In this document: positions 1-64,000 of the stretch, piece by piece
Numbering within the stretch: position 1 is the stretch's first letter
Layout: each line of letters begins with the position of its first letter
DNA from: Candidatus Woesearchaeota archaeon
GTDB taxonomy: Archaea > Nanobdellota > Nanobdellia > SCGC-AAA011-G17 > GW2011-AR20
Length of the DNA stretch: 64,000 bases
Direction of reading: 5' to 3'
Assembly: GCA_964419925.1 (NCBI GenBank)
Contig: CAYQPR010000002.1
Coordinates: forward strand, 2,002 to 66,001
The notes under the pieces: model-generated
Seen by the model: the letters and a program-made list of their open reading frames with translations, nothing else
What the model was told of the DNA's origin: nothing
The model's database searches: none
Translations under genes and position numbers: made by a program

Positions 1-104
1 AAAAAAATGTTAGATAATTAAAAGTTTATCGTCGGAAAAATAATAAATAGATATGTTTAAATATTTGTTAATCATTTAAAGATTATAAAAAAGGAGGGAT
101 TCTC

Positions 105-191
105 ATGGCAACAAGAAGAAAAGCTGCTAGCACAAAAAAAAGGACGACAAAAAGAAAATCTACCAGCTCAACAAAAAGAAAAAGAAGATAA
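105..191 (+). CDS. 28-aa very basic peptide (MATRRKAASTKKRTTKRKSTSSTKRKRR). It is not in the ORF track. It may be a small ribosomal or nucleic-acid-binding protein.
   Basis: GGAGGG Shine-Dalgarno sits 6 nt upstream of the ATG. The composition is Lys/Arg/Thr-rich with no hydrophobic core. Confidence 0.3.
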   Translation: MATRRKAASTKKRTTKRKSTSSTKRKRR

Positions 192-228
192 ATTTTAATA
201 AAAAATTTTGATTCTTTTTTTTATTTTT

Positions 229-732
229 TTAAATTTCTTCAATCATATCATGAATTGTTTTATATTCATGTAATTCTTTTTCATCAAACCATAAAGGAAT
301 TTCAAATTTAGCTTCTTCTAAACTTCCAGATGAGTGAACTAAATTTTTAACTTTTAATTCATGAAAGTTTGCATAATCTTTAGAAGTATGAGAATAGTCT
401 CCCCTAATTGTTCCGGAAATAGCTTCACCGCCATAAGTACTTCCAGCAATCTTTCTAACAACTTTAACTGCATCAACGCCCTCTAAAACAAAAGCAACAA
501 CTGGGCCTTCAGTAATGTATTGAACTAAATTATTCCTTACTCTTTCTCCATGTCTTTTAGAAATATCATCAGTATAGTGCCTTTGAGCAAAATCTTTGTC
601 AGCCCAAAACATTTTCATTCCAAGAATTTTTAATCCAACATTCTCAAATCTAGAAATAATTTCTCCAACAAGAGATCTTCTAACCCCATCAGGTTTTACC
701 AAAACTAGAGTTCTTTCTTTTTGCATGAACAA
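229..732 (-). CDS. ndk: nucleoside diphosphate kinase
   Basis: N-terminal LVLVKPDGV...FENVGLKILGMK and the HxS region are typical of NDK. The length fits with an insertion. Confidence 0.8.
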   Translation of the reverse strand: MFMQKERTLVLVKPDGVRRSLVGEIISRFENVGLKILGMKMFWADKDFAQRHYTDDISKRHGERVRNNLVQYITEGPVVAFVLEGVDAVKVVRKIAGSTYGGEAISGTIRGDYSHTSKDYANFHELKVKNLVHSSGSLEEAKFEIPLWFDEKELHEYKTIHDMIEEI

Positions 733-1232
733 ACGTCTAAATTAAGGTTTAAAAAGATTTTGCTAATAATTCATACTTCTTTCTTTTCCGCCACGTTTGT
801 AAACACGATCTCTTCTTTTTGCTAATTTATCCCTTTTACTTTTTCGTTTACCATAACTTGGTTCATCATCACTCATTCTAAATTAGTTAATAAATGGGTA
901 TATAAATTTTATCCTAAACAATCCGAACTAGAATAACCCTCATTAAAAAAATAATGATTACTACTTAATAAAATAATTCGTTTACGAATTAAATAAGAAA
1001 TACCGTTTTTGATATCATTAATTGGTATAGGTTTACAATCTAATTTAGTATTATCAGCAATATCTTCCAAATTTCCATTACCACCCATTTTCTCCAAAGA
1101 AATACCAATACAATGCCTTACAACTTCTTTATACGGAACACCGCCCCAAATTGCCATACAAATGACCATTATCGATAAACTAATAAATCTTTCCAAAGCA
1201 CAATTATTCAAGTAAAATTGAACACATTTTTC

Positions 1233-1517
1233 TCACTTTATTTCAAGAGCTTTTTTTATAGATTCTAAATCAAATCCAATTATAATCTTCCCATCAATAT
1301 CAATAACTGGAACTCCTAATTGTCCACTTTTCTTCACCATTTCTTGAGCCATCTTATGGTCTTTATCGACCCAAATACTTTCAAATTTAACTTTTTTCTG
1401 ATTAAAAAACTCTTCAGCCCTATGACACCAAATGCATGTACTTGTTCTATACAATAAAACTTTATGTTCTTTTGCCATAAATACTTCAATTAAAAAGAAA
1501 TTTATAAGCTTTTCCAA
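1233..1517 (-). CDS. glutaredoxin/NrdH-like thiol-disulfide oxidoreductase. The real start is probably the internal Met at 1478.
   Basis: CIWC (CxxC) active site. GVPVIDIDGKIIIGFD matches the thioredoxin-fold glutaredoxin signature. Confidence 0.7.
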   Translation of the reverse strand: MEKLINFFLIEVFMAKEHKVLLYRTSTCIWCHRAEEFFNQKKVKFESIWVDKDHKMAQEMVKKSGQLGVPVIDIDGKIIIGFDLESIKKALEIK

Positions 1518-1579
1518 AAAAGCAACCTCATTTTGGATTTTAAAAATATTACATAAGATTCAAAAAAATAAAAAAAAGA

Positions 1580-1939
1580 TTAGATTTGAGTTAAGTATAA
1601 ACCAAATTTATTATCTTTTACCAAATCATACAACAAAGTTTCTCCATTTTCACCAAGCACCCTTTCACGAGTATTTCTTACTGCATCCTCAAAGACTTGT
1701 TTTGTTGATTTACTGGTTTCATTTCCTAAATCAAAATCATAACCATATCCAATATAACGTTGATACATTGTCCTGAACTTATACTTTTTGTCAACCCCCA
1801 CAGTTCCCATTGATTGAATTACTGCTTTTGCCATATCAATCTCGCCATCTGCAATAAGATTCAAAGCAGGGTCTCTCTCTAATAATTGTTCGGCCATCAT
1901 TACTAAAACCACATCCTCAAGTTGTTGATTTTTTGCCAT
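1580..1939 (-). CDS. hypothetical protein
   Basis: Clean 119-aa ORF with no recognised motif. Confidence 0.4.
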   Translation of the reverse strand: MAKNQQLEDVVLVMMAEQLLERDPALNLIADGEIDMAKAVIQSMGTVGVDKKYKFRTMYQRYIGYGYDFDLGNETSKSTKQVFEDAVRNTRERVLGENGETLLYDLVKDNKFGLYLTQI

Positions 1940-2071
1940 TATATTCTCCTACATCACCTTAAGAATAATAGAAACGTAAACATTTAAAAGACTTTTCCAA
2001 AATCTTTATAAACCCTCTTCTGATAACACATAACTGAAAGAAAAGAAAGAAAAGCTTCTTTCTCAGGATAA

Positions 2072-2395
2072 ATGAAGCCAATATTACCAACATTACGTGA
2101 AAATAACAGATATCTTTCGTTTGAAATCAAAACTGAAGACAAAATTGAAAGAAAAGAGATAGAAAATAAGCTACAAGAAAGCTTCCTTGAATTTTTAGGA
2201 AGTTTAGAATTGGCAAAAAGTTCATTTAAATTAATCGATATTAGAAAAGATAAAGGAATAATAAAAGTAAATGCAAAGTATTTAAATAAACTAAAAGCAA
2301 TGTTCACACTAACAAAAATGATAAATAATAAAAAAATAGGTTTAAAAAGTTTAAAAACTTCAGGTTTATTAAATAAGTTAAAAGAGGAGGAATAA
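2072..2395 (+). CDS. rnp2: RNase P protein component 2 (Pop5 homolog)
   Basis: N-terminus MKPILPTLRENNRYLSFEI matches the archaeal Pop5 LPPTLRExxRYxxFEI signature. It lies immediately upstream of psmA, as in the conserved superoperon. Confidence 0.7.
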   Translation: MKPILPTLRENNRYLSFEIKTEDKIERKEIENKLQESFLEFLGSLELAKSSFKLIDIRKDKGIIKVNAKYLNKLKAMFTLTKMINNKKIGLKSLKTSGLLNKLKEEE

Positions 2396-2397
2396 AA

Positions 2398-3111
2398 ATG
2401 GAACCAATGCAACATCAAATGATGGGTTATGATCGTGCTTCAACTATGTTTAGTCCAGATGGAAGGTTATTACAAGTTGAATATGCAAAAAAAACAGTTA
2501 AACAAGGTAGCACCACACTAGGAATAGTTTGTAAGGATGGAGTTGTCTTAATTGCAGATAAAAGAGTTACAGAACCTTTGATTGTTCCTGCTTCTGTAGA
2601 AAAAGTATTTCAAATTGATGAACACATAGGAGCAACTGCTTCTGGAATTTTAAGCGATGGAAGAATTTTAATTGATAGAGCAAGATTAGTTGCTCAACAA
2701 CACAGAGTAACATACGATGAACCTATAGACACCGGATCATTAGTAAAAGACATATGTGATTTAAAACAACAGTTTACACAATTTGGAGGAGCTCGTCCTT
2801 TTGGAGTTTCAATATTATTTGCAGGTGTTAATTCTGAGCCTGAATTATATCTAACAGACCCTACTGGAATTTATTTTCAATACAAGGCAACGGCTATAGG
2901 TGAAGCTGAAAATGAAATAAAAGAAATTTTAGTCAAAGAATATAAAGAATCCATGGATGTAGATGAAGGTGCTTCTCTTGCATTAAGAGCTTTAAGAAAA
3001 GTTCTTGGAAAAGAATTTGATATTAAAAGAATAGATGGTGCTTACATAAAAACTACTGAAAAACAGTTTAAAAGAATGGACATGAAATATCTTCAAAAAC
3101 TAACAAAATGA
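2398..3111 (+). CDS. psmA: proteasome subunit alpha
   Basis: YDRASTMFSPDGRLLQVEYA alpha-subunit N-terminal signature. An SD (GAGGAGG) lies upstream. Confidence 0.9.
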   Translation: MEPMQHQMMGYDRASTMFSPDGRLLQVEYAKKTVKQGSTTLGIVCKDGVVLIADKRVTEPLIVPASVEKVFQIDEHIGATASGILSDGRILIDRARLVAQQHRVTYDEPIDTGSLVKDICDLKQQFTQFGGARPFGVSILFAGVNSEPELYLTDPTGIYFQYKATAIGEAENEIKEILVKEYKESMDVDEGASLALRALRKVLGKEFDIKRIDGAYIKTTEKQFKRMDMKYLQKLTK

Positions 3112-3806
3112 ATATAAAAGATGCTGTAGTAGCAAAATTGAGCAAACAGGGATTAAATTTTGAAATTTTAGTAGATTGTGAAAAAGCAATCGAATTTAAA
3201 CAAGGAAAAAACATTCCTTTGGAAGATGTTACCGTTACACTTGAAATTTATAGCGATGTAAAAAAAGGAGAACATGCTCCAGAAAATGTGTTCAAAAAAA
3301 TATTTAATACAGAAGATAAACAAGAAATAATAAAAAGAATAATCAAAGATGGTGAAGTTCAGTTAACAAAAGAATATCGCGATAAGCTAAGAGAAGAAAA
3401 AAAACTAAAGATTATAACTTTAATTCATAGGAATGCTATCAATCCAACAACTAATCTTCCTCATCCAGCACAAAGAATTCAGGCAGCTTTAGATGAAGCT
3501 AAGGTAAAAATAGATGAATTTAAAAATGCCGAAGATCAAATTAAAGAAATTGTTGATAAAATAAGAGCAATTCTTCCAATAAAATTTGAAGTAAGAGAAT
3601 TGGAAATAAGAATTCCTGCGAAGCATGCAGGGAAGTCATACTCTACTTTAAAGCAATACGGAACCTTAATAAAGGATGAATGGCAGAACGATGGAAGCCT
3701 AAAGGCAATTTTAGAAATTCCTGCGGGACTACAATCCGAATTATTTGATAAGTTAAACTCATTAACTCATGGAGAAGTTGAAAGCAAAATAATAAAAGTA
3801 AAATGA
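3108..3806 (+). CDS. sdo1: SBDS (Shwachman-Bodian-Diamond) family ribosome maturation protein
   Basis: The N-terminal domain pattern AVVAKLSKQGLNFEILVD...VFKKIFNTED is typical of archaeal SBDS. The gene is in the exosome superoperon context. Confidence 0.7.
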   Translation: MNIKDAVVAKLSKQGLNFEILVDCEKAIEFKQGKNIPLEDVTVTLEIYSDVKKGEHAPENVFKKIFNTEDKQEIIKRIIKDGEVQLTKEYRDKLREEKKLKIITLIHRNAINPTTNLPHPAQRIQAALDEAKVKIDEFKNAEDQIKEIVDKIRAILPIKFEVRELEIRIPAKHAGKSYSTLKQYGTLIKDEWQNDGSLKAILEIPAGLQSELFDKLNSLTHGEVESKIIKVK

Positions 3807-4492
3807 ATGAATTATTAGTTAAAGACAAAGAAATTGTAATTCCGGGACAAGAATTAGCAGATAGTATGGAATATCTTCCAAGCCACGGAGCATTTAGAGA
3901 AGGAAATAAAATAATCTCAAATTATTTAGGATTAGTAAGTATCAATGAAAGATTCATAAGGGTTATTCCATTAACAGGAAAATATGTTCCAAAAGTTAAT
4001 GATACGGTTGTAGGAAGGGTAGTTGATATCGGATTTTATGGATGGACAATTGATCTCGGATGTGCATATAATGGGGTTCTAAGCATAAGAGAAACCGCAG
4101 ATTTCATTGAAAAAAATGATGATTTAACAAAATATTATGATTATGGGGATTTAGTCGTTGCTAAAATTGTCAAAGTGACAAGACAAAAATCTGTTGATTT
4201 AAGTACAAGAGGACCTGGATTAAGAAAATTAATTGGAGGAAAAGTAATTGAAGTTACTCCAAGCAAAGTTCCAAGAATGATTGGAAAACAAGGAAACATG
4301 ATTGGGATGATTAAAGAAAAAACAGGTTGCAATATGTTAATAGGACAAAATGGAAGAGTTTGGTTAAAAGGAGAAAATACTGAAAAAGAAATTTTCGTTA
4401 CAAAGATTATTTTAAAAATAGAACAAGAGTCACATACAGAAGGATTAACAGATAAAATAAAAAATATGCTCGAGGAAAAAAATGACGGATAA
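3803..4492 (+). CDS. rrp4: exosome complex RNA-binding protein Rrp4 (S1 + KH)
   Basis: S1 domain (VVGRVVDIGFYGWTIDLG) followed by a KH motif (IGKQGNMIGMIKEKTGC). Start and stop overlap with neighbours. Confidence 0.8.
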   Translation: MNELLVKDKEIVIPGQELADSMEYLPSHGAFREGNKIISNYLGLVSINERFIRVIPLTGKYVPKVNDTVVGRVVDIGFYGWTIDLGCAYNGVLSIRETADFIEKNDDLTKYYDYGDLVVAKIVKVTRQKSVDLSTRGPGLRKLIGGKVIEVTPSKVPRMIGKQGNMIGMIKEKTGCNMLIGQNGRVWLKGENTEKEIFVTKIILKIEQESHTEGLTDKIKNMLEEKNDG

Positions 4493-5177
4493 AAGAGTAG
4501 ACGGAAGAAAGCACGACGAAATGAGGGAGATTGAAGCTAAGGTCGGAATAATTAAAAGAGCAGATGGAAGTGCAATGTTTAAGATAGGAGATACAATCGC
4601 AATTGCAGCTGTCTATGGTCCTAGAGAACTACATCCAAAATATTTACAAAATCCTGAAACAGGAATTTTAAGATGCAATTATGATATGATTACATTTTCG
4701 GTTCCAGAAAGAAAACGTCCTGGACCAAGCAGAAGAGGTGTAGAGATTTCATTGGTTACAGAAAAAGCATTGCTTCCAGCAGTTGATTTAGTTCAGTTTC
4801 CAAATGCAGTCGTAGATGTTTTTATACAAATAATTCAAGCAAATGCCGGAACGAGATGTGCAGGTATATCTGCAGCTTCATTAGCATTGGCTCACGCGGG
4901 TATTCCAATGAAAGATATGGTTGCAGCAGTTTCTGTTGGAAGAATAAATGGAAAAATTTATGTTGATTTAAATAAGGACGAAGAAGATGTTGAAGATGCA
5001 ACAGACATCCCGGTTGCGTTTACTTCAAGAGGTCAAAAACTAACATTATTACAATTAGATGGAAACATTACAAAAAAAGAATTAATTGAAGCCTTAAAAC
5101 TTGGACAAGAAAGTTGTAAAAAAATAAATGATATACAAGAAAAGGCATTAAAGGAGTTTTACAAGAAAAATGAATAA
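4482..5177 (+). CDS. rrp41: exosome complex exonuclease Rrp41 (RNase PH)
   Basis: RVDGRKHDEMREI...ADGSAMF...AVYGPRE is an RNase PH-type motif. Confidence 0.85.
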   Translation: MTDKRVDGRKHDEMREIEAKVGIIKRADGSAMFKIGDTIAIAAVYGPRELHPKYLQNPETGILRCNYDMITFSVPERKRPGPSRRGVEISLVTEKALLPAVDLVQFPNAVVDVFIQIIQANAGTRCAGISAASLALAHAGIPMKDMVAAVSVGRINGKIYVDLNKDEEDVEDATDIPVAFTSRGQKLTLLQLDGNITKKELIEALKLGQESCKKINDIQEKALKEFYKKNE

Positions 5178-5931
5178 TGAATATATAATTTCCCTGATAA
5201 AAGAAGGTAAAAGAGTAGACGGAAGAGGATTAGATGATTTTAGGGAAGTTAGTTTAGAATATAATATAAGTAAAAATGCAGAAGGAAGTGCTAAATGCAA
5301 GATTGGAGAAACTGAGGTAATTGTTGGTGTAAAGATGAATGTTGGAGAACCTTATTCAGATTCGCCTGATGAGGGAGTAATTACAGTAACTGCAGAATTA
5401 AGTCCAGTTGCAAGTCCTTTATTTGAACTTGGTCCTCCAAATTCTTGGGCTACAGAATTAGCAAGGGTTGTTGATAGAGGAATCAGAGAAAGTAAATGCA
5501 TTGATTTCAAAAAATTATGCATAAGAGAAAATGAAAAAGTTTGGATGATATTTTTAGATATTTATCCAATAAATGATGATGGAAATTTAATTGATGCAAG
5601 TGTTTTAGCTGCGTTAGCTGCATTAAAAAGTGTAAGAATTCCAAGATTAGAAAATGATAAAGTTATTTTTGGTGAACTTACAAATGAAAAATTAAAATTA
5701 AATAAAACCCCAATAACATTTACTTTCGGAAAAGTTGAAGATAAAATTATATTAGATCCAAATTCAAAAGAAGAATCCATTTTAAATGCTAGAGTAAGTA
5801 TTTCAGTTTATGAAGGAAATATTCATGCGATGCAAAAGGGCGGAGACGATGGAATTGAAATAGGCGACGTTGAAAAGATGGTTGATATTGCAATCAAAAA
5901 AGAAAAAGAATTAAGGAGTTTATTAAAATGA
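5170..5931 (+). CDS. rrp42: exosome complex subunit Rrp42 (inactive RNase PH)
   Basis: RNase PH-like fold motifs (RVDGRGLDDFREV, EGSAKCKIGETEVIVGVK). It directly follows rrp41. Confidence 0.8.
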   Translation: MNNEYIISLIKEGKRVDGRGLDDFREVSLEYNISKNAEGSAKCKIGETEVIVGVKMNVGEPYSDSPDEGVITVTAELSPVASPLFELGPPNSWATELARVVDRGIRESKCIDFKKLCIRENEKVWMIFLDIYPINDDGNLIDASVLAALAALKSVRIPRLENDKVIFGELTNEKLKLNKTPITFTFGKVEDKIILDPNSKEESILNARVSISVYEGNIHAMQKGGDDGIEIGDVEKMVDIAIKKEKELRSLLK

Positions 5932-6137
5932 ATCCTGAACTTTTTACTAAATACGAAAAAGCAAGAATAATTGGAGCAAGAGCATTGCAATTGGCAATGG
6001 GTGCACCATTAATATTAGATTTAAAAGAAGGAAAGTTAGAAGAGATAAGATTTAATCCAATTTCAATAGCAAGAATGGAATTTGAAAAAGGAATTCTACC
6101 AATAACAATTAAAAGACCTTTGCCAGTAAAAAATTAA
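5928..6137 (+). CDS. rpoK: DNA-directed RNA polymerase subunit K (Rpb6/omega family)
   Basis: FTKYEKARIIGARALQLAMGAPL...EFEKGILPITIKRP matches the RpoK consensus closely. Confidence 0.85.
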   Translation: MNPELFTKYEKARIIGARALQLAMGAPLILDLKEGKLEEIRFNPISIARMEFEKGILPITIKRPLPVKN

Positions 6138-6141
6138 TTTC

Positions 6142-7137
6142 TTACAACATTAAAGAAACAACAATAAAGTAAATTATAATTGATAAAACATCAGATATTA
6201 TCGTTGCAAATGGTCCACTACCTAAAGCAGGATCTTGTTTAAATACTTTAAATAAATAAGTTATAAGCAAAGACATAAAACTTGATAAAACTAAAGTGAT
6301 AAGCATCGCTAAAGAAATAACAAGAGCAATATATGGCTCTCCCCAAAATAAATCAATAATAATATAAGCAATAAAACCGATTAAAACACCTAAAATGATT
6401 CCAATAAAAGTTTGTCTAAAAAAATATGGAACTATCTTGAATTCTTTTCCAAAAATTGTCAAATCCCTAATTAATAATGTTTGTTGCTGTATTCCAAGAG
6501 CACTGCTCATATAAACAACCGCAGGAACAAAAAAAGCTAATATCAAATGTTGATTTAATATACTTTCATATTTGCCAATAAAACCTGCAGCAAGTAAAAC
6601 ACCGATTAAACCAACAATTAACCATGGAATTCTATGTTCTAAATTTAATAATAAAGGAACATGCATCGTATCTTCATATTCCAAATGACCTTTATGAATA
6701 CCTGCAGAATAAAGAAGCCTTTTATGTAAAGCATGATGTAATATAGATAAAATTTTATTTGTTAAAATAACTCCAATTAATTTTCCTTCTTCAACAATTG
6801 GAATTGCTTTTAAATTATGTTTCAAAGCTAAATTTGCAATTTTTTGTTCTTCAGCATCAGGAGAAACGGAAATAATATTTTTCTCCATAATATCTTTAAT
6901 CTTAGTTTTTTTAGGAAGTTCAAAAACTTTTTTTATAGAAGTAACCCCATTTAAATTACTTTTATCATCAATAACATAAATATAATCTATTGTTTCAAAA
7001 TCTTTAACGTTTTTATTAATAAATTTTTGAATATCGCCAATTAAATAAGAATCTGGAACAACAGGAACATTTTTAGTAATGTAATCAACAGCAAAATTTA
7101 CCTTACCTTCTTTTTTAATAGAACTTTCAATCACCAT
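6142..7137 (-). CDS. mgtE: magnesium transporter MgtE
   Basis: N-terminal CBS-pair region followed by the C-terminal multi-TM MgtE channel domain. Confidence 0.7.
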   Translation of the reverse strand: MVIESSIKKEGKVNFAVDYITKNVPVVPDSYLIGDIQKFINKNVKDFETIDYIYVIDDKSNLNGVTSIKKVFELPKKTKIKDIMEKNIISVSPDAEEQKIANLALKHNLKAIPIVEEGKLIGVILTNKILSILHHALHKRLLYSAGIHKGHLEYEDTMHVPLLLNLEHRIPWLIVGLIGVLLAAGFIGKYESILNQHLILAFFVPAVVYMSSALGIQQQTLLIRDLTIFGKEFKIVPYFFRQTFIGIILGVLIGFIAYIIIDLFWGEPYIALVISLAMLITLVLSSFMSLLITYLFKVFKQDPALGSGPFATIISDVLSIIIYFIVVSLML

Positions 7138-7173
7138 CTGAAAAACAAAAGAAATAGAAGTATTTAAATCTTA

Positions 7174-8466
7174 TTAAGGAACATATCTTAGCATCGTTCT
7201 AGGGTAAGGTATTGCATCCTTGATATTGTCTAAACCACAAATCCAAGATATAATTCTTTCAACACCCATTCCAAATCCACCATGAGGAACACTTCCATAT
7301 TTTCTTGTATCCAAATAAAATTCATAATTCTTTGGATTTTCTCCCTGCTCTTTTAATCTAGAAATTATTTTATCTTTATCGGGCTCTCTTTCACTTCCAC
7401 CTATAATCTCACCATAACCTTCAGGAGCAATAAAATCACAACCAAAAACAACTTTCGTATCTTTTGGATCTTCTTTCATATAAAATGCTTTAACAACTTT
7501 AGGATAATGTGTTACAATTATTGGAGTATCGTATAACTTACTTAATTCATCCTCTTCAATTGTCCTTAAATCTTTTCCCCAATCAATTTTGATTTTACAT
7601 TTTTCTTTTAATATTTTTAAAGCATCAGTATAAGTCATTCTTGGAAAAGGTTTTTTTAATATTGGTTCCAATTTCTTAACATCTCTTTCTAAAAGTTTCA
7701 ATTCTTCTTTATTATTTTCCAAAACTTCTTTAACAATATTTTTAATTAAATTTTCGCCATGATCTTGAATATCTTTAAAGGAAGCCCAAGCCTGTTCCAT
7801 TTCAGCATGCCAGTACTCCGTCAAATGTCTAGACGTCTTAGATTTTTCAGCTCTAAAACTTGGTGCGATGCAATACACTTTTTCTAAAGCAAAAATAGCT
7901 GGCTCAGCATACAACTGCCATGTTTGTGCCAAAAATAATTTTTTTCCAAAATAATCTACATTAAATAGCGTGCTTCCACCTTCACACTGAACACTTTGTA
8001 TTATGGGACTTTGAAATTCATAAAAACCTTCATTTCTAAAATAATCATGTATTGCTTTAAAAATAGTACTCCTTATCTTTAATATAGAGGTCATCTTTCT
8101 GCTTCTTAACCATAGATGTCTATTATCTAATAATAGTTCAGGACTTTGATCTTTATTTATTGGAAATATCTCTGCAAATTGAATAACATTTATTTTACTA
8201 ACCTGAATTTCATATCCTGTTGGAGCTCTTTTATCTTCCTTTATTTCTCCTTCAATTTCTAAAGAGCTTTCAATTAAAATTTTATTAGAATCTTCCCATT
8301 CTTTCTTTGTAACTTTATCTTGTTTAATTACACATTGAATAATATTTGTAGAATCTCTAACCACTAAAAAAATCATGTCTTTCTGTTTTCTTTCACGATG
8401 AACCCATCCGTGAATACTTACATTACCTTTTCCCTTTTCAATTGCTTCTTGTATTTGAATAAACAT
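7174..8466 (-). CDS. asnS: asparaginyl-tRNA synthetase (class IIb)
   Basis: N-terminal OB anticodon-binding domain (GWVHRER). Class II motifs FRAE...RHLTEYWHAE and GGSER are present. The HLTE(F/Y) region favours AsnRS over AspRS. Confidence 0.65.
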   Translation of the reverse strand: MFIQIQEAIEKGKGNVSIHGWVHRERKQKDMIFLVVRDSTNIIQCVIKQDKVTKKEWEDSNKILIESSLEIEGEIKEDKRAPTGYEIQVSKINVIQFAEIFPINKDQSPELLLDNRHLWLRSRKMTSILKIRSTIFKAIHDYFRNEGFYEFQSPIIQSVQCEGGSTLFNVDYFGKKLFLAQTWQLYAEPAIFALEKVYCIAPSFRAEKSKTSRHLTEYWHAEMEQAWASFKDIQDHGENLIKNIVKEVLENNKEELKLLERDVKKLEPILKKPFPRMTYTDALKILKEKCKIKIDWGKDLRTIEEDELSKLYDTPIIVTHYPKVVKAFYMKEDPKDTKVVFGCDFIAPEGYGEIIGGSEREPDKDKIISRLKEQGENPKNYEFYLDTRKYGSVPHGGFGMGVERIISWICGLDNIKDAIPYPRTMLRYVP

Positions 8467-8518
8467 ACTTTTACGTATTTTGGTATATTAAAAAGATTTT
8501 GGTTTAGTTAGTTTAAAA

Positions 8519-8827
8519 TTAAGTTCTGATTAGAGAGTCAAATTCTTTAATCCAATAAGGAATTATATTTGATTCTTCCATCCTAATTTTTTTACCATTT
8601 TCATAACAATCAATATGATTTCTTTCAGGATGATTAGGTATAATATGCATCCCGGATACAATTGTTACTCCTTTCTTAATCTCTTTGAAATTTGGTTTTT
8701 CCATCATTTGTTTAACATTTCCTTCTTCATCTTTTTCTACTAAAATATAAAAAGGATTACCCCATAAATCTATTTGGTATCTTAGATAGTTCCTCTTCTT
8801 TTTTACAAATAAATTGGATTTTATCAT
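8519..8827 (-). CDS. hypothetical protein
   Basis: 102-aa ORF with no motif recognised. Confidence 0.35.
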   Translation of the reverse strand: MIKSNLFVKKKRNYLRYQIDLWGNPFYILVEKDEEGNVKQMMEKPNFKEIKKGVTIVSGMHIIPNHPERNHIDCYENGKKIRMEESNIIPYWIKEFDSLIRT

Positions 8828-8869
8828 TTTAACACCAAAATGTTAAAGTTTATTAGAATTTAAATTTAA

Positions 8870-9406
8870 CTAATTAAAGTCTAATACTTCAAAATCAGTT
8901 AAATCTTCCTTTTTATATGGAATGCCATTATAAGTCCAGTTTAAATAAACATGAATCTTATTTTCTCCAACTTTTTTATTAGGATAATACCAAATAATAT
9001 AATTATCTGTAATGTTGTTAAAGAAAGTTTTAGAGTGATATTTTTTTGAATTGTGTATGAATTCTAAAGTAAAACTATAAGGAATTTTCAGACCTTCTTT
9101 TACCAAAACCTGCCAAGTCGTGGTTGTATTACCATCATAAGGATAAACTAAGTTCTTTGGTCTTAATTCTTTAATAGACAAAAAATCTTCTTCGTTAACC
9201 CCTATTGGTATTTCAGAAGTTAAATTTGTAGAGTTACTTTCATTATCTTCAAAAGGATTACTTATCCAACCATTAATCATAATTACGAAAGATGGAATGG
9301 CCATTAAGAATGCTAAAACTCCAACAACTCCAATGATTACATTAAACTGCTGCAATTTCCCTAAGTTCTTAAACCAGAAATATTGTTTTTTAAACCAATT
9401 GGTCAT
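8870..9406 (-). CDS. hypothetical membrane-anchored protein (N-terminal TM helix, extracytoplasmic domain with several N-x-S/T sites)
   Basis: Hydrophobic segment VIIGVVGVLAFLMAIPSFVIMI near the N-terminus. Confidence 0.45.
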   Translation of the reverse strand: MTNWFKKQYFWFKNLGKLQQFNVIIGVVGVLAFLMAIPSFVIMINGWISNPFEDNESNSTNLTSEIPIGVNEEDFLSIKELRPKNLVYPYDGNTTTTWQVLVKEGLKIPYSFTLEFIHNSKKYHSKTFFNNITDNYIIWYYPNKKVGENKIHVYLNWTYNGIPYKKEDLTDFEVLDFN

Positions 9407-9417
9407 TTTTTCTCGTT

Positions 9418-10695
9418 TTATGGTGTTAACCTATCTCGATCCCTTGCAAACAAAACCGCTTCCCTAATATTATCTAACTTTAATAATGTCATAGTAAATC
9501 TTTCTAAACCAATTGACCATCCAGAATGCATCGGAGCTCCTGTTCTAAAGCTATCAACATAAAATTCAAAATTATCCGGATTTAATTTTTTATCTTTTAA
9601 TTGTTTTATTAAAATCTCGGGAATGTGAACGCGTTGTCCTCCAGAACTTATTTCAACTCCACCATACAAAGCATCAAATCCCTTACTCAACCTCTCTCTT
9701 TTATCTAAACTTTTTGGAAAAATATAGAATGGTTTTAATGTAGAAGGCCAAGAATGGGTAAATACAATCATATCCGGATACATTTCACATAATTTTCTTT
9801 CAGATTCAGGTGTAAAATCTTCTCCAATTTTTAAACCAACAAGTTTAATTGCTTCATCATAACTTAAGTATTTTGCTTTTGGAATTTTCAATTTTAAATT
9901 TAAATTTTCTAATTCATCTTTACATTTTTCAATTACATTTTTAACAATAAATGCAACACAATCTTCTAAATATTTCATAACTTTAAAATCATCTGCAAAG
10001 GCAACTTCAATATCCATTTGTCTTGATTCATTCAAGTGTCTTATTGTATTATGTTTCTCCGCTCTCCAAACGGGAGTTATTGTAAATACCCTTTCTAAAG
10101 AAATTGCACATAATTGTTTATATAATTGAGGACTTTGTGCTAGATAAGCTTTTTTCTCAAAATACTTAACTTCAAATAACTCAGTTCCACCCTCGGAAGC
10201 ACTTGCAATAATGCTTGGAGGTTGTATCTCAATAAAATTTAATTTTCTAAAAAATTCTCTAAAAGAACTTGAAATTTCGCTTTGAATTTTAAATATTGCC
10301 TTAACCTTTTTCTTCCTTAAATCTAAACTCCTATGTTCTAATCTCGTGCTTAAATCAGTAATGATATCTTTATCTTTTTCATAAACTTGTATTGGAAGAT
10401 TTTCAGCCTTATTCAATAACTCTAATTCATCAACACTGATTTCAAAATTATTAATTGTTAATTCAGAAGATGTTAATTTAGCTTCTTTTATTTTTCCCCT
10501 AATTGAAATAACACTTTCTAATGTTAATTTCTCATCAAAACCTTTAGCTTCATTTTTTATAACACATTGAACGATTCCAGTTATATCTCTTAAAAGAATA
10601 AACTTGGCTTTGGGTAATTCTCTAATATCATGAACCCAACCTTTCAATAAAACTTCCTTTTTATCTTTAAGTTCATTAACGTAGCTTCTTTCCAT
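9418..10695 (-). CDS. aspS: aspartyl-tRNA synthetase (archaeal type, class IIb)
   Basis: GWVHDIRE OB domain, then WRAEKHNTIRHLNE...DIEVAF and GGQR class II motifs. The HNTxRHLNE region is typical of archaeal AspRS. Confidence 0.7.
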   Translation of the reverse strand: MERSYVNELKDKKEVLLKGWVHDIRELPKAKFILLRDITGIVQCVIKNEAKGFDEKLTLESVISIRGKIKEAKLTSSELTINNFEISVDELELLNKAENLPIQVYEKDKDIITDLSTRLEHRSLDLRKKKVKAIFKIQSEISSSFREFFRKLNFIEIQPPSIIASASEGGTELFEVKYFEKKAYLAQSPQLYKQLCAISLERVFTITPVWRAEKHNTIRHLNESRQMDIEVAFADDFKVMKYLEDCVAFIVKNVIEKCKDELENLNLKLKIPKAKYLSYDEAIKLVGLKIGEDFTPESERKLCEMYPDMIVFTHSWPSTLKPFYIFPKSLDKRERLSKGFDALYGGVEISSGGQRVHIPEILIKQLKDKKLNPDNFEFYVDSFRTGAPMHSGWSIGLERFTMTLLKLDNIREAVLFARDRDRLTP

Positions 10696-10791
10696 AAAAT
10701 AAAGTTAAAATCAAATTATATAAAGTTTTCTTTAATTAAGTATTTAGAAAAACACCAAAACTTATATAAAGAATGACCAATTTCTAAGCAT

Positions 10792-13302
10792 ATGAAAAAA
10801 GAGAATCCTTACAGTTTACCAAATCACATTATTCCTTTAATTTATAATATAGAACTAACCCCTAATTTTAAAGAGCTAACATTCAAAGGCGAAGAAAAAA
10901 TAAAAATAAATGTTTTAAAAGATACAAAAGAAATTTCTTTAAATATAAAGGGGTTAGAGATAAATTCAGTTTCTCTTCAAAATAATTCAATAAAAAAGAT
11001 GAAAGAAGATAAAGAAAAGCAAATTATTATATTTTATTTTGAAAAAATTATTAAAAAAGGAGAGTATAATTTAATAGTTAATTTCGGAGGAAAGGTTGCA
11101 GAAAATCTACGAGGATTTTACAAAAGCATGTATATTGTTGGAGAAGAAAAAAGAACAATGTTAACAACTCAGTTTGAGCCTAATGATGCGAGAAAATGTT
11201 TTCCTTCTTTTGATCAGCCAGATATGAAAGCAAAATTCAATATCTCATTAACCATTCCGGATAATTTAAATGCAGTTTCAAATATGCCTATAAAAAGCGA
11301 AAGTCTATTTAGCAATTTAAAAAAAGTTACATTTGAAGAAACTCCAATAATGTCTACATATTTAGTTGCATTTGTAATCGGAGAATTAGAATATTTGGAA
11401 TCAAAAACAAAAGATAATGTTTTAGTTAGGGTTATAACAACTCCAGGAAAAAAACATAAAGCAAAATTTGCTTTAGATTTTGCAATAAAAGCATTAGAAT
11501 ATTATAATGATTATTTCAAAATTCCTTATCCCCTACCAAAATTAGATCTAATTGAAATTCCAGATTTTGAATCTGGTGCAATGGAAAATTGGGGTTTGAT
11601 AACATATAGAGAAACACAAATTCTTTTTGATGAGAATGAATCTTCAGTCGGAATAAAACAAGCGGTTGCAACAACAATAAGCCATGAATTAGCACATCAG
11701 TGGTTTGGAAATCTGGTAACAATGAAATGGTGGAATGATTTATGGTTAAATGAAGGTTTTGCTTCTTGGATAGAATACAAAGCAACAAATAAGATACATC
11801 CTGAATTTGAGATGTGGACCCAGTATATCGGTGATGAAAAAATAGGTGCGTTATATTTAGATAGTTTGAACAATACTCATCCAATTGAAGTTGATGTAAA
11901 AAATCCTGAAGAGATCAATGAAATTTTTGATGCAATAAGTTACAATAAAGGTTCTTGTATAATAAGGATGCTTGAAGAATATTTAGGAGAAGAAATTTTT
12001 AGAGAAGGATTAAAGCATTACATGAACAAATTTAAATATGATAATGCAGACACAGATGATTTATGGAATTCTATGGAAGAAATTTCAAAAAAGCCGGTTA
12101 AAAAATTAATGCATTCATGGACAAAACAAGAGGGTTATCCAATTATTTCTGCAACCTATAAAGATAATAAGTTAATACTTGAACAAGAAAGATTTTCTTA
12201 TATAAAAAACAAAGATAATAAATTATGGACCATCCCCGTTTCAATTTTAGATAATAATAAAATAAAATATTACGAAATGAGTAAAAAGAAATTAGAAATA
12301 AATATAAATAAAGATATTATAATAAATCATAATCAAGTTGGATTTTACAGAATAAAATATGATGAAGAATTTTTTAAAGAAGTTATTAATTACAAATTAA
12401 ACATAATTGATAAGATCGGGTTAGAAAACGATGTTTTTGCTTTAGCACGAGGATCTCACGTTCCAGTTAAAAACTTTTTAAAATTAGCTCTAAAGTTAAA
12501 AAAAGAAACTGATCAAGAAATTTGGAATGATTTATCATCAAGTTTAGGAAAAATAAGTCAGCTTTTTTCAGATAAATATGAAAAAGAAATGGACGAATAT
12601 ATAAAAAATTTATATTCTGAGATTTATAAAAAAGTTGGGTGGGAAGAAAAGACGAAGGAAAGTCATACTGAAAAACTACTAAGGTCAAATGTGATTGCCA
12701 CTTTAGGTTTTAGTAATCATAAAGAAGTTTTAGATAAAGCAAAAAAAATGTTTAATGAATATCTAAAAGGCAAAAAAATAAATCCAAATTTAAGAACATT
12801 AATCTATAATTTAACGGCATTTACAGGTGATAGAAAAATATATGAAAAATTAAAAGAGTTATATTTAAAAGAAAAATCTTCTGAAGAAAAAATAAGATTC
12901 CTTGGATCTTTAGGAATTTTTAAAGATAAAACAATTTTACAAGATGCTTTAAAGTTTAGTTTATCAAAAGAGGTTAAATCTCAAGATGCAATGTATGTTC
13001 TTGCAACGGTTGGAAGCAATGAGCATGCAGATGATTTAGCATGGAAATTTTTAAGAGAAAATTGGAAAGTTTATTATGAAAAATATGGCGAAGGACATGT
13101 TCTTCCAAGTTTAATTAAATCTGTACTATCTAAATTTAGCTCTTTAGATAGAATCAAAGAGATTCAAGATTTTTTTAGCAAACACAAATTAAAAGGTGCA
13201 CAAAGGTCAATCCAACAATCTATTGAAATGATAAGAATTAATCATAATTTTGTTAATTATAATGAAAAAGATTTGAAAGAATTCTTTAAGAAAGACTTTT
13301 AA
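10792..13302 (+). CDS. pepN: M1-family aminopeptidase N (tricorn-interacting factor F2/F3-like)
   Basis: GAMENWG exopeptidase motif and HELAHQWFGNLVTMKWWNDLWLNEGFA (HEXXH-18-E zinc motif). Confidence 0.9.
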   Translation: MKKENPYSLPNHIIPLIYNIELTPNFKELTFKGEEKIKINVLKDTKEISLNIKGLEINSVSLQNNSIKKMKEDKEKQIIIFYFEKIIKKGEYNLIVNFGGKVAENLRGFYKSMYIVGEEKRTMLTTQFEPNDARKCFPSFDQPDMKAKFNISLTIPDNLNAVSNMPIKSESLFSNLKKVTFEETPIMSTYLVAFVIGELEYLESKTKDNVLVRVITTPGKKHKAKFALDFAIKALEYYNDYFKIPYPLPKLDLIEIPDFESGAMENWGLITYRETQILFDENESSVGIKQAVATTISHELAHQWFGNLVTMKWWNDLWLNEGFASWIEYKATNKIHPEFEMWTQYIGDEKIGALYLDSLNNTHPIEVDVKNPEEINEIFDAISYNKGSCIIRMLEEYLGEEIFREGLKHYMNKFKYDNADTDDLWNSMEEISKKPVKKLMHSWTKQEGYPIISATYKDNKLILEQERFSYIKNKDNKLWTIPVSILDNNKIKYYEMSKKKLEININKDIIINHNQVGFYRIKYDEEFFKEVINYKLNIIDKIGLENDVFALARGSHVPVKNFLKLALKLKKETDQEIWNDLSSSLGKISQLFSDKYEKEMDEYIKNLYSEIYKKVGWEEKTKESHTEKLLRSNVIATLGFSNHKEVLDKAKKMFNEYLKGKKINPNLRTLIYNLTAFTGDRKIYEKLKELYLKEKSSEEKIRFLGSLGIFKDKTILQDALKFSLSKEVKSQDAMYVLATVGSNEHADDLAWKFLRENWKVYYEKYGEGHVLPSLIKSVLSKFSSLDRIKEIQDFFSKHKLKGAQRSIQQSIEMIRINHNFVNYNEKDLKEFFKKDF

Positions 13303-13324
13303 ATTTTGTTAATAAGAAAAGTTT

Positions 13325-13771
13325 ATGAAAGAACCATTTTTATTTGATTTAGTTAATAAATTATATCACACTGCAACTGATAATTTTTCAGATGAATTAA
13401 AAGAGCAAAGTGAACTAAATGCTTTTGTTCTTGGATTTATTGGAAGCGAAGCAGTAATTAGATCTATTCAATTTGCTTCTGAAAAAATACTTCCTAAGAA
13501 ATTTAATGATGAAATTCTTCCATACATAGAAAAGGGATGTAGAATTGGAATAACTACAGCACCGATTATTTATGCTGCACTAAATCCTTATGATTTTTTT
13601 CAGGTTATCAAAGAACATCCAACATATTCTTCTGGAATGATTGGAGCATATCTTGGTTTAATGGACTCTTCAAATATCCATATAAAAGAAAAACTAAAAG
13701 AAGAAAGTTTATTTAAAAAAATTAAAAAAGGTGTAAAAGAACTAGATCAAACAATTGAAGATATATTTTAA
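13325..13771 (+). CDS. hypothetical protein
   Basis: 148-aa ORF with no motif. Confidence 0.4.
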   Translation: MKEPFLFDLVNKLYHTATDNFSDELKEQSELNAFVLGFIGSEAVIRSIQFASEKILPKKFNDEILPYIEKGCRIGITTAPIIYAALNPYDFFQVIKEHPTYSSGMIGAYLGLMDSSNIHIKEKLKEESLFKKIKKGVKELDQTIEDIF

Positions 13772-14622
13772 ATTTTTTTTAATTCAATTAAATCATGTTT
13801 CGCTTTTGGCAGATGCAAACTTCTAACAAAATAATACATTGCAAATAATTCAAAAGCAAAAGGTCCATATCCTAAATACCCTAGAATAGGCATTTCAAAT
13901 ATTTTAAAAAATCCAACAAAAGGAATCTCGTAATACCATTTAACAACCGCATAATAATTCCAAAATTCCCATAAAATTCCACAAACAGTTCCTGCAACAA
14001 ATAGTAATATTGGAATTTTAGTATTCCCATTTTTCCAGTAACTAATAATACTTGGCTGTTTATGTAGATAATTAATCGGATCAAGAATAAAAAAGAAAGC
14101 CATCCAAACAAAAGGGAAAAAATATTTTGGATAAATGATGCTTAACAAAATCATTAAAACTCCAATTAGAGTCATTGAATTTAAAAAAGAAGGTGTAATA
14201 TTACGATGCTTTTTTAATTTAAGTTTATCAAATAGATTAAACGTCTTAAACAATTCATAAGTTTCAATTATCGCAGGAAGAACTGTTGAAAATGCAATCG
14301 TTCTAAAAATATAAAACCTAAACCAAGAAGGTTCAGAATAAAAAGTAGAACTTTGATAGTTCCAATTTCCAGTCTTAAAGTTTATAATCTCAAATAGCCA
14401 CCAAATCAATGCAGATAAGATTAAAGATTTAACAAACTGTTCTTTCCTTGACATTATTAAAGAATGTTCTTTTAATTTGTAAATAATTGCGTCAATTAAT
14501 AAGATATATCCAAACCAAACTATCGGAAAATACCAAGAAGCAAAAGGTTCAATTTTAAGATAAAAATTTAATTCAGTAAATAATATCATTATTATTCCAA
14601 GTAAACCATACCACTTAAACAT
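13768..14622 (-). CDS. polytopic membrane protein of unknown function
   Basis: About eight hydrophobic helices with aromatic-rich loops. Its start/stop overlaps the downstream PAP2-like gene. Confidence 0.5.
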   Translation of the reverse strand: MFKWYGLLGIIMILFTELNFYLKIEPFASWYFPIVWFGYILLIDAIIYKLKEHSLIMSRKEQFVKSLILSALIWWLFEIINFKTGNWNYQSSTFYSEPSWFRFYIFRTIAFSTVLPAIIETYELFKTFNLFDKLKLKKHRNITPSFLNSMTLIGVLMILLSIIYPKYFFPFVWMAFFFILDPINYLHKQPSIISYWKNGNTKIPILLFVAGTVCGILWEFWNYYAVVKWYYEIPFVGFFKIFEMPILGYLGYGPFAFELFAMYYFVRSLHLPKAKHDLIELKKI

Positions 14623-15185
14623 TATATCACCTCTTCAAATCTTTTGCTTATTTTTATACTAACTAAAGCAAGTAAAACTCCAAAAATCAAATCAGCAAGA
14701 TGATGTTGTTTAATGAATAACGTTGAAACCAAACTAAAGATCATTAAAGGAGCAAGTTGGTAAGCCAATTTTTTTTTATATTGAAAGATTAAAATAAAGG
14801 AGAGGGTAAGTAATGTAGCATGCAAACTTGGAAATAGATTATATTGAAGGTCTAGAGAATGGATAAGATTTATCAAATAGTTGCTTAAATTATTATTTTC
14901 TATTAAAGGTCTATAGATACTAGTCGGTAAAAAAATGAAAAAGAAATCAGCAATGATTACCGGAACAGAATAATAGAAAGCTACTTTCTTATTATCCATT
15001 ATAAAAAAAGGTATTAAAATAATAAAAAAATAAGCTAAATAAAAATAAACCATCCAGTTTAAGAAAGGAATTGAGTTTTCAAATGCAAATCCTAAATCAT
15101 AAACTTCTCGGCCATAATTAAATTGGTTAATTACAAAGTAAGTAGAGATTACCACTAAAAAAATAAAAAAGTATTTAAGTTTCAT
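14622..15185 (-). CDS. PAP2-superfamily-like membrane phosphatase
   Basis: Degenerate PAP2 motifs: SIYRPL (KxxxxxxRP-like), FPSLHAT (PSGH-like) and QHHLADLIFG (SRxxxxxHxxxD-like). Confidence 0.45.
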   Translation of the reverse strand: MKLKYFFIFLVVISTYFVINQFNYGREVYDLGFAFENSIPFLNWMVYFYLAYFFIILIPFFIMDNKKVAFYYSVPVIIADFFFIFLPTSIYRPLIENNNLSNYLINLIHSLDLQYNLFPSLHATLLTLSFILIFQYKKKLAYQLAPLMIFSLVSTLFIKQHHLADLIFGVLLALVSIKISKRFEEVI

Positions 15186-15288
15186 AAGATTAACATAAAA
15201 ATTTAATTATTAAATCTAATCATTCATTTAAGAGTAATAATAACTAGAATAATAAAATATATAAACCTTAGTCTACCTTGGTTAATAA

Positions 15289-15750
15289 ATGAAATTAAGG
15301 AAAAGTTTTGTTTTAAGTGTAATTTTTTTGCTTGTTTTATTTGTAGTGAGTTCTTGTAAAACACCTGTTGGTGGTTTAGAAAAATCAAATGATGTTAGAT
15401 TATTAAGCACTTCAGAGAACAGTGCTAATTTTGAAATATTTGTTAATAAGTATCCAAAAGGAAATGAATTTGAAAAACAGGTTAATAGTTTTGGATTTTA
15501 TGAGATTTACTTAGAGATTTATGGAAATTTATATGAACAGAGTTTTTTAACTGAACCTTATAAATTAGTTTTAGGGAGAATTTATGTAAATGATAAATAT
15601 CCATTAAAAAAAGAATTCTTGCTTGGTGATCCAATAATAAAATTAAATTCCAACTCTCATTATAATCTCAAGTTTTATTTAAAAGAAAAATCTTCTGAAA
15701 CTCTAACAAATAAAGTTTTTATAAAGGAAATTGAGTTTGATACAAAATAA
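15289..15750 (+). CDS. secreted protein / putative lipoprotein
   Basis: Signal peptide MKLRKSFVLSVIFLLVLFVVSSC, with a Cys immediately after the hydrophobic core. Confidence 0.5.
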   Translation: MKLRKSFVLSVIFLLVLFVVSSCKTPVGGLEKSNDVRLLSTSENSANFEIFVNKYPKGNEFEKQVNSFGFYEIYLEIYGNLYEQSFLTEPYKLVLGRIYVNDKYPLKKEFLLGDPIIKLNSNSHYNLKFYLKEKSSETLTNKVFIKEIEFDTK

Positions 15751-15822
15751 ATAAAATATCAATTGTGTGGGATAACCAATTTATTATTCGAGGATTATAA
15801 AGGTTTGCGTTGCTAATGAACA

Positions 15823-17229
15823 CTATTTTTTATTTATTAATTCTATTAACTTCTTGCCATCAATTTTACCTTTATATTTTGACATTAACATCCCCATCAA
15901 GGCATTTACGCTTAGTTCTTTATTTTTAGATTTAAGTTCTTTAATTTCTTTTTCAATTTCATTTAAACTAACAGATTTATAATCTTCAAGATTAATTTTT
16001 TCATTTTTACTTAATTTAACAAAAATTTCATTAACAACATCTTTTGTTATTTTACCTTTATCCAATAAATCTAAAACATAATCTAAACGTTTATTATTAA
16101 AATTACTAACTAAAATACTTGCTAATAAACCAGAACTAATCTCATTATACTTTTTAGAATAATCATTAAAATCTATCTTACTATGGATCATTTCAGAAGC
16201 CAGTTCATTACTTAATCCATATCTTTCTTTTAATTTATTTATCTTATCTTCAATCAGTTCAGGGATTTTAACATTCTCCAATAATTCTTTACTAACCTCT
16301 ATAGTTGGAATATCCGTATCCGGGTACATCCTTGCACTTCCGGGCAAAGGTCTCAAAAATGAGGTTGTCCCGTTTTCATTCGCCTTTCTTACCTCTTCTT
16401 CAACTTTTTTATCTTTTTCAACTAAACTAAACTGCCTTTGAATTTCATAATCAATTATCTTAGGCATTGTTCTTAAATCCTGAAAACCTTTTATCTCAAC
16501 CCTTGATCCATCTAAAATACTTAAATTAACATCCTGTCTTATTGTTCCAATTCCCCTTAAAATATCAGAAAAACTTCTTAAGATCATTCCTAATTTTTCA
16601 GCAGTTTCCTTTGCACCATCAGGGGTTTTAATGTCTGGCTTAGTCATTATCTCAATTAAAGGAATTCCCTGCCTTGATAAAGAATAATAAGTTTTATTTT
16701 CTTCATTTTTCTCAATTTTACATGCATCTTCCTCTAAACATAGACTTGCAATCTTAACCTTTCCAAAAGAAGTTTCAATAAACGAATCTTCACTTTCATA
16801 ACCAACTAACATTGTTCTTTGAAAAGCGCTACAAGCACTCCCATCCGTAATTATCTTTCTCATAACATAAATTTCTTTAGGAATGTTTAATCTAAACAAT
16901 TTAGCTAAAGATAAAGCCGTAACTAGTGCATCTTGATTAACCTGATATGGTGGCTGTTCATCACAATCGACTAAACAATATTCTCCTTTATAACCGTGAT
17001 AAATAAAATCTTTATTTTTAGATTCTTCAAATTTAGCTGCAACATCAACTTTTCCAGTTTCACCTGAAGAAGCTCTTAATTTCCTTTTAAATTCGATATC
17101 CAATTCTTTTTCTTCAAATTTAGTAGAGCAGTTGCAGAATAACTTTTTATCTGAAAGTTGCTGATGAATCTCAAGTCCAATCTTCAAGTTTAAATCCTTA
17201 TAGTCAAACATTTTCAATATCCTCATCAA
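15823..17229 (-). CDS. gatE: Glu-tRNA(Gln) amidotransferase subunit E/B-family (GatE-like, short form). The likely start is the Met at 17211.
   Basis: N-terminus YKDLNLKIGLEIHQQL...KLFCNC is the GatB/E signature. It is paired with gatD on the same strand. Confidence 0.7.
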   Translation of the reverse strand: MMRILKMFDYKDLNLKIGLEIHQQLSDKKLFCNCSTKFEEKELDIEFKRKLRASSGETGKVDVAAKFEESKNKDFIYHGYKGEYCLVDCDEQPPYQVNQDALVTALSLAKLFRLNIPKEIYVMRKIITDGSACSAFQRTMLVGYESEDSFIETSFGKVKIASLCLEEDACKIEKNEENKTYYSLSRQGIPLIEIMTKPDIKTPDGAKETAEKLGMILRSFSDILRGIGTIRQDVNLSILDGSRVEIKGFQDLRTMPKIIDYEIQRQFSLVEKDKKVEEEVRKANENGTTSFLRPLPGSARMYPDTDIPTIEVSKELLENVKIPELIEDKINKLKERYGLSNELASEMIHSKIDFNDYSKKYNEISSGLLASILVSNFNNKRLDYVLDLLDKGKITKDVVNEIFVKLSKNEKINLEDYKSVSLNEIEKEIKELKSKNKELSVNALMGMLMSKYKGKIDGKKLIELINKK

Positions 17230-17710
17230 TAATTTTAACTATTTTAGTAATATTATTTACAAAAAGTTTTGCATTTTTTAATGAATCTTCAGCATATTCC
17301 TTATTTGCCTGCGAAATTGTTTGATAAGTAAATAAACCTCTTTTAAATTTCAAATCTTTAAAAATTTCAAGCAAATGATCTGCCCTTATAATCATCTTTT
17401 GATAAATTTCAAGAAGTTTCACATCTATGATTCTGGTCTTAACAAAATTATTATCAAATTCATCATAAGTCTTTTTATGAACTTCAGGAAATGTTGTTTT
17501 AATATCTTTAGTTAATAAAATTGCCTTTGCTGAGTAAAATATCGCATAATAAGAATGAGAAATAACTGCACTGTAAAAACTAATCTCTAAAGGTATTTTC
17601 AAAAATTCTTTTTTCTTGTTATCATTACTTATATCTCTAAGCGTTTCAGCGATTATTAATTCATTTTCAGATCGATCAAGAAAATTTTTTGTTGTTAAAT
17701 CCATTCTCAA
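17204..17710 (-). CDS. HEPN-domain protein (toxin of a HEPN/MNT pair)
   Basis: All-helical 168-aa protein with the ISHSYYAIFYSAKAILL helix typical of HEPN. It overlaps the MNT gene and the gatE start. Confidence 0.55.
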   Translation of the reverse strand: MRMDLTTKNFLDRSENELIIAETLRDISNDNKKKEFLKIPLEISFYSAVISHSYYAIFYSAKAILLTKDIKTTFPEVHKKTYDEFDNNFVKTRIIDVKLLEIYQKMIIRADHLLEIFKDLKFKRGLFTYQTISQANKEYAEDSLKNAKLFVNNITKIVKIIDEDIENV

Positions 17711-18305
17711 TAACCTCTTGCATTAATTTAATATAAATCTGTCCTCCAGTTAATATAATGAAGTTTCTTACTATCCCTTTACCATAATTAGCTTCATTAT
17801 TTAAAAGCATTTCCTTAAACTCAGAATATTTAAAAACATATAAATGTATTTGTGGAATATTCATTTCTGCCTTAAAGGATAGTTCAGCATAAACTCTTTT
17901 AGGTTCAAACAAATCATTGATAAGCACAACAACATCAAGATCAGATGTTTTTGTAAATTTTCCGTTTGCATAACTACCAGTTATAATAAAAACATAATCC
18001 TTATAAGAAATATTGCTCATAAACTCTTGTAAATCTCGATAAGGTAAACTATCCTTATGCCAACCATAATACTCTAAAACAAAACCTGCAAAAATTCTTG
18101 ATTTTACTATAAAATTTAATGAGTAAACCGAGAGATTACCTACTTTTTCTAATAGTAATATTTTTTCTTTTAATAAATTCTTAATTACCTTATCAACATA
18201 GCTTTTTGATTTCTTTTTTGAAGAATTTTTTAATTCTGTAAAAGTATATTTTTTCCAAGGTTCTTTTGCAAATAAATATAATAATTCTGAATCTTTTTTT
18301 AGCAT
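17676..18305 (-). CDS. minimal nucleotidyltransferase (MNT) with N-terminal winged-helix domain (antitoxin partner of HEPN)
   Basis: GSYANGKFTKTSDLDVVVL is the GS...DxD polymerase-beta-type nucleotidyltransferase motif. It overlaps the HEPN gene. Confidence 0.7.
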   Translation of the reverse strand: MLKKDSELLYLFAKEPWKKYTFTELKNSSKKKSKSYVDKVIKNLLKEKILLLEKVGNLSVYSLNFIVKSRIFAGFVLEYYGWHKDSLPYRDLQEFMSNISYKDYVFIITGSYANGKFTKTSDLDVVVLINDLFEPKRVYAELSFKAEMNIPQIHLYVFKYSEFKEMLLNNEANYGKGIVRNFIILTGGQIYIKLMQEVIENGFNNKKFS

Positions 18306-18309
18306 AGTA

Positions 18310-18351
18310 ATTCCCTATTTTTAGGATTACTATTCCCTATTTTTAGGGTTA
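18310..18351. promoter_or_regulatory. Tandem operator-like repeat: two 20-nt units (attccctatttttagg[a/g]tta), each holding the palindrome CCCTA-TTTT-TAGG(G). Unit spacing is 22 bp, and they sit between a TATA-like box (atataaatat, 18351..18360) and the MNT start codon.
   Basis: Read directly in the sequence. Unit 2 is a perfect palindrome. Confidence 0.6.
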
Positions 18352-18373
18352 TATAAATATTTCGATTCAAAAA

Positions 18374-19666
18374 CTAATCTAAAAACTCTTTTGTTAAATG
18401 ATCATTAATTTCGCCACGTAAATTTTTACCAATTAAACCTTTAACTTCTTTAGGATTATAATTTCCTAACAACCAAGCTAACTTAACAAAAGCAACTTCT
18501 GGTAACATATCTTCTCCAGAAATAATCCCAATTTCTTGTAAATCCCTCCCTTTAGAGTAAACATTCATGTTAACCCGACCAAATAAACATTGAGAAGTCA
18601 TCACCACAACCATACTTTTATTTAAATCTTGCAAAGCTTTCTTAATCTTAGCATGTTCCTTAGTTTCATTATCAATAACATCTCCAGGGGTATGACCCAA
18701 TCCGGTTCCTTCAATGATCAAACCCTTATAACCCTTGTAAGCTAAAAATTGATTAGCGGTCATATTAATCGTAATTTTAATCAAAGCAACTTTTTCTTCA
18801 AATTTATCTTTAATTACTAACTTTTCTCCCTTTCGTTTATAATCTTCCTTAATGAAATTTATATTTTTAGTTCTATAATCAACTTGTGCAATTACATTAT
18901 CATTAATTGGCTTAAAGGCATCTCTTCTAGAGGTATGCATCTTACGAGTTTTACATGCTGGAAAAATTGAACAGGTTTTATCATTTATTGAATCATGCAT
19001 ACATATTGCAACTCCAGAAAAATCAGTTTTAGTTATAAACAAAGAAGCACAAACTAAATTCATCGCAGCATCACTTGAACCCCTATCAGAACTTCTTTGA
19101 GATGCCACCAAGATTACAGGAACCGGACAAGATTCTAAAACAAAACTCAAAGCAGCACTTGCAACAGCTAAATTATCAGTTCCCATTCCAACAATTACGC
19201 CCTCAACCCCAGATTTAATTTCATTTTCAATCTCCTTAGCAAGAACACCAAAATGTTTAAATCTTAAATCATCACTCCACATTTTTCTAACAAGTTTACT
19301 TTTAAAGTTTGCAATCTCCTTAAGTTCAGGAAAAATAGATAAAAATTCTTCAGGAGTAAACTTTGAAATTACCCCTCCGGTCTCATAATCTACCTTAGAA
19401 GCTATCGTTCCACCGGTGTGTAAAATAGAAATGGTTTTTAATCCTTTTTTAAAATCAACTTTTTCTTGATTTTCTTTTTTTTCAGAAATTTTTTTTATTA
19501 AATTAATTTTTTTTATTTTATTTTTTTCAATTCCTAAATTGTATCCAGAATTTAATTTTAAAGTTAAAATTTCTTTATTTGTCGACGGCAAAATTGTTCC
19601 TTTCAAATTTTCTTTTTCAGAAAAAATTTCAACGTAATCACCGATTTTATAATTTTCTTTTTTCAT
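18374..19666 (-). CDS. gatD: Glu-tRNA(Gln) amidotransferase subunit D
   Basis: C-terminal L-asparaginase-like domain (HTGGTIAS, GMGTDNLA). The N-terminal small domain is typical of GatD. Confidence 0.8.
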   Translation of the reverse strand: MKKENYKIGDYVEIFSEKENLKGTILPSTNKEILTLKLNSGYNLGIEKNKIKKINLIKKISEKKENQEKVDFKKGLKTISILHTGGTIASKVDYETGGVISKFTPEEFLSIFPELKEIANFKSKLVRKMWSDDLRFKHFGVLAKEIENEIKSGVEGVIVGMGTDNLAVASAALSFVLESCPVPVILVASQRSSDRGSSDAAMNLVCASLFITKTDFSGVAICMHDSINDKTCSIFPACKTRKMHTSRRDAFKPINDNVIAQVDYRTKNINFIKEDYKRKGEKLVIKDKFEEKVALIKITINMTANQFLAYKGYKGLIIEGTGLGHTPGDVIDNETKEHAKIKKALQDLNKSMVVVMTSQCLFGRVNMNVYSKGRDLQEIGIISGEDMLPEVAFVKLAWLLGNYNPKEVKGLIGKNLRGEINDHLTKEFLD

Positions 19667-19803
19667 TAATTAAACTAAAATTTTCAAATTAAATAAGATT
19701 TATATTCTGCGAAATATATTTTCCATTTCAAAAGTATTTAAATATAAGTTTAGATAATAAAAGAACTAATTTGACACAAAGTTCATCATTTAACTGATTT
19801 TTG

Positions 19804-19875
19804 TTTGGCGACAAAATCGGTTTTGGCGATCGATGAAACTTTTATTGGTATTAGTCCAGAGATTATTTTTGGCGA
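19804..19875. promoter_or_regulatory. Three copies of TTTGGCGA in the gatD/ftsZ divergent intergenic region. One copy overlaps a GCGATCGATG palindrome.
   Basis: Copies at 19804..19811, 19822..19829 and 19868..19875. They are GC-rich islands in an AT-rich spacer. Confidence 0.4.
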
Positions 19876-19993
19876 AATAAACTCTTTCTTAAAGTAAGGT
19901 ATATGTTAACTTATATATAAAGCTTACGCTTAAAAAAACATATACTCATAATCAAAAAAATAAAAAAGGAGAAAAAAGTAGGGGGAACAAAAA

Positions 19994-21073
19994 ATGGATT
20001 TTATAATACAAAATGCTCTCGAAGGAGCAAAGAGTACAAAATACAACGATGTTAAAGTTGGACAAGCAAACATTAAAGTTTGTGGTGTTGGTGGTGCTGG
20101 AAATAATATGGTTTCTTGGTTATACAGAAAAGGTATCCAAGGTGCAGAAATCGTTGCATGTAATACTGATAAACAACACTTAGATATAAGTGAAGCAGAT
20201 CATAAGATTTTAATCGGTGTTGAATTAAACAGAGGATTAGGATGTGGAGGATTCCCACAAAAAGGACAAGAATCTGCAAAAGAAAGTTTGCATGAATTAA
20301 AAGAAGCATTGAAAGATTCTGATATGATATTTATCTGTGCTGGTATGGGTGGAGGAACAGGAACAGGAGCTGCTCCAGTAGTAGCAAGGGTTGGAAAAGA
20401 AATGGGTTCAATCGTTATTGGAACTGTAACCATGCCATTAGATATTGAAAAAGCAAGGGTAGACAAAGCAGAATTTGGATTGCAACAATTAAGACAAGCT
20501 TCTGATACAGTTATCGTAATTGATAACAATAGATTAGTACAGATTGCTGGAAACCTTCCTCTAAAACAAGCATTTGCTGTAGCAAATGAATTAGTAAGTA
20601 CAATGATTAAAGGAATTGTAGAGACAATTGCAGTTCCAAGTTTAGTTAACTTAGACTATGCAGATGTCAAAGCAATTATGACCTCAGGCGGAGTAAGCGT
20701 CATTGGGATTGGAGAGAGTGATACAGAACATAGAGTAGAAGAAGCCGTAAAAAGAGCATTAAGTAATCCTTTACTAGATGTTACCTACAACGGTGCAACA
20801 GGTGCTTTAATCCATATTACCGGTGGAGATGACTTAACATTAGATGAAGTAAACAAAGTCGGAGAGATTGTAACTCAAGCATTAGATCCAGATGCACAAG
20901 TTATCTGGGGTGCAAGAATCTCAGAAGACATGAATAACAGACTAAGGGTAATGACAATAATTACCGGAGTCAACTCACCATATGTAATTGGAAAAGTAGA
21001 CCACAACAAGCAATCATCAGAGTCTCGCAGACTTAGTGATGAGCTTGGAATAGAAATGGTGCATAGGAGATAA
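19994..21073 (+). CDS. ftsZ: cell division GTPase FtsZ
   Basis: GVGGAGNNMV and GMGGGTGTGAAPVVA (tubulin/FtsZ GGGTGTG signature). Confidence 0.95.
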   Translation: MDFIIQNALEGAKSTKYNDVKVGQANIKVCGVGGAGNNMVSWLYRKGIQGAEIVACNTDKQHLDISEADHKILIGVELNRGLGCGGFPQKGQESAKESLHELKEALKDSDMIFICAGMGGGTGTGAAPVVARVGKEMGSIVIGTVTMPLDIEKARVDKAEFGLQQLRQASDTVIVIDNNRLVQIAGNLPLKQAFAVANELVSTMIKGIVETIAVPSLVNLDYADVKAIMTSGGVSVIGIGESDTEHRVEEAVKRALSNPLLDVTYNGATGALIHITGGDDLTLDEVNKVGEIVTQALDPDAQVIWGARISEDMNNRLRVMTIITGVNSPYVIGKVDHNKQSSESRRLSDELGIEMVHRR

Positions 21074-21093
21074 GTTTCCCATCTCCTTTTTTA
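21067..21093 (+). terminator. Hairpin ggagat-aagtttccc-atctcc followed by TTTTTT. It overlaps the ftsZ stop codon.
   Basis: Perfect 6-bp stem plus T-tract, read in the sequence. Confidence 0.55.
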
Positions 21094-21147
21094 TTTCATG
21101 TTTTAGGGCAAAGTAGAATTCTTTAACCCCCTTGAAATGCCCTTTCC

Positions 21148-21177
21148 GGCTGGGTAAAACCAGCCTTTTTTCTTTTT
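21148..21177. terminator. Hairpin ggctgg-gtaaaa-ccagcc flanked by T-tracts. It is a likely bidirectional terminator between ftsZ (+) and the nucleotidase gene (-).
   Basis: Perfect 6-bp stem with T-runs on both sides. Confidence 0.5.
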
Positions 21178-21751
21178 ATATTTTTTCTAAAATTTCTTTC
21201 CAGTTATTAACTCTTTCAACATTAGGATAAGACTTTCCTTTATTCCAAGGCTGAGTCATAAGCAAAACTCTTATTCCAACATCAGCACACTGAACTGCGG
21301 TCTCAAAATTATCATCAACTATCAATTCAATTTCATTTTTCAAACAAATATCTGATTTTTTTAGACTAATTAATTTATTGGAGTTAGAATAATTATTTGT
21401 AAAAAAGAATTCTAAAAACTTATCTCCAAAATGATATAATAACTGTTCTTTTGTCTTTTCAGTAAAATAATTGCTTCTTGAAGTTAAAACATAAAGTTCG
21501 TGATCCTTAGATAATTTATTAATTCCTTCAATTGCCCCTTTCATTGGTTTAATTTTGTTAAAATAATCACTTTCTTGGAAATCATGAATTTTTTTAATTG
21601 CTTCTTCCCTTGTTCCACCCCAAGATTTCCATAAGTTATAAGAAACAATATCACTTTTCTTTAAACTAGTATTATAAGTTATGTTATGCCATTTACATAA
21701 AACAGAAACATAATCCAATGAAGTATCATCAACATCAAGGCCAATTCTCAT
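21176..21751 (-). CDS. HAD-superfamily 5'(3')-deoxyribonucleotidase-like phosphatase
   Basis: HAD motif I IGLDVDDT (DxD) at the N-terminus. Size and pattern match the 5'-nucleotidase NT5C-like family. Confidence 0.55.
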   Translation of the reverse strand: MRIGLDVDDTSLDYVSVLCKWHNITYNTSLKKSDIVSYNLWKSWGGTREEAIKKIHDFQESDYFNKIKPMKGAIEGINKLSKDHELYVLTSRSNYFTEKTKEQLLYHFGDKFLEFFFTNNYSNSNKLISLKKSDICLKNEIELIVDDNFETAVQCADVGIRVLLMTQPWNKGKSYPNVERVNNWKEILEKI

Positions 21752-21787
21752 AAAATAAACGTTTAAGAAAAATTAATAAATCTATTT

Positions 21788-22150
21788 TTATTTTACAAAT
21801 TCTACATTCTTCATACTTTTGAATTCCTTATCTCCAGTTAAGAATTTCATTTCATTTTCTGTAGCAATAATATATCCCAAAGCATCAACATATGAAATAT
21901 TATTTTTCTTATTCTTTAATTTAAAATCTGAGGCTAAAAAAATCCATTCATCTTTTATTCTAATCAACAAAGAATAAAAAGTATAAAAAACTTCTTTAGC
22001 TTTATTTCCATCATTCTCTTTTAATATATTATAATATAGTTCATATAAATTAAGCAATGTTGTAAAAACCTCGTGATCAAGATATTTTTTATAACTTTCA
22101 TTGCCCTTAACAATCTCAATCAAAGCATAAGTATCAAGAAAGAATCTCAT
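21788..22150 (-). CDS. vapC: PIN-domain toxin VapC
   Basis: FFLDTYALIE (first catalytic Asp) ... VDALGYIIATENEMKFLTGDKEF. The start overlaps the vapB stop (ATGA). Confidence 0.75.
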   Translation of the reverse strand: MRFFLDTYALIEIVKGNESYKKYLDHEVFTTLLNLYELYYNILKENDGNKAKEVFYTFYSLLIRIKDEWIFLASDFKLKNKKNNISYVDALGYIIATENEMKFLTGDKEFKSMKNVEFVK

Positions 22151-22362
22151 TTAGTCCACTCCTTTCTTAATTCATCCTTTACATCTTGAGCGTTAATCTT
22201 CCATTTTTTTAAAAGCCCAAATGCATTTTTAACAAGAATCTTTTTTCTCAATTCAAACATCACTTCTTCACCAGGTTTTAAATTTTCTCTGACCATAATC
22301 TCTCGAGGAACCACTATTCCAAATGAATTTCCCCACCTTTTCAATTTAGTTCTGAATTCCAT
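22147..22362 (-). CDS. vapB: AbrB/SpoVT-type antitoxin VapB
   Basis: KRWGNSFGIVVPREI swapped-hairpin barrel motif. 71 aa, directly upstream of vapC. Confidence 0.75.
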   Translation of the reverse strand: MEFRTKLKRWGNSFGIVVPREIMVRENLKPGEEVMFELRKKILVKNAFGLLKKWKINAQDVKDELRKEWTK

Positions 22363-22383
22363 AGTTATACTTAATGTATAACT
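22363..22383. promoter_or_regulatory. Perfect palindrome AGTTATAC-TTAAT-GTATAACT. It abuts the vapB start codon and is a candidate operator.
   Basis: 8-bp inverted repeat with a 5-nt spacer, 1 nt upstream of the vapB ATG. Confidence 0.5.
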
Positions 22384-22388
22384 AATAT

Positions 22389-22862
22389 TTAAGCTTTTTC
22401 ATTTACAATAAACAAAACATCATTATAACAATCAATTTCTTTAAATTTAAAATATTTTTTTAATATTTTTCTAAATTCATCTAATTTTTTAGATTTTTTC
22501 AAAAAAGTTATCGCAATATTCTCATTACTAGAAACTCTTTTAATTTCTAACAAAGCTTTTTCCATATTCTCAAAATTATGAAAAGCAGTTACACTTATTA
22601 CAGTATTAAAACTTTTATCTAAAAACGGCAGTTTCTCAGCGTTTCCATAAATCAAATTTCCATATCTTCCTTCCTTAATCATTTCTTTAGAACTATCAAT
22701 TCCAATACTTACAACATCAAAGTAATTTGTACTTATTCCGGTTCCACATCCAACATCTAATAAAGGTGGAATCATCTTAAGGTTTTTCTTAATAATCTCT
22801 AATTTCTTAATTTGTTCTTCCTCATGAAGTTCATTATAACTTTTAGCTATTTTATTGTACAT
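22389..22862 (-). CDS. small class I SAM-dependent methyltransferase
   Basis: LLDVGCGTGIST (motif I) and an acidic residue at the end of beta-2. Confidence 0.65.
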   Translation of the reverse strand: MYNKIAKSYNELHEEEQIKKLEIIKKNLKMIPPLLDVGCGTGISTNYFDVVSIGIDSSKEMIKEGRYGNLIYGNAEKLPFLDKSFNTVISVTAFHNFENMEKALLEIKRVSSNENIAITFLKKSKKLDEFRKILKKYFKFKEIDCYNDVLFIVNEKA

Positions 22863-22884
22863 AAAGAGATAAAAAGAAAGCAGG

Positions 22885-23793
22885 TTATAAATTTAACTCC
22901 AATCCATCTCTTGCAATAATAATTTTTGAATTAAGTTTCATTTGTCTAGCATAAACCAAAAGCCGATCATGCATCTCGTCTAACTTATCATCATCATGTA
23001 TCGGATCGTGATGGGTCAATACAAGTGTGCTTGGTTGAATATCTAACAAAAAATCAACAACTTGCTCATAATCAGAATGTCCCCATCCTCTTTTTGAAAC
23101 TGATTTTAGATTATACTTTACAGGATTTGTTTCTTCAGGAAAATATTGTGCATCCATAACCAACAAGTTTACATTGTTAAAAAATCGTTTTAAATTACAA
23201 TCTATAAAATCATTTCCACATTCATGATCGCCACCAAAAACAAAAATTTTTCCATTTTCTTCAAATTTATATGCAATACAGCCGTTAGGATGATTTGTAA
23301 ACTCATATGTAACTTTTGTCCCATTTTTTCCATTAACAACTTTATTGTTAATGCTATGGTGAAATTTCTTTGCCATCATTACAGGTTCATCATTTTGATC
23401 TCCTTTCAGATAACGAACAGGAAATACTCCAGAACCTTGTCTAGCGGATAAAATTTCTTCCAATCTCCTAGGTTCTTCTCTTGAATAAATATCAAATTCA
23501 TTTTTTGGATTATAAAACGGAAAAAATCCAGGAATTCCCTCAATATGATCTTGATGTAGATGGGTAAGCAAAATTTTTATTCTATCGTTTCCTTTTGATA
23601 ATTCCCCTTTTGAAATTAAATCTTGTCCCAATAATCTCATACCGGATCCAGCATCAATAATGAATCTTTCATCAGAATCTGTAGCTAAGTACAAAGAAGT
23701 TGTATGTCCCCCATATTTATTTGTATAAAAGTTTCTTTCAGGAATGGATGGCGTTGGAAAGCTTCCCCTGGTTCCATAAAATTTTATTTTCAT
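22885..23793 (-). CDS. metallo-beta-lactamase-fold hydrolase (possibly a short-form RNase Z-like nuclease)
   Basis: LTHLHQDHIEG (HxHxDH) and the N-terminal FYGTRGSFP. Length about 300 aa. Confidence 0.55.
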   Translation of the reverse strand: MKIKFYGTRGSFPTPSIPERNFYTNKYGGHTTSLYLATDSDERFIIDAGSGMRLLGQDLISKGELSKGNDRIKILLTHLHQDHIEGIPGFFPFYNPKNEFDIYSREEPRRLEEILSARQGSGVFPVRYLKGDQNDEPVMMAKKFHHSINNKVVNGKNGTKVTYEFTNHPNGCIAYKFEENGKIFVFGGDHECGNDFIDCNLKRFFNNVNLLVMDAQYFPEETNPVKYNLKSVSKRGWGHSDYEQVVDFLLDIQPSTLVLTHHDPIHDDDKLDEMHDRLLVYARQMKLNSKIIIARDGLELNL

Positions 23794-23905
23794 TTTTTCC
23801 TCCTCAACATTGAAATATTAGGAGATTACAAAATATAAAAAAGATTTGATTGAATATTTTGTTTAAACAGGAAGATTTATATATTTTATCATAAATATCA
23901 TAAAA

Positions 23906-24943
23906 ATGAAGGTATTAAACAAAAACGAATTTAAAGAAAAGATCGATTTAGATCTTAAAGATAAAAAAATTCTAAAATTATTAAGTATAAATTCAAGATT
24001 TCCATTAACTAAAATCTGTAAATATATAAGGTTAACAAGAGATGCAGTAAATTATAGAATAAAGGGGTTGGAAGAGAAAAATATAATAACTGGATACAGA
24101 ACTTTAATTAATTTAAAAAAACTAGGCTATTCCTCTTATCATATTTTTATAGAATTACATCCAAATCGTGAAAAAGAAAAAGAGTTAATTGATTTTTTTA
24201 AAAAAAATGAAAATATAAATGCAATAATAAAATATTCTGGAAAATTAGACTATGAAATAGCCTTAGTTTGTAAAACATTTGAAGAATTTGATAACGTCTT
24301 TAATAAAATAATCAATAAATATGAAGTTAAAAACTATGAAATCCTAATAATATTAAATACAATAAAGAGTTCATCATTTCCAGAAAGTTTATTGAATGAA
24401 AAGATACCTATTGAAAATAAAAAAAATGACGGAAGTTTTTTTAAAAATTTTATCAATGCAAAAAACACAGATTTTAAACTAGATAAGGCCGATATAAAAA
24501 TTCTTAATCTAATTTCAAATGATGCAAAAATCTCTTTAACCGAATTAAGCAAAAATACAAGCTTGAGCTTGGATGTAATTTCTTATAGAATTAAGAAAAT
24601 GATAGAAAGTAAAATAATTCTCGAATTCCGTCCAGTAATAAATTACAATAATTTAGGTTTTTCAGTTTATACACTTTTATTAAGTTTACAAAATCTAAAC
24701 GATAAAAAAGAAATCGAACTTATTGAATTTTTTAAAAACAATAAGAATATTTTATGGGGTGTTAAAACAATAGGCAAATGGAACCTATTAATATATATTC
24801 TAACAAAAGACGAGCAAGAGTTTCATTCAACAATTTCAGAAATTAAAAATAAATTTTCAAGCATAATCAAAACATATGAAACACTATTAGCAGATGAGGA
24901 ATACAAATACACTTATTTCCCGGAAGTTTTAAGTAAAATCTAG
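23906..24943 (+). CDS. tandem-duplicated Lrp/AsnC-family transcriptional regulator (two HTH + RAM-like repeats in one chain)
   Basis: Repeat 1 is KKILKLLSINSRFPLTKICKYIRLTRDAVNYRIKGLEE. Repeat 2 is IKILNLISNDAKISLTELSKNTSLSLDVISYRIKKMIE. Confidence 0.6.
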   Translation: MKVLNKNEFKEKIDLDLKDKKILKLLSINSRFPLTKICKYIRLTRDAVNYRIKGLEEKNIITGYRTLINLKKLGYSSYHIFIELHPNREKEKELIDFFKKNENINAIIKYSGKLDYEIALVCKTFEEFDNVFNKIINKYEVKNYEILIILNTIKSSSFPESLLNEKIPIENKKNDGSFFKNFINAKNTDFKLDKADIKILNLISNDAKISLTELSKNTSLSLDVISYRIKKMIESKIILEFRPVINYNNLGFSVYTLLLSLQNLNDKKEIELIEFFKNNKNILWGVKTIGKWNLLIYILTKDEQEFHSTISEIKNKFSSIIKTYETLLADEEYKYTYFPEVLSKI

Positions 24944-25860
24944 TTTTTCTTCAAAACCTCAACAATTTTACAAGTCTGACAAATTTCTTGAGAACACGGT
25001 TCACCACAGGATTTACATTCTTTTAAAGATGTAATATTTTTATAATTTTCTTTTAATAAAGGTAATAATTCCAAAAAACTAGTTATAATACTATGTTTAG
25101 TACCAGGGTATTTTGATTCAAAACTATTCAAAAGATCTCTAACATCTCCACGATAAGCATCTGTGTTGTAAGGACATTCTTTAAAATCTGGAATTAATTT
25201 TTTTAAAAAAGCATAAGTAGCAACCTCTTTTTCGGTCATTAAATACAAAGGCTTTATTCTCCTAACAAATTTCTTATCGTTTACAATTCCAGTAATCGGT
25301 CCAAGTCTAGCCGAAGTTTCTAAATTCCTTCTAAAATAATTCATCATTATTGTCTGAGATTCATCATCTAGATTATGTCCAGTAGCTAATTTAGTGAATC
25401 CTAATTCTTTTGATTTTTTATTTAAAATATATCTTCTAAAAGGCCCGCACATTGAGCAAGCTTTCATTTTACTTTTTTTAAGAAAATTATCTAGAGTATT
25501 CCCAAATTCTTCTTTATATGAAAAGATACTTAATTTAATATTATTTTCTTTGCAGAATTTTTTAGCATTTTCTAAAGTCTCATCCCTATATCCTTTAATC
25601 CCTTCGTTTACAGCAATTGCTTCCAAAGTAAATCTTCTTGTTTTACTCTTTAAATCATTTAAAATATTTAAAACAGTTAAAGAATCTTTTCCACCAGAAA
25701 CGGCAACTCCAATTTTATCATTTTTATCAATTAGTTTATATTTTCTAATTAAATTCAAAACTTTTTTCTCAAAGTATTTAATAAAATGCTGCTTACATAG
25801 TTGGATATTCACATTTGTAAGTTTTATTACAGGATTATCTAAACAATTCTTGCACACCAT
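24940..25860 (-). CDS. ncsA: PP-loop ATPase of the NcsA/TtuA/TtcA tRNA-thiolation family
   Basis: SGGKDS PP-loop, N-terminal CxxC...C and C-terminal CKSCGEPCSQEICQTC zinc/Fe-S cysteines. Confidence 0.75.
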   Translation of the reverse strand: MVCKNCLDNPVIKLTNVNIQLCKQHFIKYFEKKVLNLIRKYKLIDKNDKIGVAVSGGKDSLTVLNILNDLKSKTRRFTLEAIAVNEGIKGYRDETLENAKKFCKENNIKLSIFSYKEEFGNTLDNFLKKSKMKACSMCGPFRRYILNKKSKELGFTKLATGHNLDDESQTIMMNYFRRNLETSARLGPITGIVNDKKFVRRIKPLYLMTEKEVATYAFLKKLIPDFKECPYNTDAYRGDVRDLLNSFESKYPGTKHSIITSFLELLPLLKENYKNITSLKECKSCGEPCSQEICQTCKIVEVLKKN

Positions 25861-25943
25861 ATTAATATGGATTGTATATCATTTATAAAGATAATTTATT
25901 CTAAATTAGATAATTTTATAAAAGTTTTAGTATTATCAATTCA

Positions 25944-27047
25944 ATGAGTGATAAAGTGTTAAATGAAGAACTCGTTCTTGAACATGCCTTTGAAATTAAG
26001 AAGGTTAAACACAATTATAGTCCTGAAGAAAAACTTATAGTAGATCGTGCAAATGCAATTTTAAGTTATAGAAATGGTATTGTTAGAAATTTAGAAGATT
26101 ATGTTGAATCATTACTAAAGACAAGGTTAAATGAAGTCGGTAATGAAAGAAACTGGCAACCCTCTGATTTTTTACCTGATTTTTCATTAGGAAATTGGAA
26201 ACAAGAAGTTGAAAGACTTCAAAAACAATCCAAAGGAATATCCGATGAATTAATGGTAGTATTGATTGGAAATTTAGTAACAGAAGAAGCACTTCCAACT
26301 TATCAGACATTTCTTAATAAATTTGATGGCATTAAAGATTTGACCGGAGCACAGAACACTGCTTGGGCTAAGTGGACAAAGGGTTGGACCGCTGAAGAAA
26401 ATAGACACGGAGATTTACTGCACTGTTATTCATTTTTATCCGGGCGTTTTAATATGAGAACAGTGTATGACACTATTCAACTTTTAATAATGAATGGTTT
26501 TGATGCCGGAGCCGGAGAAGATCCATTTAAAGTATTTGAATATACAAGTTTTCAGGAAAGAGCAACTAGAATTTCTCATACAAATACTGGTAAAATTGCA
26601 AAGCAACAAGGAGATGAATTATTATACAAGATATGTACTATGATTGCTAAAGATGAAACAAGACATGAAAGTTTTTATACTCTCTGTATGAAAAAAATTT
26701 TTGATATAGATCCAAATGGGGCAATGACCTCTTATGCTTGGATGATGAAAAAAAATATATCTATGCCTGCAAAATTAATAAGTGATAATAAGAATCCAAA
26801 TTTGTTTAAAGATTTTTCAGCCGCTGCCGAGCGTGTAGGAGTTTACACAGCAAGAGACTATGCGGAGATAATAAACCATCTAAACAATGAATGGGAAATA
26901 GCTGAAGTAAAGGTAACAACTATAGAAGCAAGTCAAGCTCAAGAATATTTATTAAATCTACCAGAAAGATACTTAAAACTTTCAGATAGAAAAAGAAGTT
27001 CCGAAAGAACATTTGATCCAAAATATTTTTCCTGGTTAAAAAATTAA
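25944..27047 (+). CDS. soluble acyl-ACP desaturase-family di-iron protein (DesA-like)
   Basis: The two di-iron motifs TAEENRHGD and AKDETRHE sit in a ferritin-like four-helix context. Local GC looks slightly above neighbours. Confidence 0.75.
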   Translation: MSDKVLNEELVLEHAFEIKKVKHNYSPEEKLIVDRANAILSYRNGIVRNLEDYVESLLKTRLNEVGNERNWQPSDFLPDFSLGNWKQEVERLQKQSKGISDELMVVLIGNLVTEEALPTYQTFLNKFDGIKDLTGAQNTAWAKWTKGWTAEENRHGDLLHCYSFLSGRFNMRTVYDTIQLLIMNGFDAGAGEDPFKVFEYTSFQERATRISHTNTGKIAKQQGDELLYKICTMIAKDETRHESFYTLCMKKIFDIDPNGAMTSYAWMMKKNISMPAKLISDNKNPNLFKDFSAAAERVGVYTARDYAEIINHLNNEWEIAEVKVTTIEASQAQEYLLNLPERYLKLSDRKRSSERTFDPKYFSWLKN

Positions 27048-27049
27048 AA

Positions 27050-27244
27050 TTAACCACCAGAAATAACACTTAATAATTTTAGTTCATCGCTATCTTTTAA
27101 TTCAGTGTTTTCTAAAATAAGTTCATTGTTTCTTGAAAATAAAACAGTTTCAGAATTAATTTTTAATTTACTTAAAACTTCTTTTGGGTTCTTAGCTTTT
27201 AAATTTATGATTCTATCTTCTTTTTCAATAAAAATTTTAACCAT
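27050..27244 (-). CDS. ThiS/MoaD-like ubiquitin-fold sulfur-carrier protein ending in Gly-Gly. The start is the internal Met MVKIF; the track ORF 27050..27328 is N-extended.
   Basis: C-terminal ...LSVISGG-stop. About 64 aa of beta-grasp size. Its ATG overlaps the stop of the upstream ORF (TATGGTTAA). Confidence 0.65.
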   Translation of the reverse strand: MVKIFIEKEDRIINLKAKNPKEVLSKLKINSETVLFSRNNELILENTELKDSDELKLLSVISGG

Positions 27245-27572
27245 AATAAATAACCTCTGATTCAATTGGAGTCTTAGAAGAATCTTGTAAAAATAATTTA
27301 TTTTCTGGAATTTCATTTTTAAGATCAAGTTCTAAAAAACAATAAGAGGGGATTTTTAATTTATTGTTTTCAAAAGAACAACCAACCGAGTTAATTCTTA
27401 AATAATAAAAAGTATGATTAATATGGTTTTTTATGAATTCTAAAGAAATGGGGGTTTTTCTATATAAAGTGTATTCGTCTCCGTTAAATCCAAAAGGTTC
27501 GCCTTCAATATTAACTACATCACCTAAATTAAGTAAATTATTTACAGATTTATTTTTATTTAATTCGTCCAT
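27237..27572 (-). CDS. hypothetical protein, translationally coupled to the Ubl gene
   Basis: 111-aa ORF with no motif. It sits between the ThiI-like and Ubl genes. Confidence 0.45.
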   Translation of the reverse strand: MDELNKNKSVNNLLNLGDVVNIEGEPFGFNGDEYTLYRKTPISLEFIKNHINHTFYYLRINSVGCSFENNKLKIPSYCFLELDLKNEIPENKLFLQDSSKTPIESEVIYYG

Positions 27573-27596
27573 AAAAACTCATTGAACTAAAATGAT

Positions 27597-28205
27597 TTAT
27601 AAAACTTTCTTTAAGTTTTTTAAAGAACTTTCAACCAGTTTATTTACGTTAATCTTATTTTCTTCCTTTAATAAAATTTCTTCATTAGATCTAGTTGCAG
27701 GATGTTTTGGTCCAAGAATATTACACATCTCTGGTCCTTTAGAAGTTTCAAAAGTATCTATTTTTCTGGCAATTTTAATAATTTCATCTTTATCATAACA
27801 CAACAAAGGACTTATGATTGGGATTTCAACAGCCTTTCTAATACTAACTAAATTTGATAAGGTTTGACTTGAAACTTGTCCGATATTACATCCGTCTAAT
27901 AAAAAATCACACTTCAATTTTTCAGCCAATTTCTCTGCTACTTTGTACATTAATCTTCTAGAAAGGACATAATAATATTTATTATCGCACTTTTTTGTAA
28001 TTTCAGAATGTTCTTCAGAATGGTTAATAACATAAAATTCTTTTATTTTTAACTTTTTACAAATTTCTAAAGATTTCTTTTCAGGAGTATTATCTGTAAA
28101 TGGTTCTAAAGAAAAATGCAATGCAACTATTTCCATCTTAGGCTTCATTAAGTAAATTGCAATGGGTGAATCAAATCCGCCAGATAACAATGCTAAAGCT
28201 TTCAT
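27597..28205 (-). CDS. ThiI-type PP-loop ATPase domain protein (no THUMP domain)
   Basis: LALLSGGFDSPIA PP-loop at the N-terminus. 202 aa. Confidence 0.65.
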   Translation of the reverse strand: MKALALLSGGFDSPIAIYLMKPKMEIVALHFSLEPFTDNTPEKKSLEICKKLKIKEFYVINHSEEHSEITKKCDNKYYYVLSRRLMYKVAEKLAEKLKCDFLLDGCNIGQVSSQTLSNLVSIRKAVEIPIISPLLCYDKDEIIKIARKIDTFETSKGPEMCNILGPKHPATRSNEEILLKEENKINVNKLVESSLKNLKKVL

Positions 28206-28558
28206 TTCACTTCAAAGAAATTTAGTTTACCTTTTAAAGGAATTGGTTTAATCCTATGATTATTTTTTAGTCTAAAACCATATCTTACGAAAATTTTTGC
28301 AAAATGTTTATTATAGTCTTTATCAAATTCTTCTTTAGATTTATATTCCTTAACATCTACTAATTCAGCTTTTCCAATCAAACAACCAGTAACTAAATCT
28401 TTCAAATTAATTTCATCACAATACTCTAAATCAGAATTCTTAGAAGAATGTATAAAAAATTCCCCTCTAAAATTAGTTTTCCATTTTCTAGTTTCAATTG
28501 TTTTCTTTCCTGAAACAATCAATTCTGCCCAAGGCTGTTTTAGAGATAAAGCTTTCAT
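28202..28558 (-). CDS. ASCH/PUA-like domain protein
   Basis: LSLKQPWAELIVSGKKTIETR is the characteristic ASCH N-terminal beta-strand motif. Confidence 0.6.
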   Translation of the reverse strand: MKALSLKQPWAELIVSGKKTIETRKWKTNFRGEFFIHSSKNSDLEYCDEINLKDLVTGCLIGKAELVDVKEYKSKEEFDKDYNKHFAKIFVRYGFRLKNNHRIKPIPLKGKLNFFEVK

Positions 28559-29505
28559 TTTCCAGCTTCATAAATTTCATCAGCAATTTCCATAACTTTA
28601 TTCTCATCTCTTAAAGTCTTAAAAATAATTTCACCTTCTTTATTAATAATAACTTGCTCATTATCAACTTCAATCAAAATTGTATTTCCTGCATCTCTTA
28701 ATTCACCAAATTTTTTCTTAATCTTCTCAAGATTCAACTTTTTATGAGTCTTAACAGTTAATGTAGTTTTAGTTCTGCACAATTCAAGTTTAAATTTTTT
28801 CTCAACCATTTTACCGTTACAAACTTCGCAATCTGTATTTTTATTAACTTTTATTTTTTCAAATAAATTCTTATCTAAATTTATCCTTATTAAACTTTCT
28901 TCATAGTCTTTATTCAACAAGATCTTAAAAGCCTCACTAACTTGCAAACTTGAAATTAAAGTAGTAATTGTATTCAAAACTCCTATGTCTTCACATCTGT
29001 CAAATTCTTTTATGTTTCTGTAAATACAGTTAAAACATGCTTTTCCAGGCATAACATTAAAAATTAATCCATGATTTTGAATAGCTGCAGCATGAACCCA
29101 AGGGATCTTATTTTTTGAACAAAAATCATTTATCAAAAACCTTACTTCTAAATTATCGGTACAATCTAAGACTAAGTCGGATTTAATTAAATTAATATTT
29201 TCTTGATTTAGTTTAACATTATACCTTTTAATCTTAATCTTAGAATTAACTTTTTTTAAATAATCGCAAGCAACATCAGATTTAAACAACCCAATATTCC
29301 CTTCAGTGTAAATATTTTGTCTTTGCAAATTGCTTAATTCAACTTTATCTTTATCTACTAAAATTAAATTTACACCAGATCTTGTTAATAAATTACTAGA
29401 GTTACTTCCTAAAGCTCCTAATCCAACTACACAAACGGTTTTTCGATTAAGTAATTCTTGATTCTCTTTTTCAATCAAAATCTCCTGTCTTGAATATCTC
29501 ATCAT
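28555..29505 (-). CDS. E1-like ThiF/MoeB/UbaA-family adenylyltransferase with zinc CxxC pairs and an extra roughly 70-aa C-terminal region
   Basis: RYSRQ...VCVVGLGALGS...LILVDKDKVELSNLQRQ Rossmann/adenylation motif, plus CFNC and CEVC. Confidence 0.8.
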   Translation of the reverse strand: MMRYSRQEILIEKENQELLNRKTVCVVGLGALGSNSSNLLTRSGVNLILVDKDKVELSNLQRQNIYTEGNIGLFKSDVACDYLKKVNSKIKIKRYNVKLNQENINLIKSDLVLDCTDNLEVRFLINDFCSKNKIPWVHAAAIQNHGLIFNVMPGKACFNCIYRNIKEFDRCEDIGVLNTITTLISSLQVSEAFKILLNKDYEESLIRINLDKNLFEKIKVNKNTDCEVCNGKMVEKKFKLELCRTKTTLTVKTHKKLNLEKIKKKFGELRDAGNTILIEVDNEQVIINKEGEIIFKTLRDENKVMEIADEIYEAGK

Positions 29506-29553
29506 TCTAGAGTTTAAATAAAGGTTTTTAAACTTTTATAACCTTAGTAAATT

Positions 29554-31440
29554 ATGAGTTTTAAAGACCTAATTAAAGTAATTAAGAAATATAATCCTGA
29601 ATCAAACATTGAGCTAATAATGAAAGCTTACAGTTTTGCTTCAAAAAAACATCTTAAACAAATTAGAGAATCAGGACATCCTTACATTACCCATCTTGTT
29701 GGAGCTGCTGGAATCTTAGCCAACTTAAAAACAGATGACGAAACAATTGCAGCTTGCTTATTGCACGATACCTTAGAAGATACGAATACAGCCGAAGAAG
29801 AATTAAAAGAAAATTTTGGAGAGGATATTCTAAATCTAATAAAAGGAGTCACAAAAATTAGTAAATTAGTTCTTCCAGATTTTAAAGAAAGACAAGTAGA
29901 GAGTATAAGAAAAATGTTAATTGCAAGCACAAAAGATATTCGAGTTATTTTAATAAAATTAGCCGATAGATTAAACAACATGTATTCTCTTAAATATTTT
30001 CGTGAAGAAAAACAAAAAAGAATAGCAAAAGAAACATTAGAAATTTATGCGCCTTTAGCTTATAGGTTAGGTTTGTTTAATATAAAATGGCAGTTAGAGG
30101 ATTTATCTTTTAGATATTTAGAACCTAAAATTTATCAAGAAATAAAATCAAAAGTTGTTAAAACAAGAAATGAAAGGGAATCAGAGATTAAAAAGATTAA
30201 ATCAATAATAGAAAGAGAGTTAGCAAAACGCAATATAAATGCACAAGTATTTGGAAGAGCAAAAAGTTTCTACAGTATTTACAAAAAAATAACTGAAAGA
30301 AATAAAACAATAGAAGGTATGTATGATTTAATTGCATTAAGGATATTGGTAGAAAAAAAACAACAATGTTATGAAGTTTTAGGAATAATTCATAATTTGT
30401 TTAAACCTGTAGAAGGGAAGATTCAAGATTATATTGCAAACCCAAAACCAAACATGTACCAAAGCTTACATACAATTATTCTTTACAATGAAGATCAAGT
30501 AGAAATCCAAATATTAACAAAAGATATGCATTTGATAAATGAAGAAGGAATTGCGGCACATTGGAGATATAAAGATAAAAAATCTATAAATGATCCTGAA
30601 TTTGAGAAAAAGTTAGGATGGATTAAAGAAGTAATTAACCTAAAATCAAATATGGGAGAAGATTTTCTTGAAAGATTAAAGATTGATTTATTTTTAGACC
30701 ATATCTTTGTTTTTACTCCAAAAAATGATATTGTTGAGCTTCCAAAAGGAGCGACATTACTTGATTTTGCCTATGCCGTACATAGTGATTTAGGAAATTC
30801 ATGTATAGGTGGAAAAGTAAATGATAAATTTGTAAATTTAAAGCACGAACTAAAAAATACTGACCAAGTTGAGATATTAGTTTCAAAAAATCAAAAACCG
30901 AGCAGAGAATGGTTAAAATTTGTTATTTCTCAAAGAACAAAGGAAAAAATTGCACACTATTTAAGAATGCAAAATGAAATTCCAATATCAAATCTAAGAA
31001 AGATGATTAATGAAAAAAATAGTTTAATAAAAAGCGAAACAAAGTCAACTTTTATTAAGATTTCCGAATGTTGTGACCCAATTCCAAATGATCCGATTAT
31101 TGGATTAAGCACAAAAAATAACAAAATTACAGTGCATAAAACAAATTGTAGCAAACTAAATACATTTAGCTTAAAAAAAGTAAAAGTATTTTGGAATGAT
31201 GAAATTGGGTTAACCGTAAATATCAAAGTTATAGCTTCAGATAGATTAGGGTTATTTGCAGACGTTTTAAAAAATATATCTTCATTATATCTAAACATTG
31301 AAAAAGCAAGTGCAAAAACAATCAATAAAGAATTAGGAGAATGCAACATTAAAATTAAAGTAAATTCTTTAGAAGATATAAAAAAAATTGTTGATCAAAT
31401 AAAAAAAATAAATGATGTTAGAAAAGTTAGTTTGAGTTAA
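29554..31440 (+). CDS. long RelA/SpoT homolog (HD hydrolase + (p)ppGpp synthetase + TGS + ACT)
   Basis: HD motif HPYITHLVGAAGILA...LLHDTLEDT. Synthetase motif RAKSFYSIYKKI...YDLIALRILV. TGS IFVFTPKNDIVELPKGATLLDFAYAVHSDLG. C-terminal ACT-like region. Confidence 0.85.
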   Translation: MSFKDLIKVIKKYNPESNIELIMKAYSFASKKHLKQIRESGHPYITHLVGAAGILANLKTDDETIAACLLHDTLEDTNTAEEELKENFGEDILNLIKGVTKISKLVLPDFKERQVESIRKMLIASTKDIRVILIKLADRLNNMYSLKYFREEKQKRIAKETLEIYAPLAYRLGLFNIKWQLEDLSFRYLEPKIYQEIKSKVVKTRNERESEIKKIKSIIERELAKRNINAQVFGRAKSFYSIYKKITERNKTIEGMYDLIALRILVEKKQQCYEVLGIIHNLFKPVEGKIQDYIANPKPNMYQSLHTIILYNEDQVEIQILTKDMHLINEEGIAAHWRYKDKKSINDPEFEKKLGWIKEVINLKSNMGEDFLERLKIDLFLDHIFVFTPKNDIVELPKGATLLDFAYAVHSDLGNSCIGGKVNDKFVNLKHELKNTDQVEILVSKNQKPSREWLKFVISQRTKEKIAHYLRMQNEIPISNLRKMINEKNSLIKSETKSTFIKISECCDPIPNDPIIGLSTKNNKITVHKTNCSKLNTFSLKKVKVFWNDEIGLTVNIKVIASDRLGLFADVLKNISSLYLNIEKASAKTINKELGECNIKIKVNSLEDIKKIVDQIKKINDVRKVSLS

Positions 31441-31939
31441 TTTTACTTAATATTTTTTTAACTGTTTCTTCTATGCTTAATCCCCCAGTATTAATTATAA
31501 TATTGTAAAGTTTTTTGTTTCTATAATCAACATGATAATGTTTTTTGTAATGTTCCAATTCCAATCTTTCCCTAGACAATATTTTTTTCACCGTTTCTTT
31601 ATAATCCAATTTTTCCCTTTTCATTATTCTTTTAACTCTTTCTTTTAAACTACAAGATAAATAAATTTTATAATCTGCATTTTTTATCAAATAAGCTCCT
31701 AATCTTGAATCGATAATTGCATTTTTCTTCTTAGCAATAACCTTCTGTTTTTTATCTAATAAATCAACCAATTTAGGATTTTCTTTCATTAATTTAATAA
31801 CATCTTCATGTTTTTTTCTCGCAAATTTTCTAAAGATATCACCAATAGAATAATGTTTAATATGTAAGTGTTTTGCAAGTTCTTTAGAAACACTTGTCTT
31901 TCCAGAACCAGGTAATCCCGTAATCGTAATAATCATCAA
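31427..31939 (-). CDS. cmk: cytidylate kinase, archaeal type
   Basis: ITITGLPGSGKTSVSKELA P-loop. The overall pattern matches archaeal CMP kinases of about 175 aa. Confidence 0.75.
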   Translation of the reverse strand: MMIITITGLPGSGKTSVSKELAKHLHIKHYSIGDIFRKFARKKHEDVIKLMKENPKLVDLLDKKQKVIAKKKNAIIDSRLGAYLIKNADYKIYLSCSLKERVKRIMKREKLDYKETVKKILSRERLELEHYKKHYHVDYRNKKLYNIIINTGGLSIEETVKKILSKINSN

Positions 31940-32024
31940 AACAACGTTTATTAGAAAGATTATAAATGTTATAATACCATTTCAAAATAGTAACTTTTAA
32001 AAAGGAGAGAATTTTGAGAGAATC

Positions 32025-32345
32025 ATGAAAAAAGTTAAAAAAGAAACTAAAATTGCTAAAGAAAAGGTTTCAGACAAGATAATGCAAGGGCATTTAACTA
32101 AATATTTTAACGTAACTAGAGAAGCTTTAGAAAAAGCAATGAAATCTCGTTCAAGATTCAATGAACAGATTAGGAATGATTTTCTTGATATGATTCAAAG
32201 ATATTATGAAGATGCAGTATATTTTCAAACCAAAGGTAATTTTGTAAATGCATTTGCAGCTTTAAATTATGCACATGGTTGGCTCGATGCAGGAGCAAGA
32301 ATTGGAGTATTTTTAGTTAAAGATTCTAGATTGTTTGCTGCTTAA
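32025..32345 (+). CDS. conserved archaeal hypothetical protein (DUF357-like)
   Basis: Helical, with the YAHGWLDAG motif. Assigned by recall only. Confidence 0.35.
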   Translation: MKKVKKETKIAKEKVSDKIMQGHLTKYFNVTREALEKAMKSRSRFNEQIRNDFLDMIQRYYEDAVYFQTKGNFVNAFAALNYAHGWLDAGARIGVFLVKDSRLFAA

Positions 32346-32646
32346 AATGTATAGAATAGAAACTTTCAACGCTGGAAATTATCTTATTGAAACTTATTGG
32401 AATTTCTTAAGAATGGTTTCTCCAGATGATGAGTTATTAAAATATTATAGTGAGGGAAAATTAGATATTCAAGGAATAAAAAAATTAATTGGTGAAGAAA
32501 TAGACACAAGCGAATTAATAGGAGAGTATTATGCAAGAATGTCATTGAAATATCAAGAGATTACTGGAAAATATAAGGATCCTTTATCTGATTTAGAAGC
32601 TATAAAAAGTTTGGAAGAATTTCTAAATAAAGGAACTTATAATTGA
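32335..32646 (+). CDS. hypothetical protein
   Basis: 103-aa ORF overlapping the previous gene by 11 nt. Confidence 0.35.
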   Translation: MLLKMYRIETFNAGNYLIETYWNFLRMVSPDDELLKYYSEGKLDIQGIKKLIGEEIDTSELIGEYYARMSLKYQEITGKYKDPLSDLEAIKSLEEFLNKGTYN

Positions 32647-33161
32647 TTCTTAATAACTTTCTTACCTTTTTCAACAGGAACTATTTTTAAATTAGCATCT
32701 TTAAATTCATGTTTCAATTCTTTTCCATTATTAAGTAAATGCAAGAATATTGCTAAAGCAGAAACTTCTGAAATGGGTTGTTGAGTTATGCTTAAATTAT
32801 AATCTGCTAAATGATAATAAACTGGCTCGACTTTTTCTCCGCCAACAACGATAATTAAATTCTTCTTTTTTTTAATCTCTTTAATTTTATCCTCGACATT
32901 TAAACCATAACAAGTTAAGTGAACTATAGAAAATTTATCTTTATTTTGTTTAATAAAATTTACAGGATTTTCTAAATAATTAATGGTAAACTTGCTTCCA
33001 AATTTCGCCGTAACTTTATTTATGCTTAGTTCGTATCCTGAATCTTTTTCACCAGAATAGTACAATTTATCAGCCAAAAATGCCCTTGCAGTTAACGCAA
33101 CATGGGTGCTTAATCTTTTATCTCGATTAATTCTGTGATTTAGTCTTAAAATAATTATCAT
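32637..33161 (-). CDS. trm56: tRNA (cytidine56-2'-O)-methyltransferase aTrm56 (SPOUT)
   Basis: MIIILRLNHRINRDKRLSTHVALTARAF matches the aTrm56 N-terminal consensus (LRLGHRxxRDxRxTTHVxLxARAF). Confidence 0.75.
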   Translation of the reverse strand: MIIILRLNHRINRDKRLSTHVALTARAFLADKLYYSGEKDSGYELSINKVTAKFGSKFTINYLENPVNFIKQNKDKFSIVHLTCYGLNVEDKIKEIKKKKNLIIVVGGEKVEPVYYHLADYNLSITQQPISEVSALAIFLHLLNNGKELKHEFKDANLKIVPVEKGKKVIKNQL

Positions 33162-33236
33162 GAAGTTACCTAATATTTACTCTATAAAAAAGTTTTCAAT
33201 GCAAATATTTATAATTTTAACTAATTCTATAAACTT

Positions 33237-33638
33237 ATGTTTGGAAAAGAAAAATTTAATCAAGAAGAATTAGAAACTTTAAAAGGAAAAGAGTTTTTCT
33301 TAAAAGTTAATCAAATAAATAAAGAAAATTATATGTTTTTAATTTACCTTGAATCAAGAGAAAAAGGTTCGATGACAGGATATCCAATAGGCGATGTTTC
33401 TTTAGTCAAAACAATAGATAACAAAGAAATTTACGATGAAAATAAAAAATCTGATTACTTATTTACTTTAAATAAAATAACTTACTTGAGGAGCATTGAA
33501 GGATACATTTTGAACGGAAAAACTTTAGAATTTGATCTAACGAAAAATGAAACAAGTGGACTAGAAAAAGAAGTTAACATTTCTATAGAAAACTTAGCAA
33601 AACATAAAGAACACGGAACAATAAAGGCAGACGGCTAA
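33237..33638 (+). CDS. hypothetical protein
   Basis: 133-aa ORF with no motif. Confidence 0.4.
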   Translation: MFGKEKFNQEELETLKGKEFFLKVNQINKENYMFLIYLESREKGSMTGYPIGDVSLVKTIDNKEIYDENKKSDYLFTLNKITYLRSIEGYILNGKTLEFDLTKNETSGLEKEVNISIENLAKHKEHGTIKADG

Positions 33639-33678
33639 CATAAAAACATTTTTAAAGTGATATTTAACTAAAATAAGG

Positions 33679-34560
33679 ATGGGTAGATTTGAAGATTTTT
33701 ACGAAAGAAACTATAAAAAGTTAATTGTAATCTCATATTCAATCTTGTTTCTAAGTCTAATTGTAATCGGAGTTCACTATTTTAAAACCGGAGAGTTTTT
33801 TGATAAAGACATTTCATTAAAAGGGGGTGTAAGTGTAACCATATACAAAGAAGATTTAAATGTTAATGATGTTAAAGAACTCCTTAAGCAAAATTTCAAA
33901 GACTATAGTGTAAGAGAATTAACTGATTTTAATACTAATCAAAACATAGGGGTTATAATAGAAGTAGCAGATATTCAAGAGTCACAATTAAGAGACGTTT
34001 TAAAAACAAAATATAATCTCAATTTTAATAATAAAGAAGAATATGATCCAGGATTAACAAATTCTAGTTTTAGTCAAAGTTTTTACAAAGGATTAATCAT
34101 TGCAATAATTTTCTCATTTGTCTTGATGTCATTAGTTGTTTTTCTATCCTTCAAAACATTTATACCTAGCATCGCAGTAATATTTGCAGCATTAACAGAT
34201 ATTCTTGGAGCACTTGCCGTAATAGATATTATTGGAATGAAACTATCTGCAGCAGGAATTGTTGCATTTTTATTAATTATTGGATATTCGATTGATACGG
34301 ATATCTTGCTTACAACAAGGATGTTAAAAAGACATGACCATCCATTGCTAGAAAGAATGAAAGCAAGCATGATTACAGGAATGACGATGACGATAGCAGC
34401 AATTGCAGCATTAATGACCGGATATTTTATAGCAATTCCAGAAGAACTAAAACAAATTTTCTTAATAGTCTCAATTGCATTATTATTTGACATTCCATCA
34501 ACTTATTTTGGAAATGGAGGAATATTACTCCATTACTGTAAAAAGAAAAACATAACATGA
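33679..34560 (+). CDS. secF: protein-export membrane protein SecF
   Basis: N-terminal TM, a small periplasmic domain, then 5 C-terminal TM helices. It overlaps secD. Confidence 0.65.
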   Translation: MGRFEDFYERNYKKLIVISYSILFLSLIVIGVHYFKTGEFFDKDISLKGGVSVTIYKEDLNVNDVKELLKQNFKDYSVRELTDFNTNQNIGVIIEVADIQESQLRDVLKTKYNLNFNNKEEYDPGLTNSSFSQSFYKGLIIAIIFSFVLMSLVVFLSFKTFIPSIAVIFAALTDILGALAVIDIIGMKLSAAGIVAFLLIIGYSIDTDILLTTRMLKRHDHPLLERMKASMITGMTMTIAAIAALMTGYFIAIPEELKQIFLIVSIALLFDIPSTYFGNGGILLHYCKKKNIT

Positions 34561-36119
34561 ACCTAAAAAAATTTTTAAAGATTAGAATATTAATTTTGAT
34601 ATTTTGTTTGATAATTAGTGTAGTAGCAATAAATCCAAAGTTTGATGCTGAGGGGGTTGTAATAAAAGGTGTTGAAAAAAATAGCACTGCTGCATCAGCA
34701 GGGATGATATTTAATCCCGATGTAACTCCAACAAATTTAGAAAAAATTCTTGAGATAAATAATAATAAAATAATAAGTATTCAAGATTATAATAATGCTA
34801 TAGATAAAATAAATAATTCTGGAATTTTAAAGATAAAGACAAATAAGCAAGAATATGCTATGATTAAAACAGGTAACATCGGAATAAATATAGGTGAAGC
34901 AGCTGGAAGCAATTTAAGAAAAGGTTTAGATTTACAAGGTGGAACAAGGGTTGTTCTTCAGCCAGAAGGAATTTTAAACGATAAAGATACTTCCGATATA
35001 ATAAAAATAATTGAATCGAGATTAAATGTTTATGGGTTAAGTGATATTAAAGTAAGGCAAAGCAAAGATTTGTTTGGAGGCAATTTTATTGTAGCTGAAG
35101 TCGCAGGAGTATCCAAACAGGAAGTTAAGGAATTAATTGCAAGTCAGGGTAAATTTGAAGCAAAAATAGGAAATGATGTTGTATTCATTGGAGGAAAGAA
35201 AGATATTACTTTTGTCGGAAGAGACGACGCTAGATATTCAAGAATAACCCAATGTGGTCAAACAGAATCGGTTTCATATCAATGTCAGTTTGAGTTTGCA
35301 ATAAAATTAAGTCCTGAAGCTGCAAAAAGGCATGCACAGATAACAGATAAACTTGATGTAAATTTAAGTTCAAGCGGAAACAATTATTTAAGCAAACCTT
35401 TAGATTTATACTTAGATGACAATCTTGTAGATAGTCTTCAGATTTCTAGCAACTTAAAGGGAAAAGAAGCAATAGATATTGCAATTTCAGGAGCCGGAAT
35501 AGGGGAAACGCTAAAGGATGCTGAAAAAGATGCCCAGAAAAATATGAATAAATTACAAACTGTTTTAATAACAGGAAGTTTGCCTATAAAATTAAATATT
35601 GTAAAAATAGATACTATAAGTCCAAGTTTAGGAAAATCATTTGCAAATAATGCAATTTGGGTAATACTTGGAGCAATTATCGCAGTTTCAATTGTAATTT
35701 TTATCAGATACCGAGATTTAAAAATCTCCGTTCCAGTAATAATCTTTTCATTCAGTGAAATATTAATATTGTTAGGATTTGCAGCATTAATAAGGTATAA
35801 TTTAGATTTAGCGGCCATCGCAGGAATATTAGCCGCGGTTGGAACGGGAGTTGACGATCAGATTGTTATTGTAGATGAAATCTTAAAAGGAAAGAAAGAA
35901 GAAAAAATTAATGTTGGATTTAAAGATAAAATAAAGAGAGCTTTCTTTGTTATAATGGTTGCTTGGGTAACGGGCGTTGCTTCAATGTTGCCTTTATTCT
36001 GGGCAGGTGCAGGATTGTTTACAGGATTTGCATTAACAACAATTGCAGGAATCTCAATAGGGGTATTTATAACAAGACCAGCATTTGCAGCAGTTGTAGA
36101 AATTCTTGAAGAAAATTAA
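34557..36119 (+). CDS. secD: protein-export membrane protein SecD
   Basis: N-terminal TM, a large periplasmic P1 domain with KGLDLQGGTRVVLQ, and a C-terminal 5-TM bundle. Confidence 0.7.
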   Translation: MNLKKFLKIRILILIFCLIISVVAINPKFDAEGVVIKGVEKNSTAASAGMIFNPDVTPTNLEKILEINNNKIISIQDYNNAIDKINNSGILKIKTNKQEYAMIKTGNIGINIGEAAGSNLRKGLDLQGGTRVVLQPEGILNDKDTSDIIKIIESRLNVYGLSDIKVRQSKDLFGGNFIVAEVAGVSKQEVKELIASQGKFEAKIGNDVVFIGGKKDITFVGRDDARYSRITQCGQTESVSYQCQFEFAIKLSPEAAKRHAQITDKLDVNLSSSGNNYLSKPLDLYLDDNLVDSLQISSNLKGKEAIDIAISGAGIGETLKDAEKDAQKNMNKLQTVLITGSLPIKLNIVKIDTISPSLGKSFANNAIWVILGAIIAVSIVIFIRYRDLKISVPVIIFSFSEILILLGFAALIRYNLDLAAIAGILAAVGTGVDDQIVIVDEILKGKKEEKINVGFKDKIKRAFFVIMVAWVTGVASMLPLFWAGAGLFTGFALTTIAGISIGVFITRPAFAAVVEILEEN

Positions 36120-36124
36120 TAATC

Positions 36125-36406
36125 TTATTTTTTATGAAGTTCTTCCCTAATTATATTAAATAAATTTTCAACCAAACTCCTTTCTAAATTATTTAAATTA
36201 GAATCATCTAATATTACTTTTGGTCCATCTTTTAATAAAGTTATATTTAACCAACTCCTTTCAGGATTTCGTTTAAATGATATAATCGTATCATATTTAT
36301 TAGGATCGCTAGAAAATTCGTAAGCTGAATTTATTAAATTGGTTTTATTCAGTTCTAATCTTTTATATTCATCTAAAGTACAAAACAAAGTATAAGGTTT
36401 ACTCAT
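36125..36406 (-). CDS. hypothetical protein
   Basis: 93-aa ORF. Confidence 0.35.
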   Translation of the reverse strand: MSKPYTLFCTLDEYKRLELNKTNLINSAYEFSSDPNKYDTIISFKRNPERSWLNITLLKDGPKVILDDSNLNNLERSLVENLFNIIREELHKK

Positions 36407-36444
36407 AAAAATAGATATTAAAAAAGATTTATAAAAGCTTTGAA

Positions 36445-37174
36445 TTAAAACTCAATTCTAGCCCTTTCTAAATCTGGGTAAGTTCCAATATCAAAAAATT
36501 TACCTTTTATTTCATAAGCATAAACATCTCCAGAATTAACTAAATGTTTTATTAAATCACCCGTATTTTCTTTTAAATTATTCTTATCATTTAAATAATG
36601 TAAGTCATTTTTAGATAAAATATAACATAATGTACTTATCAAAGAGGATTCTGGGTTGCTTGGTTTCTCATCAAATTTAACAACTTTATTTTTTTCATCA
36701 ACACTAACACATCCAAATCTATTTGCAACTTCATCCTTATTTCCAAGATCATAAACTGCTATAGATGTTTTTTTATTCATTAAATAATAAAAGCTAATGA
36801 ATTCATCAATATCAAAATCAAATAGATTATCTCCTCCTAAAATAAGTAAGTCATCATTTATTTTTTTAAGATTAACAACATAAGAGATCCCCCCAACGGA
36901 ACCGGGCATTTCGTGAACTATCCTTTCTTTATCACTTATCATTTCAATTTTTTTATTATACTTATAATATTTTGAGTACTCCTGAAATTGATATTCAAAA
37001 AGACTCGGATACATAACAAAAATTTCTTTAATATATATAATTAGACGAATCGAGGTTGCTTACAATGTGATCAAGTACAGGTCTTCCCTTAACATCGAGT
37101 AAAGGTTTTGGTAATAACCTCGTAAGAGGATATAATCTGCTTCCAGAACCGGCAGTTAATATTAATGATTTCAT
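36445..37174 (-). pseudogene. Sugar-phosphate nucleotidyltransferase (glucose-1-phosphate thymidylyl/uridylyltransferase family), interrupted by a frameshift.
   Basis: An N-terminal 47-codon fragment (37174..37031, MKSLILTAGSGSRLYPLTRLLPKPLL, stop TAA) lies in a different frame from the C-terminal ORF 36445..37014 (VYAYEIKGKFFDIGTYPDLERA). The junction is at a TATATATA run. Confidence 0.6.
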
Positions 37175-37209
37175 AATCAACTTATGTTGTTGACACTTTA
37201 TAAAGGTAA

Positions 37210-37321
37210 CGCCAAGGCTAGGATTTGAACCTAGAAGTCCTTGCGGACAGCAGTTTTCTTTACGGTATTCGAGATTCGGCCTTATTTTGACTGCCGCAAT
37301 ACCGGATTATGCGACCTTGGC
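37210..37321 (-). tRNA. Intron-containing class II tRNA with a long variable arm. The G73 discriminator suggests tRNA-Ser. The anticodon is unresolved; a candidate CGA lies within CTCGAAT.
   Basis: Acceptor GCCAAGG/CCTTGGC, D-arm GCA-TAATCCGGTAT-TGC, stem GCAGT...ACTGC enclosing 35 nt, variable arm TGTCCGCAAGGACTT, T-arm CTAGG-TTCAAAT-CCTAG. Confidence 0.6.
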
Positions 37322-37357
37322 ACAACATTTATAAGAATTATCTAAAATAAAAAGGTT

Positions 37358-37771
37358 ATGTATTTGAAATATCATTTCATATCTTGTATTATCTTATCAA
37401 TAATCCTATTCCCGTTTTTCAATTATTTAAGTTTATTAGTTTTTGTTTTAGGATTTTTTATTGATGCTGACCATTACTTCTATGATGTCTTGACAACAAG
37501 AAAATTAAGTATAAAAAATTCATATAATCTACATATGGATAAAAGTATCATAAGAAAAGATCAGCTTCATATTTTTCACACATTAGAGTTTATAGTCTCA
37601 TTCATTTTTTTAACAATAACCTCAAAGAATACTTATCTAATATTGTTATCAATTGGATTAATTCTTCATTTGATATTAGATGTTTTACATGGAATTATAT
37701 TAATCAAAAAAAGAGTTAAGATGAATCAAACAAGAGCTTACTCATTTTTATTTTGGATAATGAGAAATTAA
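37358..37771 (+). CDS. small membrane protein, possibly a membrane-bound metal-dependent hydrolase (YdjM/DUF457-like)
   Basis: 3-4 TM helices with FFIDADHYFYD and HLILDVLHG His/Asp clusters. Confidence 0.35.
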   Translation: MYLKYHFISCIILSIILFPFFNYLSLLVFVLGFFIDADHYFYDVLTTRKLSIKNSYNLHMDKSIIRKDQLHIFHTLEFIVSFIFLTITSKNTYLILLSIGLILHLILDVLHGIILIKKRVKMNQTRAYSFLFWIMRN

Positions 37772-38706
37772 TTTTTATCTAATAAATGTTTCAAAAAAGT
37801 AATAAATGTAACCAAAATTAATGGACCAAAAAATATTCCAATGAATCCAAGCAAAGCAATTCCACCAAAAACTCCAACAACAACAAGTGTAGGATGAATA
37901 TCGGATTTATAACTTATCAATTTTGGCTTAAATAAAACTTCAAATCCACTTACAAAAATAAAACCATAAATAAATAATCCAATACCAGAAGAATAATCTC
38001 CTTGAATTATTCTCAAAATTGCTATAGGTGCCCAAATGATGCTTGTTCCTATTCCAGGCAAAACACTAACTAGTATTGTTAAAAGTCCAAGCAAAATTGG
38101 ATTCGAAACCTTAAAAATATAAAAACCAAGAACTGAAAAAGCCCCAACAATTATTCCAATTAATATTAAACCATAAACAACAGCTGAAGTAACCCTTCGA
38201 AATTCCTTAAAAACAATCTCTTTATGTTTATTATCTAAAGGGGTTAAGTTTTTCAAACTAATAATTATTTTTTCTCCTTCCTTTAAAAAATAATAAAATA
38301 GAAAGAAAGTAATAAATACATGAATTAAAAAACTTGGAATTGATTTGATCAAAGACTGAGATTCCTGCAAGACAAACTTTAGAAAATTATCAAGAATATT
38401 ATCAAACAATGGAGCAATGGAAGAATTTTTTATAATATTATAAAGTCCAATCGATTCCTTAACTAAAGATTGAGTTATAAAGAAAAAAGGTACAACAAAT
38501 AATAGAATTGCAATCAATAAAACAATCACCGCCGAGAATGTTTTGTTTAATTTTTTATTTAAAAGTTGATAAAGTGGGTAAAACAAGTATGCGAGAACAA
38601 TACTTGTTAAAATTGATGTAATGAACGGTTTAATTACAAAGAAAGACAGTACTAACAGAATAATAAAAACAGCAAAAAAAATATATTTTGAACGAGATTT
38701 ATCCAT
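37768..38706 (-). CDS. AI-2E/PerM (UPF0118) family transporter
   Basis: Eight-TM topology with the family-typical N-terminal FITSIL..LAYLFYPL and C-terminal G-rich helices. Confidence 0.55.
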   Translation of the reverse strand: MDKSRSKYIFFAVFIILLVLSFFVIKPFITSILTSIVLAYLFYPLYQLLNKKLNKTFSAVIVLLIAILLFVVPFFFITQSLVKESIGLYNIIKNSSIAPLFDNILDNFLKFVLQESQSLIKSIPSFLIHVFITFFLFYYFLKEGEKIIISLKNLTPLDNKHKEIVFKEFRRVTSAVVYGLILIGIIVGAFSVLGFYIFKVSNPILLGLLTILVSVLPGIGTSIIWAPIAILRIIQGDYSSGIGLFIYGFIFVSGFEVLFKPKLISYKSDIHPTLVVVGVFGGIALLGFIGIFFGPLILVTFITFLKHLLDKN

Positions 38707-38740
38707 AATAAACTAAAGTTTAAAATGTTTATAAAACTAA

Positions 38741-38938
38741 CTATAGAACACTTTTAATTTCAGTTTCCTTTGCAATTGCCATTATCGAAAGTAAGACTAA
38801 AATAAAAAAAGATAATTTGTATATTGCTGAAAATGAGAAGATTGATTTAAATAAGGGATAAATAAATGAGGTTCCTAAAATTATTAGAGAAATAATCATA
38901 ATTACAGATACTGGTCCATCTAAACTTGCTTTTGACAT
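38741..38938 (-). CDS. small two-TM membrane protein
   Basis: 65 aa, two hydrophobic helices. Confidence 0.35.
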   Translation of the reverse strand: MSKASLDGPVSVIMIISLIILGTSFIYPLFKSIFSFSAIYKLSFFILVLLSIMAIAKETEIKSVL

Positions 38939-38986
38939 AAACCCTTTTTAATTTTATTTAATTTATAAAACTTTTGAAGAAAAAAT

Positions 38987-39355
38987 CTAAACAGAAACTT
39001 CATTTTCCAAACCAACTGAAGAGGTACATCTTGATAAATCATCGATAGTAAGCAAAGATAACTCCGGATATTTAAGATTATCAGAAGTAGCAATTATTTT
39101 ATGAACTTGACCTTCATGATAAGAAACATCTTTATCATCCTTTTTACCATAATAATAACCATTTTGCCAGTGGGTATATTTCTGAATGGTATCATCGGGA
39201 GATAAATAATAACTTCCCTCACTAATTTTAAGTTTTTCCCAGGTTTTTCTTCCACCTTCAATATTATTACAAGAAATACAAAAATCATAATCATTCAAAG
39301 ATAAATATTCGATAATTGTATTCTCTACTTTTTTAAAACTAGTTGAAAACTTCAT
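38987..39355 (-). CDS. hypothetical protein
   Basis: 122-aa ORF. Confidence 0.4.
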   Translation of the reverse strand: MKFSTSFKKVENTIIEYLSLNDYDFCISCNNIEGGRKTWEKLKISEGSYYLSPDDTIQKYTHWQNGYYYGKKDDKDVSYHEGQVHKIIATSDNLKYPELSLLTIDDLSRCTSSVGLENEVSV

Positions 39356-39481
39356 GAAAAAGAATTAAGAACAAAACATTTTTAATACTTCTCACAAAAA
39401 TTTCAAAAATCGCTATCTTTATAAATACTTAATTTCAAATCCAATTATCCCGTTATACTACGCAAGTAGGAGGGGCATGAA

Positions 39482-40132
39482 ATGGATAAAAATACAATAC
39501 TAGAAGCAATAAAAAAAGTAAAAGAAAGTTCTAAAAAAAACTTTGTACAAAAAGTTGATTTAATAATTAATCTAAAAGGTTTGAATTTAAAAAAACCTGA
39601 AGAAAATGTTGATTTGTTTATTAGCCTCCCACATTCTCCGGGTAAAAAAATAAAAATTTGTGCTTTAGTCGGAAAAGAAATGTCTGAACAAGCTTCCGTT
39701 TTTGATAAAGTAATTAAAAAAGAAGAATTCATGGATTATCAAGATAAAAAATTAATAAAAAACCTTGCAAAAGAATATAACTTATTTGTAGCTCAAGGAA
39801 ACTTAATGACGGATGTGGCTAAAGTTTTTGGTAAGACCCTTGGTCCAAGAAACAAAATGCCTAATCCAAAATATAATGGAGTAGTTGTTCCAGGAACAAA
39901 TTTAGTAGAACTAAAATCAAAACTAGAAAAGATGGTAAGGGCAAAAACAAAAAGTGAGCCAATAATAAAAACATTCATTGGAAATCAAAATATGTCGGAT
40001 AATGAGCTTTTTGAAAATATGATGGCAATATATAATGCAATAATCCGAACATTGCCTCAAGAAGAAGCAAATATTAATGAAATAATTTTAAAATTAACAA
40101 TGGGACCTCCGATAAAGGTAAACAAAAAATGA
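39482..40132 (+). CDS. rpl1: 50S ribosomal protein L1
   Basis: Family pattern (VDLIINLKG, FDKVIK...AKEYNLFVAQGNLM, KTLGPRNKMPNP). SD AGGAGGGG upstream. Confidence 0.9.
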   Translation: MDKNTILEAIKKVKESSKKNFVQKVDLIINLKGLNLKKPEENVDLFISLPHSPGKKIKICALVGKEMSEQASVFDKVIKKEEFMDYQDKKLIKNLAKEYNLFVAQGNLMTDVAKVFGKTLGPRNKMPNPKYNGVVVPGTNLVELKSKLEKMVRAKTKSEPIIKTFIGNQNMSDNELFENMMAIYNAIIRTLPQEEANINEIILKLTMGPPIKVNKK

Positions 40133-41076
40133 TGCGCGCAAAAGACATAAGGGTTAGAGAACTTGAAAACGTAAAGGTATTACTTGAAAAATATTCTAAT
40201 ATCACGGTTGCAGATTTAACAGGATTACCAAGTGCAACATTGCAAAAATTAAGAAAAAAATTAAAAGACAAAATATATGTTAAAGTCGCAAAAAAATCTT
40301 TAATAAATATAGCAATAGATCAGATTAAAGGAAAAGACTTAACTGGATTAAAACCTAGTTTAGATAAATCAATTCCAGTTTTAATTTTAAGCGAAGAAGA
40401 TCCTTTCAAATTATATAAATTAATCAAAGAAAATAAATCAACCGCATTAGCAAAACCGGGTCAAATTGCACCAAGAGATATAATAATTCCAGCAGGACCA
40501 ACAAACTTTCCACCAGGTCCAATAATTGGAGAATTAGGGGCAGTAGGATTACAAACTGGTGTTGAAGCGGGAAAGATTGCAATCAAAAAAGAAAAATTAA
40601 TTGTCAAAGCAAACGAACCAATAAAAGCAGAGGTAGCAGCTGTTTTGGCAAAACTGGGCATTGAACCTGTTGAAATTGGAATAAATGTTGTAGCAGCATA
40701 TAAAGACAAAGTCGTATATCTGAAAGAAGATTTAGATGTTGATGAAGAAAAATACATAAACGACTTAAGACTAGCTAACGCACAAGCTTTAGCTTTAGCA
40801 GAAAAAATAGGCTACATTACAAAAGAAAACATTAAGCTATTATTAGCAAAGATATATTTATTAAGCCTAAACTTTGGAAAGAAGTTAAACTTAGAACTTG
40901 ATCTTGAGATAAAACCTCAAGAGAAAAAACATGAAGTAAAAGAACACGTTAAAAGTGAAAATGTTGTAGGCTATCAAGAAGACATTGTAAAAAAAGCCCA
41001 AAGCATCTTGCAGGATTTGCAGGATAAAAAAATAAGAGAACAGGAAAAACCAAAACAAAAGAGTATGTGGGACTAA
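40129..41076 (+). CDS. rpl10: 50S ribosomal protein L10 (acidic ribosomal protein P0)
   Basis: The N-terminal L10 domain is followed by a helical spine and a Lys/Glu-rich tail. It sits between L1 and L12. Confidence 0.85.
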   Translation: MMRAKDIRVRELENVKVLLEKYSNITVADLTGLPSATLQKLRKKLKDKIYVKVAKKSLINIAIDQIKGKDLTGLKPSLDKSIPVLILSEEDPFKLYKLIKENKSTALAKPGQIAPRDIIIPAGPTNFPPGPIIGELGAVGLQTGVEAGKIAIKKEKLIVKANEPIKAEVAAVLAKLGIEPVEIGINVVAAYKDKVVYLKEDLDVDEEKYINDLRLANAQALALAEKIGYITKENIKLLLAKIYLLSLNFGKKLNLELDLEIKPQEKKHEVKEHVKSENVVGYQEDIVKKAQSILQDLQDKKIREQEKPKQKSMWD

Positions 41077-41097
41077 TATTCATAGGAGGAAAACAAA

Positions 41098-41388
41098 ATG
41101 GAGTTAATTCATAGCGCTTTATTGCTGAATAAAGCTGGCAAAGAAATAAATGAAGTAAATGTAAAAAAAGTGCTGGAATCGGTTGGATTACATACGGAAG
41201 AAGGCAAAATAAAAGCATTGATAACAGCATTAGAAAACGTAAATATTGAAGAAATAATAAAAGAAGCTTCAGTAATGCCAGTTCATACTCAAGCAGTACA
41301 ACAGCAAGACGTAAAGAAGGAAGAAAAGAAGGAAGAAAAGAAAGCAGACGATAGTGCAGCTGTTGGATTAGGTAGCTTATTTGGCTAA
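41098..41388 (+). CDS. rpl12: 50S ribosomal protein L12 (P1, archaeal/eukaryotic type)
   Basis: MELIHSALLLNKAGKEINEVNVKKVLESVGL...KEEKKEEKKADDSAAVGLGSLFG C-terminal P-protein tail. Confidence 0.9.
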   Translation: MELIHSALLLNKAGKEINEVNVKKVLESVGLHTEEGKIKALITALENVNIEEIIKEASVMPVHTQAVQQQDVKKEEKKEEKKADDSAAVGLGSLFG

Positions 41389-41435
41389 ATAATCCTTTTT
41401 TTATTTAAAATGACAAACAGTAATCTAGACACAGT

Positions 41436-42302
41436 ATGGAAAAGAACGATTTATTTAGAAAGATTAGTGAACTAAGAGGAGAAATAAATACCCTCAGAAA
41501 TAATTTAAATGAGCTCGATAAAGAAAAGGAGCTATTCTTTAATAAAAAAGAACAGTTAAAAAAAGAGCTTAATTCTTTGGTTTTAGATATAAAAAAAATT
41601 AAATCAAGTTCAGATACGTTTAATGAAGATGTTTCTAAAGTAAGAACAGAAAGAGACGAGAATAATCAAAAAGTCAAAGTTCTAGTTGAAGAAATTAAGA
41701 AATTAAATGAAGAGAAAAAAGAACTTTTAAAGAAGAGTAAATTAAAATTTGATCCTGAAGAAATTAAAAGAAAAATAGAACAATTAGAGTATAAAGTTGA
41801 GACCGAAGCATTGAAATTTGACAAAGAAAAAAAATTAATGAAAGAGATTAATAATCTTAAAAAGATTTATCAAGAAAATTTTGAAATTAAAGAAGTTTTT
41901 GAAAAAATATCTGAATTGGATAAGAAGATTAAAGAATTCAGAAAAAAAGCAGATAATGCTCATAAAAGTTTGAATGAAACATTTAGTTCTAATCGTGAAG
42001 AGATTAGTCATTTTAAGGATTTATCTAAAAAAATTTATGAAACAAGAAAATCCCAGCAAGAGTCTTTTGATAAGTTTATTGAATTTAAAAATAAATTTCT
42101 TGAAACTAATAATAAATTAAAAGATAAACTAAATGAGATAAATAAACTTCAAAAAGACGTTGAAGAAGTAAAGAAAAATGTTTTTGTAGAGAAAGAAGCA
42201 TTAAAAGAAAAAAGATTGGAAGAAAGGGAAAAAATCATTGAAGAAAAGTTGATGTCAAAAAAGAAACTAACAAAAGACGATTTAATTATGCTACAAGGTT
42301 AA
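41436..42302 (+). CDS. coiled-coil protein of unknown function
   Basis: 288 aa, almost entirely heptad-like Lys/Glu-rich sequence. Confidence 0.45.
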   Translation: MEKNDLFRKISELRGEINTLRNNLNELDKEKELFFNKKEQLKKELNSLVLDIKKIKSSSDTFNEDVSKVRTERDENNQKVKVLVEEIKKLNEEKKELLKKSKLKFDPEEIKRKIEQLEYKVETEALKFDKEKKLMKEINNLKKIYQENFEIKEVFEKISELDKKIKEFRKKADNAHKSLNETFSSNREEISHFKDLSKKIYETRKSQQESFDKFIEFKNKFLETNNKLKDKLNEINKLQKDVEEVKKNVFVEKEALKEKRLEEREKIIEEKLMSKKKLTKDDLIMLQG

Positions 42303-42334
42303 ATTTATATAAACAAACTTTAATTTATTATTTT

Positions 42335-42898
42335 ATGAAAAAATCTTATTATTTTATTGGGATTTTATTTTTAATAGTCTCGTTTATTTTTGATAAACAA
42401 ATCTCTATCTTTTTTACAAGTTATAGAAATCCAATTTTAAGTTCAATTTCAATTTTTATTGATGGATTTAAATGGTATTACTTGTTTGGAATTGTGTTAT
42501 TAATTTTATTATTAAGAAAAGAATACAAAAAACTTCCATCTTTAGTTTTGTCATTAATTTTATATTTATTTATTGTAAATGGTCTTAAAATCTTATTTTC
42601 TAGAGAAAGGCCATTTGTTAATTTAAAAAATGAATTAGTTGAAACAACAAACCCTTATAGAAGTTTTCCAAGTGGTCATGCAACCTCAATGTTTGTCTTG
42701 CTCCCCTTTCTTAACTTTTTTTATGGTTTCTGGTTTATATTAAGTATCGTTGTTGCATTTTCAAGAGTTTATCTAGGAGTTCATTACTTAAGTGATATTA
42801 TTGGAGGTGCTTTGTTAGGATTTTTAATACAAGATTTAAGTGAATTCTTAATGATTAGAGCTCAGAAAAGTAAAATTTTTACTCACCGAAAGGTTTAA
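42335..42898 (+). CDS. PAP2-family membrane phosphatase (polyprenyl/dolichyl diphosphate phosphatase-like)
   Basis: KILFSRERPF (KxxxxxxRP), SFPSGHAT (PSGH) and SRVYLGVHYLSD (SRxxxxxHxxxD). Confidence 0.8.
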   Translation: MKKSYYFIGILFLIVSFIFDKQISIFFTSYRNPILSSISIFIDGFKWYYLFGIVLLILLLRKEYKKLPSLVLSLILYLFIVNGLKILFSRERPFVNLKNELVETTNPYRSFPSGHATSMFVLLPFLNFFYGFWFILSIVVAFSRVYLGVHYLSDIIGGALLGFLIQDLSEFLMIRAQKSKIFTHRKV

Positions 42899-42949
42899 AT
42901 AGCTATAGTAACTTCAAAATAACAACACAATTTCAAGGGGGTTAAAACT

Positions 42950-45007
42950 ATGAAAAAATTATTATCATTAAGTATATTTTTATTTTTAATTAGTCTATTT
43001 ACATTAAGTTCAATAAATGTTGATGGTGCGATCACGGTTGGAACAATAACAACTGACAAATCAGGCTATAATCCTGGTGAAACTGCAACTATCACAATTA
43101 AAGATTTAACAAATACTGGAACAAATGCAGTTACAGTATCATTATCAAGTACAGAGTTAATTAAAGGTACAGATAAAATAGGTACGCCTGTTATCAGTTC
43201 AATAAGTCTATCTGCATCAGGCACAGTAGGCGATATAAAAAATCAAACATTCACTTTTGTTATTCCAAGTAAACTACTTGGAACTTATAGTGCAACAATA
43301 ACTGCACAAGACAGCGGAGACCTAAATAACAAAGACACTGAAGTCTATTCATTGACTATAAATTCAAAATCAGATTTAACTTTTGAAGGTTTGACAGATA
43401 ACAAATTAACAATTTCAGGTCAAAAAGATTTTAGTGCTAAAAGGAAATTCACATTAACAAATAAAGGGAGTACAGTTTTAACAATTCCAGTTACAACAGG
43501 AATAGTAGTTAAACAAACAGATAAAACCTTTACAAATTCTTTTGAAGATGATGATGGAGATAAAATCCAATTCACATTTGTAAACTCAGATAACACAAAT
43601 ATAGCTTTCCCATTAACATTAAATCCGGGGGAAAATAAAGAAGTTTATATAAAATCAAGTATAGATCAAGATTCTGATACTGGTTCATATTCTGGTACAG
43701 TAACTGTTACAGCAACAGAATTAACTACTCAATTATCACCTTTCAATTTAGAAGTTAACGTAGATCCAGAAATATGTGAAGCTGGAAGAGTTAAAGAAAA
43801 GGTAGAATTTGATAGCCATGACAGTGGAAACTTAATACTTGACTTAGACAATCCTGATTCAGGAGACAATTTTAATCCTGGAGAAAAAATTTCAATTGAA
43901 GGAAGCGTAGAGAATAAAGCAAATGAAGACAAAGATGTAATCGTTGAAGCAGTTCTTTACAACATAGATAGAAACAAGGTAGTTGAAAGAGTTGAAACAG
44001 ATTCTTTTGAAGTTGTAGAAAGTGAAGATGAGTCTTTTACTTTAGACTTAGAAGTTCCTGTAGATGATTCTTCATTAAAAGAAGGAGACAAATATAGGTT
44101 ATACATCAAAGTTTATGAAGATAGCAATGAAGATGAAAACTGTAACTATGACGACCTTGATATGGATTTTGATAGACAAGATCATCAAGTTGTAATAACT
44201 CGAGCAGAAGTAACACCAAGCGTAGCATCTTGTAATGCAAATGTAAATTTTGCAGTAGAAGTTCAAAACGCAGGTAAAAAAGTTGAAGAAAGAACTTCAA
44301 TAAAATTAAGAGAATCCGAATTGGGATTGAATTACGAAACTGATTATTTCAGTTTAGCAAAATTCGATAAGTCCGGAGACAATATAATCAAAACACTTAC
44401 ATATAAAATTCCAAATGGAATAGCTGAAAAAGATTATTTCGTTGAAGTTTTATCAATCTTTGACGGTGGAAAGAAAACTGATTCAGAGTTGGTAAAATTA
44501 ACAATTAAAGGATGTTCAGCAGTTCAAGACAGTTTACAATTGTCATTGGTTCAAGACAGTATAACTGCAACACCAGGAAAATTATTTGGATTCCCATTCA
44601 AATTAAGAAATACTGGAAGTACGGTTCAAACATATTCAGTTGAAATATCAACAGGAGTATGGGCAAATCAATTGCAAGATCAAACTGTAACATTACAACC
44701 TGGACAAGAAACAACTGTATATAGCTATTTAACACCTAAGTCTGATTTAACAAGCGGAAGCTATACATTAGACATAAAGGTAAAGCAGGATAATAAAGTA
44801 GTAAAAACGCAAACAGCAACTGTTCAAATACCTCAAGCAGGAAATAGCGGTGGAACACCAACAGGGGGTACAACATACCAACCAAGTGTATCATTAGATT
44901 CTATATGGAGAAATCTTGCAGGTAGTACAGCGTTCTGGATTATAGCAATTATAATTGTATTTGCTTTGGTTATATATATCTTAACTATTTTATTAAGGCC
45001 GAGGTAA
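42950..45007 (+). CDS. large cell-surface (S-layer-like) protein with signal peptide and a C-terminal TM anchor plus basic tail
   Basis: Signal peptide MKKLLSLSIFLFLISLFTLSS. Thr/Ser-rich beta-rich repeats. C-terminal GGTPTGGTTYQP...FWIIAIIIVFALVIYILTILLRPR. Confidence 0.6.
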   Translation: MKKLLSLSIFLFLISLFTLSSINVDGAITVGTITTDKSGYNPGETATITIKDLTNTGTNAVTVSLSSTELIKGTDKIGTPVISSISLSASGTVGDIKNQTFTFVIPSKLLGTYSATITAQDSGDLNNKDTEVYSLTINSKSDLTFEGLTDNKLTISGQKDFSAKRKFTLTNKGSTVLTIPVTTGIVVKQTDKTFTNSFEDDDGDKIQFTFVNSDNTNIAFPLTLNPGENKEVYIKSSIDQDSDTGSYSGTVTVTATELTTQLSPFNLEVNVDPEICEAGRVKEKVEFDSHDSGNLILDLDNPDSGDNFNPGEKISIEGSVENKANEDKDVIVEAVLYNIDRNKVVERVETDSFEVVESEDESFTLDLEVPVDDSSLKEGDKYRLYIKVYEDSNEDENCNYDDLDMDFDRQDHQVVITRAEVTPSVASCNANVNFAVEVQNAGKKVEERTSIKLRESELGLNYETDYFSLAKFDKSGDNIIKTLTYKIPNGIAEKDYFVEVLSIFDGGKKTDSELVKLTIKGCSAVQDSLQLSLVQDSITATPGKLFGFPFKLRNTGSTVQTYSVEISTGVWANQLQDQTVTLQPGQETTVYSYLTPKSDLTSGSYTLDIKVKQDNKVVKTQTATVQIPQAGNSGGTPTGGTTYQPSVSLDSIWRNLAGSTAFWIIAIIIVFALVIYILTILLRPR

Positions 45008-45034
45008 AAACTTTTTTTCTTTTTTTAATTTAAA

Positions 45035-45346
45035 ATGACATATAAGCATATAATTGCGGCAGGGTATTCTAAAGAAGTTTTAGCTAAAAATAAAGAAGAA
45101 GAGAAAAAAATTTCTTTGGAATTAAAAAAATATATACAAAATAAACTCACATTAGAGAGTATAGATCCAATGAGATTCCCAAAACCTTTAGTTTCGGGAG
45201 CAATTGGAGACCGAGAATATGTATTTAGTATATTTTTCGGATATCAAATTTCAAAAGAAGAATGGACTAATAGAATAATAAGGGGGCTTAGACGAAAAGG
45301 TTTTAAAATAAAGATTTTTGGATTAGAAGACATACTTGAAAAATAA
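45035..45346 (+). CDS. hypothetical protein (first of three co-transcribed small ORFs)
   Basis: 103 aa. Its start overlaps a TTTAAAATG promoter-like context. No motif. Confidence 0.45.
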   Translation: MTYKHIIAAGYSKEVLAKNKEEEKKISLELKKYIQNKLTLESIDPMRFPKPLVSGAIGDREYVFSIFFGYQISKEEWTNRIIRGLRRKGFKIKIFGLEDILEK

Positions 45347-45665
45347 ATTTAAAATGGTTAACGATGAAGATGAATATAATGGGTCAACTGCACTTATATT
45401 AGATCATTATTTTGGTAATTATATCCATGTGGTCTGGTTTTATTATAATAACAATATCCAAAAATCTTACGAAGAAATTGGAAAAATTAAAGAAGAATTC
45501 TGTAAAGGATTAGAGTTGAAAATTAAAAAAGATTTAAAAGAGTATGCAGGAATAACCAATCAGACATTAAAAAATTTTTTAGAACTTGGAAAATCTTTAG
45601 ATTGGCTAGTGAAGGAGAATTTAGATTTGCTAAGAGATAAATATAGCAAATTAAGGCAAGAATAG
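45336..45665 (+). CDS. hypothetical protein (second of three)
   Basis: 109 aa. Overlaps the upstream ORF by 11 nt. Confidence 0.45.
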   Translation: MKNKFKMVNDEDEYNGSTALILDHYFGNYIHVVWFYYNNNIQKSYEEIGKIKEEFCKGLELKIKKDLKEYAGITNQTLKNFLELGKSLDWLVKENLDLLRDKYSKLRQE

Positions 45666-45675
45666 TACTAAAAAA

Positions 45676-45972
45676 ATGAATGATTTACCTTACATAATTT
45701 CTGTATCAAATAGAAAACCATTAAAGGAAACTTTGAGAGATGGAGAAAAATTAGAAGAAAGGTTAAGGAAAATTTTAGGCCATATCACTAAATATAATGG
45801 ACTTCATTCGGATTTAAATCTGGTTGATCATGCAAACGACGAAAAAATTTACTTTGCAAGAATAGATCAACATAATTACAATGAAACAATGGAAGATTTA
45901 AGGAATCTTGAAGCAGAGTTGATAATAAAAGAAAAAGAATTGAAAATTTATCGTTTAGAAGAAGTTTTTTAA
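45676..45972 (+). CDS. hypothetical protein (third of three)
   Basis: 98 aa. 10 nt downstream of the previous ORF. Confidence 0.45.
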   Translation: MNDLPYIISVSNRKPLKETLRDGEKLEERLRKILGHITKYNGLHSDLNLVDHANDEKIYFARIDQHNYNETMEDLRNLEAELIIKEKELKIYRLEEVF

Positions 45973-46007
45973 GTTAATTTTATATAGGTTAATTTATTCT
46001 TAAAACC

Positions 46008-46733
46008 GTGGAATTAAAAGAAAGGATAAAAAACCATTCATTGTATAAGAAGACATTAGAAAATAGATATTTAGCAATATTTCTACTATTAGTGATAATT
46101 CTAATGACTTACAGTTATTTTAAAGAAGGAATCGTTTATCAAATAAGCGATGTAAATCTAGAGGGGGTTAAAAATTTTATTAATTCATTTGGAAATTTTT
46201 CATGGATAATTTATGTTCTTACTTTAATTTTAATATCAATATTTCCAGTTCCATCAACAATAATTAATGTTGCAGGAAGTTTATCTTTTGGGCCATTAAA
46301 TGCAGTATTTTTAACATTAATTGGAGCAGTTTTAGGAAACAGTATTGATTACTTCATTGCAAGAAGATATGGGTATGAGCACATTAAACAAATTATTAAT
46401 GAGAAAAGAAGAGAAAAATTTGATGATTACTCTAAAAAATATGGTTATTTGGTGTTGTTCATTTTAAGATTAAATCCCTTAACATCAACAGATATTTTTA
46501 GCTATTTATCGGGGTTAATTGGAATGCCATTTAAAAAATTTTTACTCAGTACCATTTTTGGAATACTTCCGGGGATTATTTTTGTCTCTTATTTTGGAAG
46601 TAGATTTATAAATGATAATAAACTATTTAGATTAACATTTGTTATTATAACGATGTTTTATGCATTAATAATGGTTTATTTGATTTTAAGATTTTTAAAA
46701 AAGAAAGTTAAAGAAAGATTTGTTAAGAAATAA
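46008..46733 (+). CDS. DedA/TVP38 (SNARE-associated) family membrane protein. Possible GTG start.
   Basis: FPVPSTIINVAGSLSFGP...GAVLGNSIDYFIARRYG is the DedA signature. Confidence 0.65.
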   Translation: MELKERIKNHSLYKKTLENRYLAIFLLLVIILMTYSYFKEGIVYQISDVNLEGVKNFINSFGNFSWIIYVLTLILISIFPVPSTIINVAGSLSFGPLNAVFLTLIGAVLGNSIDYFIARRYGYEHIKQIINEKRREKFDDYSKKYGYLVLFILRLNPLTSTDIFSYLSGLIGMPFKKFLLSTIFGILPGIIFVSYFGSRFINDNKLFRLTFVIITMFYALIMVYLILRFLKKKVKERFVKK

Positions 46734-46734
46734 G

Positions 46735-46842
46735 AGCGTGGAGCAGGATTCGAACCTGCGGAGTAATCGCTATCTCCCCGTGGTCTGCAGGTTGGACTTT
46801 CTTTTGGAAATCGATCCCCTTAGGCCACTTGGGTATCCACGC
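46735..46842 (-). tRNA. Intron-containing tRNA. The anticodon loop reads either TTTCCAA (Gly-TCC) or ATTTCCA (Glu-TTC) depending on the stem register. Roughly 33 nt of extra sequence lies in the anticodon region.
   Basis: Acceptor GCGTGGA/TCCACGC. D-arm with AGTGGCC. T-arm GCAGG-TTCGAAT-CCTGC. 108 nt between the acceptor ends. Confidence 0.6.
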
Positions 46843-47661
46843 TTATAGGGAATTAATATCAAGAATACCTTTTAATAACTTTCGTCTTTGTTCTAAGGTG
46901 GTGTGTATTGGGCAGAATCCAAACCTCTTCCATACAAAATATTTGCTGTAATGTTTTGGGTTGCTAAACCCAATAATGGTAATCCATTTTTCCAAATTTT
47001 TCTTGCCAACAATCACAACACGATAATGTTTAAACACCCTATTATTTCGCTTACGTTTTCCTTTCTCTAAATAACTATGTATTCCCAACTTGTTTAATAA
47101 CACCTTTAACTGTTTTGTTAATTTCTCTGAGGCAAATTGACCTCCAATTAATGGGTAATGATGTTTCTTAAATTTGGTATCTTTTCTTATTTTAAACACC
47201 AAATAAAAATCCGTATCAGCAATTCCCCTAATTAATGCAGAAATAATTTTATTATCCTTAGTTTCAAAAAAATATTTGGGTATTTTATAAGAATTATCCA
47301 ATTTATTTCCAGGTGTATATTTCATATTTTTAACGAAAAAATTAATTATAGATTTAGAGGTTACACAGATTTTTATTCCATTTGTTCCAGAAATTTTACG
47401 AATATATGGCCTTACGTTAAAAAGATTGTAAAATAAATCTGATATTATAATGTTATGATAATCTAAATCTTCTTGAGCATGTCCGTATACAAATAACTCA
47501 TATTTTCTTCTGTTAGATGGTTTTTCTTTTAAATGGATGCACCCGTCTCCAATCATTAAACCAAATAATTCTGCCAAATCAGAAGTTAATTTATTAGGCA
47601 AATGAACATCTCTTTTTATATCTGAATTACTGAATGAAATTTTTGAGTTATCAAATATCAT
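46843..47661 (-). CDS. double-motif LAGLIDADG homing endonuclease, free-standing
   Basis: Motif 1 LAELFGLMIGDGCI and motif 2 ISALIRGIADTDFY. 272 aa. A TATA-like TTTATAA lies about 30 nt upstream. The ORF ends exactly where the tRNA gene begins. Confidence 0.75.
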   Translation of the reverse strand: MIFDNSKISFSNSDIKRDVHLPNKLTSDLAELFGLMIGDGCIHLKEKPSNRRKYELFVYGHAQEDLDYHNIIISDLFYNLFNVRPYIRKISGTNGIKICVTSKSIINFFVKNMKYTPGNKLDNSYKIPKYFFETKDNKIISALIRGIADTDFYLVFKIRKDTKFKKHHYPLIGGQFASEKLTKQLKVLLNKLGIHSYLEKGKRKRNNRVFKHYRVVIVGKKNLEKWITIIGFSNPKHYSKYFVWKRFGFCPIHTTLEQRRKLLKGILDINSL

Positions 47662-47760
47662 TTTTATATCAAAAATCTCTTCTTACTTATAAAGTTGACC
47701 CGCGAGGTTGTCACTTGGACAGTTGGGAAAAAATGTATATTTTAAAGAATATAAATAAAA

Positions 47761-47835
47761 CGGGCCTGATGGGATTTGAACCCACGATCTTCAGCTTAGA
47801 AGGCTGACATCCAATCCAGGCTAGACGACAGGCCC
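47761..47835 (-). tRNA. tRNA-Arg (anticodon TCT), no intron
   Basis: Acceptor GGGCCTG/CAGGCCC. Anticodon arm TCAGC-CTTCTAA-GCTGA. T-arm GTGGG-TTCAAAT-CCCAT. Discriminator G. Confidence 0.75.
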
Positions 47836-47879
47836 ATAATAAAAACCACCTCTATGAAGATATTTAAACCTTTTCAAAA

Positions 47880-48485
47880 TTATTTTTTCCATTTAGAAAT
47901 CCATTTACCCATCTTAAAATGTAATAAAACGCTTCCAAAAAGGATACCTAAACTTCCATAAACCTTATCTAAAAAAGAATCAAAATCCGCATTTTGATAA
48001 AAATCATAATACATAATTGTTCCAAATATTTTATCCCCATAAAACTCATATTTCTCCCATAAAAAAACTCCAAAGATTAAAGTAAAAATAATTGAAAAAA
48101 TAATGGATTCATTAACATTGGTATCTTTTTTAGTTAAATATGTTTTAAGAATATAATAAAGAACGGCAAAGATTATGGTATAAAGAATTAAATTAAAAAA
48201 ATGAACATAGCTGTCAAAGTCGATTGAATTATCTAAAAATAATGTCAATATCATACTCATAACAAGTAAGAATAAAACAAATATTTCTAAGGTGTATAAT
48301 AAATTTTTATTATAATTTAATTTTATGTAATTTAAGCTAAATAAAAATTTTGGTATGAGCATCAATAAAGGAACAACAACTATCCACATAACCGTCAAAA
48401 AATAATTCTTTTGAAAAAATTTTAATATTCCCATAAGTATTACGATAAAAATAATTATGCGATAAATTAACTTGAATAGTTCCAT
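47880..48485 (-). CDS. polytopic membrane protein of unknown function
   Basis: About six hydrophobic helices. No motif. Confidence 0.45.
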   Translation of the reverse strand: MELFKLIYRIIIFIVILMGILKFFQKNYFLTVMWIVVVPLLMLIPKFLFSLNYIKLNYNKNLLYTLEIFVLFLLVMSMILTLFLDNSIDFDSYVHFFNLILYTIIFAVLYYILKTYLTKKDTNVNESIIFSIIFTLIFGVFLWEKYEFYGDKIFGTIMYYDFYQNADFDSFLDKVYGSLGILFGSVLLHFKMGKWISKWKK

Positions 48486-48554
48486 TGCTAGAAAAAGAAT
48501 AGAATAATTTTTAAAGATTTCTACCCAAATAAATAGTTATATATTAATAGGTTT

Positions 48555-49295
48555 ATGAAAAAAGAAAACTATACTTTTGTTGATATGCATGTTCATTCTA
48601 ATTACTCTTTAGATTCTTCAAATAAAATAAAAAATATTATTGAAAAAGCAAGAGAAAAAAATATAGGAATTTCTATAACCGACCATAATGAAATTGAAGG
48701 ATGTTTAGAGGCTTCAAAATATGATATCTTTCTGATTCCTGGAATAGAAATAACCTGTATGGAAGGTTGCCATATCCTAGTTTATTTTTATAAAATAAAA
48801 GACTTAGAAAGATTTTTCAATAAAGAAATAAAGAATAATATGTATAATAAAATGAGAACAAAGATACCTCAAGAAAACCTAATAGAAATAACAAATAAAT
48901 ACGAATGTTTGGTTAGTGCCGCACATCCATTTGGAGCCGGAAATTCTGGAATTTATAAATTAAAAAGATATAAGGATATGGAGACATTAGAGGGATTAAA
49001 CTCGGCTTTGACAAAAAATAAAAATAGTAAAACAATTTCTTTACGAAAAAAATTTTATACTGCAGGAAGCGACGCACATATAATCTCACATATCGGAAAA
49101 GGACTAGTTGGAGTAAAGGCAAGTAATGTAAAAGATTTTCTCAAAGGAATAAAGAATAATAAAAATATAATTAGAGGAAGGGAAATAAGTTTAATTGAAC
49201 AGATAAAACTGAATTTATTTAAAGAATTTTCTTTAATTAAAAAAATGAAATTAAAAGATTTTATAAATAACAGATTAATTCATATAATAAAATGA
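48555..49295 (+). CDS. PHP-domain phosphoesterase
   Basis: FVDMHVHSNYSLDSS...ISITDHNEIEG and later AAHPFG / GSDAHI are PHP metal-binding His/Asp motifs. Confidence 0.65.
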   Translation: MKKENYTFVDMHVHSNYSLDSSNKIKNIIEKAREKNIGISITDHNEIEGCLEASKYDIFLIPGIEITCMEGCHILVYFYKIKDLERFFNKEIKNNMYNKMRTKIPQENLIEITNKYECLVSAAHPFGAGNSGIYKLKRYKDMETLEGLNSALTKNKNSKTISLRKKFYTAGSDAHIISHIGKGLVGVKASNVKDFLKGIKNNKNIIRGREISLIEQIKLNLFKEFSLIKKMKLKDFINNRLIHIIK

Positions 49296-49789
49296 AATTA
49301 AGTTTGGCTGATAAGGTCTCATTATCAAGAATACCATTAACAATATTATTTATCCTGTTTATAGGAAATCAGTTTTTATCTTTAATTATACTGACTCTTG
49401 TAATAATTTCTGATATCTTAGATGGTTATTTAGCGAGAAAAAGTAAAACAACCAAATTTGGAGCAACCTTAGATCCGTTAATGGATAAATTTTTTATAGT
49501 AACAACATTTATCTTTTTTTTAACAAATCAAGAAATTAGTTTTATACAGTTTTTATTTTTAATAATAAGAGATATTTATAGCATTTCAGAGATGACATTG
49601 ATTCAATTATTAAAATCAGAAAAGTCGCACAAAGCAAACATATTTGGAAAAATAACAACAACTTTACAGTTCATAGCAATCGGATTTTTAATTTTAAGAA
49701 TAAATTTGGTGAATCCATTAGTAATTATTATATTAATTTCTTCATTAATAACAATAATAAGCTATATTAGATCGAGGTGGTTAAAATAA
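49292..49789 (+). CDS. CDP-alcohol phosphatidyltransferase (archaetidyl-head-group synthase family)
   Basis: DILDGYLARKSKTTKFGATLDPLMDK is the D-G-x2-A-R-x8-G-x3-D-x3-D signature. ATGA overlap with the upstream PHP gene. Confidence 0.75.
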   Translation: MKLSLADKVSLSRIPLTILFILFIGNQFLSLIILTLVIISDILDGYLARKSKTTKFGATLDPLMDKFFIVTTFIFFLTNQEISFIQFLFLIIRDIYSISEMTLIQLLKSEKSHKANIFGKITTTLQFIAIGFLILRINLVNPLVIIILISSLITIISYIRSRWLK

Positions 49790-50298
49790 TACTAGAGATT
49801 ATCTATCTTTTATTACCAGGGTATTTTGCAAACATGTCTCCTGCATTTTCAAGCAAAATAAATTTTCTTAATTATCCTGTAGATTTCAATAAAACAATAT
49901 TCGGAAAAAGAATTTTTGGTAAGAATAAAACTTTTAGAGGTTTTTTCTTTGCAATAATATTTGCAATAATTATTGCTTATGTTCAGAGTTTGCTAAACTT
50001 AAATGTTAACTTAATTGATTATAAAAACTTTATTTTAATCGGATTCTTAATGGGATTTGGGGCAATGTTTGGAGACTTAATAGAAAGCTTCTTCAAGAGA
50101 CAATTAAATATTCCGCCGGGTCATCGTTTTTTACCATTTGATCAAATAGACCATGTAATGGGTTCATTGCTCTTTCTTTCAATTAGTTATAGTATAAGTT
50201 TAAAAATATTTATTATTGCAATAATGATAACTTTTCCACTGCATTTAATTATAAACTATATTGCATATAAATTAAGGCTAAGAAATACTTACTGGTAG
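49777..50298 (+). CDS. carS: CDP-archaeol synthase (CTP:2,3-di-O-geranylgeranylglyceryl-phosphate cytidylyltransferase, CdsA/CarS family)
   Basis: GKRIFGKNKTFRG and GDLIESFFKRQLNIPPGHRFLPFDQIDH match the cytidylyltransferase C-terminal signature. About 170 aa and multi-TM. Confidence 0.65.
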   Translation: MVKIILEIIYLLLPGYFANMSPAFSSKINFLNYPVDFNKTIFGKRIFGKNKTFRGFFFAIIFAIIIAYVQSLLNLNVNLIDYKNFILIGFLMGFGAMFGDLIESFFKRQLNIPPGHRFLPFDQIDHVMGSLLFLSISYSISLKIFIIAIMITFPLHLIINYIAYKLRLRNTYW

Positions 50299-51305
50299 TT
50301 AAATTTATTCTTCATTTTTTTAAATATATTTTTAGCGTCTAAATGTCTTTTATTGAAATGTAATTTTGCGGGCAATCCGGTTTTAATGAATGTTTTTAGT
50401 AATCCTTTAAAAACATTTTTCATAAAGATATTATTTCTAACACTATCATTTAATATTGTTTTAACAAGCCAATCTGCTTTTTTATCGCTTTCTCCAAAAG
50501 TAAATCGATTTATTTCTGGTTTGGTATTAATCTTTAATTTAGAAAAGATATGATTCATCCTTGCATTAATTTCATTTACAAAACTAAATTTAGTTAAACT
50601 TCTTGCAACAATATAAGATTTTCCCATTGCAATATTTCTAAAGTATTCATCAAAATTATCTCCTTCAGCAAGCGTATAAACTCTTCCAATTCTGCCAATA
50701 TGACTATCTGTAGAAGCAATAACCCCCTTATTATATTTTTGAGCAAGAAATAAAGAAAATTTATTTAATGGTTTTATTATTCCCATGTTATACTCTAGAA
50801 CTGGGAAATGTTCAACAAGTTTTAAAACGGAGTCAACATTAAGTTCTTCATGGTTATAACACCAGTAGGGATGATTGTAAACATAATGAAGCTTATTCTT
50901 TTTAAGATATTTTAACAATGAAAATATATTTCTTTCATCAAGAGAGATTTCCCTTAAATCTCTAAATTGTTCTTTTGAAAGACCATAAACGTTTGTATGT
51001 ATTGTATGACCCACTCTCTTTTTATCAGTTATCTCAATTTCAACTCCAGTAACTAACTTATTCTTTTTCCATCCAATACTGTCATAAGCTGCCATTGTAT
51101 CATGATCTGTAAATGTAATAAAATCAAGATTTTTTCTCAAAGCTTTTTTATATAAATAATTAGGGTCTAATTTTTTAAATGGAAGAACATCATCAGAATA
51201 CCAAGTATGAACATGCAAATCTGCCTTTTTCCATCCTTGATTTACTAATTCTAAAGATCTCTTTTTAGAAATAATTTGGTCATAATTAATCTTTAATCCC
51301 ATGCC
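50289..51305 (-). CDS. PHP-domain phosphoesterase (second, larger). The track ORF extends to 51431, but the likely start is the Met at 51305.
   Basis: KADLHVHTWYSDD...ITFTDHDTMAAY and later STDSHIG are PHP motifs. Confidence 0.6.
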   Translation of the reverse strand, partial: GMGLKINYDQIISKKRSLELVNQGWKKADLHVHTWYSDDVLPFKKLDPNYLYKKALRKNLDFITFTDHDTMAAYDSIGWKKNKLVTGVEIEITDKKRVGHTIHTNVYGLSKEQFRDLREISLDERNIFSLLKYLKKNKLHYVYNHPYWCYNHEELNVDSVLKLVEHFPVLEYNMGIIKPLNKFSLFLAQKYNKGVIASTDSHIGRIGRVYTLAEGDNFDEYFRNIAMGKSYIVARSLTKFSFVNEINARMNHIFSKLKINTKPEINRFTFGESDKKADWLVKTILNDSVRNNIFMKNVFKGLLKTFIKTGLPAKLHFNKRHLDAKNIFKKMKNKFNYQ

Positions 51306-51395
51306 TAATATCAAATAAGAATGCTTTATTAAATTTATGATTGAAAGAATTTTCAAAATAAAAAAGTTTAAATAACGCCTTTCTAAAAGAATCTT

Positions 51396-53840
51396 ATGTA
51401 TAACTTTAAAGAAATAGAAGAAAAATGGCAAGATAAATGGGAAAAATCAAAAATATTTAAAGTTAAATTAGATAATAAAAAAAAGAAGTTCTATAATTTA
51501 GAAATGTTCCCGTACCCCTCAGGTGCCCTGCACATGGGTCATGTAAGAAATTATTCAATCGGTGATGCATATGCAAGATTCAAAAGAATGCAGGGTTATA
51601 ATGTTCTTTATCCAATGGGTTATGACGCTTTTGGTTTGCCAGCAGAGAATGCGGCTATAAAAAATAAAATAAATCCAAAAGATTGGACATTTAACAATAT
51701 AACGATAATGAAAGAACAGCAGATGCAATTAGGCTTAAGTTACGACTGGGATAAAGAATTAGCAACATGCACATCAGAATATTATAAATGGAATCAGTTT
51801 ATATTTCTAAAATTTTATGAAAAAAATCTTGTTTATAGAAAAGAAGCTTTAGTTAATTTCTGTAATTCATGTAAAACCGTTTTAGCAAATGAACAGGTTA
51901 TAAACGGAAAATGTTGGAGATGCAAAAACGAAATTGAGTTAAAAAATTTAGAACAATGGTTTTTGAAGATTACAGAATATGCTGAAGAATTATTAAACGA
52001 TTTAGACAAATTAGACTGGCCTGAAAAGGTTAAGATAATGCAAAAAAATTGGATTGGAAAAAGTGAAGGAACCCTAATTAAGTTTCAATTAGAAAATTCA
52101 AAAGAATATTTAGAAGTGTTCACAACGAGACCCGATACACTATACGGAGTAACATTCGTTACAATGGCTCCAGAAAATCCCAAAGTTGCTGAGTTAATTA
52201 AAAATCATAAAAACAAAGAAAGTATTGAAAATTTTATCAAAAAAGTTATCAACGAAGAAAAGTTTTCAAGAACAGCAGAAGATAAAGAAAAATATGGAAT
52301 TCCATTAAATAAAAATGTTATTCATCCATTAACCAATGAAAAAATTCCAATTTACTTAGCTAACTTTGTTTTACCCGATTATGGAACTGGAATTGTAATG
52401 GGTGTTCCAGCCCATGATCAAAGAGATTTTGAGTTTGCAAAAAAGTATAAGTTACCTGTTAAAGTTGTAATAACTCCAAAAGATAAAAAATTAACAGATT
52501 TAAAAGAAGCTTATTTAGGTGAAGGAATTTTAATTAATTCAAATAAATTTAATGATTTAGAAAACAAAAAAGGCGTTGAAGAGATCACTAAACATTTATC
52601 TGGATTAAAACTTGGAAAAAGAGAAATTCAATATAAATTACGTGATTGGTTAATTTCAAGACAAAGATATTGGGGAACGCCAATTCCTATAATTTACTGT
52701 AACAATTGCGGAATTCTTCCAGAAAAAAATCTTCCAGTTAAATTGCCTGAAAATGTTAAGTTTACTGGAGAAGGAAATCCACTTAGTTCCTCAAAAGAGT
52801 TTATTAATGTAAAATGTCCAAAATGTAATAAACAAGCCAGAAGAGAAACAGACACCATGGATACTTTTTTTGACTCCTCTTGGTATTATTTAAGATACTG
52901 CGATGTAGACAATGATAAACTACCTTTTTCTAAAAAAAATGTTAATTACTTTATGCCCGTAGATCAATACATCGGCGGAATAGAACATGCAATATTACAT
53001 TTACTTTATTCAAGATTTTTCACAAAAGCATTCAGAGATTTAAAACTATTAAATTTTAATGAACCGTTTAAAAAATTATTAACACAAGGGATGGTGCTAA
53101 AAGATGGAGAAGTGATGAGTAAGAGCAAAGGAAATGTTGTTGATCCTAGAACAATAATTGAAAAATACGGAAGCGATTCATTAAGAACTTTTATTTTATT
53201 TATAGCTTCTCCAGAAAAAGAATTCAATTGGAGTGATGATGGTATTGAAGGAATTTTTAAGTTTTTGAATAGAGTTTATTCCTTATTAGATAAGATAAAT
53301 AAAAAAAATGATTTAATTGTTGAAAGCAAATTAAATAAATTGATTAAAAAAGTTACAGAAGAAATTGAAAATTTCAAATATAATAACGCAATAATTTCCA
53401 TAATGGAATTTAGTGATTATATAAAAGACAAGAATTATGATAAAAATACTTTAACGAAATTAATTTTATTGTTTAGTCCATTTTCACCTCACCTTGCAGA
53501 AGAAATGTTTTCAAAATTAGGAAACAAAGGATTTGCTTCTTTAGAAAAATGGCCAAAATGCGACGAGAAGAAAATTAATGAAAACTTGGAGAAAGAAGAA
53601 GAAATTATTGAAAAATTAATTCAAGATATTAAAAATATTAAAAAATTAGCAAATATTGAAAATCCAGAAGTTTACCTTTATTGTATTCCAAAAGAAATTG
53701 ATTTGTATGAGAAAAATAAAGATAAAATTAAAGATTGTAAAAACATTAAAATTTATGCTGTTAACGACAAAAATAAGTTTGATCCAGAAAATAAATCTTC
53801 TAAAGCTAAATTAGGAAAACCTGCGATATATTTAAAATAA
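51396..53840 (+). CDS. leuS: leucyl-tRNA synthetase, bacterial-type
   Basis: FPYPSGALHMGHVRNYSIGDAYARFKRMQGYNVLYPMGYDAFGLPAENAA (bacterial LeuRS HMGH region) and VMSKSKGN (KMSKS). 814 aa. Confidence 0.85.
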   Translation: MYNFKEIEEKWQDKWEKSKIFKVKLDNKKKKFYNLEMFPYPSGALHMGHVRNYSIGDAYARFKRMQGYNVLYPMGYDAFGLPAENAAIKNKINPKDWTFNNITIMKEQQMQLGLSYDWDKELATCTSEYYKWNQFIFLKFYEKNLVYRKEALVNFCNSCKTVLANEQVINGKCWRCKNEIELKNLEQWFLKITEYAEELLNDLDKLDWPEKVKIMQKNWIGKSEGTLIKFQLENSKEYLEVFTTRPDTLYGVTFVTMAPENPKVAELIKNHKNKESIENFIKKVINEEKFSRTAEDKEKYGIPLNKNVIHPLTNEKIPIYLANFVLPDYGTGIVMGVPAHDQRDFEFAKKYKLPVKVVITPKDKKLTDLKEAYLGEGILINSNKFNDLENKKGVEEITKHLSGLKLGKREIQYKLRDWLISRQRYWGTPIPIIYCNNCGILPEKNLPVKLPENVKFTGEGNPLSSSKEFINVKCPKCNKQARRETDTMDTFFDSSWYYLRYCDVDNDKLPFSKKNVNYFMPVDQYIGGIEHAILHLLYSRFFTKAFRDLKLLNFNEPFKKLLTQGMVLKDGEVMSKSKGNVVDPRTIIEKYGSDSLRTFILFIASPEKEFNWSDDGIEGIFKFLNRVYSLLDKINKKNDLIVESKLNKLIKKVTEEIENFKYNNAIISIMEFSDYIKDKNYDKNTLTKLILLFSPFSPHLAEEMFSKLGNKGFASLEKWPKCDEKKINENLEKEEEIIEKLIQDIKNIKKLANIENPEVYLYCIPKEIDLYEKNKDKIKDCKNIKIYAVNDKNKFDPENKSSKAKLGKPAIYLK

Positions 53841-53887
53841 AATGATTATTTGGATAAGTTTAAATAGAAAGAGCGGGTTATACAACA

Positions 53888-55498
53888 ATGCAAAAAAACG
53901 TTGCTTTTTTAACATTTTCCTTGTTCGTAGTTCTAATTGTTGTAAACGCTTGTAGCAATGTAAAAGGAATAGAAATAAATCAGAAATTTGAGCCTAAGTC
54001 AGAATTAATAATAAATGAGGGATTAAATAAAGATAAAATCATTGAAGGGATTAGTTTTTATCAGAAATTAAAATATAATTCAGAATACCTATTGACTGAT
54101 GAAGGTGGTTTGATAATCTCTCAAAGTGAAAATGTTTCTCCAGTTCTTAAAAAAATATTTAACAAAGAAGGTAATCAAGGTGGAAAAGATTTACTCAAAT
54201 TGGTTATTCACGGAAAGAAGTTAGATTCTAAAAATTGGAGGAAAATAATTTCGGTTTTGATACTTAGAGACAATGTTCCAATAGCAAGTTATAGAAATGA
54301 TTTCAATAATCAAAATGATTTAACATTAGAGATACCAAATGTTAAAGGAAAAAATTTAGAAATTTATTACGTGACAAGAATTTTTGATTTAGACAATCCA
54401 AAAAATTCTAATATAATATTTTACGGCTCAAAACTGCCAGACGATCCTGAAGAATATGAAATATATGAAAAAGAATCAAAACCAATAAGAACAAATTTTA
54501 AAGAGATTTCAAAAAGTATAAACCTAAAAGAAATTTATGAATTTGAGATTGCAATAAAACCTCTTGACATTAATATGATTGATACATATTCTTTTTTAAA
54601 TGATTACTCAGCAACAGAAGCTTATTTTTATAATAATAATTTTTTTGAAGAAGTCTTTATTTCACAAACCGGAGGCGAAATAGGTAAATCAATCTCTAGA
54701 TCAAGGGGGTTAATTACTGCACAACACAAATTTATGGAATTAGAAAATTTAACGTATAATTATAGTTCTTCTGATTTCGAGAGACGTAGTATAAAGTGGT
54801 ATAAATCGTTTAATTTTAATCCAGATGGATATCCTGGACATTTAGATTTTGTGTTTAGCAATTTTTATGATACAGACTATGAAATAAATGGATTAGATAC
54901 AATGAAACCAATGTACCAAATTGGGTTTTCTGAGATCCCAAAGACAACAAAATTATACTACAATAAAGATTCAAACATTCTTACGGGTACTGGGGGCCAT
55001 TGGCCTAATAAACCGGATTATGAAATCACAAGAGGATTATCAGAAAGTTTTGTTTTCAATATTGAAAATGCTCCAAAACTTAATAAAGAAATTGCATTTT
55101 ATAAATCTCCTTTAAAACTTAAAATCAACGTTGCTTATCCGGAAAATCCAGAAGAATTAAAACAGATTTTTTATGGTTATTTTAAAAGCAATTATAATTA
55201 TTATTCTCCAATTCCTTTAGATTATGTTCTTGTTTTAGGTTATATTTATCCTTCCTTCAGATTCTATACTCAAACAAGTCTAAATCTTCCAGATAATACT
55301 ACTAAAGTGTCAGAAGGCTCTCCTTTAATAAATTGTAATTATCCAACAGAATCAAATCCACCAATTTCTTACTGCCAAAAAGGAATCTATCAAATAACTT
55401 GGGATGCTTCTGACATCGTAAAAAATGGTCAAAAAAAGATAACAAAAAAAGTTTGTTATACTGGAACGTACTTCTCAACAGATTTAGAACTATGTTAA
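53888..55498 (+). CDS. secreted protein of unknown function (signal peptide, Cys after the hydrophobic core)
   Basis: MQKNVAFLTFSLFVVLIVVNAC. 536 aa, Asn/Tyr-rich. Confidence 0.5.
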   Translation: MQKNVAFLTFSLFVVLIVVNACSNVKGIEINQKFEPKSELIINEGLNKDKIIEGISFYQKLKYNSEYLLTDEGGLIISQSENVSPVLKKIFNKEGNQGGKDLLKLVIHGKKLDSKNWRKIISVLILRDNVPIASYRNDFNNQNDLTLEIPNVKGKNLEIYYVTRIFDLDNPKNSNIIFYGSKLPDDPEEYEIYEKESKPIRTNFKEISKSINLKEIYEFEIAIKPLDINMIDTYSFLNDYSATEAYFYNNNFFEEVFISQTGGEIGKSISRSRGLITAQHKFMELENLTYNYSSSDFERRSIKWYKSFNFNPDGYPGHLDFVFSNFYDTDYEINGLDTMKPMYQIGFSEIPKTTKLYYNKDSNILTGTGGHWPNKPDYEITRGLSESFVFNIENAPKLNKEIAFYKSPLKLKINVAYPENPEELKQIFYGYFKSNYNYYSPIPLDYVLVLGYIYPSFRFYTQTSLNLPDNTTKVSEGSPLINCNYPTESNPPISYCQKGIYQITWDASDIVKNGQKKITKKVCYTGTYFSTDLELC

Positions 55499-55518
55499 AA
55501 TAAAAAAAAGAAAAAAAA

Positions 55519-57006
55519 TTATTGCAAAGCTAAAATTTGCCTTACAATTTCAAGAAGTTGTTTATACAACTCTTTCAACTTTATTTCTTTATTAACCGGT
55601 TCTGGTGTAGGTTCTGGAACAATTATTCCATTACCAACATTAACGGTCAATGAAGATTCAGCTGAGTTTCCTTGATCATCACTTACAGTAAATCGAACAT
55701 AATAAGTTCCAGGATTACTATAAGAATGTGTAAATGTAGCCTCTTGACTTCTTATCGATTCTGAATTACTTGAAGTTAAAGGAGCAAACCAATTTTTCTC
55801 TCCCCAATCAACAGAGTAATAAAGATTTTTTCCTTCGTCATGAGCTTTAACAACCCAAGTTGCTTTTTCATTTACATTTAGGTTTTGAGGCCCACTTACT
55901 CCATCAATTACAGGATTACTATTTAATGATTTTACGTTAACAATTTTAGTTAATACATTATTTTCTTTATTTATGTCGTTATTTGTACCAACTTTAACTG
56001 TAAATTTATAATCTCCTGCATTAAAGTAAGTATGTGAAGTTTTCAAAGTTATTTTTTCTCCAGCTTTAATTACTTGAGGAGTTGCATAACCTTGTCCTGC
56101 ACCTTCACCGTAATTATACTCAACACTATAACTATAAGCGTCTCCGCCATAATTTGCTACTGTAATCACAAAATCAACTTCTTTTCCAGCATAAGCTTGA
56201 TTAAAGTTAATATCTGAGATTGCTAAGTCAGGATAAGTATTTATCACATTTCCATTAACATCAACTGTTAATGTACTTTGAGTACTTTCTCCTTTTTCAT
56301 CACTTACTGTAAATGTAACTGTGTAAGTTCCAGAATTTTGATATGAATGAGTAAATGTTGAGGTTTGTGTTTTTGATGCAAATGCTTTTTCTTGAAGACC
56401 TTCATAAAGCCTTATTTTTTCTCCCCAATTAACAGAATAACTTAAGTAATTTCCATCAGGATCATAAGCATTTATTTGCCATTTTCCAACTTCATTTACA
56501 TTTAAGTTTTGAGGTCCTGAAACACCTGTAATAACTGGTGCTTGATTTTTAGGTTCAGTTTTATGTGCAATTTCATAACTGAATGTAACCCAACTTCCAG
56601 CATCTCCTCTAGTTACATATTTAGGAGTTAACTGTAATAAGTCTCCATTAACATCAATTTGTTCTAATGTTTTACCAATTTCAACATTTTGATAAGTTGC
56701 ACAATTTCTAAAAGACCATTCTGGCCAGTTCTTAGAACATATCTGTAAATCGACTGACGCCATTAAGTTAGCATCTGTAGGTCCATCTATAACATACCAA
56801 TCTCTAACTTTATTTAAAATTATATCAAAATTAGAGTCAGGAATACTATATTTACCACCTTCATTTAATTCGAATGAGTTATACGTTTTTATAACTCCAC
56901 TTGGATCATTAACAATCATTGGACTACCAAGTACATTTAATGGTAGTGTTAATACCGTTAAGATCATTAACATTGCAATTATTTTGTTTTTCATTTTATC
57001 CTCCAT
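55519..57006 (-). CDS. secreted protein with repeated PKD/Ig-like domains
   Basis: Signal peptide. Two copies of VSGPQNLNVNE...W.V.A.D..GN.L.YSV.WGE, the PKD-domain consensus. Confidence 0.6.
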   Translation of the reverse strand: MEDKMKNKIIAMLMILTVLTLPLNVLGSPMIVNDPSGVIKTYNSFELNEGGKYSIPDSNFDIILNKVRDWYVIDGPTDANLMASVDLQICSKNWPEWSFRNCATYQNVEIGKTLEQIDVNGDLLQLTPKYVTRGDAGSWVTFSYEIAHKTEPKNQAPVITGVSGPQNLNVNEVGKWQINAYDPDGNYLSYSVNWGEKIRLYEGLQEKAFASKTQTSTFTHSYQNSGTYTVTFTVSDEKGESTQSTLTVDVNGNVINTYPDLAISDINFNQAYAGKEVDFVITVANYGGDAYSYSVEYNYGEGAGQGYATPQVIKAGEKITLKTSHTYFNAGDYKFTVKVGTNNDINKENNVLTKIVNVKSLNSNPVIDGVSGPQNLNVNEKATWVVKAHDEGKNLYYSVDWGEKNWFAPLTSSNSESIRSQEATFTHSYSNPGTYYVRFTVSDDQGNSAESSLTVNVGNGIIVPEPTPEPVNKEIKLKELYKQLLEIVRQILALQ

Positions 57007-57068
57007 AAGTTTTAATTAAGAGATAGTAAACTAATGATGCCTATATACTTTGTTTAGACTTTAAGGTA

Positions 57069-57096
57069 GTTTGAAGTCAAAATAAAGGTTTATAAG
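57069..57096. repeat. 28-bp direct repeat, left copy (gtttgaagtcaaaataaaggtttataag)
   Basis: Identical to 57986..58013. Confidence 0.8.
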
Positions 57097-57163
57097 AGAA
57101 AATTTATAGATTAAGATTTTAAATCAGATTGAGTTTAAATCATAGAAAAGTTTATATACTACA

Positions 57164-57679
57164 TTGTGCACATTAAGATACATGATTATAGTAAAGGATG
57201 CAATGGTGTTAATACATTTAGCAAAACTCTCAATTCTAGAAAAGAGTTGTGAATATTTTAAAGACGTATTAATTCCAGAATTAGTTTATGAAGAAATTAA
57301 TAAATATCCCGATTATGATGACACCAAAATAATAAATAGTTTAATAGAAAAAAAGAAAATTACAAAAAAACAAATAAAAAACATATCTTTAATAAAAAAA
57401 GCAAACGAACTTAATATAAACCACGGAGAAGCTGAAGCTGTCTCATTGTATTGGCAAGAAAATGCAGATTTACTAGCCACAGATGACGATAACGTAAGAA
57501 AAAGAGCAATGATATTAGATATAAAGATTATTGGGACATTAAGTATAATCCTAAGTCTCTACAACAAAAATAAAATAACAAAGGATAAAATAATTTCAAG
57601 TTTAGAAAAATTAAAAGAAATTGGTTGGTTCAACGATTTTATTATTGATAATATTTTAATGGAGGTTAACAGAAAATGA
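57164..57679 (+). CDS. PIN-domain protein of the DUF3368/COG2405-like family (toxin). The track start is TTG; the likely ATG is at 57182.
   Basis: MIIVKDAMVLIHLAKLS...HGEAEAVSLYWQENADLLATDDDNVRKRA matches the family pattern GEAEAI..A......LLLDD..AR. Confidence 0.6.
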   Translation: MCTLRYMIIVKDAMVLIHLAKLSILEKSCEYFKDVLIPELVYEEINKYPDYDDTKIINSLIEKKKITKKQIKNISLIKKANELNINHGEAEAVSLYWQENADLLATDDDNVRKRAMILDIKIIGTLSIILSLYNKNKITKDKIISSLEKLKEIGWFNDFIIDNILMEVNRK

Positions 57680-57975
57680 ATAGACCGTTAGGTATAAGAT
57701 TAGATAGATCACTTTTACAAAGAGTAGATCAAATGGGCAAAGAAGAACTTGTTGATAGAAGTACAATAATAAGAAACCTAGTAAATATAGGCTATAAAGA
57801 AATGATTAAATCCAAAGCAGCAGAGAAATATGTTAAAGGAAAAATAACATTATCTGAAGCAGCAAGACAAGCAGAATTAAGTATATTCGAAATGGAAAAA
57901 TACTTAGTTGGACAAGGATTTAAATCTCAGTATTCTATGAAAGATTTAAAAGAAGAATTGAAAAATATACGATAA
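57676..57975 (+). CDS. UPF0175-family putative antitoxin
   Basis: 99 aa, helical, with the LSEAARQAELSIFEMEKYL motif. It overlaps the PIN gene by 4 nt (ATGA). Confidence 0.5.
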   Translation: MNRPLGIRLDRSLLQRVDQMGKEELVDRSTIIRNLVNIGYKEMIKSKAAEKYVKGKITLSEAARQAELSIFEMEKYLVGQGFKSQYSMKDLKEELKNIR

Positions 57976-57985
57976 CTTCAACCTG

Positions 57986-58013
57986 GTTTGAAGTCAAAAT
58001 AAAGGTTTATAAG
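57986..58013. repeat. 28-bp direct repeat, right copy
   Basis: Identical to 57069..57096. Confidence 0.8.
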
Positions 58014-58034
58014 TAATAAAATAATATCTAAACT

Positions 58035-58292
58035 ATGGAAATTTTTAAACCAAATAAAAATAAAATAATGATTACTTTTGTAATCTTAGTAGTTTATGAG
58101 ATAATTATTTTTATTCAAGGTTACAATTTTGGAAGCAGATTTGATTGTGGATTAAATCAAATATGTAAATCTTCAATTGAATACGGTTTTGAATATGTTA
58201 AAAATTCAGTATTTAATATAAACATAATTCCTACAATTATAATCTCTTATTTAATTTCATGTGCAATCTTTTCAATAGTTAAGAAAAAATGA
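58035..58292 (+). CDS. small membrane protein
   Basis: 85 aa, two hydrophobic helices. Confidence 0.35.
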   Translation: MEIFKPNKNKIMITFVILVVYEIIIFIQGYNFGSRFDCGLNQICKSSIEYGFEYVKNSVFNINIIPTIIISYLISCAIFSIVKKK

Positions 58293-58897
58293 ACGAAGAA
58301 AAATATATCCTAGTGAACTTAGAAGAAGATAAGTCAAAAGATTTAGCTAATGTAATCAGTAACTCGACTTCAAGAAAACTTTTAAATTTTCTAGCGGATA
58401 AAGAAGAAGCATCCGAAACAGAAATTTCTAAAGAATTAAAATTACCTCTATCAACAGTTCACTATAATTTACAGCAATTAAAAAAAAGTAAATTAGTTGA
58501 AACAAAACATTTTATGTATTCAGATAAAGGGAAAAAAATAGAATATTATAGTGTTGTAAAAAAATTTATTGTTATCGCACCAAAGTATTCTTCAAACTTA
58601 TTAAAGAAATTATTGCCTTTGTTTTTAATATCGGCAGGGGTATCATTGATTATTCAAAAATTTTATGGATTTACAACAAAAACATTAAGTTACACTCAAG
58701 ATGTTGTTAATAAAGTACCTGAAGGAACGCAGGGTGCAGCTTCAAGTTTAGCCGATAAAGCTACGGAAGAAACAACAAAACAAATAGTAAATATTGTAAC
58801 GCAAGTTCCAAATTATTATGGATATTGGTTTTTTATTGGTTCCTGGACAATTTTATTAGTTTATCTGATGATTAATTTAGTTAAAAAAAGAAGATAA
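58289..58897 (+). CDS. winged-helix (ArsR-like) transcriptional regulator with a C-terminal transmembrane anchor
   Basis: LLNFLADKEEASETEISKELKLPLSTVHYNLQQLKKSKLV wHTH. C-terminal TM YWFFIGSWTILLVYLMINLV. Confidence 0.5.
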   Translation: MNEEKYILVNLEEDKSKDLANVISNSTSRKLLNFLADKEEASETEISKELKLPLSTVHYNLQQLKKSKLVETKHFMYSDKGKKIEYYSVVKKFIVIAPKYSSNLLKKLLPLFLISAGVSLIIQKFYGFTTKTLSYTQDVVNKVPEGTQGAASSLADKATEETTKQIVNIVTQVPNYYGYWFFIGSWTILLVYLMINLVKKRR

Positions 58898-60091
58898 TTT
58901 TTTCTGAGTTAAACTTCTTAACAGTTTACTTTCTTTAAAAAGATTATCAACTTCATAATTAAACCTTAATTTTATTAATTCCCTAGTCTTGTTCAATAAC
59001 TCTTCTTTTGTATTAAAACTTAAAAAATTACTTTCCAAGGTTTTTCTAGCAGCATTCCGAACAACAAAAACACCTAAAGGAAGATTATATTCAGGGGTTT
59101 CAAATCTAATAACTAAACAAGAAGATTGTTTTTTTATTTTCTTTAAATATTCTAAAACTCCTAATCTTGAACTATAATATCCACCAACACAATTAGAAGC
59201 ATAAGTCTTTCTTCCATAATAACTCTCATCATCAGTTGAAAACTTTATATCCCTAGAATAATTCCATGCACTTCCAGGTAAATACCCTTCAAATAATTCG
59301 TATTGCCAATTTTCAGGAAACATCAAAATATAATAATAATTTCCTAAATAATTTCCAATGTAGATTCTATGCTCATTAATTTGATTATAATCCTTTATTT
59401 CTTCAATTAAATTCTTTCCCAAAGTGTCATCGGTTCCAGTTATGCTCCATTTAGTCGGAACTAATTTTCTATTTTTTTTCAAACCTAAAACACCAATGCT
59501 CAAAAATTTAGTTAAAACGTTTTCATCAAAACCATTTTCATATAGATAAATTAAAGCATCAGAAGCCTTCAAGTCAATATCATTAACAACTTTATCAACT
59601 TTATTTTCAACCTTAATGTTTTCAGTAATTTTAATCTGTTTTAAATTTCCTTTAGGACCAGAAGGCATTACAATTTTTTCAAAATCAAAACTAATATTCG
59701 GAGTTTTAGTTAAATTAATCTCAACATCAACAGGTTTAGAAGCAATAGCAATTTCTTTTGCAACATCTAAAAACTTCTCCTGTTTCAAAGCATCTTTAAT
59801 ATTAACTTGAAATCTAGAATTAACTAACGAAGCCCTTAACAAAGCAATTTGATTGATATCATAATTCTCTTTTTTCCAAAATCTAGGATCATCATACATC
59901 CAAGCATCTTCAACCTCATTTGGAGGACTTAATATTCCAACATTAGCTTGAGGATATAATTTACTTCCAACAAATACAGAAGGTGGTGAAGTTCCAAAGA
60001 AACTTTCTTTTTTTAACTCTTTAATCATCTTAAACATGATTCCAGATTCTGCTATTAATTTAGAAAAATCTCTTTTAGCTATGAATTCCAT
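58877..60091 (-). CDS. conserved archaeal hypothetical protein (possibly Nre-family)
   Basis: 404 aa with no catalytic motif recognised. The Nre family assignment is recall only. Confidence 0.3.
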   Translation of the reverse strand: MEFIAKRDFSKLIAESGIMFKMIKELKKESFFGTSPPSVFVGSKLYPQANVGILSPPNEVEDAWMYDDPRFWKKENYDINQIALLRASLVNSRFQVNIKDALKQEKFLDVAKEIAIASKPVDVEINLTKTPNISFDFEKIVMPSGPKGNLKQIKITENIKVENKVDKVVNDIDLKASDALIYLYENGFDENVLTKFLSIGVLGLKKNRKLVPTKWSITGTDDTLGKNLIEEIKDYNQINEHRIYIGNYLGNYYYILMFPENWQYELFEGYLPGSAWNYSRDIKFSTDDESYYGRKTYASNCVGGYYSSRLGVLEYLKKIKKQSSCLVIRFETPEYNLPLGVFVVRNAARKTLESNFLSFNTKEELLNKTRELIKLRFNYEVDNLFKESKLLRSLTQKKLSSFFN

Positions 60092-60203
60092 TATTGTACT
60101 AAGACGTTAAAATATTTAAAGATTTAGTTGATTTAAGGGTATAAATGAGTAGAAAACAAAGATTTAAAAAAGAAATTGTTTTAGCTTTAGAAAAGGGGTA
60201 GCT

Positions 60204-61481
60204 ATGGATATAAAACAATATCAAAATTATCTTAAAAAATTTAAAGTTTTAATCCAAGAGATTAGAAGGAATATTAATAAATCAGATAAAAAAGGATTTT
60301 TAGAATATATTGGGCTTCTGGTAAATTCTGCAGAACTACAAATATCAGAAATTATATCAAATCACATTTTTAAAACAGATTTTACACATAACACAATCTC
60401 CATACTATTAGATATCATGCGCAAATTTAAATCACTATCAGAATATTACGATTATAAAATAGAAATGACAGAAAAAGAATGTAAAATTAGTTTTTTAAGA
60501 AACATGGATGTTTTTGAAAGAAGTATAGATATAGAATTAAAAATAATAAAAGAGATTGCTGAAGATCACAATCCAAAAATCAGCCACGCCATGAATATTC
60601 AAGCATGGATGTATGAAAAAGAGTTTGATAAAGTTTTACAATTAATTGAAAAAGTAATTATAAATTACGAAGAACTCAAAAAAAATAAGTATCAATTAAA
60701 GAAATTGTTTCAAGAGGTTAATGATATCCTTAAAGAAATTCCAGATACACCCAATTCAGCAATAACCGGAGAAGTATGTACTGTAACTTCAAGCCCGGAT
60801 AAACATGCAATTCTTTTTTTAAGTAAATTAATTTCAAGAGGAGAACATAAAAAAATAAATGGAAAGGTTATCCTAGAACTTGGATGTGGGTTACATAACA
60901 CGATACCTTATTCAATTAAACAAAAATATTTTCCGGAAAGCAATTATATTGGAGTAGATGCCCATCCGCTGATCTCAATACTAAGATATCTATCAATAAA
61001 ATATCCAAACAAAAAAACAATAATATCCAATTTATTAATACATGTAAACTCAACTGAAAGAGAAGAGGGGGTAATCTATGACTTGGCAAGATTAGATACT
61101 TATGTTTATGGTTCAATATTTGATATTAAAATAAAAAAAGGAACAGTAGGTATTTTAATAATCGATAGCACAATAAGTTTAGACAATCGAGGTGTAGATG
61201 TCACAGAGAGTAAGGCGATGGAGATGGCAGAAAAATATTTGAATGAAGGAGGATATTATATAGATAGAGATTTTAATTATTTTACGGCATTTAAGTTGAT
61301 TAATGGAAAGTTAAGCCGAGTCGCATCATTAAAATTTGATAAAACCTACTATACCAAAGATCCATTTAGTTGGTATGGTGAATATGAAGAATTTAATAAT
61401 GATGAAGAATTCAAAGATGTGGAATCGGTAGAGGAATCAAAAGAAATAAACAAGATTTATCCAAGAAATATCTTTAATTAA
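60204..61481 (+). CDS. two-domain protein: N-terminal helical domain of unknown function fused to a class I SAM-dependent methyltransferase domain
   Basis: VILELGCGLHNT (motif I) ... YIGVDAHP (acidic residue at the end of beta-2). Confidence 0.5.
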   Translation: MDIKQYQNYLKKFKVLIQEIRRNINKSDKKGFLEYIGLLVNSAELQISEIISNHIFKTDFTHNTISILLDIMRKFKSLSEYYDYKIEMTEKECKISFLRNMDVFERSIDIELKIIKEIAEDHNPKISHAMNIQAWMYEKEFDKVLQLIEKVIINYEELKKNKYQLKKLFQEVNDILKEIPDTPNSAITGEVCTVTSSPDKHAILFLSKLISRGEHKKINGKVILELGCGLHNTIPYSIKQKYFPESNYIGVDAHPLISILRYLSIKYPNKKTIISNLLIHVNSTEREEGVIYDLARLDTYVYGSIFDIKIKKGTVGILIIDSTISLDNRGVDVTESKAMEMAEKYLNEGGYYIDRDFNYFTAFKLINGKLSRVASLKFDKTYYTKDPFSWYGEYEEFNNDEEFKDVESVEESKEINKIYPRNIFN

Positions 61482-61549
61482 TCCTAAATAAAAAGAAATT
61501 GTTAAATAAATTTTTTATATTTGAATTGCAACTAAAATATTTCACCTCA

Positions 61550-61822
61550 TTAATTATTATAGATTTTATCATGATGATCAAAATCAGTAAAATAAACAAA
61601 GTCATTCTTTTTATCATATTTGAATAATAAAACAAAACTTCCAACATGAATCCTTTTGTATTCCTTTAGATTGCCTCTCAAATTTTTATAATGCTCGATG
61701 TCTGTAATACTCAAAATTTCGTCCATCTTATTAATCAAGTTTTCACAAAGCTGTTTATCCTTCTTTTCTAATTTTTGAAGAATCCTATCAAAATTCTTAC
61801 TAGTTTTATAAGGTCTAGGCAT
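61550..61822 (-). CDS. relE: RelE/ParE-family toxin
   Basis: HYKNLRGNLKEYKRIHVGSFVLLFKYDKKNDFVYFTDFDHHDKIY is the RelE/StbE pattern. Confidence 0.65.
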   Translation of the reverse strand: MPRPYKTSKNFDRILQKLEKKDKQLCENLINKMDEILSITDIEHYKNLRGNLKEYKRIHVGSFVLLFKYDKKNDFVYFTDFDHHDKIYNN

Positions 61823-61824
61823 TT

Positions 61825-62085
61825 TTATTTTATTCGCAGATTTTTTCTTAATTCTTCAATAGAATTGAATGTTTTACCGTAACCTTCTTTTTCAATTTTT
61901 CTAATCTTCCTAAGATATTCGGGTCTTAACTCAGGTTCTAATTCATTCTCGCCATACTTTTTAAGAAACAATCGCAAAGCATCATTCTTATTCCTTAATC
62001 TATACTTAGCTTTCATAAGATTAAGGAGTTGATCCTCATCTTCATTAAACATTACCAAAGCTTTTATCATCTTATTACTTTCCAT
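61825..62085 (-). CDS. putative antitoxin partner of RelE
   Basis: 86-aa ORF ending 3 nt upstream of the relE start. Confidence 0.45.
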   Translation of the reverse strand: MESNKMIKALVMFNEDEDQLLNLMKAKYRLRNKNDALRLFLKKYGENELEPELRPEYLRKIRKIEKEGYGKTFNSIEELRKNLRIK

Positions 62086-62168
62086 AATATTTTATAACAT
62101 TTCATTATATTTAAACCTTTCCTTTTGATTTAAGTAAATTATATAAATCTTAATAAAAAATAAGTCAT

Positions 62169-63911
62169 ATGCAATCCTCAGAACTAAAGAAAAAATATTT
62201 AGAATTTTTTAAATCTAAAGGCCATAAAGTTATTCCAAGTTCTAGTTTAATTCCACAAAATGATCCCACAGTATTGTTCACAACCGCGGGAATGCATCCA
62301 TTAGTTCCTTATTTATTAGGACAAAAACATCCTCAAGGCAAAAGATTAGTTGATTGTCAAAAATGTCTAAGAACCGATGATATCGATGAAGTTGGTGATA
62401 GTTCTCACTTAACTTTTTTTCAAATGTTGGGAAACTGGTCATTAGGAGATTATTTCAAAGAAGACGCAATAAAATTCAGTTTTGAGTTTCTAACTAAAAA
62501 TCTAAAAATACCAAAAGAAAAATTGTTCATAAGCTGTTTCAAAGGAGATAAAGATGCTCCAAAAGATATTGAATCAGAAAGAGTTTGGTTAAGTTTAGGA
62601 ATTTCAAAGTACCATATTTTCTTTTTTGGAAAAGATAACAATTGGTGGCCTGCAGGTGGAAAGGGTTATGGTCCTCAAGGTCCAGATACAGAAATGTTCT
62701 ACGATACCGGAAAGAAAAAATGTTCTGTAGATTGTGATCTGAGTTGCAATTGCGGAAAATATATTGAAATATGGAATGATGTTTTTATGGAATTCAATAA
62801 AACCGAAAAAGGCTATGAAAAACTGAAACAACAAAATGTCGATACGGGAATGGGTTTAGAAAGAACAACAATGATTCTAGAAAATAAAGAAAGTGTCTTT
62901 GATACCGATTTATTTGAAGATGTGATAAAAAAAATTAATGAATTAAGCACTAAAAATGAAATTAAAAGTAAGAGAATAATAGCAGATCATCTAAGATCTT
63001 CTGTTTTTATCTTAGCGGAAAAAATTCCTCCAAGTAATGTAGAACATGGTTACATCCTAAGAAGATTAATTAGAAGAGCAATACGACATGGACATTTAAT
63101 TGGAATAAAAAATAAATTTACTTCAGAAGTTGCAGAGATTGTAATAAAGATTTATAAAAAAGATTATCCTGAACTAGAGATTAATAAAGAATTTATTTTA
63201 AATGAATTAGATTTAGAAGAAGAAAAGTTTGAAAAAACACTGATTTCTGGATTAAAAATATTAGAAAAAGAAATTCCAAAAATAAAAATAATTTCTAAAG
63301 AATTAGCATTTAATCTATTTACAACATTTGGATTTCCATTAGAAATGATAAAAGAAGTTGCTAAAGAAAACAACCTTAAAGTAGATGAAGAAGGATTCAA
63401 TTTATTATTTAAAGAACATCAAGAGATTTCAAAAAAAGGAAGTGAAAGTAAATTTAAAGGGGGATTAGCCGACAATAGTTCTGAAGTTATTAGAATGCAT
63501 ACTGCAACGCATCTATTGCAACAAGCTTTAAGAGATGTTCTAGGAAAACACGTTGGTCAGATGGGGAGTAATATTACAAAAGAAAGATTAAGATTTGATT
63601 TTAGTAATCCAAAGGCATTAACAAAAGATGAAATTAAAAAAGTTGAAGATATTGTTAATGAAAAAATAAAAGAAGGTTTAGTTGTGAAAAGAATAGAGAT
63701 GAAATATGATGATGCAATTAAACAAGGAGCAATAGCATTCTTCAAAGAAAAATATCCTGAAACTGTTTCAGTGTATAAAATTGGAAATTATAGCATGGAA
63801 CTTTGTGGTGGTCCTCACGTAAATAATACTTCTGAAATAAAACATTTTAAAATAATTAAGGAAGAAGCAGTTTCAGCCTGTGTAAGAAGAATTAAAGCAA
63901 TCGTAGGGTAA
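62169..63911 (+). CDS. alaS: alanyl-tRNA synthetase, short form (catalytic + tRNA-recognition + editing, no C-Ala domain), bacterial-like N-terminus
   Basis: NDPTVLFTTAGMHPLVPY, HLTFFQMLGNWSLGDYFK, WNDVFMEFN (catalytic). HTATHLLQQAL and CGGPHV (editing HxxxH/CxxxH). Confidence 0.85.
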   Translation: MQSSELKKKYLEFFKSKGHKVIPSSSLIPQNDPTVLFTTAGMHPLVPYLLGQKHPQGKRLVDCQKCLRTDDIDEVGDSSHLTFFQMLGNWSLGDYFKEDAIKFSFEFLTKNLKIPKEKLFISCFKGDKDAPKDIESERVWLSLGISKYHIFFFGKDNNWWPAGGKGYGPQGPDTEMFYDTGKKKCSVDCDLSCNCGKYIEIWNDVFMEFNKTEKGYEKLKQQNVDTGMGLERTTMILENKESVFDTDLFEDVIKKINELSTKNEIKSKRIIADHLRSSVFILAEKIPPSNVEHGYILRRLIRRAIRHGHLIGIKNKFTSEVAEIVIKIYKKDYPELEINKEFILNELDLEEEKFEKTLISGLKILEKEIPKIKIISKELAFNLFTTFGFPLEMIKEVAKENNLKVDEEGFNLLFKEHQEISKKGSESKFKGGLADNSSEVIRMHTATHLLQQALRDVLGKHVGQMGSNITKERLRFDFSNPKALTKDEIKKVEDIVNEKIKEGLVVKRIEMKYDDAIKQGAIAFFKEKYPETVSVYKIGNYSMELCGGPHVNNTSEIKHFKIIKEEAVSACVRRIKAIVG

Positions 63912-63944
63912 GTTTTATATATTCTTTTTATTATTTATTCTAGA

Positions 63945-64000
63945 TGAAAAAAAGGGTTATTTTAGTTTTCTTGATTACATTATTATTATTTTCAATAATT
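63945..64000 (+). CDS. 5' end of a gene encoding a signal-peptide protein (MKKRVILVFLITLLLFSII...), truncated by the window
   Basis: An ATG, then basic residues, then a hydrophobic core. Confidence 0.35.

Follow-up and report, generated by a model that had tools for sequence, protein, structure and literature searches.

Long RSHs, the large enzymes of the RelA/SpoT family, are near-universal in bacteria. For archaea, the RSH reference survey found no long RSHs, and the small archaeal RSHs (SAS/SAH, in Methanosarcina, Methanococcoides, and Natronomonas) were explained by gene transfer out of bacteria (Atkinson et al. 2011, PMC3153485). A 2023 review of archaeal signalling likewise regarded (p)ppGpp as undescribed in archaea and probably unimportant there (PMC10249747). 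The main text of Li et al. 2021 (mSystems, PMC8407392) reports RelA/SpoT in 69% of Diapherotrites, 41.7% of Woesearchaeota, 21.3% of Pacearchaeota, and 19% of Nanoarchaeota genomes and predicts a bacterial origin for these DPANN genes, so that, going by that text, gene presence and bacterial origin in DPANN are already known. We found no mention in the same main text of domain architecture, active-site state, synteny, or a deletion of the alpha-helical (AH) domain. The first-pass annotation of the DNA discussed here had assumed that archaeal RSHs are, at most, small ones; this premise reflects Atkinson et al. 2011 and is outdated, since RelA/SpoT was found in DPANN archaea in the data given in the main text of Li et al. 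2021.

The window (the whole 64 kb stretch of DNA that was analysed) contains a complete RSH gene, whose reading frame runs unbroken from an ATG start and encodes 628 aa. A protein of identical sequence (P0001) is found in public assemblies. The protein matches NCBIfam TIGR00691 (spoT_relA) with 655.5 bits, well above the family cutoff (499.2), and it reaches neither the SpoT equivalog NF008303 (512 vs. a cutoff of 947) nor the RelA equivalog NF008124 (408 vs. a cutoff of 728), as is expected of a Rel-type protein. Based on its sequence, the gene is a Rel-type long RSH of the RelA/SpoT family and, due to the absence of most of the AH domain, is filed here as an architectural variant and not as a canonical member. 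The gene, its domains, and its immediate surroundings are as follows:

28555..29505, minus strand: ThiF/MoeB/UbaA-type E1, divergent neighbour (Pfam ThiF, 9.7e-57)
29506..29553, plus strand: AT-rich spacer of 48 nt between the divergent ThiF and RSH genes (sequence reading)
29554..31440, plus strand: complete RSH gene, archaeal AH-less Rel-type (ORF, TIGR00691)
29626..30075, plus strand: HD (p)ppGpp hydrolase domain, aa 25-174 (Pfam HD_4, 1.8e-45)
30253..30582, plus strand: SYNTH (p)ppGpp synthetase domain, aa 234-343 (Pfam RelA_SpoT, 5.6e-37)
30703..30879, plus strand: TGS domain with His410, aa 384-442 (Pfam TGS, 1.2e-20)
30898..30987, plus strand: AH remnant corresponding to "Linker helix 1", aa 449-478 (alignment with bacterial long forms)
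30988..31026, plus strand: AH deletion scar, aa 479-491 (gap blocks, low model confidence)
31027..31197, plus strand: RIS/zinc-finger (CC) domain, aa ~492-548 (PF28438 RelA_RIS, precomputed Pfam)
31213..31428, plus strand: ACT/RRM domain, aa 554-625 (Pfam ACT_4, 6.5e-13)
31427..31939, minus strand: archaeal-type (d)CMP kinase gene cmk, convergent (TIGR02173 cyt_kin_arch, 126 bits, cutoff 102)

The AlphaFold model of the N-terminal domains superimposes on Thermus thermophilus Rel (6s2u) with a TM score of 0.87 and an rmsd of 2.7 Å per Foldseek, the RIS region aligns to the ZFD of 8fr8_I, and the secondary structure of the model at the C-terminus follows the beta-alpha-beta-beta-alpha-beta order of an ACT fold. 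The whole-chain pTM is 0.51, at which the arrangement of the domains relative to one another is not interpretable.

The first-pass annotation had described a full-length long RSH of four domains, and while HD, SYNTH, TGS, and ACT are indeed all found, the AH core is deleted. Bacterial long RSHs exceed the protein by ~95-100 aa, since it is without most of the AH domain that connects their TGS and zinc finger; the missing parts are the AH core and Linker helix 2 (anatomy of the AH domain, including its linker helices, per PMC4974054). The Pfam family for this region, PF19296 (RelA_AH_RIS), is not matched in the RSH and is carried by all nearby bacterial hits, and the segment from TGS to CC measures 57 aa as opposed to 121-193 aa in bacteria, connector lengths being bimodal. 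When aligned, the deletion consists of two gap blocks with boundaries identical in all short forms. The remnant of the domain is predicted by AlphaFold to form helices at aa 453-456 and 460-473, next to a short, low-confidence linker (aa 475-487, pLDDT <50). In E. coli RelA, the AH domain (aa 485-580) touches the A/R-tRNA (Loveland 2016, PMC4974054). The AH-less architecture appears to be previously undescribed. We would like to note that AH length is imperfect as a clean character, since three short-connector sequences fall outside the archaeal clade described below and nine bacterial sequences have a partly shortened AH. Sequences with intermediate connectors (76-94 aa) were considered as archaeal transitional forms and rejected, as both of those checked lie in bacterial contexts (HU, Der, and secDF-apt-rel-dtd for one and flagellar hook genes for the other).

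The short forms make up an archaeal clade of at least 80 clusters, all of which are without ~95-100 aa of the AH domain. This clade is defined by common deletion boundaries, grouping in trees, and archaeal gene context, all three of which are found for the RSH of the window. In neighbor-joining trees built without the deleted AH region, which are distance-based and unrooted and therefore silent on transfer direction and donor, the short forms separated from the 49 nearest bacterial sequences with a bootstrap of 200/200, and 80 short forms separated from 187 diverse sequences by one bipartition with a bootstrap of 86/100; the midpoint root lay between the archaeal clade and everything else. Recovering all short forms as one clade in the 267-sequence tree failed until three outliers were set aside (a fragment of 590 aa plus two divergent sequences, of which one lies on a 4.2-Mb contig). 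Two RSHs from "Tenericutes" MAGs (L005 and L006), considered as donors of the short form, were rejected when their ORFs proved to be ordinary 715-aa long forms.

The pairwise identities within the archaeal clade and within bacteria are, respectively, 0.54 and 0.55 for HD, 0.54 and 0.52 for SYNTH, 0.59 and 0.59 for TGS, and 0.39 and 0.26 for ACT, and 75 of the 81 positions near-invariant in bacteria are present in the window RSH. As judged from these alignments, both catalytic centres and the regulatory domains are under purifying selection across the clade. His410 of the TGS domain corresponds to H420 of Bacillus subtilis Rel and H432 of E. coli RelA (alignment to 6yxa), the histidine which stacks on the 3'-CCA of deacylated tRNA (Takada 2021, PMC7797070), and it is present in 80/80 clade members, as is the CCHC zinc finger (C506, C507, H528, and C532 in the RSH). 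Together with a TGS conservation equal to that of bacteria, this is the pattern predicted by continued recognition of RNA or the ribosome, and it counts against the best-surviving alternative, namely that the C-terminal region was uncoupled from ribosome and tRNA after the loss of the AH domain. Under that alternative, TGS-RIS-ACT would serve only as an autoinhibitory or ligand-binding module, and the alarmone would follow a metabolic cue and not uncharged tRNA. SpoT is thought to be controlled through an intramolecular C-terminal region of this autoinhibitory or ligand-binding kind. Besides the deletion of the AH core itself, uncoupling is favoured by the RIS, the sole domain whose pairwise identity in the archaeal clade (0.42) falls below the bacterial value (0.50), and in which a near-invariant Gly is retained in only 64% of the clade and is N512 in the window RSH. 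Moreover, stable tRNA binding by B. subtilis Rel is beyond the TGS domain on its own and requires the Helical region as well (PMC7797070), which makes sensing of tRNA by a protein without the AH core doubtful. We regard uncoupling as somewhat less likely than not. The TGS and zinc-finger domains also take part in autoinhibition, which tempers the argument from recognition, and the dependence of the RSH on ribosome or tRNA is, on its conserved residues, only tentatively predicted.

The active sites, which the first-pass annotation had singled out for checking, are largely intact. Relative to the reference residues of RelSeq (R44, H53, H77, D78, E81, D82, D144, and N148), the metal and catalytic residues of the HD domain are all present (R38, H47, H71, D72, E75, D76, D138, and N142), and the resulting string RHHDEDDN is that of 181 of the 187 bacterial long RSHs. 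With these residues conserved, hydrolase activity is predicted with good confidence. The SYNTH domain keeps R235, K237, K245, D258, R263, Y293, K298, N300, Y302, and H306, as well as E317, Q319, and E330, and deviates at two positions: Q291 (RelSeq K297), giving KIQD in place of RXKD, and L321 (RelSeq R327), giving EIQILT in place of EIQIRT. The RelSeq pocket has 13 residues in all (R241, K243, R269, K297, Y299, K304, N306, Y308, H312, E323, R327, A335, and E336; PMC8801413), and by offset mapping with A335 left out, 10/13 are kept in the RSH and 2/13 are changed. The RXKD charge motif, whose counterpart in monofunctional RelA is EXDD, reads K-I-Q-D, with a basic first position and Lys replaced by Gln.

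Neither change is typical of the clade. An Arg stands at the position of L321 in 96% of bacterial and 94% of archaeal sequences, Leu is found there in the RSH alone among 267 aligned sequences (four near relatives have Thr), and no other aligned sequence was seen with KIQD. Since this Arg is kept in nearly all relatives, the synthetase of the window RSH is possibly impaired; its activity may be reduced or changed, with the enzyme tilted towards hydrolysis. A further step would be that the window RSH is effectively only a hydrolase, or a synthetase with a changed substrate, and that the gene is kept for destroying the alarmone or a related nucleotide. In its favour, both unusual residues belong to the pocket and the HD site is perfect; on the other hand, D258/E317/Q319, the ATP-binding R235/K237/K245/R263, and the guanine loop K298/N300/Y302/H306 are intact, the remainder of the SYNTH domain has not decayed, the nearest relatives carry RFKD or RFRD and mostly R at position 321, and a lone hydrolase is hard to rationalise unless its substrate is extracellular in origin. 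We consider this explanation unlikely, and synthetase activity, as predicted from the conserved residues, is slightly favoured over its absence. Across the clade, an acidic, RelA-like E-x-D or E-x-N motif occurs in 36 of the 80 members (~45%). Hydrolase sites are intact in 30 and altered in 8 sequences with the acidic motif and intact in 18 and altered in 7 with the basic motif; a pairing of an EXDD-like acidic motif with a dead hydrolase, as in sub-functionalisation, was not seen in the clade.

The gene context is archaeal, as had been claimed, with ThiF/E1 and an archaeal cmk confirmed as neighbours. The ThiF gene closes a ThiS-x-ThiI-ASCH-ThiF cluster and serves, like cmk, as a context marker for the locus, and cmk overlaps the 3' end of the RSH gene by 14 nt, an overlap which is identical in another genome of the comparison (L012). 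The 48-nt spacer upstream is presumed to be a putative promoter region; it contains the TATA-like runs tttaaata, tttttaaa, and ttttataa, which are not discriminating in a genome of 27% GC, and no GGAGG-like Shine-Dalgarno sequence precedes the ATG within it. Over the 64 kb, archaeal genes lie on both sides (proteasome-alpha, SBDS, Rrp4, Rrp41, Rrp42, GatD, and GatE, and further aTrm56, the archaeal cmk, P0, and Nre). Rfam and tRNA scans of the window yielded one tRNA and no rRNA, which is of no taxonomic help. Elsewhere in the window, LeuRS and AlaRS are of bacterial type. A GTDB scan with single-protein patterns, covering species representatives without the window genome, returned 9 loci. The block ThiF, RSH, cmk, DUF357, Trm56, and SecF-SecD is conserved in five genomes (L003, L004, L008, L009, and L012). 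These five are Woesearchaeota/Nanoarchaeota, with identities of 56-80% for the neighbouring genes and 55-65% for the RSH. RSHs deeper in the clade adjoin aIF2-gamma/S6e/aIF5B, NAC/Sec61-beta/Orc1-Cdc6, archease/RtcB, or an archaeal ThrRS.

DPANN archaea are often episymbionts. This, along with the bacterial character of the enzyme family, lends circumstantial support to the idea that the RSH makes or degrades alarmone so as to disturb a bacterial host or eavesdrop on it, a speculation that goes back to the cross-talk proposed in the first-pass annotation, but the data contain no signal peptide, secretion-system linkage, or host information, the full regulatory C-terminal region and housekeeping context favour an intracellular role, and we found no evidence for bacterial hosts of these lineages, which renders the idea very improbable. 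Least probable of all is bacterial contamination as the source of the RSH, or chimeric assembly of the contig, as the general risk of metagenome assembly, the bacterial affinity of the family, and the bacterial-type LeuRS and AlaRS might suggest: such a check, proposed in the first-pass annotation, found archaeal markers on both sides within a few hundred bases, junctions identical in two assemblies (an ENA 92-kb contig and a Logan 13.9-kb contig), host-like composition, synteny in five other archaeal genomes, and archaeal contexts for all of the closest RSH relatives, which together effectively refute it. In composition, the tetranucleotide distance of the RSH gene lies at the 42nd percentile, its GC is 0.266 (vs. 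0.285+-0.03), its GC3 is 0.167 (vs. 0.180+-0.022), and its codon usage is host-like. These values, with the co-divergence of the RSH and its syntenic neighbours, also rule out a recent transfer.

Horizontal acquisition, which the first-pass annotation had deduced from this one locus, holds insofar as a bacterial origin is the best reading; it was not a local event, having taken place anciently and been followed by vertical descent in the clade. What speaks for a bacterial origin is that long RSHs occur in nearly all bacteria, that archaeal long RSHs turned up in our searches only in DPANN-type contexts, and that the nearest non-archaeal matches, by distance, are Bacillota Rel proteins. The proximity to Bacillota may reflect slow sequence evolution and not ancestry. 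The sequences point to an acquisition of great age, inherited vertically since then by a large monophyletic archaeal clade. Taken jointly, the identity of the RSH, its archaeal residency, and its ancient bacterial origin are close to certain.

The account we prefer, and consider probable as a whole, is that of a resident bifunctional Rel-type RSH arising from a single ancient acquisition, with loss of the AH domain and a C-terminal region that reads translation. A bacterial long RSH would have entered an ancestor of the archaeal group in one event of the distant past, an early deletion in the archaeal lineage would have removed ~95-100 aa (the AH core with Linker helix 2), and the shortened gene would then have diversified alongside its hosts, so that it is now a stable, vertically inherited gene of a DPANN archaeon (Woesearchaeota/Nanoarchaeota-type, ~27% GC). 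The most likely mechanism, going by the conserved residues, is that the HD domain would hydrolyse (p)ppGpp with Mn2+ via H47/H71-D72/D138 and the E75-D76 pair, the SYNTH domain would transfer pyrophosphate from ATP to GDP/GTP via D258/E317, and the TGS-RIS-ACT region would control the two reciprocally. Because the CCA-sensing His, the CCHC, and the ACT are invariant in the clade, the C-terminal region would read translation status in the form of uncharged tRNA and/or the ribosome near bridge B1a, while the shorter connector would have given up the contacts of AH with the tRNA elbow. A bolder claim, which we consider rather unlikely, is that the AH-less clade is a working archaeal stringent factor that sets a real (p)ppGpp pool controlling growth; RIS and ACT would then dock on the archaeal ribosome, with His410 of the TGS domain reading uncharged tRNA via a remodelled short connector. 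If true, this would give Archaea their first alarmone-based stringent response, in a reduced-genome lineage which also imported bacterial-type LeuRS and AlaRS.

What matters irrespective of that claim is that a large, old archaeal clade keeps the catalytic centres and regulatory domains of a stringent factor, and this conservation makes the use of alarmone in archaea directly testable with recombinant protein. In addition, nature has here carried out its own deletion of the AH domain: a response to ribosome or tRNA retained by the AH-less enzymes would mean that the contacts between AH and tRNA in RelA structures can be dispensed with, and the lack of such a response would make the clade an example of how a stringent factor is rewired after crossing between domains of life.

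Compared with known systems, the RSH of the window is set apart from the archaeal SAS/SAH, which are single-domain and sporadic, by its two catalytic domains and C-terminal region and its conservation across a large clade. The DPANN genes in the main text of Li et al. 2021 represent the same phenomenon, and the nearest relatives of the window RSH are labelled Woesearchaeota/Nanoarchaeota. Among bacterial structures, E. coli RelA on the ribosome (5IQR, 5KPS-5KPX) is the top whole-chain structural match (Foldseek E 1e-39). Both proteins have TGS, RIS, and ACT, and the equivalent of RelA H432 is conserved; however, the hydrolase domain of RelA is dead whereas the HD site of the RSH is intact, and the AH domain, full in RelA (aa 485-580), is reduced to one linker helix in the RSH. 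The second-best whole-chain structural match is SpoT of Acinetobacter baumannii (7QPR), a bifunctional long RSH with a regulatory C-terminal region and a possible model for ribosome-independent control of the RSH, although its sequence match is much weaker (2.5e-62 vs. 6e-142 for Rel) and its helical/core region is full. Bacillota Rel (B. subtilis 6YXA/6HTQ and Streptococcus equisimilis RelSeq 1VJ7) has the same HD-SYNTH-TGS-...-ZFD-ACT order as the RSH. B. subtilis Rel (6yxa_A) is the best PDB sequence match (6.3e-142, aa 6-488), and Bacillota Rel proteins are the best-scoring non-archaeal matches, with 48-54% identity over the first 75% of the RSH, an identical set of hydrolase residues, and like synthetase catalytic residues. 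In contrast to Bacillota Rel, the RSH is without the AH core and Linker helix 2, has KIQD for RFKD and a Leu in EIQIRT, and resides in an archaeal host whose ribosome and RNA polymerase are unlike the known bacterial partners and targets.

The uninterrupted ORF at 29554..31440 (+), read directly from the window, encodes a 628 aa RelA/SpoT homolog (RSH). It matches the NCBIfam RelA/SpoT subfamily model TIGR00691 with 655 bits (cutoff 499), and Pfam assigns four domains.

Pfam domains of RSH (aa, domain, E-value)
25-174, HD_4, 1.8e-45
234-343, RelA_SpoT, 5.6e-37
384-442, TGS, 1.2e-20
554-625, ACT_4, 6.5e-13

A RIS/zinc-finger domain (PF28438) is given in the precomputed annotation of an identical public protein. 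By sequence, the top solved-structure match is the bifunctional Rel 6yxa_A (6.3e-142), and a mycobacterial-type RelA chain also aligned to the zinc-finger and ACT part. An AlphaFold model built from 30 clade members (mean pLDDT 78.8) matches T. thermophilus Rel 6s2u over the catalytic half, with a TM of 0.87 and an rmsd of 2.7 A. The first-pass annotation described a full-length long RSH; the HD, RelA_SpoT, TGS, RIS, and ACT domains are all present, but full length is not quite reached because the core of the alpha-helical domain (AH) between TGS and RIS is deleted.

The gene appears to be monocistronic, with a 3' end convergent with cmk and a 48-nt AT-rich spacer containing TATA-like runs, common to both genes, between it and the divergent ThiF. 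Both neighbours had been named correctly at first reading, as had the archaeal context, with archaeal signature genes found on both sides of RSH across the 64 kb.

Neighbours of RSH and archaeal signature genes
28555..29505, - strand, ThiF/MoeB/UbaA-type E1, RSH neighbour
31427..31939, - strand, archaeal-type (d)CMP kinase (cmk), convergent with RSH, 14-nt overlap
2.4-5.9 kb, proteasome-alpha/SBDS/Rrp4/Rrp41/Rrp42 superoperon
15.8-19.7 kb, GatE and GatD
32.0-33.2 kb, DUF357 and aTrm56
40.1-41.1 kb, ribosomal P0
58.9-60.1 kb, Nre

Window GC is uniform (24-32%), the tetranucleotide distance of RSH to the window profile falls at the 42nd percentile among same-sized windows, and its GC (0.266), GC3 (0.167), and codon usage lie within the distribution of 36 other window genes. 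Two assemblies from different pipelines, represented by an ENA contig of 92.4 kb and a Logan contig of 13.9 kb, encode this very protein and reproduce the ThiF|RSH|cmk|DUF357|Trm56|SecF junctions exactly. A bacterial contaminant or chimeric assembly, the scenario raised against the original reading, is therefore rejected, the flanks being archaeal and the composition host-like.

Relatives of RSH were sought in a collection of 5.8 billion proteins. The identical protein was retrieved first, followed by about 70 clusters of 620-663 aa with 44-65% identity over the full length, labelled, where an organism was given, as Nanoarchaeota archaeon, Candidatus Woesearchaeota archaeon, or 'archaeon'; PF19296 (RelA_AH_RIS) was found in none of them. 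Bacterial matches, including Moorellaceae, Carboxydocella, Calderihabitans, and Acetivibrionales, rank after this archaeal set, are about 715-745 aa long with PF19296, and show 48-54% identity covering only the first 75% of the query. The confirmed close loci in GTDB species genomes are Woesearchaeota/Nanoarchaeota MAGs, five of which (L003, L004, L008, L009, and L012) share the arrangement ThiF|RSH|cmk…DUF357…Trm56…SecF-SecD. Relative to the window, their neighbouring genes are 56-80% identical and their RSHs 55-65% identical; RSH and the genes around it have therefore diverged together, as is characteristic of vertical inheritance.

RSHs of remoter clade members are found on contigs of 47 to 841 kb, with these neighbours: aIF2-gamma, S6e, and aIF5B; NAC, Sec61-beta, S2, and Orc1/Cdc6; archease and RtcB; and, in NCBI assembly GCA_000402515.1 (a 117-kb contig), an archaeal ThrRS editing domain. 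This assembly is probably one of the 2013 DPANN single-cell genomes. In two deeper clade members (L017 6872-9923 and L018 6924-9992), RSH divergently adjoins Orc1/Cdc6, with Sua5 and RtcB near in both, forming a second conserved neighbourhood unlike that of the window. SecF/SecD (33679-36119, +) lies 2.2 kb downstream of RSH in the window and likewise in L003 and L008, and SecF begins at the edge of the L012 locus. The bacterial intermediate-form locus L015 (4157-9480) has the classic secD-secF-apt-rel-dtd order, and its SecD is only 24% identical to that of the window; the shared proximity of SecF/SecD may be fortuitous or left over from co-transfer.

Neighbour-joining (NJ) trees used only alignment columns occupied in at least 90% of sequences, which leaves the AH deletion without weight. 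The AH-less short forms were recovered as a group in 200/200 bootstrap replicates when compared with the 49 closest bacterial sequences. Set against 187 diverse representatives at 50% identity, 80 short forms group in 86/100 replicates once three outliers (one fragment and two divergent sequences, one on a 4.2-Mb contig) are excluded. These trees support a single archaeal clade in which the AH would have been deleted once, ancestrally. Being distance-based and unrooted, with most bacterial tips unnamed, they do not prove the direction of transfer or identify a donor. The evidence for a bacteria-to-archaea direction is distributional, since nearly all bacteria have long RSHs and none had been known from archaea (Atkinson 2011, PMC3153485), and also comes from Li et al. 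2021 (PMC8407392), who reported RelA/SpoT in Diapherotrites, Woesearchaeota, Pacearchaeota, and Nanoarchaeota and predicted a bacterial origin. Horizontal acquisition, as first proposed, is supported, but as an ancient, clade-wide, and already published event.

In an alignment of short and long forms, every short form shows two gaps at identical boundaries, which jointly take out about 95-100 residues located between the zinc finger and the first post-TGS helix. Three classes are distinguished by connector length, counted from where TGS ends to the CC motif.

Connector classes
Short, 55-65 aa (57 in the window RSH), 83 sequences, archaeal context where checked
Intermediate, 76-94 aa, 9 sequences, bacterial context for the two checked
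Long, 121-193 aa, about 175 sequences, those named being bacterial

In E. coli RelA, the AH domain spans aa 485-580, Linker helix 1 runs beneath the tRNA acceptor arm, Linker helix 2 connects AH with RIS and packs on ACT, and RIS and ACT anchor the factor at bridge B1a (A-site finger, S19, and L16) (Loveland et al. 2016, PMC4974054). Compared with E. coli RelA, the archaeal RSHs retain only the Linker-helix-1 equivalent of the AH region, which the RSH model renders as helices 453-456 and 460-473, with a linker of 13 low-confidence residues after them. In B. subtilis Rel, TGS alone does not stably bind tRNA, a TGS-Helical fragment does, and His420 reads the tRNA CCA end (Takada et al. 2021, PMC7797070). 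All 80 clade members keep the corresponding CCA-sensing His (H410) and the CCHC residues of the zinc finger. Pairwise identities per domain (archaeal/bacterial) are 0.54/0.55 for HD, 0.54/0.52 for SYN, 0.59/0.59 for TGS, 0.42/0.50 for RIS, and 0.39/0.26 for ACT. The invariant residues and bacterial-level identities show that the regulatory half is under selection, not decaying.

This C-terminal half may still sense translation status and, as in Rel, would regulate hydrolysis and synthesis reciprocally. With the CCA-sensing His kept and most of the AH region gone, dependence of RSH on the ribosome and tRNA is possible but somewhat doubtful, and we give a ribosome-independent, SpoT-like mode similar weight. 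Cross-talk with a bacterial host, also suggested at first, is unsupported.

RSH would hydrolyse (p)ppGpp and, less certainly for the window protein, also synthesise it. Its eight hydrolase residues (R38, H47, H71, D72, E75, D76, D138, and N142) form a complete string identical to that of 181/187 bacterial sequences and intact in 60/80 archaeal clade members; D76, the second residue of the ED pair, is kept in only 78% of the clade. The synthetase catalytic residues (D258, E317, and Q319), ATP-binding residues (R235, K237, K245, and R263), and guanine-loop residues (K298, N300, Y302, and H306) are present, but two pocket positions deviate. Of 81 positions with at least 95% conservation among bacteria, 75 are kept in the window protein; the sole non-conservative substitution within a catalytic domain is R321L (EIQIRT strand), and the RXKD charge motif reads KIQD. 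L321 and Q291 (the Q of KIQD) correspond to RelSeq R327 and K297, which PMC8801413 (citing Kushwaha 2019) lists among 13 substrate-binding residues of the synthetase pocket. The nearest relatives carry RFKD/RFRD and mostly R at 321 (T in four). In 36/80 archaeal sequences, but only 5/187 bacterial ones, RXKD gives way to an acidic E-x-D or E-x-N resembling that of RelA; within the archaeal clade it showed no association with hydrolase-site loss, the hydrolase being intact in most acidic-motif members. Judged from these residues, the hydrolase is very probably active and the synthetase probably active in the clade, while that of the window protein may be weakened or altered.

Several other genes in the window deserve mention.

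Other genes
51396-53840, + strand, bacterial-type LeuRS with the bacterial editing domain PF13603 (TIGR00396 leuS_bact 1001 bits, cutoff 548; archaeal model TIGR00395 272 bits, cutoff 648)
62169-63911, + strand, short 580-aa bacterial-type AlaRS (NF002436 853 bits, TIGR00344 630 bits; archaeal model TIGR03683 only 262 bits, cutoff 745)
7174-8466 and 9418-10695, - strand, AsnRS (NF003037, 505 bits) and non-discriminating AspRS (NF003483, 470 bits), separated by about 1 kb; GatD/GatE also lie in the window
25944-27047, + strand, soluble acyl-ACP desaturase family (PF03405 FA_desaturase_2, 2e-121; no NCBIfam match)
27050-29505, - strand, ThiS-like (64 aa)/unknown/PP-loop-only ThiI (202 aa)/ASCH/ThiF-E1 cluster, divergent from RSH
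46843-47661, - strand, LAGLIDADG-domain ORF directly adjoining tRNA-Arg(TCT)
47760-47836, - strand, tRNA-Arg(TCT), the only tRNA gene in the window
53888-55498, + strand, 536-aa ORF with no Pfam match, adjoining the next
55519-57006, - strand, 495-aa PKD/CARDB/Ig-repeat protein, probably cell surface

With LeuRS, AlaRS, and RSH, this archaeal window carries several translation-related genes of bacterial type, and in the distant clade member L014 a class-I aaRS similar to LeuRS, with a weak PF13603 match, sits beside RSH. The desaturase is probably another acquired gene, unexpected with isoprenoid lipids. The ThiS/ThiF cluster looks like a sulfur-carrier or tRNA-thiolation module with no functional link to RSH shown; ThiF-RSH adjacency is kept in the five related genomes, and ThiF/ThiS lies within 2 kb of RSH in a 51%-identical clade member.

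A bacterial-type long RSH in an archaeon is correct but not new, since Li et al. 2021 reported DPANN RelA/SpoT and several clade members are already named 'bifunctional (p)ppGpp synthetase/hydrolase' by NCBI; the premise that archaea lack long RSHs is dated. Reviews of second messengers in archaea continue to regard (p)ppGpp as missing from the domain (e.g. PMC10249747), and the literature searched yielded no description of the archaeal architecture, AH deletion, active-site state, or synteny, and no experimental work on an archaeal long RSH. Among characterised enzymes, the bifunctional Rel proteins of Bacillota come closest to RSH, which is an architectural variant; the surprise is limited. 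The AH-less clade nevertheless offers a clean, testable entry to the question of archaeal alarmone signalling and a natural AH-deletion experiment.

Follow-up and report, generated by a model that had tools for sequence, protein, structure and literature searches.

Type II toxin-antitoxin (TA) pairs such as the archaeal RelE-RelB (PDB 1wmi) are encoded by small, adjacent, co-directional genes and evolve as strain-variable mosaics, and both properties recur in ORF2 and ORF3 of the locus analysed here. Small proteins with a beta-alpha-beta-beta-alpha-beta ferredoxin-like architecture, the fold predicted for ORF3, include ribosomal protein S6, stand-alone ACT domains and dimeric alpha/beta-barrel proteins. 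Two proteins of about 110 aa, MBI3190938.1 (HYZ41_04525, from a groundwater 'archaeon') and MBI4452135.1 (HY637_01780, from Ca. Woesearchaeota), belong to the family of ORF2 and align with it over the full length. Their genes stand alone in neighbourhoods that are unrelated.

The locus lies in a 64,000-nt stretch of archaeal DNA, referred to as the window, with a G+C content of about 28%. Low G+C, archaeal signals and the labels of the relatives of ORF2 point to a source that is probably of the DPANN group. Our analysis suggests that ORF1, ORF2 and ORF3 probably constitute a strain-variable accessory cassette of three real, mutually unrelated genes for small soluble proteins, and not a conserved three-gene machine.

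Arrangement of the locus

As described by the first-pass annotation of this DNA, the three small ORFs are tightly spaced on the forward strand between a surface-type protein gene and a gene of the DedA family. The 685-aa translation of the upstream gene shows a hydrophobic N-terminal leader and a C-terminal membrane anchor and ends with ...LLRPR; its Ig-like Pfam matches (FixG_C, CARDB) are weak. The annotation had given lengths of 103, 109 and 98 aa with an 11-nt overlap and a 10-nt gap. The first and last of these lengths and the gap stand, while ORF2 is likely 103 aa long. Public gene calls place its start at ATG 45354 (P0002), and the homologue in the sister strain described below must use the equivalent ATG because an in-frame TAG lies five codons upstream. 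ORF1 and ORF2 are therefore separated by a gap of 7 nt and do not overlap; the spacers ORF2-ORF3 and ORF3-DedA measure 10 and 35 nt.

Directly after the stop codon of the DedA gene, and convergent with it, lies an intron-containing tRNA-Ile(tat) gene, which was missed by ARAGORN with default settings and by a scan of the whole window at the Rfam gathering threshold but reached 39.3 bits with Rfam when only 2 kb were searched. A LAGLIDADG homing-endonuclease-like ORF occupies the interval between this gene and tRNA-Arg(tct), its stop codon abutting the 5′ end of the intron-containing tRNA. The ORF is preceded at the usual distance by a TATA box of its own and could encode a domesticated or a mobile endonuclease.

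Table 1. Position of sequence features in the window and in related loci, with nucleotide identity to the sister strain where aligned
Feature	Location	Strand	Identity to sister strain	Remarks
Surface-type protein gene, 685 aa	42950..45007	+		Upstream context, outside the trio; ORF call
T7-C-T7 tract	45012..45026	+		4 nt past surface-gene stop codon; resembles archaeal oligo-T terminator; kept in sister strain
TATA-like octamer TTTAAAAT	45029..45036	+		Overlaps ORF1 start codon
ORF1	45035..45346	+		103 aa, ATG start
ORF2	45354..45665	+	70.2%	103 aa from ATG; alternative TTG 45336 gives 109 aa
ORF3	45676..45972	+		98 aa
ORF3, codons 1-18			92.6%	
ORF3, codons 19-55 (hypervariable)	45730..45840	+	59.5%	Helix 1, strand 2, low-confidence loop
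ORF3, codons 56-98			95.5%	
ORF3-DedA spacer			74%	
TATA octamer TTTATATA	45979..45986	+		29 nt before DedA GTG start
DedA/VTT membrane protein gene	46008..46733	+	96.9% (first 162 nt)	Conserved right flank; PF09335, E 4.9e-27; GTG start
tRNA-Ile(tat)	46734-46842	-		35-nt intron; ARAGORN with introns allowed
LAGLIDADG homing-endonuclease-like ORF	46843-47661	-		272 aa; PF14528, E 2.4e-8
tRNA-Arg(tct)	47760-47836			
Alpha/beta protein MGILFKTYNGKHQLHLYQETWRF...	L010 7321-7665	+		
Alpha/beta protein MGILFKTYNGKHQLHLYQETWRF...	L019 1367-1678	-		
Alpha/beta protein MGILFKTYNGKHQLHLYQETWRF...	L020 9854-10168	+		

The three ORFs look like genes

Chance alone would give the whole window about 1.5 stop-free runs of comparable length, so that the length of an ORF by itself is no proof of a gene. 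A codon log-odds model trained on 60 other genes of the window returned per-codon coding values of 0.41, 0.39 and 0.45 for ORF1, ORF2 and ORF3, compared with a mean of 0.357 ± 0.12 for the real genes of the window; the remaining five frames of each ORF all scored below -0.1. When compared with the sister strain, dN/dS amounts to 0.34 for ORF2 and to 0.44 and 0.19 for the variable and the conserved half of ORF3, respectively, and the indels of 6, 6 and 3 nt keep the frame in every case, one of 6 nt and that of 3 nt falling in the hypervariable segment of ORF3. Judged by codon usage, which fits the host genome, and by dN/dS values below 1 for ORF2 and ORF3, all three look like real small-protein genes, as had been supposed from the start.

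All three products are soluble proteins, ORF1 with a basic predicted pI (9.6), ORF2 and ORF3 with acidic ones (5.4 and 5.6). Paralogy among them was not detected by pairwise BLASTP (E>0.5) or shuffle tests (z<1.9). A relationship between ORF1 and ORF3, suspected from a common beta-alpha-beta pattern and a similar C-terminal KIxxLE motif, was rejected (z -0.4 to 0.8).

An unnamed archaeal family around ORF2

No match to any of the three ORFs was found in Pfam, NCBIfam, PHROGs or PADLOC, and for these curated libraries the earlier statement that none of the proteins carries a family motif holds. It fails for ORF2, as does the claim of no recognisable homology: an exhaustive HMMER profile search built on ORF2 and its one groundwater relative retrieved representatives of 98 clusters at E<=1e-3, with 40 still included at E<=1e-10, and tblastn of ORF2 against member loci gave E values of 1e-9 to 1e-16. 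A word-indexed search of 5.8 billion proteins had returned for ORF2 only itself and one protein of a groundwater 'archaeon' (34% identity), for ORF3 itself and one protein (72% identity), and for ORF1 nothing but the self-match. Neither PDB sequence searches with single sequences and profiles nor IMG/VR scans with each of the three ORFs gave a significant match; the same is true for a JGI metagenome scan with ORF3 and a fold search of the viral structures in BFVD. Nothing relevant was found in the literature on an LDHYFGN-family motif, on PDC-S02 or on hypervariable small proteins of DPANN archaea.

Members of the family are mostly 100-120 aa long (about 110 aa) and share a signature consisting of TAxxLDHYFGN in helix 1, FIxGLE in helix 2, a GVT turn, and DW and LYxxY in the last helices. 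ORF2 carries all signature residues (T12, L16-D-H-Y-F-G-N22, F49, G52-L-E54, G66-x-T68 and D83-W84), with the usual P62, E74 and Y94 replaced by K, N and R. The polar positions 71 and 74, usually H and E in the family, are T and N in ORF2. Structure prediction, which the first-pass annotation had proposed for the trio, assigned ORF3 a ferredoxin-like fold and ORF2 an up-down four-helix bundle (AlphaFold2, pLDDT 88.8, pTM 0.78). From its conservation, the D-H...E...T motif of the family could form a ligand-binding or catalytic site.

All labelled members originate from Ca. Woesearchaeota or from an unclassified 'archaeon', the named ones having passed 0.1-um filters, and unlabelled loci bear archaeal-type genes (RpoL, TrmB). 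Among 60 family members no consistent match to Pfam, NCBIfam or PHROGs was found; isolated weak matches of single members, to YhaV (6e-4) and HigB (0.086), were not reproducible across the family. As judged by these relatives, ORF2 is the only member of the trio with evolutionary depth and belongs to an unnamed archaeal family. With about 100 clusters, a sharply defined signature and a four-helix-bundle model of good confidence, this family, which is absent from Pfam and NCBIfam, could be curated.

The domain also occurs in other arrangements. In P0006 and P0062, two copies are duplicated head-to-tail and fused into one protein of about 260 aa; L018 1242-2051 (P0006/P0110) is such a fused tandem duplication. 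Unrelated N-terminal extensions of 58-234 aa are present in P0008, P0027, P0032, P0049 and P0077, and the fused N-terminal regions have no Pfam match. At two of three syntenic Woesearchaeota loci, L010 6585-6961 (-) and L019 1845-2296 (+), a frameshift divides the gene in the same place, between helices 1 and 2 and directly behind '...ERERGK', with the downstream part well conserved; L020 9352-9918 (-) served as the comparison locus. The split could reflect a shared pseudogene, a gene parted into two polypeptides or a programmed frameshift.

ORF1 and ORF3

The predicted fold of ORF3, beta-alpha-beta-beta-alpha-beta (pLDDT 80), is ferredoxin-like, and the matches found in fold searches are generic only. 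As the ferredoxin-like fold is very common, the model says little on the function of ORF3. A homologue was found in the sister strain only. The variable block of the protein consists of helix 1, strand 2 and the low-confidence loop and maps to one face of the predicted fold. ORF1 is, as far as sequence comparison tells, a basic strain-specific orphan, present here and missing from the nearest relative.

All three proteins would act as binding or adaptor proteins rather than as enzymes, because no match to a catalytic family exists and the H and E found at residues 71 and 74 elsewhere in the ORF2 family are T and N here. Non-enzymatic binding proteins are thus our best guess from the sequences.

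Gene content and divergence in a sister strain

The sister allele is represented by three short groundwater-metagenome contigs of 480-755 bp (L002, L003 and L022), two of which may share one groundwater project. Its gene order is ORF2′-ORF3′-DedA, with the same 10-nt spacer between ORF2′ and ORF3′. The T7CT7 tract and a TTTAAAA element are kept upstream of ORF2′, and in the 22 nt that lead from this element to ORF2′ lies an 8-codon stub opening with the ATGA of ORF1. With the stub in its place, ORF1 is therefore absent from the nearest relative. We interpret this as a presence/absence polymorphism seen in two alleles, which may be due to an insertion or to a deletion. At the 5′ end of L022 (positions 1-47), the sequence upstream of the conserved 'RPR-stop' and T-tract has about 64% G+C and is unlike the AT-rich anchor-coding sequence of the surface gene in the window; by its composition it could be a chimeric contig end, or the upstream gene could be wholly different in that strain.

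Divergence between the strains is distributed unevenly along the locus (Table 1). The first 54 codons of DedA encode identical protein (100%) at a dS of 0.17, and dS is 0.15 in the rest of ORF3, compared with 0.83 in ORF2 and 0.65 in the first 52 aligned codons of ORF3. Synonymous divergence is thus 4-5 times higher in the variable blocks than in their flanks. The simplest reading of this pattern is a recombination mosaic into which old, diverged alleles were brought, and not merely relaxed constraint; recombination is deduced from two alleles only, from which a local acceleration of the rate is not rigorously separable. A target of a diversity-generating retroelement was considered and rejected, as no template repeat for the 45.0-46.0 kb region exists within the window, where its repeats do not go beyond AT-rich chance matches. 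The cassette would evolve by recombination, with diverged allelic blocks that span ORF2 and, in ORF3, the single face made up of helix 1 and the loop.

Genomic context of the ORF2 family

The first-pass annotation had regarded the trio as a functional module. The sister strain keeps ORF2-ORF3-DedA without ORF1, an absence of the kind which that annotation itself had named as speaking against a module. Further loci were collected by a back-translated motif search (three true ones in genomes and four in metagenomes, plus chance matches), and tblastn detected no homologue of ORF1 or ORF3 in the ten other ORF2-family loci. The expected co-occurrence of the trio elsewhere was thus seen at 0 of 10 loci, and no conserved neighbour of the family members emerged across the loci examined. 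Genes next to them range from RpoL and UPP synthase through TrmB, ParE, PolX and H+-PPase to DnaJ/DnaK and Fic, and the upstream partners of 166-167 aa at two loci are unrelated to each other. At all three Woesearchaeota loci, the ORF2-family gene has a divergently transcribed neighbour, located next to PolX, whose product is a highly conserved protein of alpha/beta type and about 92-104 aa (MGILFKTYNGKHQLHLYQETWRF...); it has no detectable similarity to ORF1 or ORF3.

By this distribution, ORF2 and ORF3 form a species-level pair at most. The locus would be typical of archaeal genomic 'dark matter': next to a gene for a surface protein, small genes confined to a lineage or a strain occupy a hot spot of recombination.

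Putative promoter and transcription

Of the 63 genes of the window, 24 are preceded by a TATA-like octamer (TTTAWAWW or TTAWATAW) whose first base lies between -32 and -26 relative to the start codon, the distribution peaking sharply at -29. By motif position, an octamer at -29 is the geometry of leaderless mRNAs in this genome, a rule by which start-site and operon assignments are corrected; genes inside operons often have a GGAGG-like motif in its stead. An octamer at -6 is seen with ORF1 and ORF2 and with no other gene of the window, and at -30 ORF1 has GTAAAAAC, which is not a TATA octamer. A leaderless transcript beginning at the ORF1 ATG would call for a TATA box with its centre some 26-27 nt upstream. 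The proposal that TTTAAAATG is the TATA element of a leaderless ORF1 does not agree with these distances, the octamer being found only at -6 against a norm of -29. With the usual spacing between TATA box and transcript start, the TTTAAAATG element would start transcription inside ORF1, approximately 20-25 nt in. The motif TTTAAAATG occurs only six times in the 64-kb window. The octamer of the DedA gene coincides with the genome-wide peak, and DedA therefore has its own promoter signal.

Gene 41436 has a near-identical element, CTTTTTTTATTTAAAATGACA, 32 nt ahead of its ATG; the ATG embedded in that element is not a start codon. The sister-strain counterpart of TTTAAAAT lies 36 nt before ORF2′. 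Because of this recurrence and this position, TTTAAAAT is best read as the promoter of the cassette, and probably is one. Nearly the same terminator-promoter arrangement, CTTTTTTT(A)ATTTAAAATGACA, is found at 41393-41415, past the ribosomal L12 gene, and at 45019-45041, past the surface-protein gene. Elsewhere in the window, a tandem direct repeat of CCTAAAAATAGGGAAT(A/T) occurs twice at about 18306-18350 (-), immediately upstream of the start codon of gene 17676-18305, where a normal TATA box would be expected; the repeat may bind a regulator.

Runs of at least five T residues follow 28 of the 63 window genes and are absent after ORF1, ORF2 and ORF3. From motif positions, on which this model of transcription rests, the oligo-T tract would end the surface-gene transcript, and the TATA element overlapping the ORF1 start would then initiate about 20-25 nt downstream, at about 45055-45060 within ORF1. 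The resulting transcript would serve ORF2 and ORF3 and may read into DedA, since no terminator-like T-run separates ORF3 from DedA, which has its promoter too. Full-length ORF1 could then come from read-through transcripts only; its next in-frame ATG is codon 46. The coding log-odds of 0.51 for ORF1 codons 1-45 would conflict mildly with initiation inside ORF1. As the ORF1 polymorphism sits directly on the promoter, the locus may serve as a clean natural example bearing on how orphan genes arise or decay.

Alternative readings of the locus

At least one of the ORFs, ORF1 in particular, might be non-functional, that is, a chance or decaying frame in AT-rich DNA past a promoter that contains an ATG. 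This can apply to ORF1 only, because purifying selection on ORF2 and ORF3 is clear. No homologue of ORF1 was found among 5.8 billion proteins, the ORF is missing in the sister strain, it lacks both a TATA box at the usual distance and a Shine-Dalgarno-like motif, and gene 41436 is preceded by the same promoter cassette with an embedded ATGACA, whose ATG clearly does not serve as the start codon there; a window of this size is moreover expected to contain some 1.5 equally long stop-free runs by chance. Nevertheless, its log-odds of 0.41 are typical of real genes over its entire length while all other frames fall below -0.1, and the ORF fills exactly the space between two same-strand genes, so that we consider a spurious ORF1 unlikely. 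Less probable still is that the cassette was left behind by an integrated virus or plasmid, or arose as a defence island, beside the tRNA/LAGLIDADG cluster. The strain-dependent content of the cassette and the presence, within 2 kb downstream, of two tRNA genes as well as the free-standing ORF of a LAGLIDADG endonuclease would fit such an origin, but neither an integrase nor bounding repeats were found in the cassette region, it does not differ from the surrounding genome in GC content or codon usage, and IMG/VR, PHROGs and BFVD gave no matches for it. PADLOC matches were confined to 12-22 bits and a minority of family members, the protein of the window not among them.

ORF2 and ORF3 could also be a putative cognate interacting pair of the toxin-antitoxin or toxin-immunity type with ORF1 as an optional third component, in which the interface would consist of ORF2 and the variable helix-1/loop face of ORF3, the two diversifying together. 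Their genes, encoding two small acidic proteins, are spaced by 10 nt in both strains, and the blocks of hypervariable sequence fall together in ORF2 and on one face of ORF3, with the remainder of ORF3 and DedA being near-identical. The ORF2 family is sporadic and its genes are at times frameshifted, tandemly duplicated or fused; genes of TA type (ParE, Fic, MazE-like, HEPN/MNT) are located near three members, such genes being common in archaeal genomes. The top PDB profile match of the family is the archaeal RelB 1wmi_B, which is not significant (E 0.042). Against a cognate pair, no TA or defence model matches ORF2 and ORF3, no recognised toxin or antitoxin domain was found in the trio with Pfam, NCBIfam and PADLOC, and neither of the two predicted folds is that of a recognised toxin or DNA-binding antitoxin. 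ORF2-family genes occur elsewhere without any conserved partner, with ORF3 present in the sister strain only and absent from the ten other ORF2-family loci, and dN/dS of both genes remains below 1. We therefore give the cognate-pair reading a small probability, and a marginally smaller one to its specific form of an unrecognised archaeal immunity- or TA-like pair whose interface would be maintained as polymorphic within the population through recombination. If true, the DPANN-associated 'LDHYFGN' family would be the conserved part of new small conflict or self-recognition systems in ultra-small archaea, and should the co-located hypervariable blocks prove to be where the proteins interact, the locus would offer a testable entry to strain-level conflict systems in these archaea. 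PADLOC further reported Cas11a for one of 60 family members (P0018, E 3.6e-5), Csm2 for two of 60 at about 0.01 and the candidate system PDC-S02 for a few members at 12-15 bits, with no such match for ORF2 of the window. A profile search of the family against PDB sequences found neither Cas11 nor Csm2, the small subunits of CRISPR effector complexes. No cas genes are present in the Pfam-annotated gene tables around the cassette or at the other ORF2-family loci so annotated, the remaining loci having been inspected for them as ORF translations only.

Comparison with described proteins and systems

A strain-variable accessory cassette remains our preferred reading, and comparison with described systems indicates where its members depart from them. 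Unlike type II TA pairs, ORF2 and ORF3 show no significant sequence or fold match and no predicted RNase-type toxin fold, and the pair is not conserved beyond one species. ORF3 shares only 5-17% sequence identity with the small ferredoxin-like proteins named above and has no profile match to them. ORF2 lacks the HLxE in helix 3 and the C-terminal FDExxLF tail that most members of its family possess. It is nevertheless 34-37% identical to MBI3190938.1 and MBI4452135.1 (E 1e-9 to 1e-16), and the motifs TAxxLDHYFGN, GLE, GxT and DW are common to all three proteins.

Follow-up and report, generated by a model that had tools for sequence, protein, structure and literature searches.

A LAGLIDADG endonuclease gene in the spacer of a tRNA-Arg/tRNA-Cys tandem: a probable free-standing homing element beside archaeal tRNA introns

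Results

Layout of the locus

The window is a stretch of 64 kb from a DPANN-type archaeon, and all coordinates given here and in Table 1 are positions within it. It contains only two tRNA genes, tRNA-Arg and tRNA-Cys, both complete, and exactly between them is an ORF on the minus strand (46843..47661) encoding 272 aa. The original prediction had the ORF ending 1 nt before the downstream tRNA, which needs correcting: the TAA stop (46843-46845) touches tRNA-Cys nucleotide 1 (46842), and the gap is 0 nt. The tRNA-Arg that was reported 100 nt upstream is present and on the same strand, at a distance of 99 nt from its 3' end to the endonuclease ATG. The 3' 25-mer of tRNA-Arg is common to 98 metagenome stretches, and the comparison of related loci below indicates that this gene is the upstream partner of an ancestral tRNA-Arg/tRNA-Cys tandem.

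Table 1. Features of the endonuclease locus, from upstream to downstream on the minus strand
Feature	Position	Strand	Remarks
Putative BRE/TATA of tRNA-Arg, GAAAAGG TTTAAATA	47861..47875	minus	archaeal-type, 25 nt upstream of +1
tRNA-Arg(TCT), 75 nt, intronless	47761..47835	minus	Rfam tRNA 59.8 bits; ARAGORN Arg(tct)
Endonuclease cassette (upstream region + ORF), 918 bp	46843..47760	minus	replaces the 2-4 nt spacer of empty alleles
Conserved GC-rich 21-mer, CCAACTGTCCAAGTGACAACC	47706..47726	minus	just upstream of the endonuclease TATA box
Putative TATA box of endonuclease gene, TTTATAAG	47686..47693	minus	24 nt before ATG
LAGLIDADG motif 1, LAELFGLMIGDG	47539..47577	minus	residues 29-41 (LAELFGLMIGDG at 29-40); IGDG kept in 14-sequence alignment
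Catalytic Asp39 codon, motif 1	47545-47547	minus	GDG aligned to GDG of I-DmoI
LAGLIDADG motif 2, LIRGIADTDF	47206..47238	minus	residues 142-152 (LIRGIADTDF at 143-152)
Catalytic Asp151 codon, motif 2	47209-47211	minus	D151 invariant, 14 homologues
BRE/TATA-like element, GACGAAAG TTATTAAAA GG	46868..46886	minus	within last ORF codons, 27 nt before tRNA-Cys +1
tRNA-Cys(GCA), 108 nt	46735..46842	minus	Rfam 39.3 bits vs gathering score 29
Intron 1, 20 nt, tRNA position 30/31	46792..46811	minus	strict 3-4-3 hBHBh' motif
Intron 2, 13 nt, canonical position 37/38	46772..46784	minus	relaxed BHB

The endonuclease

LAGLIDADG homing endonucleases make a site-specific cut within a DNA target of 14-22 bp. 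The two LAGLIDADG motifs first noticed from the sequence alone in the 272-aa ORF are confirmed. A profile search assigns the protein to Pfam LAGLIDADG_3 with a value (2.4e-8) that clears the curated threshold, PDB entries that it matches include I-DmoI and a VMA-intein endonuclease domain, and both motifs stand in the alignment with homologues. Two motifs in one chain make the protein one of the double-motif monomer type. The catalytic acidic residues that the original prediction proposed checking are both retained as Asp, and in motif 2 the residues R145, D149, T150 and D151 show no variation among 14 homologues. The AlphaFold2 model has a pLDDT of 89.9 and a pTM of 0.89, and its secondary-structure assignment comprises two alpha-beta-beta-alpha-beta-beta-alpha repeats. 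Foldseek aligns it with I-DmoI at a TM score of 0.74 of the target and E about 1e-10, and further top matches are I-Tsp061I and PI-PfuI. The dN/dS ratio is 0.08-0.12 against homologues 70% and 57% identical, indicating that purifying selection acts on the ORF. Judged by sequence and model, this is an intact LAGLIDADG homing endonuclease with an I-DmoI-like fold, and it is predicted to be active.

The tRNA-Cys gene and its two introns

On the whole window the downstream tRNA was missed by ARAGORN in default mode and by Rfam in gathering mode. ARAGORN -i calls it Ile(TAT/UAU), and hand readings of the anticodon gave Gly(UCC) and Trp(CCA). We rejected these and accepted Cys(GCA) because no other reading agrees with the discriminator U73, with the intronless orthologues found in synteny and with a strict bulge-helix-bulge (BHB) motif. 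The exons lie at 46812-46842, 46785-46791 and 46735-46771, with the anticodon GCA at 46786-46788 and a discriminator U. Excising tRNA positions 32-51 and 59-71 leaves a 75-nt cloverleaf that ARAGORN reads as tRNA-Cys(gca). The exons align to 7 intronless tRNA-Cys genes and are 92% identical to the one at the related locus L082 (loci fetched for comparison carry L numbers). In practice, default annotation misses or misnames such intron-rich tRNA genes; gene callers also extend endonuclease ORFs into adjoining tRNA genes.

The downstream tRNA was correctly called intron-bearing, with the difference that it holds two introns and not one. Intron 1 has a central helix H of GGAU/GUCC, bulges CG|A and AA|C, and an inner helix UUUC/GAAA, scoring H 4/4, h 2 and h' 4 in BHB enumeration, and it forms as well in the minimum-free-energy structure predicted without constraints. 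Helix H shows covariation across 11 tRNAs, and the corresponding intron of L107 is 19/20 identical, its single change preserving pairing. Intron 2 has 3/4 pairs in its central helix and gains a 6-bp outer helix once intron 1 is gone; an intron at 37/38 is also found in L009 and L107. These features identify both inserts as predicted archaeal BHB introns. Relaxed motifs such as that of intron 2 are tolerated by the broad-specificity splicing endonucleases of the heterotetrameric alpha-beta and epsilon2 types (PMC3239211).

Whether the ORF might itself be an intron was another matter raised by the original prediction. No BHB motif brackets it: a long-range search for one around the whole ORF gave only AT-rich noise and no spanning candidate. 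With hits allowed up to E = 10, the interval 46600-47950 yields neither a group I/II ribozyme nor another relevant known RNA. A sub-threshold HPnc0260 match in that interval was discarded as the antisense of tRNA-Arg.

Promoters and the conserved upstream element

All promoter assignments here are consensus resemblances in AT-rich DNA. The tRNA-Arg element recurs as GAAAAGATTTAAATA at equal distance in 8 related loci, and from consensus only we infer that GAAAAGG TTTAAATA is the native tRNA-Arg promoter. Inside the cassette, TTTATAAG is likely the endonuclease TATA box; a TTTATAA is invariant at 21-30 nt before the ATG in the window, L001, L099 and L009. Its distance of 24 nt from the ATG means that a leaderless or short-leader endonuclease mRNA would result.

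The GC-rich 21-mer that precedes this box is present in a single copy in the window, against a chance expectation of 0. It is identical in L001 and matches at 19/21 positions in L099, whose ORF is only about 33% identical to its best-matching query, P0004. Possibly it acts as an operator. We rejected the 21-mer as a repeat or viral element, given that it is unique in the window and absent from viral contigs, and we also rejected the upstream element as a leftover tRNA-Cys 5' exon, with which it shares only the letters CCAAGTG.

The BRE/TATA-like element embedded in the end of the ORF keeps a distance of 25-27 nt from the tRNA that follows in four loci (the window, L001, L009 and L099), a spacing that matches the native tRNA-Arg promoter. 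It appears to be a candidate replacement promoter for tRNA-Cys.

Empty and filled alleles

The original prediction proposed a search among relatives for presence/absence polymorphism, and it was found. Eleven related metagenome contigs carry the tRNA-Arg, a spacer of 2-4 nt, an intronless tRNA-Cys and a VTT/DedA gene. The closest comparison is between L139, which is empty, and L148/L001, which are filled: their flanking DNA is 92% identical and the VTT protein beside the locus 94.5% identical, while nothing in L139 corresponds to the 915-918 bp cassette of L148, which is homologous to that of the window. With the tandem uninterrupted in 11 relatives, one of them with flanks 92% identical to a filled allele, the 918-bp cassette represents an insertion polymorphism. 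Natural empty and filled alleles come from one project and two Hainich sites, H43 and H51.

In the VTT gene tree the window and L001 fall into separate host clades, each closer to empty alleles than the two are to one another, and their endonucleases are 70% identical vs 50% for their VTT proteins. These comparisons indicate that the endonuclease gene is patchily distributed relative to host phylogeny. On the right flank, identity is 80-88% across the tRNA-Cys adjacent to the cassette and 93-98% in the DNA further out, which may reflect co-conversion; on the left flank the values are noisy, with no clean gradient. L099 provides a second insertion site, where the cassette lies between the tRNA-Arg promoter and tRNA-Arg and the same upstream region recurs at 86% identity.

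Homologues across DPANN archaea

A free-standing copy beside a tRNA gene had been thought unusual for archaea, which does not carry over to this family, where it is the commonest setting among DPANN homologues. Of the 43 genome loci, at least 22 have a tRNA, on either strand, that abuts the 3' end of the ORF, where chance would give about 4% (P about 3e-20), as scored with a home-made heuristic tRNA finder for the fetched loci. Roughly half of the homologues next to a tRNA lie on the strand opposite to it, which weakens co-transcription or processing as the cause of the adjacency. Some homologues are located inside 23S rRNA, and in one case, L015, the ORF is contained in a tRNA-Phe intron at position 30/31 that has a strict BHB motif. 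In a neighbour-joining tree without support values the endonuclease clades group by tRNA identity (Phe; Cys/Arg; Ile), with several neighbouring tRNAs that were ambiguous by automated splicing identified by eye from anticodon-loop signatures. The enzymes of the window clade are more closely related to those of rRNA introns than to the tRNA-Phe clade.

Association of the endonuclease with ORF-less introns

The endonuclease gene adjoins a tRNA with an ORF-less intron in the window and in L009, L012-14, L035, L040, L043, L050, L053 and L059. For tRNA-Cys, introns are present in 0/11 empty alleles vs 3/3 alleles with a co-oriented endonuclease directly upstream (Fisher p = 0.003, with shared ancestry ignored), and intron 2 in particular is missing from 11/11 empty-site alleles. 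Introns at 30/31 occur in 11 tRNAs, 10 of them beside or containing an endonuclease family member, in a set of fetched loci that contained no tRNA-Phe genes without a neighbouring endonuclease. The window and L107 share 95% identity in intron 1 against only 83% in the exons.

The association has exceptions. In L115 and L017 the tRNA-Cys next to the endonuclease is intronless. In L107, which shares both introns with the window, the spacer holds a methyltransferase gene; L136 combines an intron with a Fic gene, and the intron of L001 is at a D-loop position rather than at 30/31 and 37/38. Introns are in any case frequent here: taking all tRNAs of the fetched loci, about 35% exceed 78 nt in length.

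Discussion

How the cassette may move

We think it probable that the ORF represents a selfish homing-endonuclease gene, intact and free-standing, carried in a cassette of about 0.92 kb that was inserted exactly into the tRNA-Arg(TCT)/tRNA-Cys(GCA) spacer. Our best reading is that the endonuclease would target the tRNA locus, as an archaeal counterpart of phage T4 SegB. Of the explanations offered at the outset, an endonuclease directed at the tRNA gene or its intron site is favoured: the insertion polymorphism, the clades that track tRNA identity and the L015 copy in a 30/31 intron all point that way.

The cassette, made up of its own TATA box, the conserved upstream element and the ORF, would move as one unit. 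The enzyme would cut cassette-free alleles, either at the tRNA-Arg/tRNA-Cys junction or in the anticodon arm of the intronless tRNA-Cys (CCGCCTGCAGAGCGG), and repair of the double-strand break would copy the cassette along with tRNA sequence at its sides. The final codons, which specify RKLLKG (AAAGTTATTAAAAGG), may double as the BRE/TATA promoter of tRNA-Cys; with a promoter embedded there, insertion would leave the tRNA unsilenced and deletion of the cassette would be costly. Host promoters inside endonuclease ORFs are known in T4 (PMC2988022). The two ORF-less introns of tRNA-Cys would either have travelled with the cassette or shield the resident gene, and this is the weakest step.

Alternatives and the place of the introns

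Most in question, then, is what the introns have to do with the enzyme. They may be unrelated bystanders of a kind common in intron-rich DPANN lineages, with classical homing alone at work: the enzyme would recognise the tRNA-Arg 3'/tRNA-Cys 5' junction, and the cassette would split that site. We take this seriously without thinking it likely. The cassette does fill the 2-4 nt spacer exactly, T4 SegB has a tRNA intergenic region as its target (PMC2988022), and bystander status agrees both with the abundance of long tRNAs in the fetched loci (about 35%) and with the exceptions, namely the endonucleases with intronless tRNA-Cys in L115 and L017 and the introns without a spacer endonuclease in L107 and L136. 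It does not readily account for tRNA-Cys introns being confined to one side of the 11/11 vs 3/3 split, for the 30/31 position recurring in 11 tRNAs of which 10 are next to or contain a family member, for the member inside such an intron in L015, or for an intron 1 that is better conserved between the window and L107 than the exons around it. A free-standing endonuclease may instead cooperate with ORF-less tRNA introns. In its general form, which we put forward tentatively and regard as rather unlikely, DPANN LAGLIDADG lineages, each tied to one tRNA, would practise collaborative homing with ORF-less BHB introns at 30/31 (often with a second at 37/38), the enzyme cutting the intronless anticodon arm.

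Two further possibilities concern the ORF itself. The locus could be a relic of an ORF-bearing tRNA-Cys intron, with the ORF left outside by rearrangement and the 20-nt intron at 30/31 as the remnant. The L015 homologue within a 30/31 intron gives this some footing, as does the window's mini-intron, which shares the position and the bulge nucleotides CG|A and AA|N, but we consider it quite improbable: no BHB motif brackets the ORF, the empty alleles have the ancestral tandem uninterrupted with the cassette wholly in the spacer, an exit from an intron does not account for the opposite-strand half of the tRNA-adjacent homologues, and the window clade is closer to rRNA-intron enzymes than to the tRNA-Phe clade. 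The degenerated mobile intron of the original prediction is likewise unsupported, with no bracketing BHB motif, no group I ribozyme and the cassette in the spacer. That the ORF encodes a domesticated host protein, a regulator or pre-tRNA factor co-transcribed with the tRNAs and freed by RNase P and tRNase Z, seems to us very improbable. A gene that is missing in 11 syntenic relatives, one of them near-isogenic, that varies across its family in orientation to the tRNA and that retains its catalytic residues hardly looks like a fixed host function, and BHB splicing requires no maturase (PMC3239211); purifying selection, the tight packing between two same-strand tRNA genes and the conserved operator-like upstream element are the points in its favour. 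The non-mobile protein considered at the outset is disfavoured on the same absence from relatives and intact catalytic residues. We return to the selfish homing gene as the preferred explanation.

Significance for archaeal tRNA introns

Archaeal tRNA introns are excised by a protein enzyme, and we know of no means by which they move. The locus and its relatives put active-looking homing endonucleases beside such introns, and once inside one, which provides a testable lead on how the introns spread. If collaborative homing holds, an intron would shield the resident gene and spread with the adjacent endonuclease gene, and an occasional move of the endonuclease into the intron would produce a self-contained mobile BHB intron such as L015. 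It would then supply the missing DNA-level mechanism for archaeal tRNA intron gain and transposition, and would recast the intron protection of tRNA genes, the threat being a nuclease and not an integrating element. A 2014 review gives the mechanism of archaeal tRNA intron transposition as unknown and lists guarding against integrating elements as one proposed intron function; homing is absent from it (PMC4090602). The natural empty and filled alleles make intron spread and tRNA protection experimentally addressable questions.

Comparison with known systems

The nearest parallels are free-standing endonucleases with 'intronless homing' in general and T4 segB in particular, which sits between tRNA-Arg and tRNA-Ile and whose target is the tRNA intergenic region (PMC2988022). 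Both are free-standing endonuclease genes between two tRNA genes, present or absent among relatives. SegB differs in being a GIY-YIG enzyme of a bacteriophage, whereas the window has a LAGLIDADG enzyme on an archaeal chromosome; the neighbouring tRNA of the window also has BHB introns, unlike that of SegB, and for the window we infer both mobility and target.

Among enzymes, the window protein resembles I-DmoI, I-Tsp061I and I-PorI as a double-motif monomer in which each motif supplies one acidic residue for catalysis, and some of its homologues lie in 23S rRNA. Unlike theirs, the window gene is outside any intron, and at 272 aa the protein has N- and C-terminal extensions relative to the I-DmoI type (about 190 aa), with identity below 25%.

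Collaborative or trans homing is known for cyanophage F-CphI with the psbA intron and for T4 mobE with I-TevIII (PMC6083498, PMC2790892, PMC2988022). The likeness is in a free-standing endonuclease gene beside a conserved gene with an ORF-less intron, and in a family that also includes a fused form, L015, whose ORF is contained in the intron. F-CphI and mobE work with self-splicing group I introns in phages, whereas here archaeal tRNA genes carry BHB introns that are spliced by proteins; the intron co-occurrence of the window family has exceptions, and cleavage at the insertion site is hypothetical here.

Archaeal tRNAs with up to three introns each are known (PMC3239211). The tRNA-Cys of the window follows the pattern of ARMAN and Thermoproteales tRNA introns, in combining a non-canonical intron that has a strict 3-4-3 hBHBh' motif with a second intron at 37/38, and it departs from them in the physical link of an endonuclease family to such introns.

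The endonuclease ORF and its tRNA neighbors

The most likely reading, from comparison of sequences, is that the LAGLIDADG gene in the window belongs to a free-standing homing-endonuclease cassette whose target is the tRNA-Arg/tRNA-Cys locus and whose spread relies on double-strand-break repair. The original prediction of a tRNA-flanked LAGLIDADG ORF is borne out by the Pfam match and by a tRNA on each side on the same strand, although the 1-nt gap it gave to the downstream tRNA is actually 0 nt. The G+C of the window is ~27%.

Coordinates of the features discussed (L-numbers are loci fetched from relatives)
Feature	Sequence	Positions	Strand	Remarks
LAGLIDADG ORF, 272 aa	window	46843..47661	minus	Pfam LAGLIDADG_3 2.4e-8, above curated cut-off
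tRNA-Arg(TCT)	window	47761-47835	minus	ends 99 nt upstream of ORF ATG
tRNA-Cys	window	46735-46842	minus	base 1 directly after ORF TAA stop
GC-rich 21-mer CCAACTGTCCAAGTGACAACC	window	47706-47726	minus	just upstream of probable TATA box
same 21-mer	L001	2930-2950		
same 21-mer	L099	1700-1714	minus	
tRNA-Phe gene with 218-aa LAGLIDADG ORF in intron	L015	2970-3695		
same	L049	1024-1749		
tRNA-Ile (UAU), adjoins endonuclease	L003	3867-3984		
same	L018	3315-3462	minus	
RelA/SpoT homologue	window	29554-31440		full-length; HD, RelA_SpoT, TGS, ACT domains
LeuRS	window	51396-53840		Pfam editing-domain insertion
cassette, 915 bp	L148	3558-4472		
tRNA-Arg	L148	3469-3554		
cassette-end repeat ATTCTATAA	L001	~2900-2915 and 3809-3817		
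cassette-end repeat ATATTCTT	L099	~125-135 and 935-945		tRNA-Arg-oriented

Solved structures matching the ORF are I-DmoI and the endonuclease domain of a VMA intein. The AlphaFold2 model, built on a 14-sequence alignment, has a pLDDT of 89.9 and a pTM of 0.89 and holds two alpha-beta-beta-alpha-beta-beta-alpha repeats; the PDB entries that match it best are an endonuclease domain from a VMA intein, I-DmoI (TM 0.74 of target), I-Tsp061I and PI-PfuI. IGDG is conserved in the family alignment and R145, D149, T150 and D151 are invariant, so neither of the catalytic acidic residues (D39, D151) has been lost. The dN/dS values of 0.08 and 0.12 against homologues 70% and 57% identical are rough because dS is saturated, but they show clear constraint on the protein. 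From these features the endonuclease looks active.

Two other genes in the window, the RelA/SpoT homologue and a LeuRS whose editing-domain insertion we take to be of bacterial type, stand on an otherwise archaeal-looking contig and may be horizontal acquisitions. The host is taken to be a DPANN archaeon from the labels of its relatives, the BHB (bulge-helix-bulge) introns and the BRE/TATA-like promoters.

tRNA-Cys and its two introns

The downstream tRNA is detected neither by default ARAGORN nor by Rfam in gathering mode over the whole window. An Rfam search limited to a small region gives it 39.3 bits, the gathering score being 29. With its intron search switched on, ARAGORN names the tRNA Ile(TAT). 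That call was rejected because of the U discriminator, the CUGCAGA held in the sequence, the plain anticodon arm (ACCGC-CUGCAGA-GCGGU) of its syntenic counterpart in L001, a 70%-identical locus, the bulge-helix-bulge (BHB) geometry, the ARAGORN call on the spliced product, and the intronless orthologues. On this evidence the gene is tRNA-Cys(GCA), interrupted by two predicted BHB introns; the original prediction was right that an intron is present, and implied one instead of two.

The BHB was taken to be a 4-nt strand of the central helix (H) followed by a 3-nt bulge in which the cut falls behind the second base. The 3-4-3 hBHBh' description agrees with this geometry (PMC3239211). Intron 1, which occupies tRNA positions 32-51 and interrupts site 30/31, is a strict BHB with H GGAU/GUCC, bulges CG^A and AA^C (^ marking the cut), an inner helix of 4 bp and an outer one of 2 bp, and its substructure is also present in the unconstrained minimum-free-energy fold. 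Intron 2, positions 59-71, lies at the canonical 37/38 site and forms a relaxed BHB once intron 1 is removed (H 3/4, outer helix 6 bp). The 75-nt spliced product folds as a cloverleaf, is called tRNA-Cys(gca) by ARAGORN, and its exons align with intronless tRNA-Cys genes of related contigs (92% identity to L082).

The variable region, usually 4-5 nt, has 6 nt in the window tRNA-Cys (46735-46771 segment) and in several intronless tRNA-Cys (L065, L115, L001). In L001 and L009, gene callers carry the endonuclease ORF on into the tRNA, and in L099 and L019 it is the longest ORF that overruns it; such tRNAs are probably undercounted in DPANN annotation.

Filled and empty alleles

All sequences considered here are metagenome assemblies. 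A metagenome collection was scanned with the 25-nt tRNA-Arg 3' end common to the window and L001. Eleven contigs have tRNA-Arg, 2-4 nt, an intronless tRNA-Cys of 72-74 nt, and then an opposite-strand VTT/DedA gene as in the window, while the same spacer holds a 918-bp cassette in the window and in L001 (the same contig as L148). The empty L139 and the filled L148 are 92% identical in their flanks (2.6 kb to the left, 0.87 kb to the right), and the VTT proteins are 94.5% identical. The part of L148 without a BLAST counterpart in L139 (3558-4523) is the cassette plus ~50 nt of diverged sequence at the start of tRNA-Cys. The VTT tree puts the window and L001 in different host clades, each nearer to empty alleles than to one another; their endonucleases are 70% identical, but their VTT proteins only 50%. 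By these comparisons of related genomes, which the original prediction had proposed, the cassette is an insertion polymorphism.

Next to the cassette, the tRNA-Cys genes of L148 and L139 are 80-88% identical, against 93-98% for the DNA just beyond, which looks like a co-conversion tract, although the left flank is noisy. The L148 tRNA-Arg differs from that of L139 by ~15%, mostly in compensatory stem changes, and the neighboring LeuRS DNA is ~92% identical. The pattern is consistent with both tRNAs having been imported with the cassette, though the gradient is not clean.

In other lineages this spacer carries different cargo, namely a SAM-methyltransferase gene in L107 (821-nt spacer) and a Fic-domain gene in L136 (1198-nt spacer), with L075 and L152 as further examples. 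It thus looks like a hot spot for insertions in general.

Relatives and tRNA identity

Only 14 family proteins were found in a large protein collection, and their contexts make three classes: inside archaeal 23S rRNA (P0006, P0009), inside a tRNA intron, and directly upstream of a tRNA with ORF-less introns (tRNA-Cys in L001 and L009, tRNA-Phe in L012-14, tRNA-Ile(UAU) in L003). The protein inside a tRNA intron, P0012 of L015, lies in a strict BHB intron of 652 nt that interrupts tRNA-Phe(GAA) at position 30/31. The 5' exon ends ...GCGCACG, and the BHB has CGCA/UGCG as H, CG^A and AA^G as bulges and an inner helix of 11 bp. The ATG of P0012 is intron base 1, its stop is 5 nt into the 3' exon, and splicing yields tRNA-Phe(gaa). 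The literature searched contained no description of BHB tRNA introns that bear an endonuclease.

A genome scan with one genome per species returned 43 loci, mainly DPANN (Woese-, Nano-, Aenigmat-, Iain-, Micr- and Pacearchaeota), together with several MAGs that carry the label Hadarchaeota/Hadesarchaea, Methanosarcinales or unclassified archaeon, and two named as CPR bacteria. Our heuristic tRNA finder, which asks for a T-arm and a perfect 7-bp acceptor stem, recovers all Rfam calls and the 726-nt L015 gene. With it, a tRNA overlaps the ORF 3' end or lies within ~60 nt of it in at least 22 of the 43 loci (10 on the same strand, 11 opposite, and L049 containing the ORF) and probably in five more; chance adjacency is ~4% and the excess has P ~3e-20. 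In a neighbor-joining tree without support values, the endonucleases cluster by the identity of the neighboring tRNA and not by orientation. The tRNA-Phe clade joins same-strand, opposite-strand and in-intron members; the Cys/Arg group holds the window, L001, L009 and L017, with L019 and L115 nearby; further groups are a tRNA-Ile(UAU) pair and a 23S rRNA clade. Because the association follows tRNA identity regardless of orientation, it points to a DNA-level relationship, that of a target, and not to co-transcription.

In the L003 tRNA-Ile, site 37/38 is interrupted by a 26-nt intron and the variable region by a second insert, and the L003 and L018 archaea apparently decode AUA with a UAU tRNA.

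Whether introns and endonuclease go together is less uniform. tRNA-Cys is intronless in 11/11 empty alleles and has introns in 3/3 cases with a co-oriented endonuclease directly upstream (window, L001, L009), counts that ignore shared ancestry. By our heuristic BHB scorer, 11 tRNAs (3 Cys, 8 Phe) have a strict 30/31 intron, with H maintained by eight different sequence pairs; 10 of them adjoin or contain a family member, and the L107 contig stops short of the upstream region. Intron 1 is 19/20 identical between the window and L107, the single change keeping the pairing, with exons 83% identical. Against the link, the tRNA-Cys next to the endonuclease is intronless in L115 and L017, the intron of L001 is in the D-loop and replaces the 30/31 + 37/38 pair, the L107 spacer holds a methyltransferase gene while the related contig L099 has the endonuclease one gene upstream, and the L136 spacer holds a Fic gene.

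Cassette ends and putative promoters

The window, L001 and L099 share a conserved 99-nt region upstream of the ORF. Window and L099 agree at 86% of it, although the L099 protein is only ~33% identical to its best family match, P0004. TTTATAA, invariant at 21-30 nt before the ATG, is probably the TATA box for a leaderless mRNA. The 21-mer, unique within the window and kept between cassettes whose proteins share only ~33% identity, could be an operator or other signal. In L099 the cassette lies between the native tRNA-Arg promoter and tRNA-Arg, so the same unit is found at a second site, and there too it stops at the 5' end of a tRNA. The last ORF codons in the window, L001, L009 and L099 read GACGAAAG(T/A)TATTAAAAGG, 25-27 nt ahead of +1 of the downstream tRNA, resembling the native tRNA-Arg promoter GAAAAGATTTAAATA at 24-25 nt before +1. 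From these consensus matches in AT-rich DNA we infer that the cassette supplies a promoter to the tRNA it has cut off from the original one.

Short direct repeats at both cassette ends in L001 and L099, weaker in the window (ATTCTTTAA vs ATTCCCTATAA), may be microhomology for insertion or excision, or chance in AT-rich DNA.

Probable mechanism and known systems

Two possible targets agree with these results. The enzyme might cut where the two tRNA genes meet, a site that the cassette splits, or it might cut the anticodon arm of tRNA-Cys without introns, a pseudo-palindrome (CCGCCTGCAGAGCGG) that the two introns would interrupt on either side of its center. An endonuclease left behind as the relic of an ORF-bearing intron is a weak alternative. 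P0012 shows an ORF inside such an intron in tRNA-Phe, but no BHB was found to bracket the window ORF, which is therefore not an intron-encoded member of the family. Also weak is a domesticated protein, which the original prediction attached to degenerate catalytic residues and a locus lacking polymorphism; here the residues are intact and the alleles differ. The mobile cassette remains the preferred reading, and the protein has the tested features of the monomeric LAGLIDADG family, to which we assign it.

Archaeal tRNA intron reviews in the literature searched make no mention of homing endonucleases and call the transposition mechanism unknown. An anticodon-arm target would amount to collaborative homing, described for phage group I introns (PMC6083498, PMC2790892, PMC2988022). 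In T4, host promoters embedded in endonuclease ORFs are thought to favor retention of the endonuclease gene (PMC2988022). Among known systems T4 segB comes closest: this free-standing GIY-YIG gene lies between tRNA-Arg and tRNA-Ile, and its target is the tRNA intergenic region (PMC2988022).
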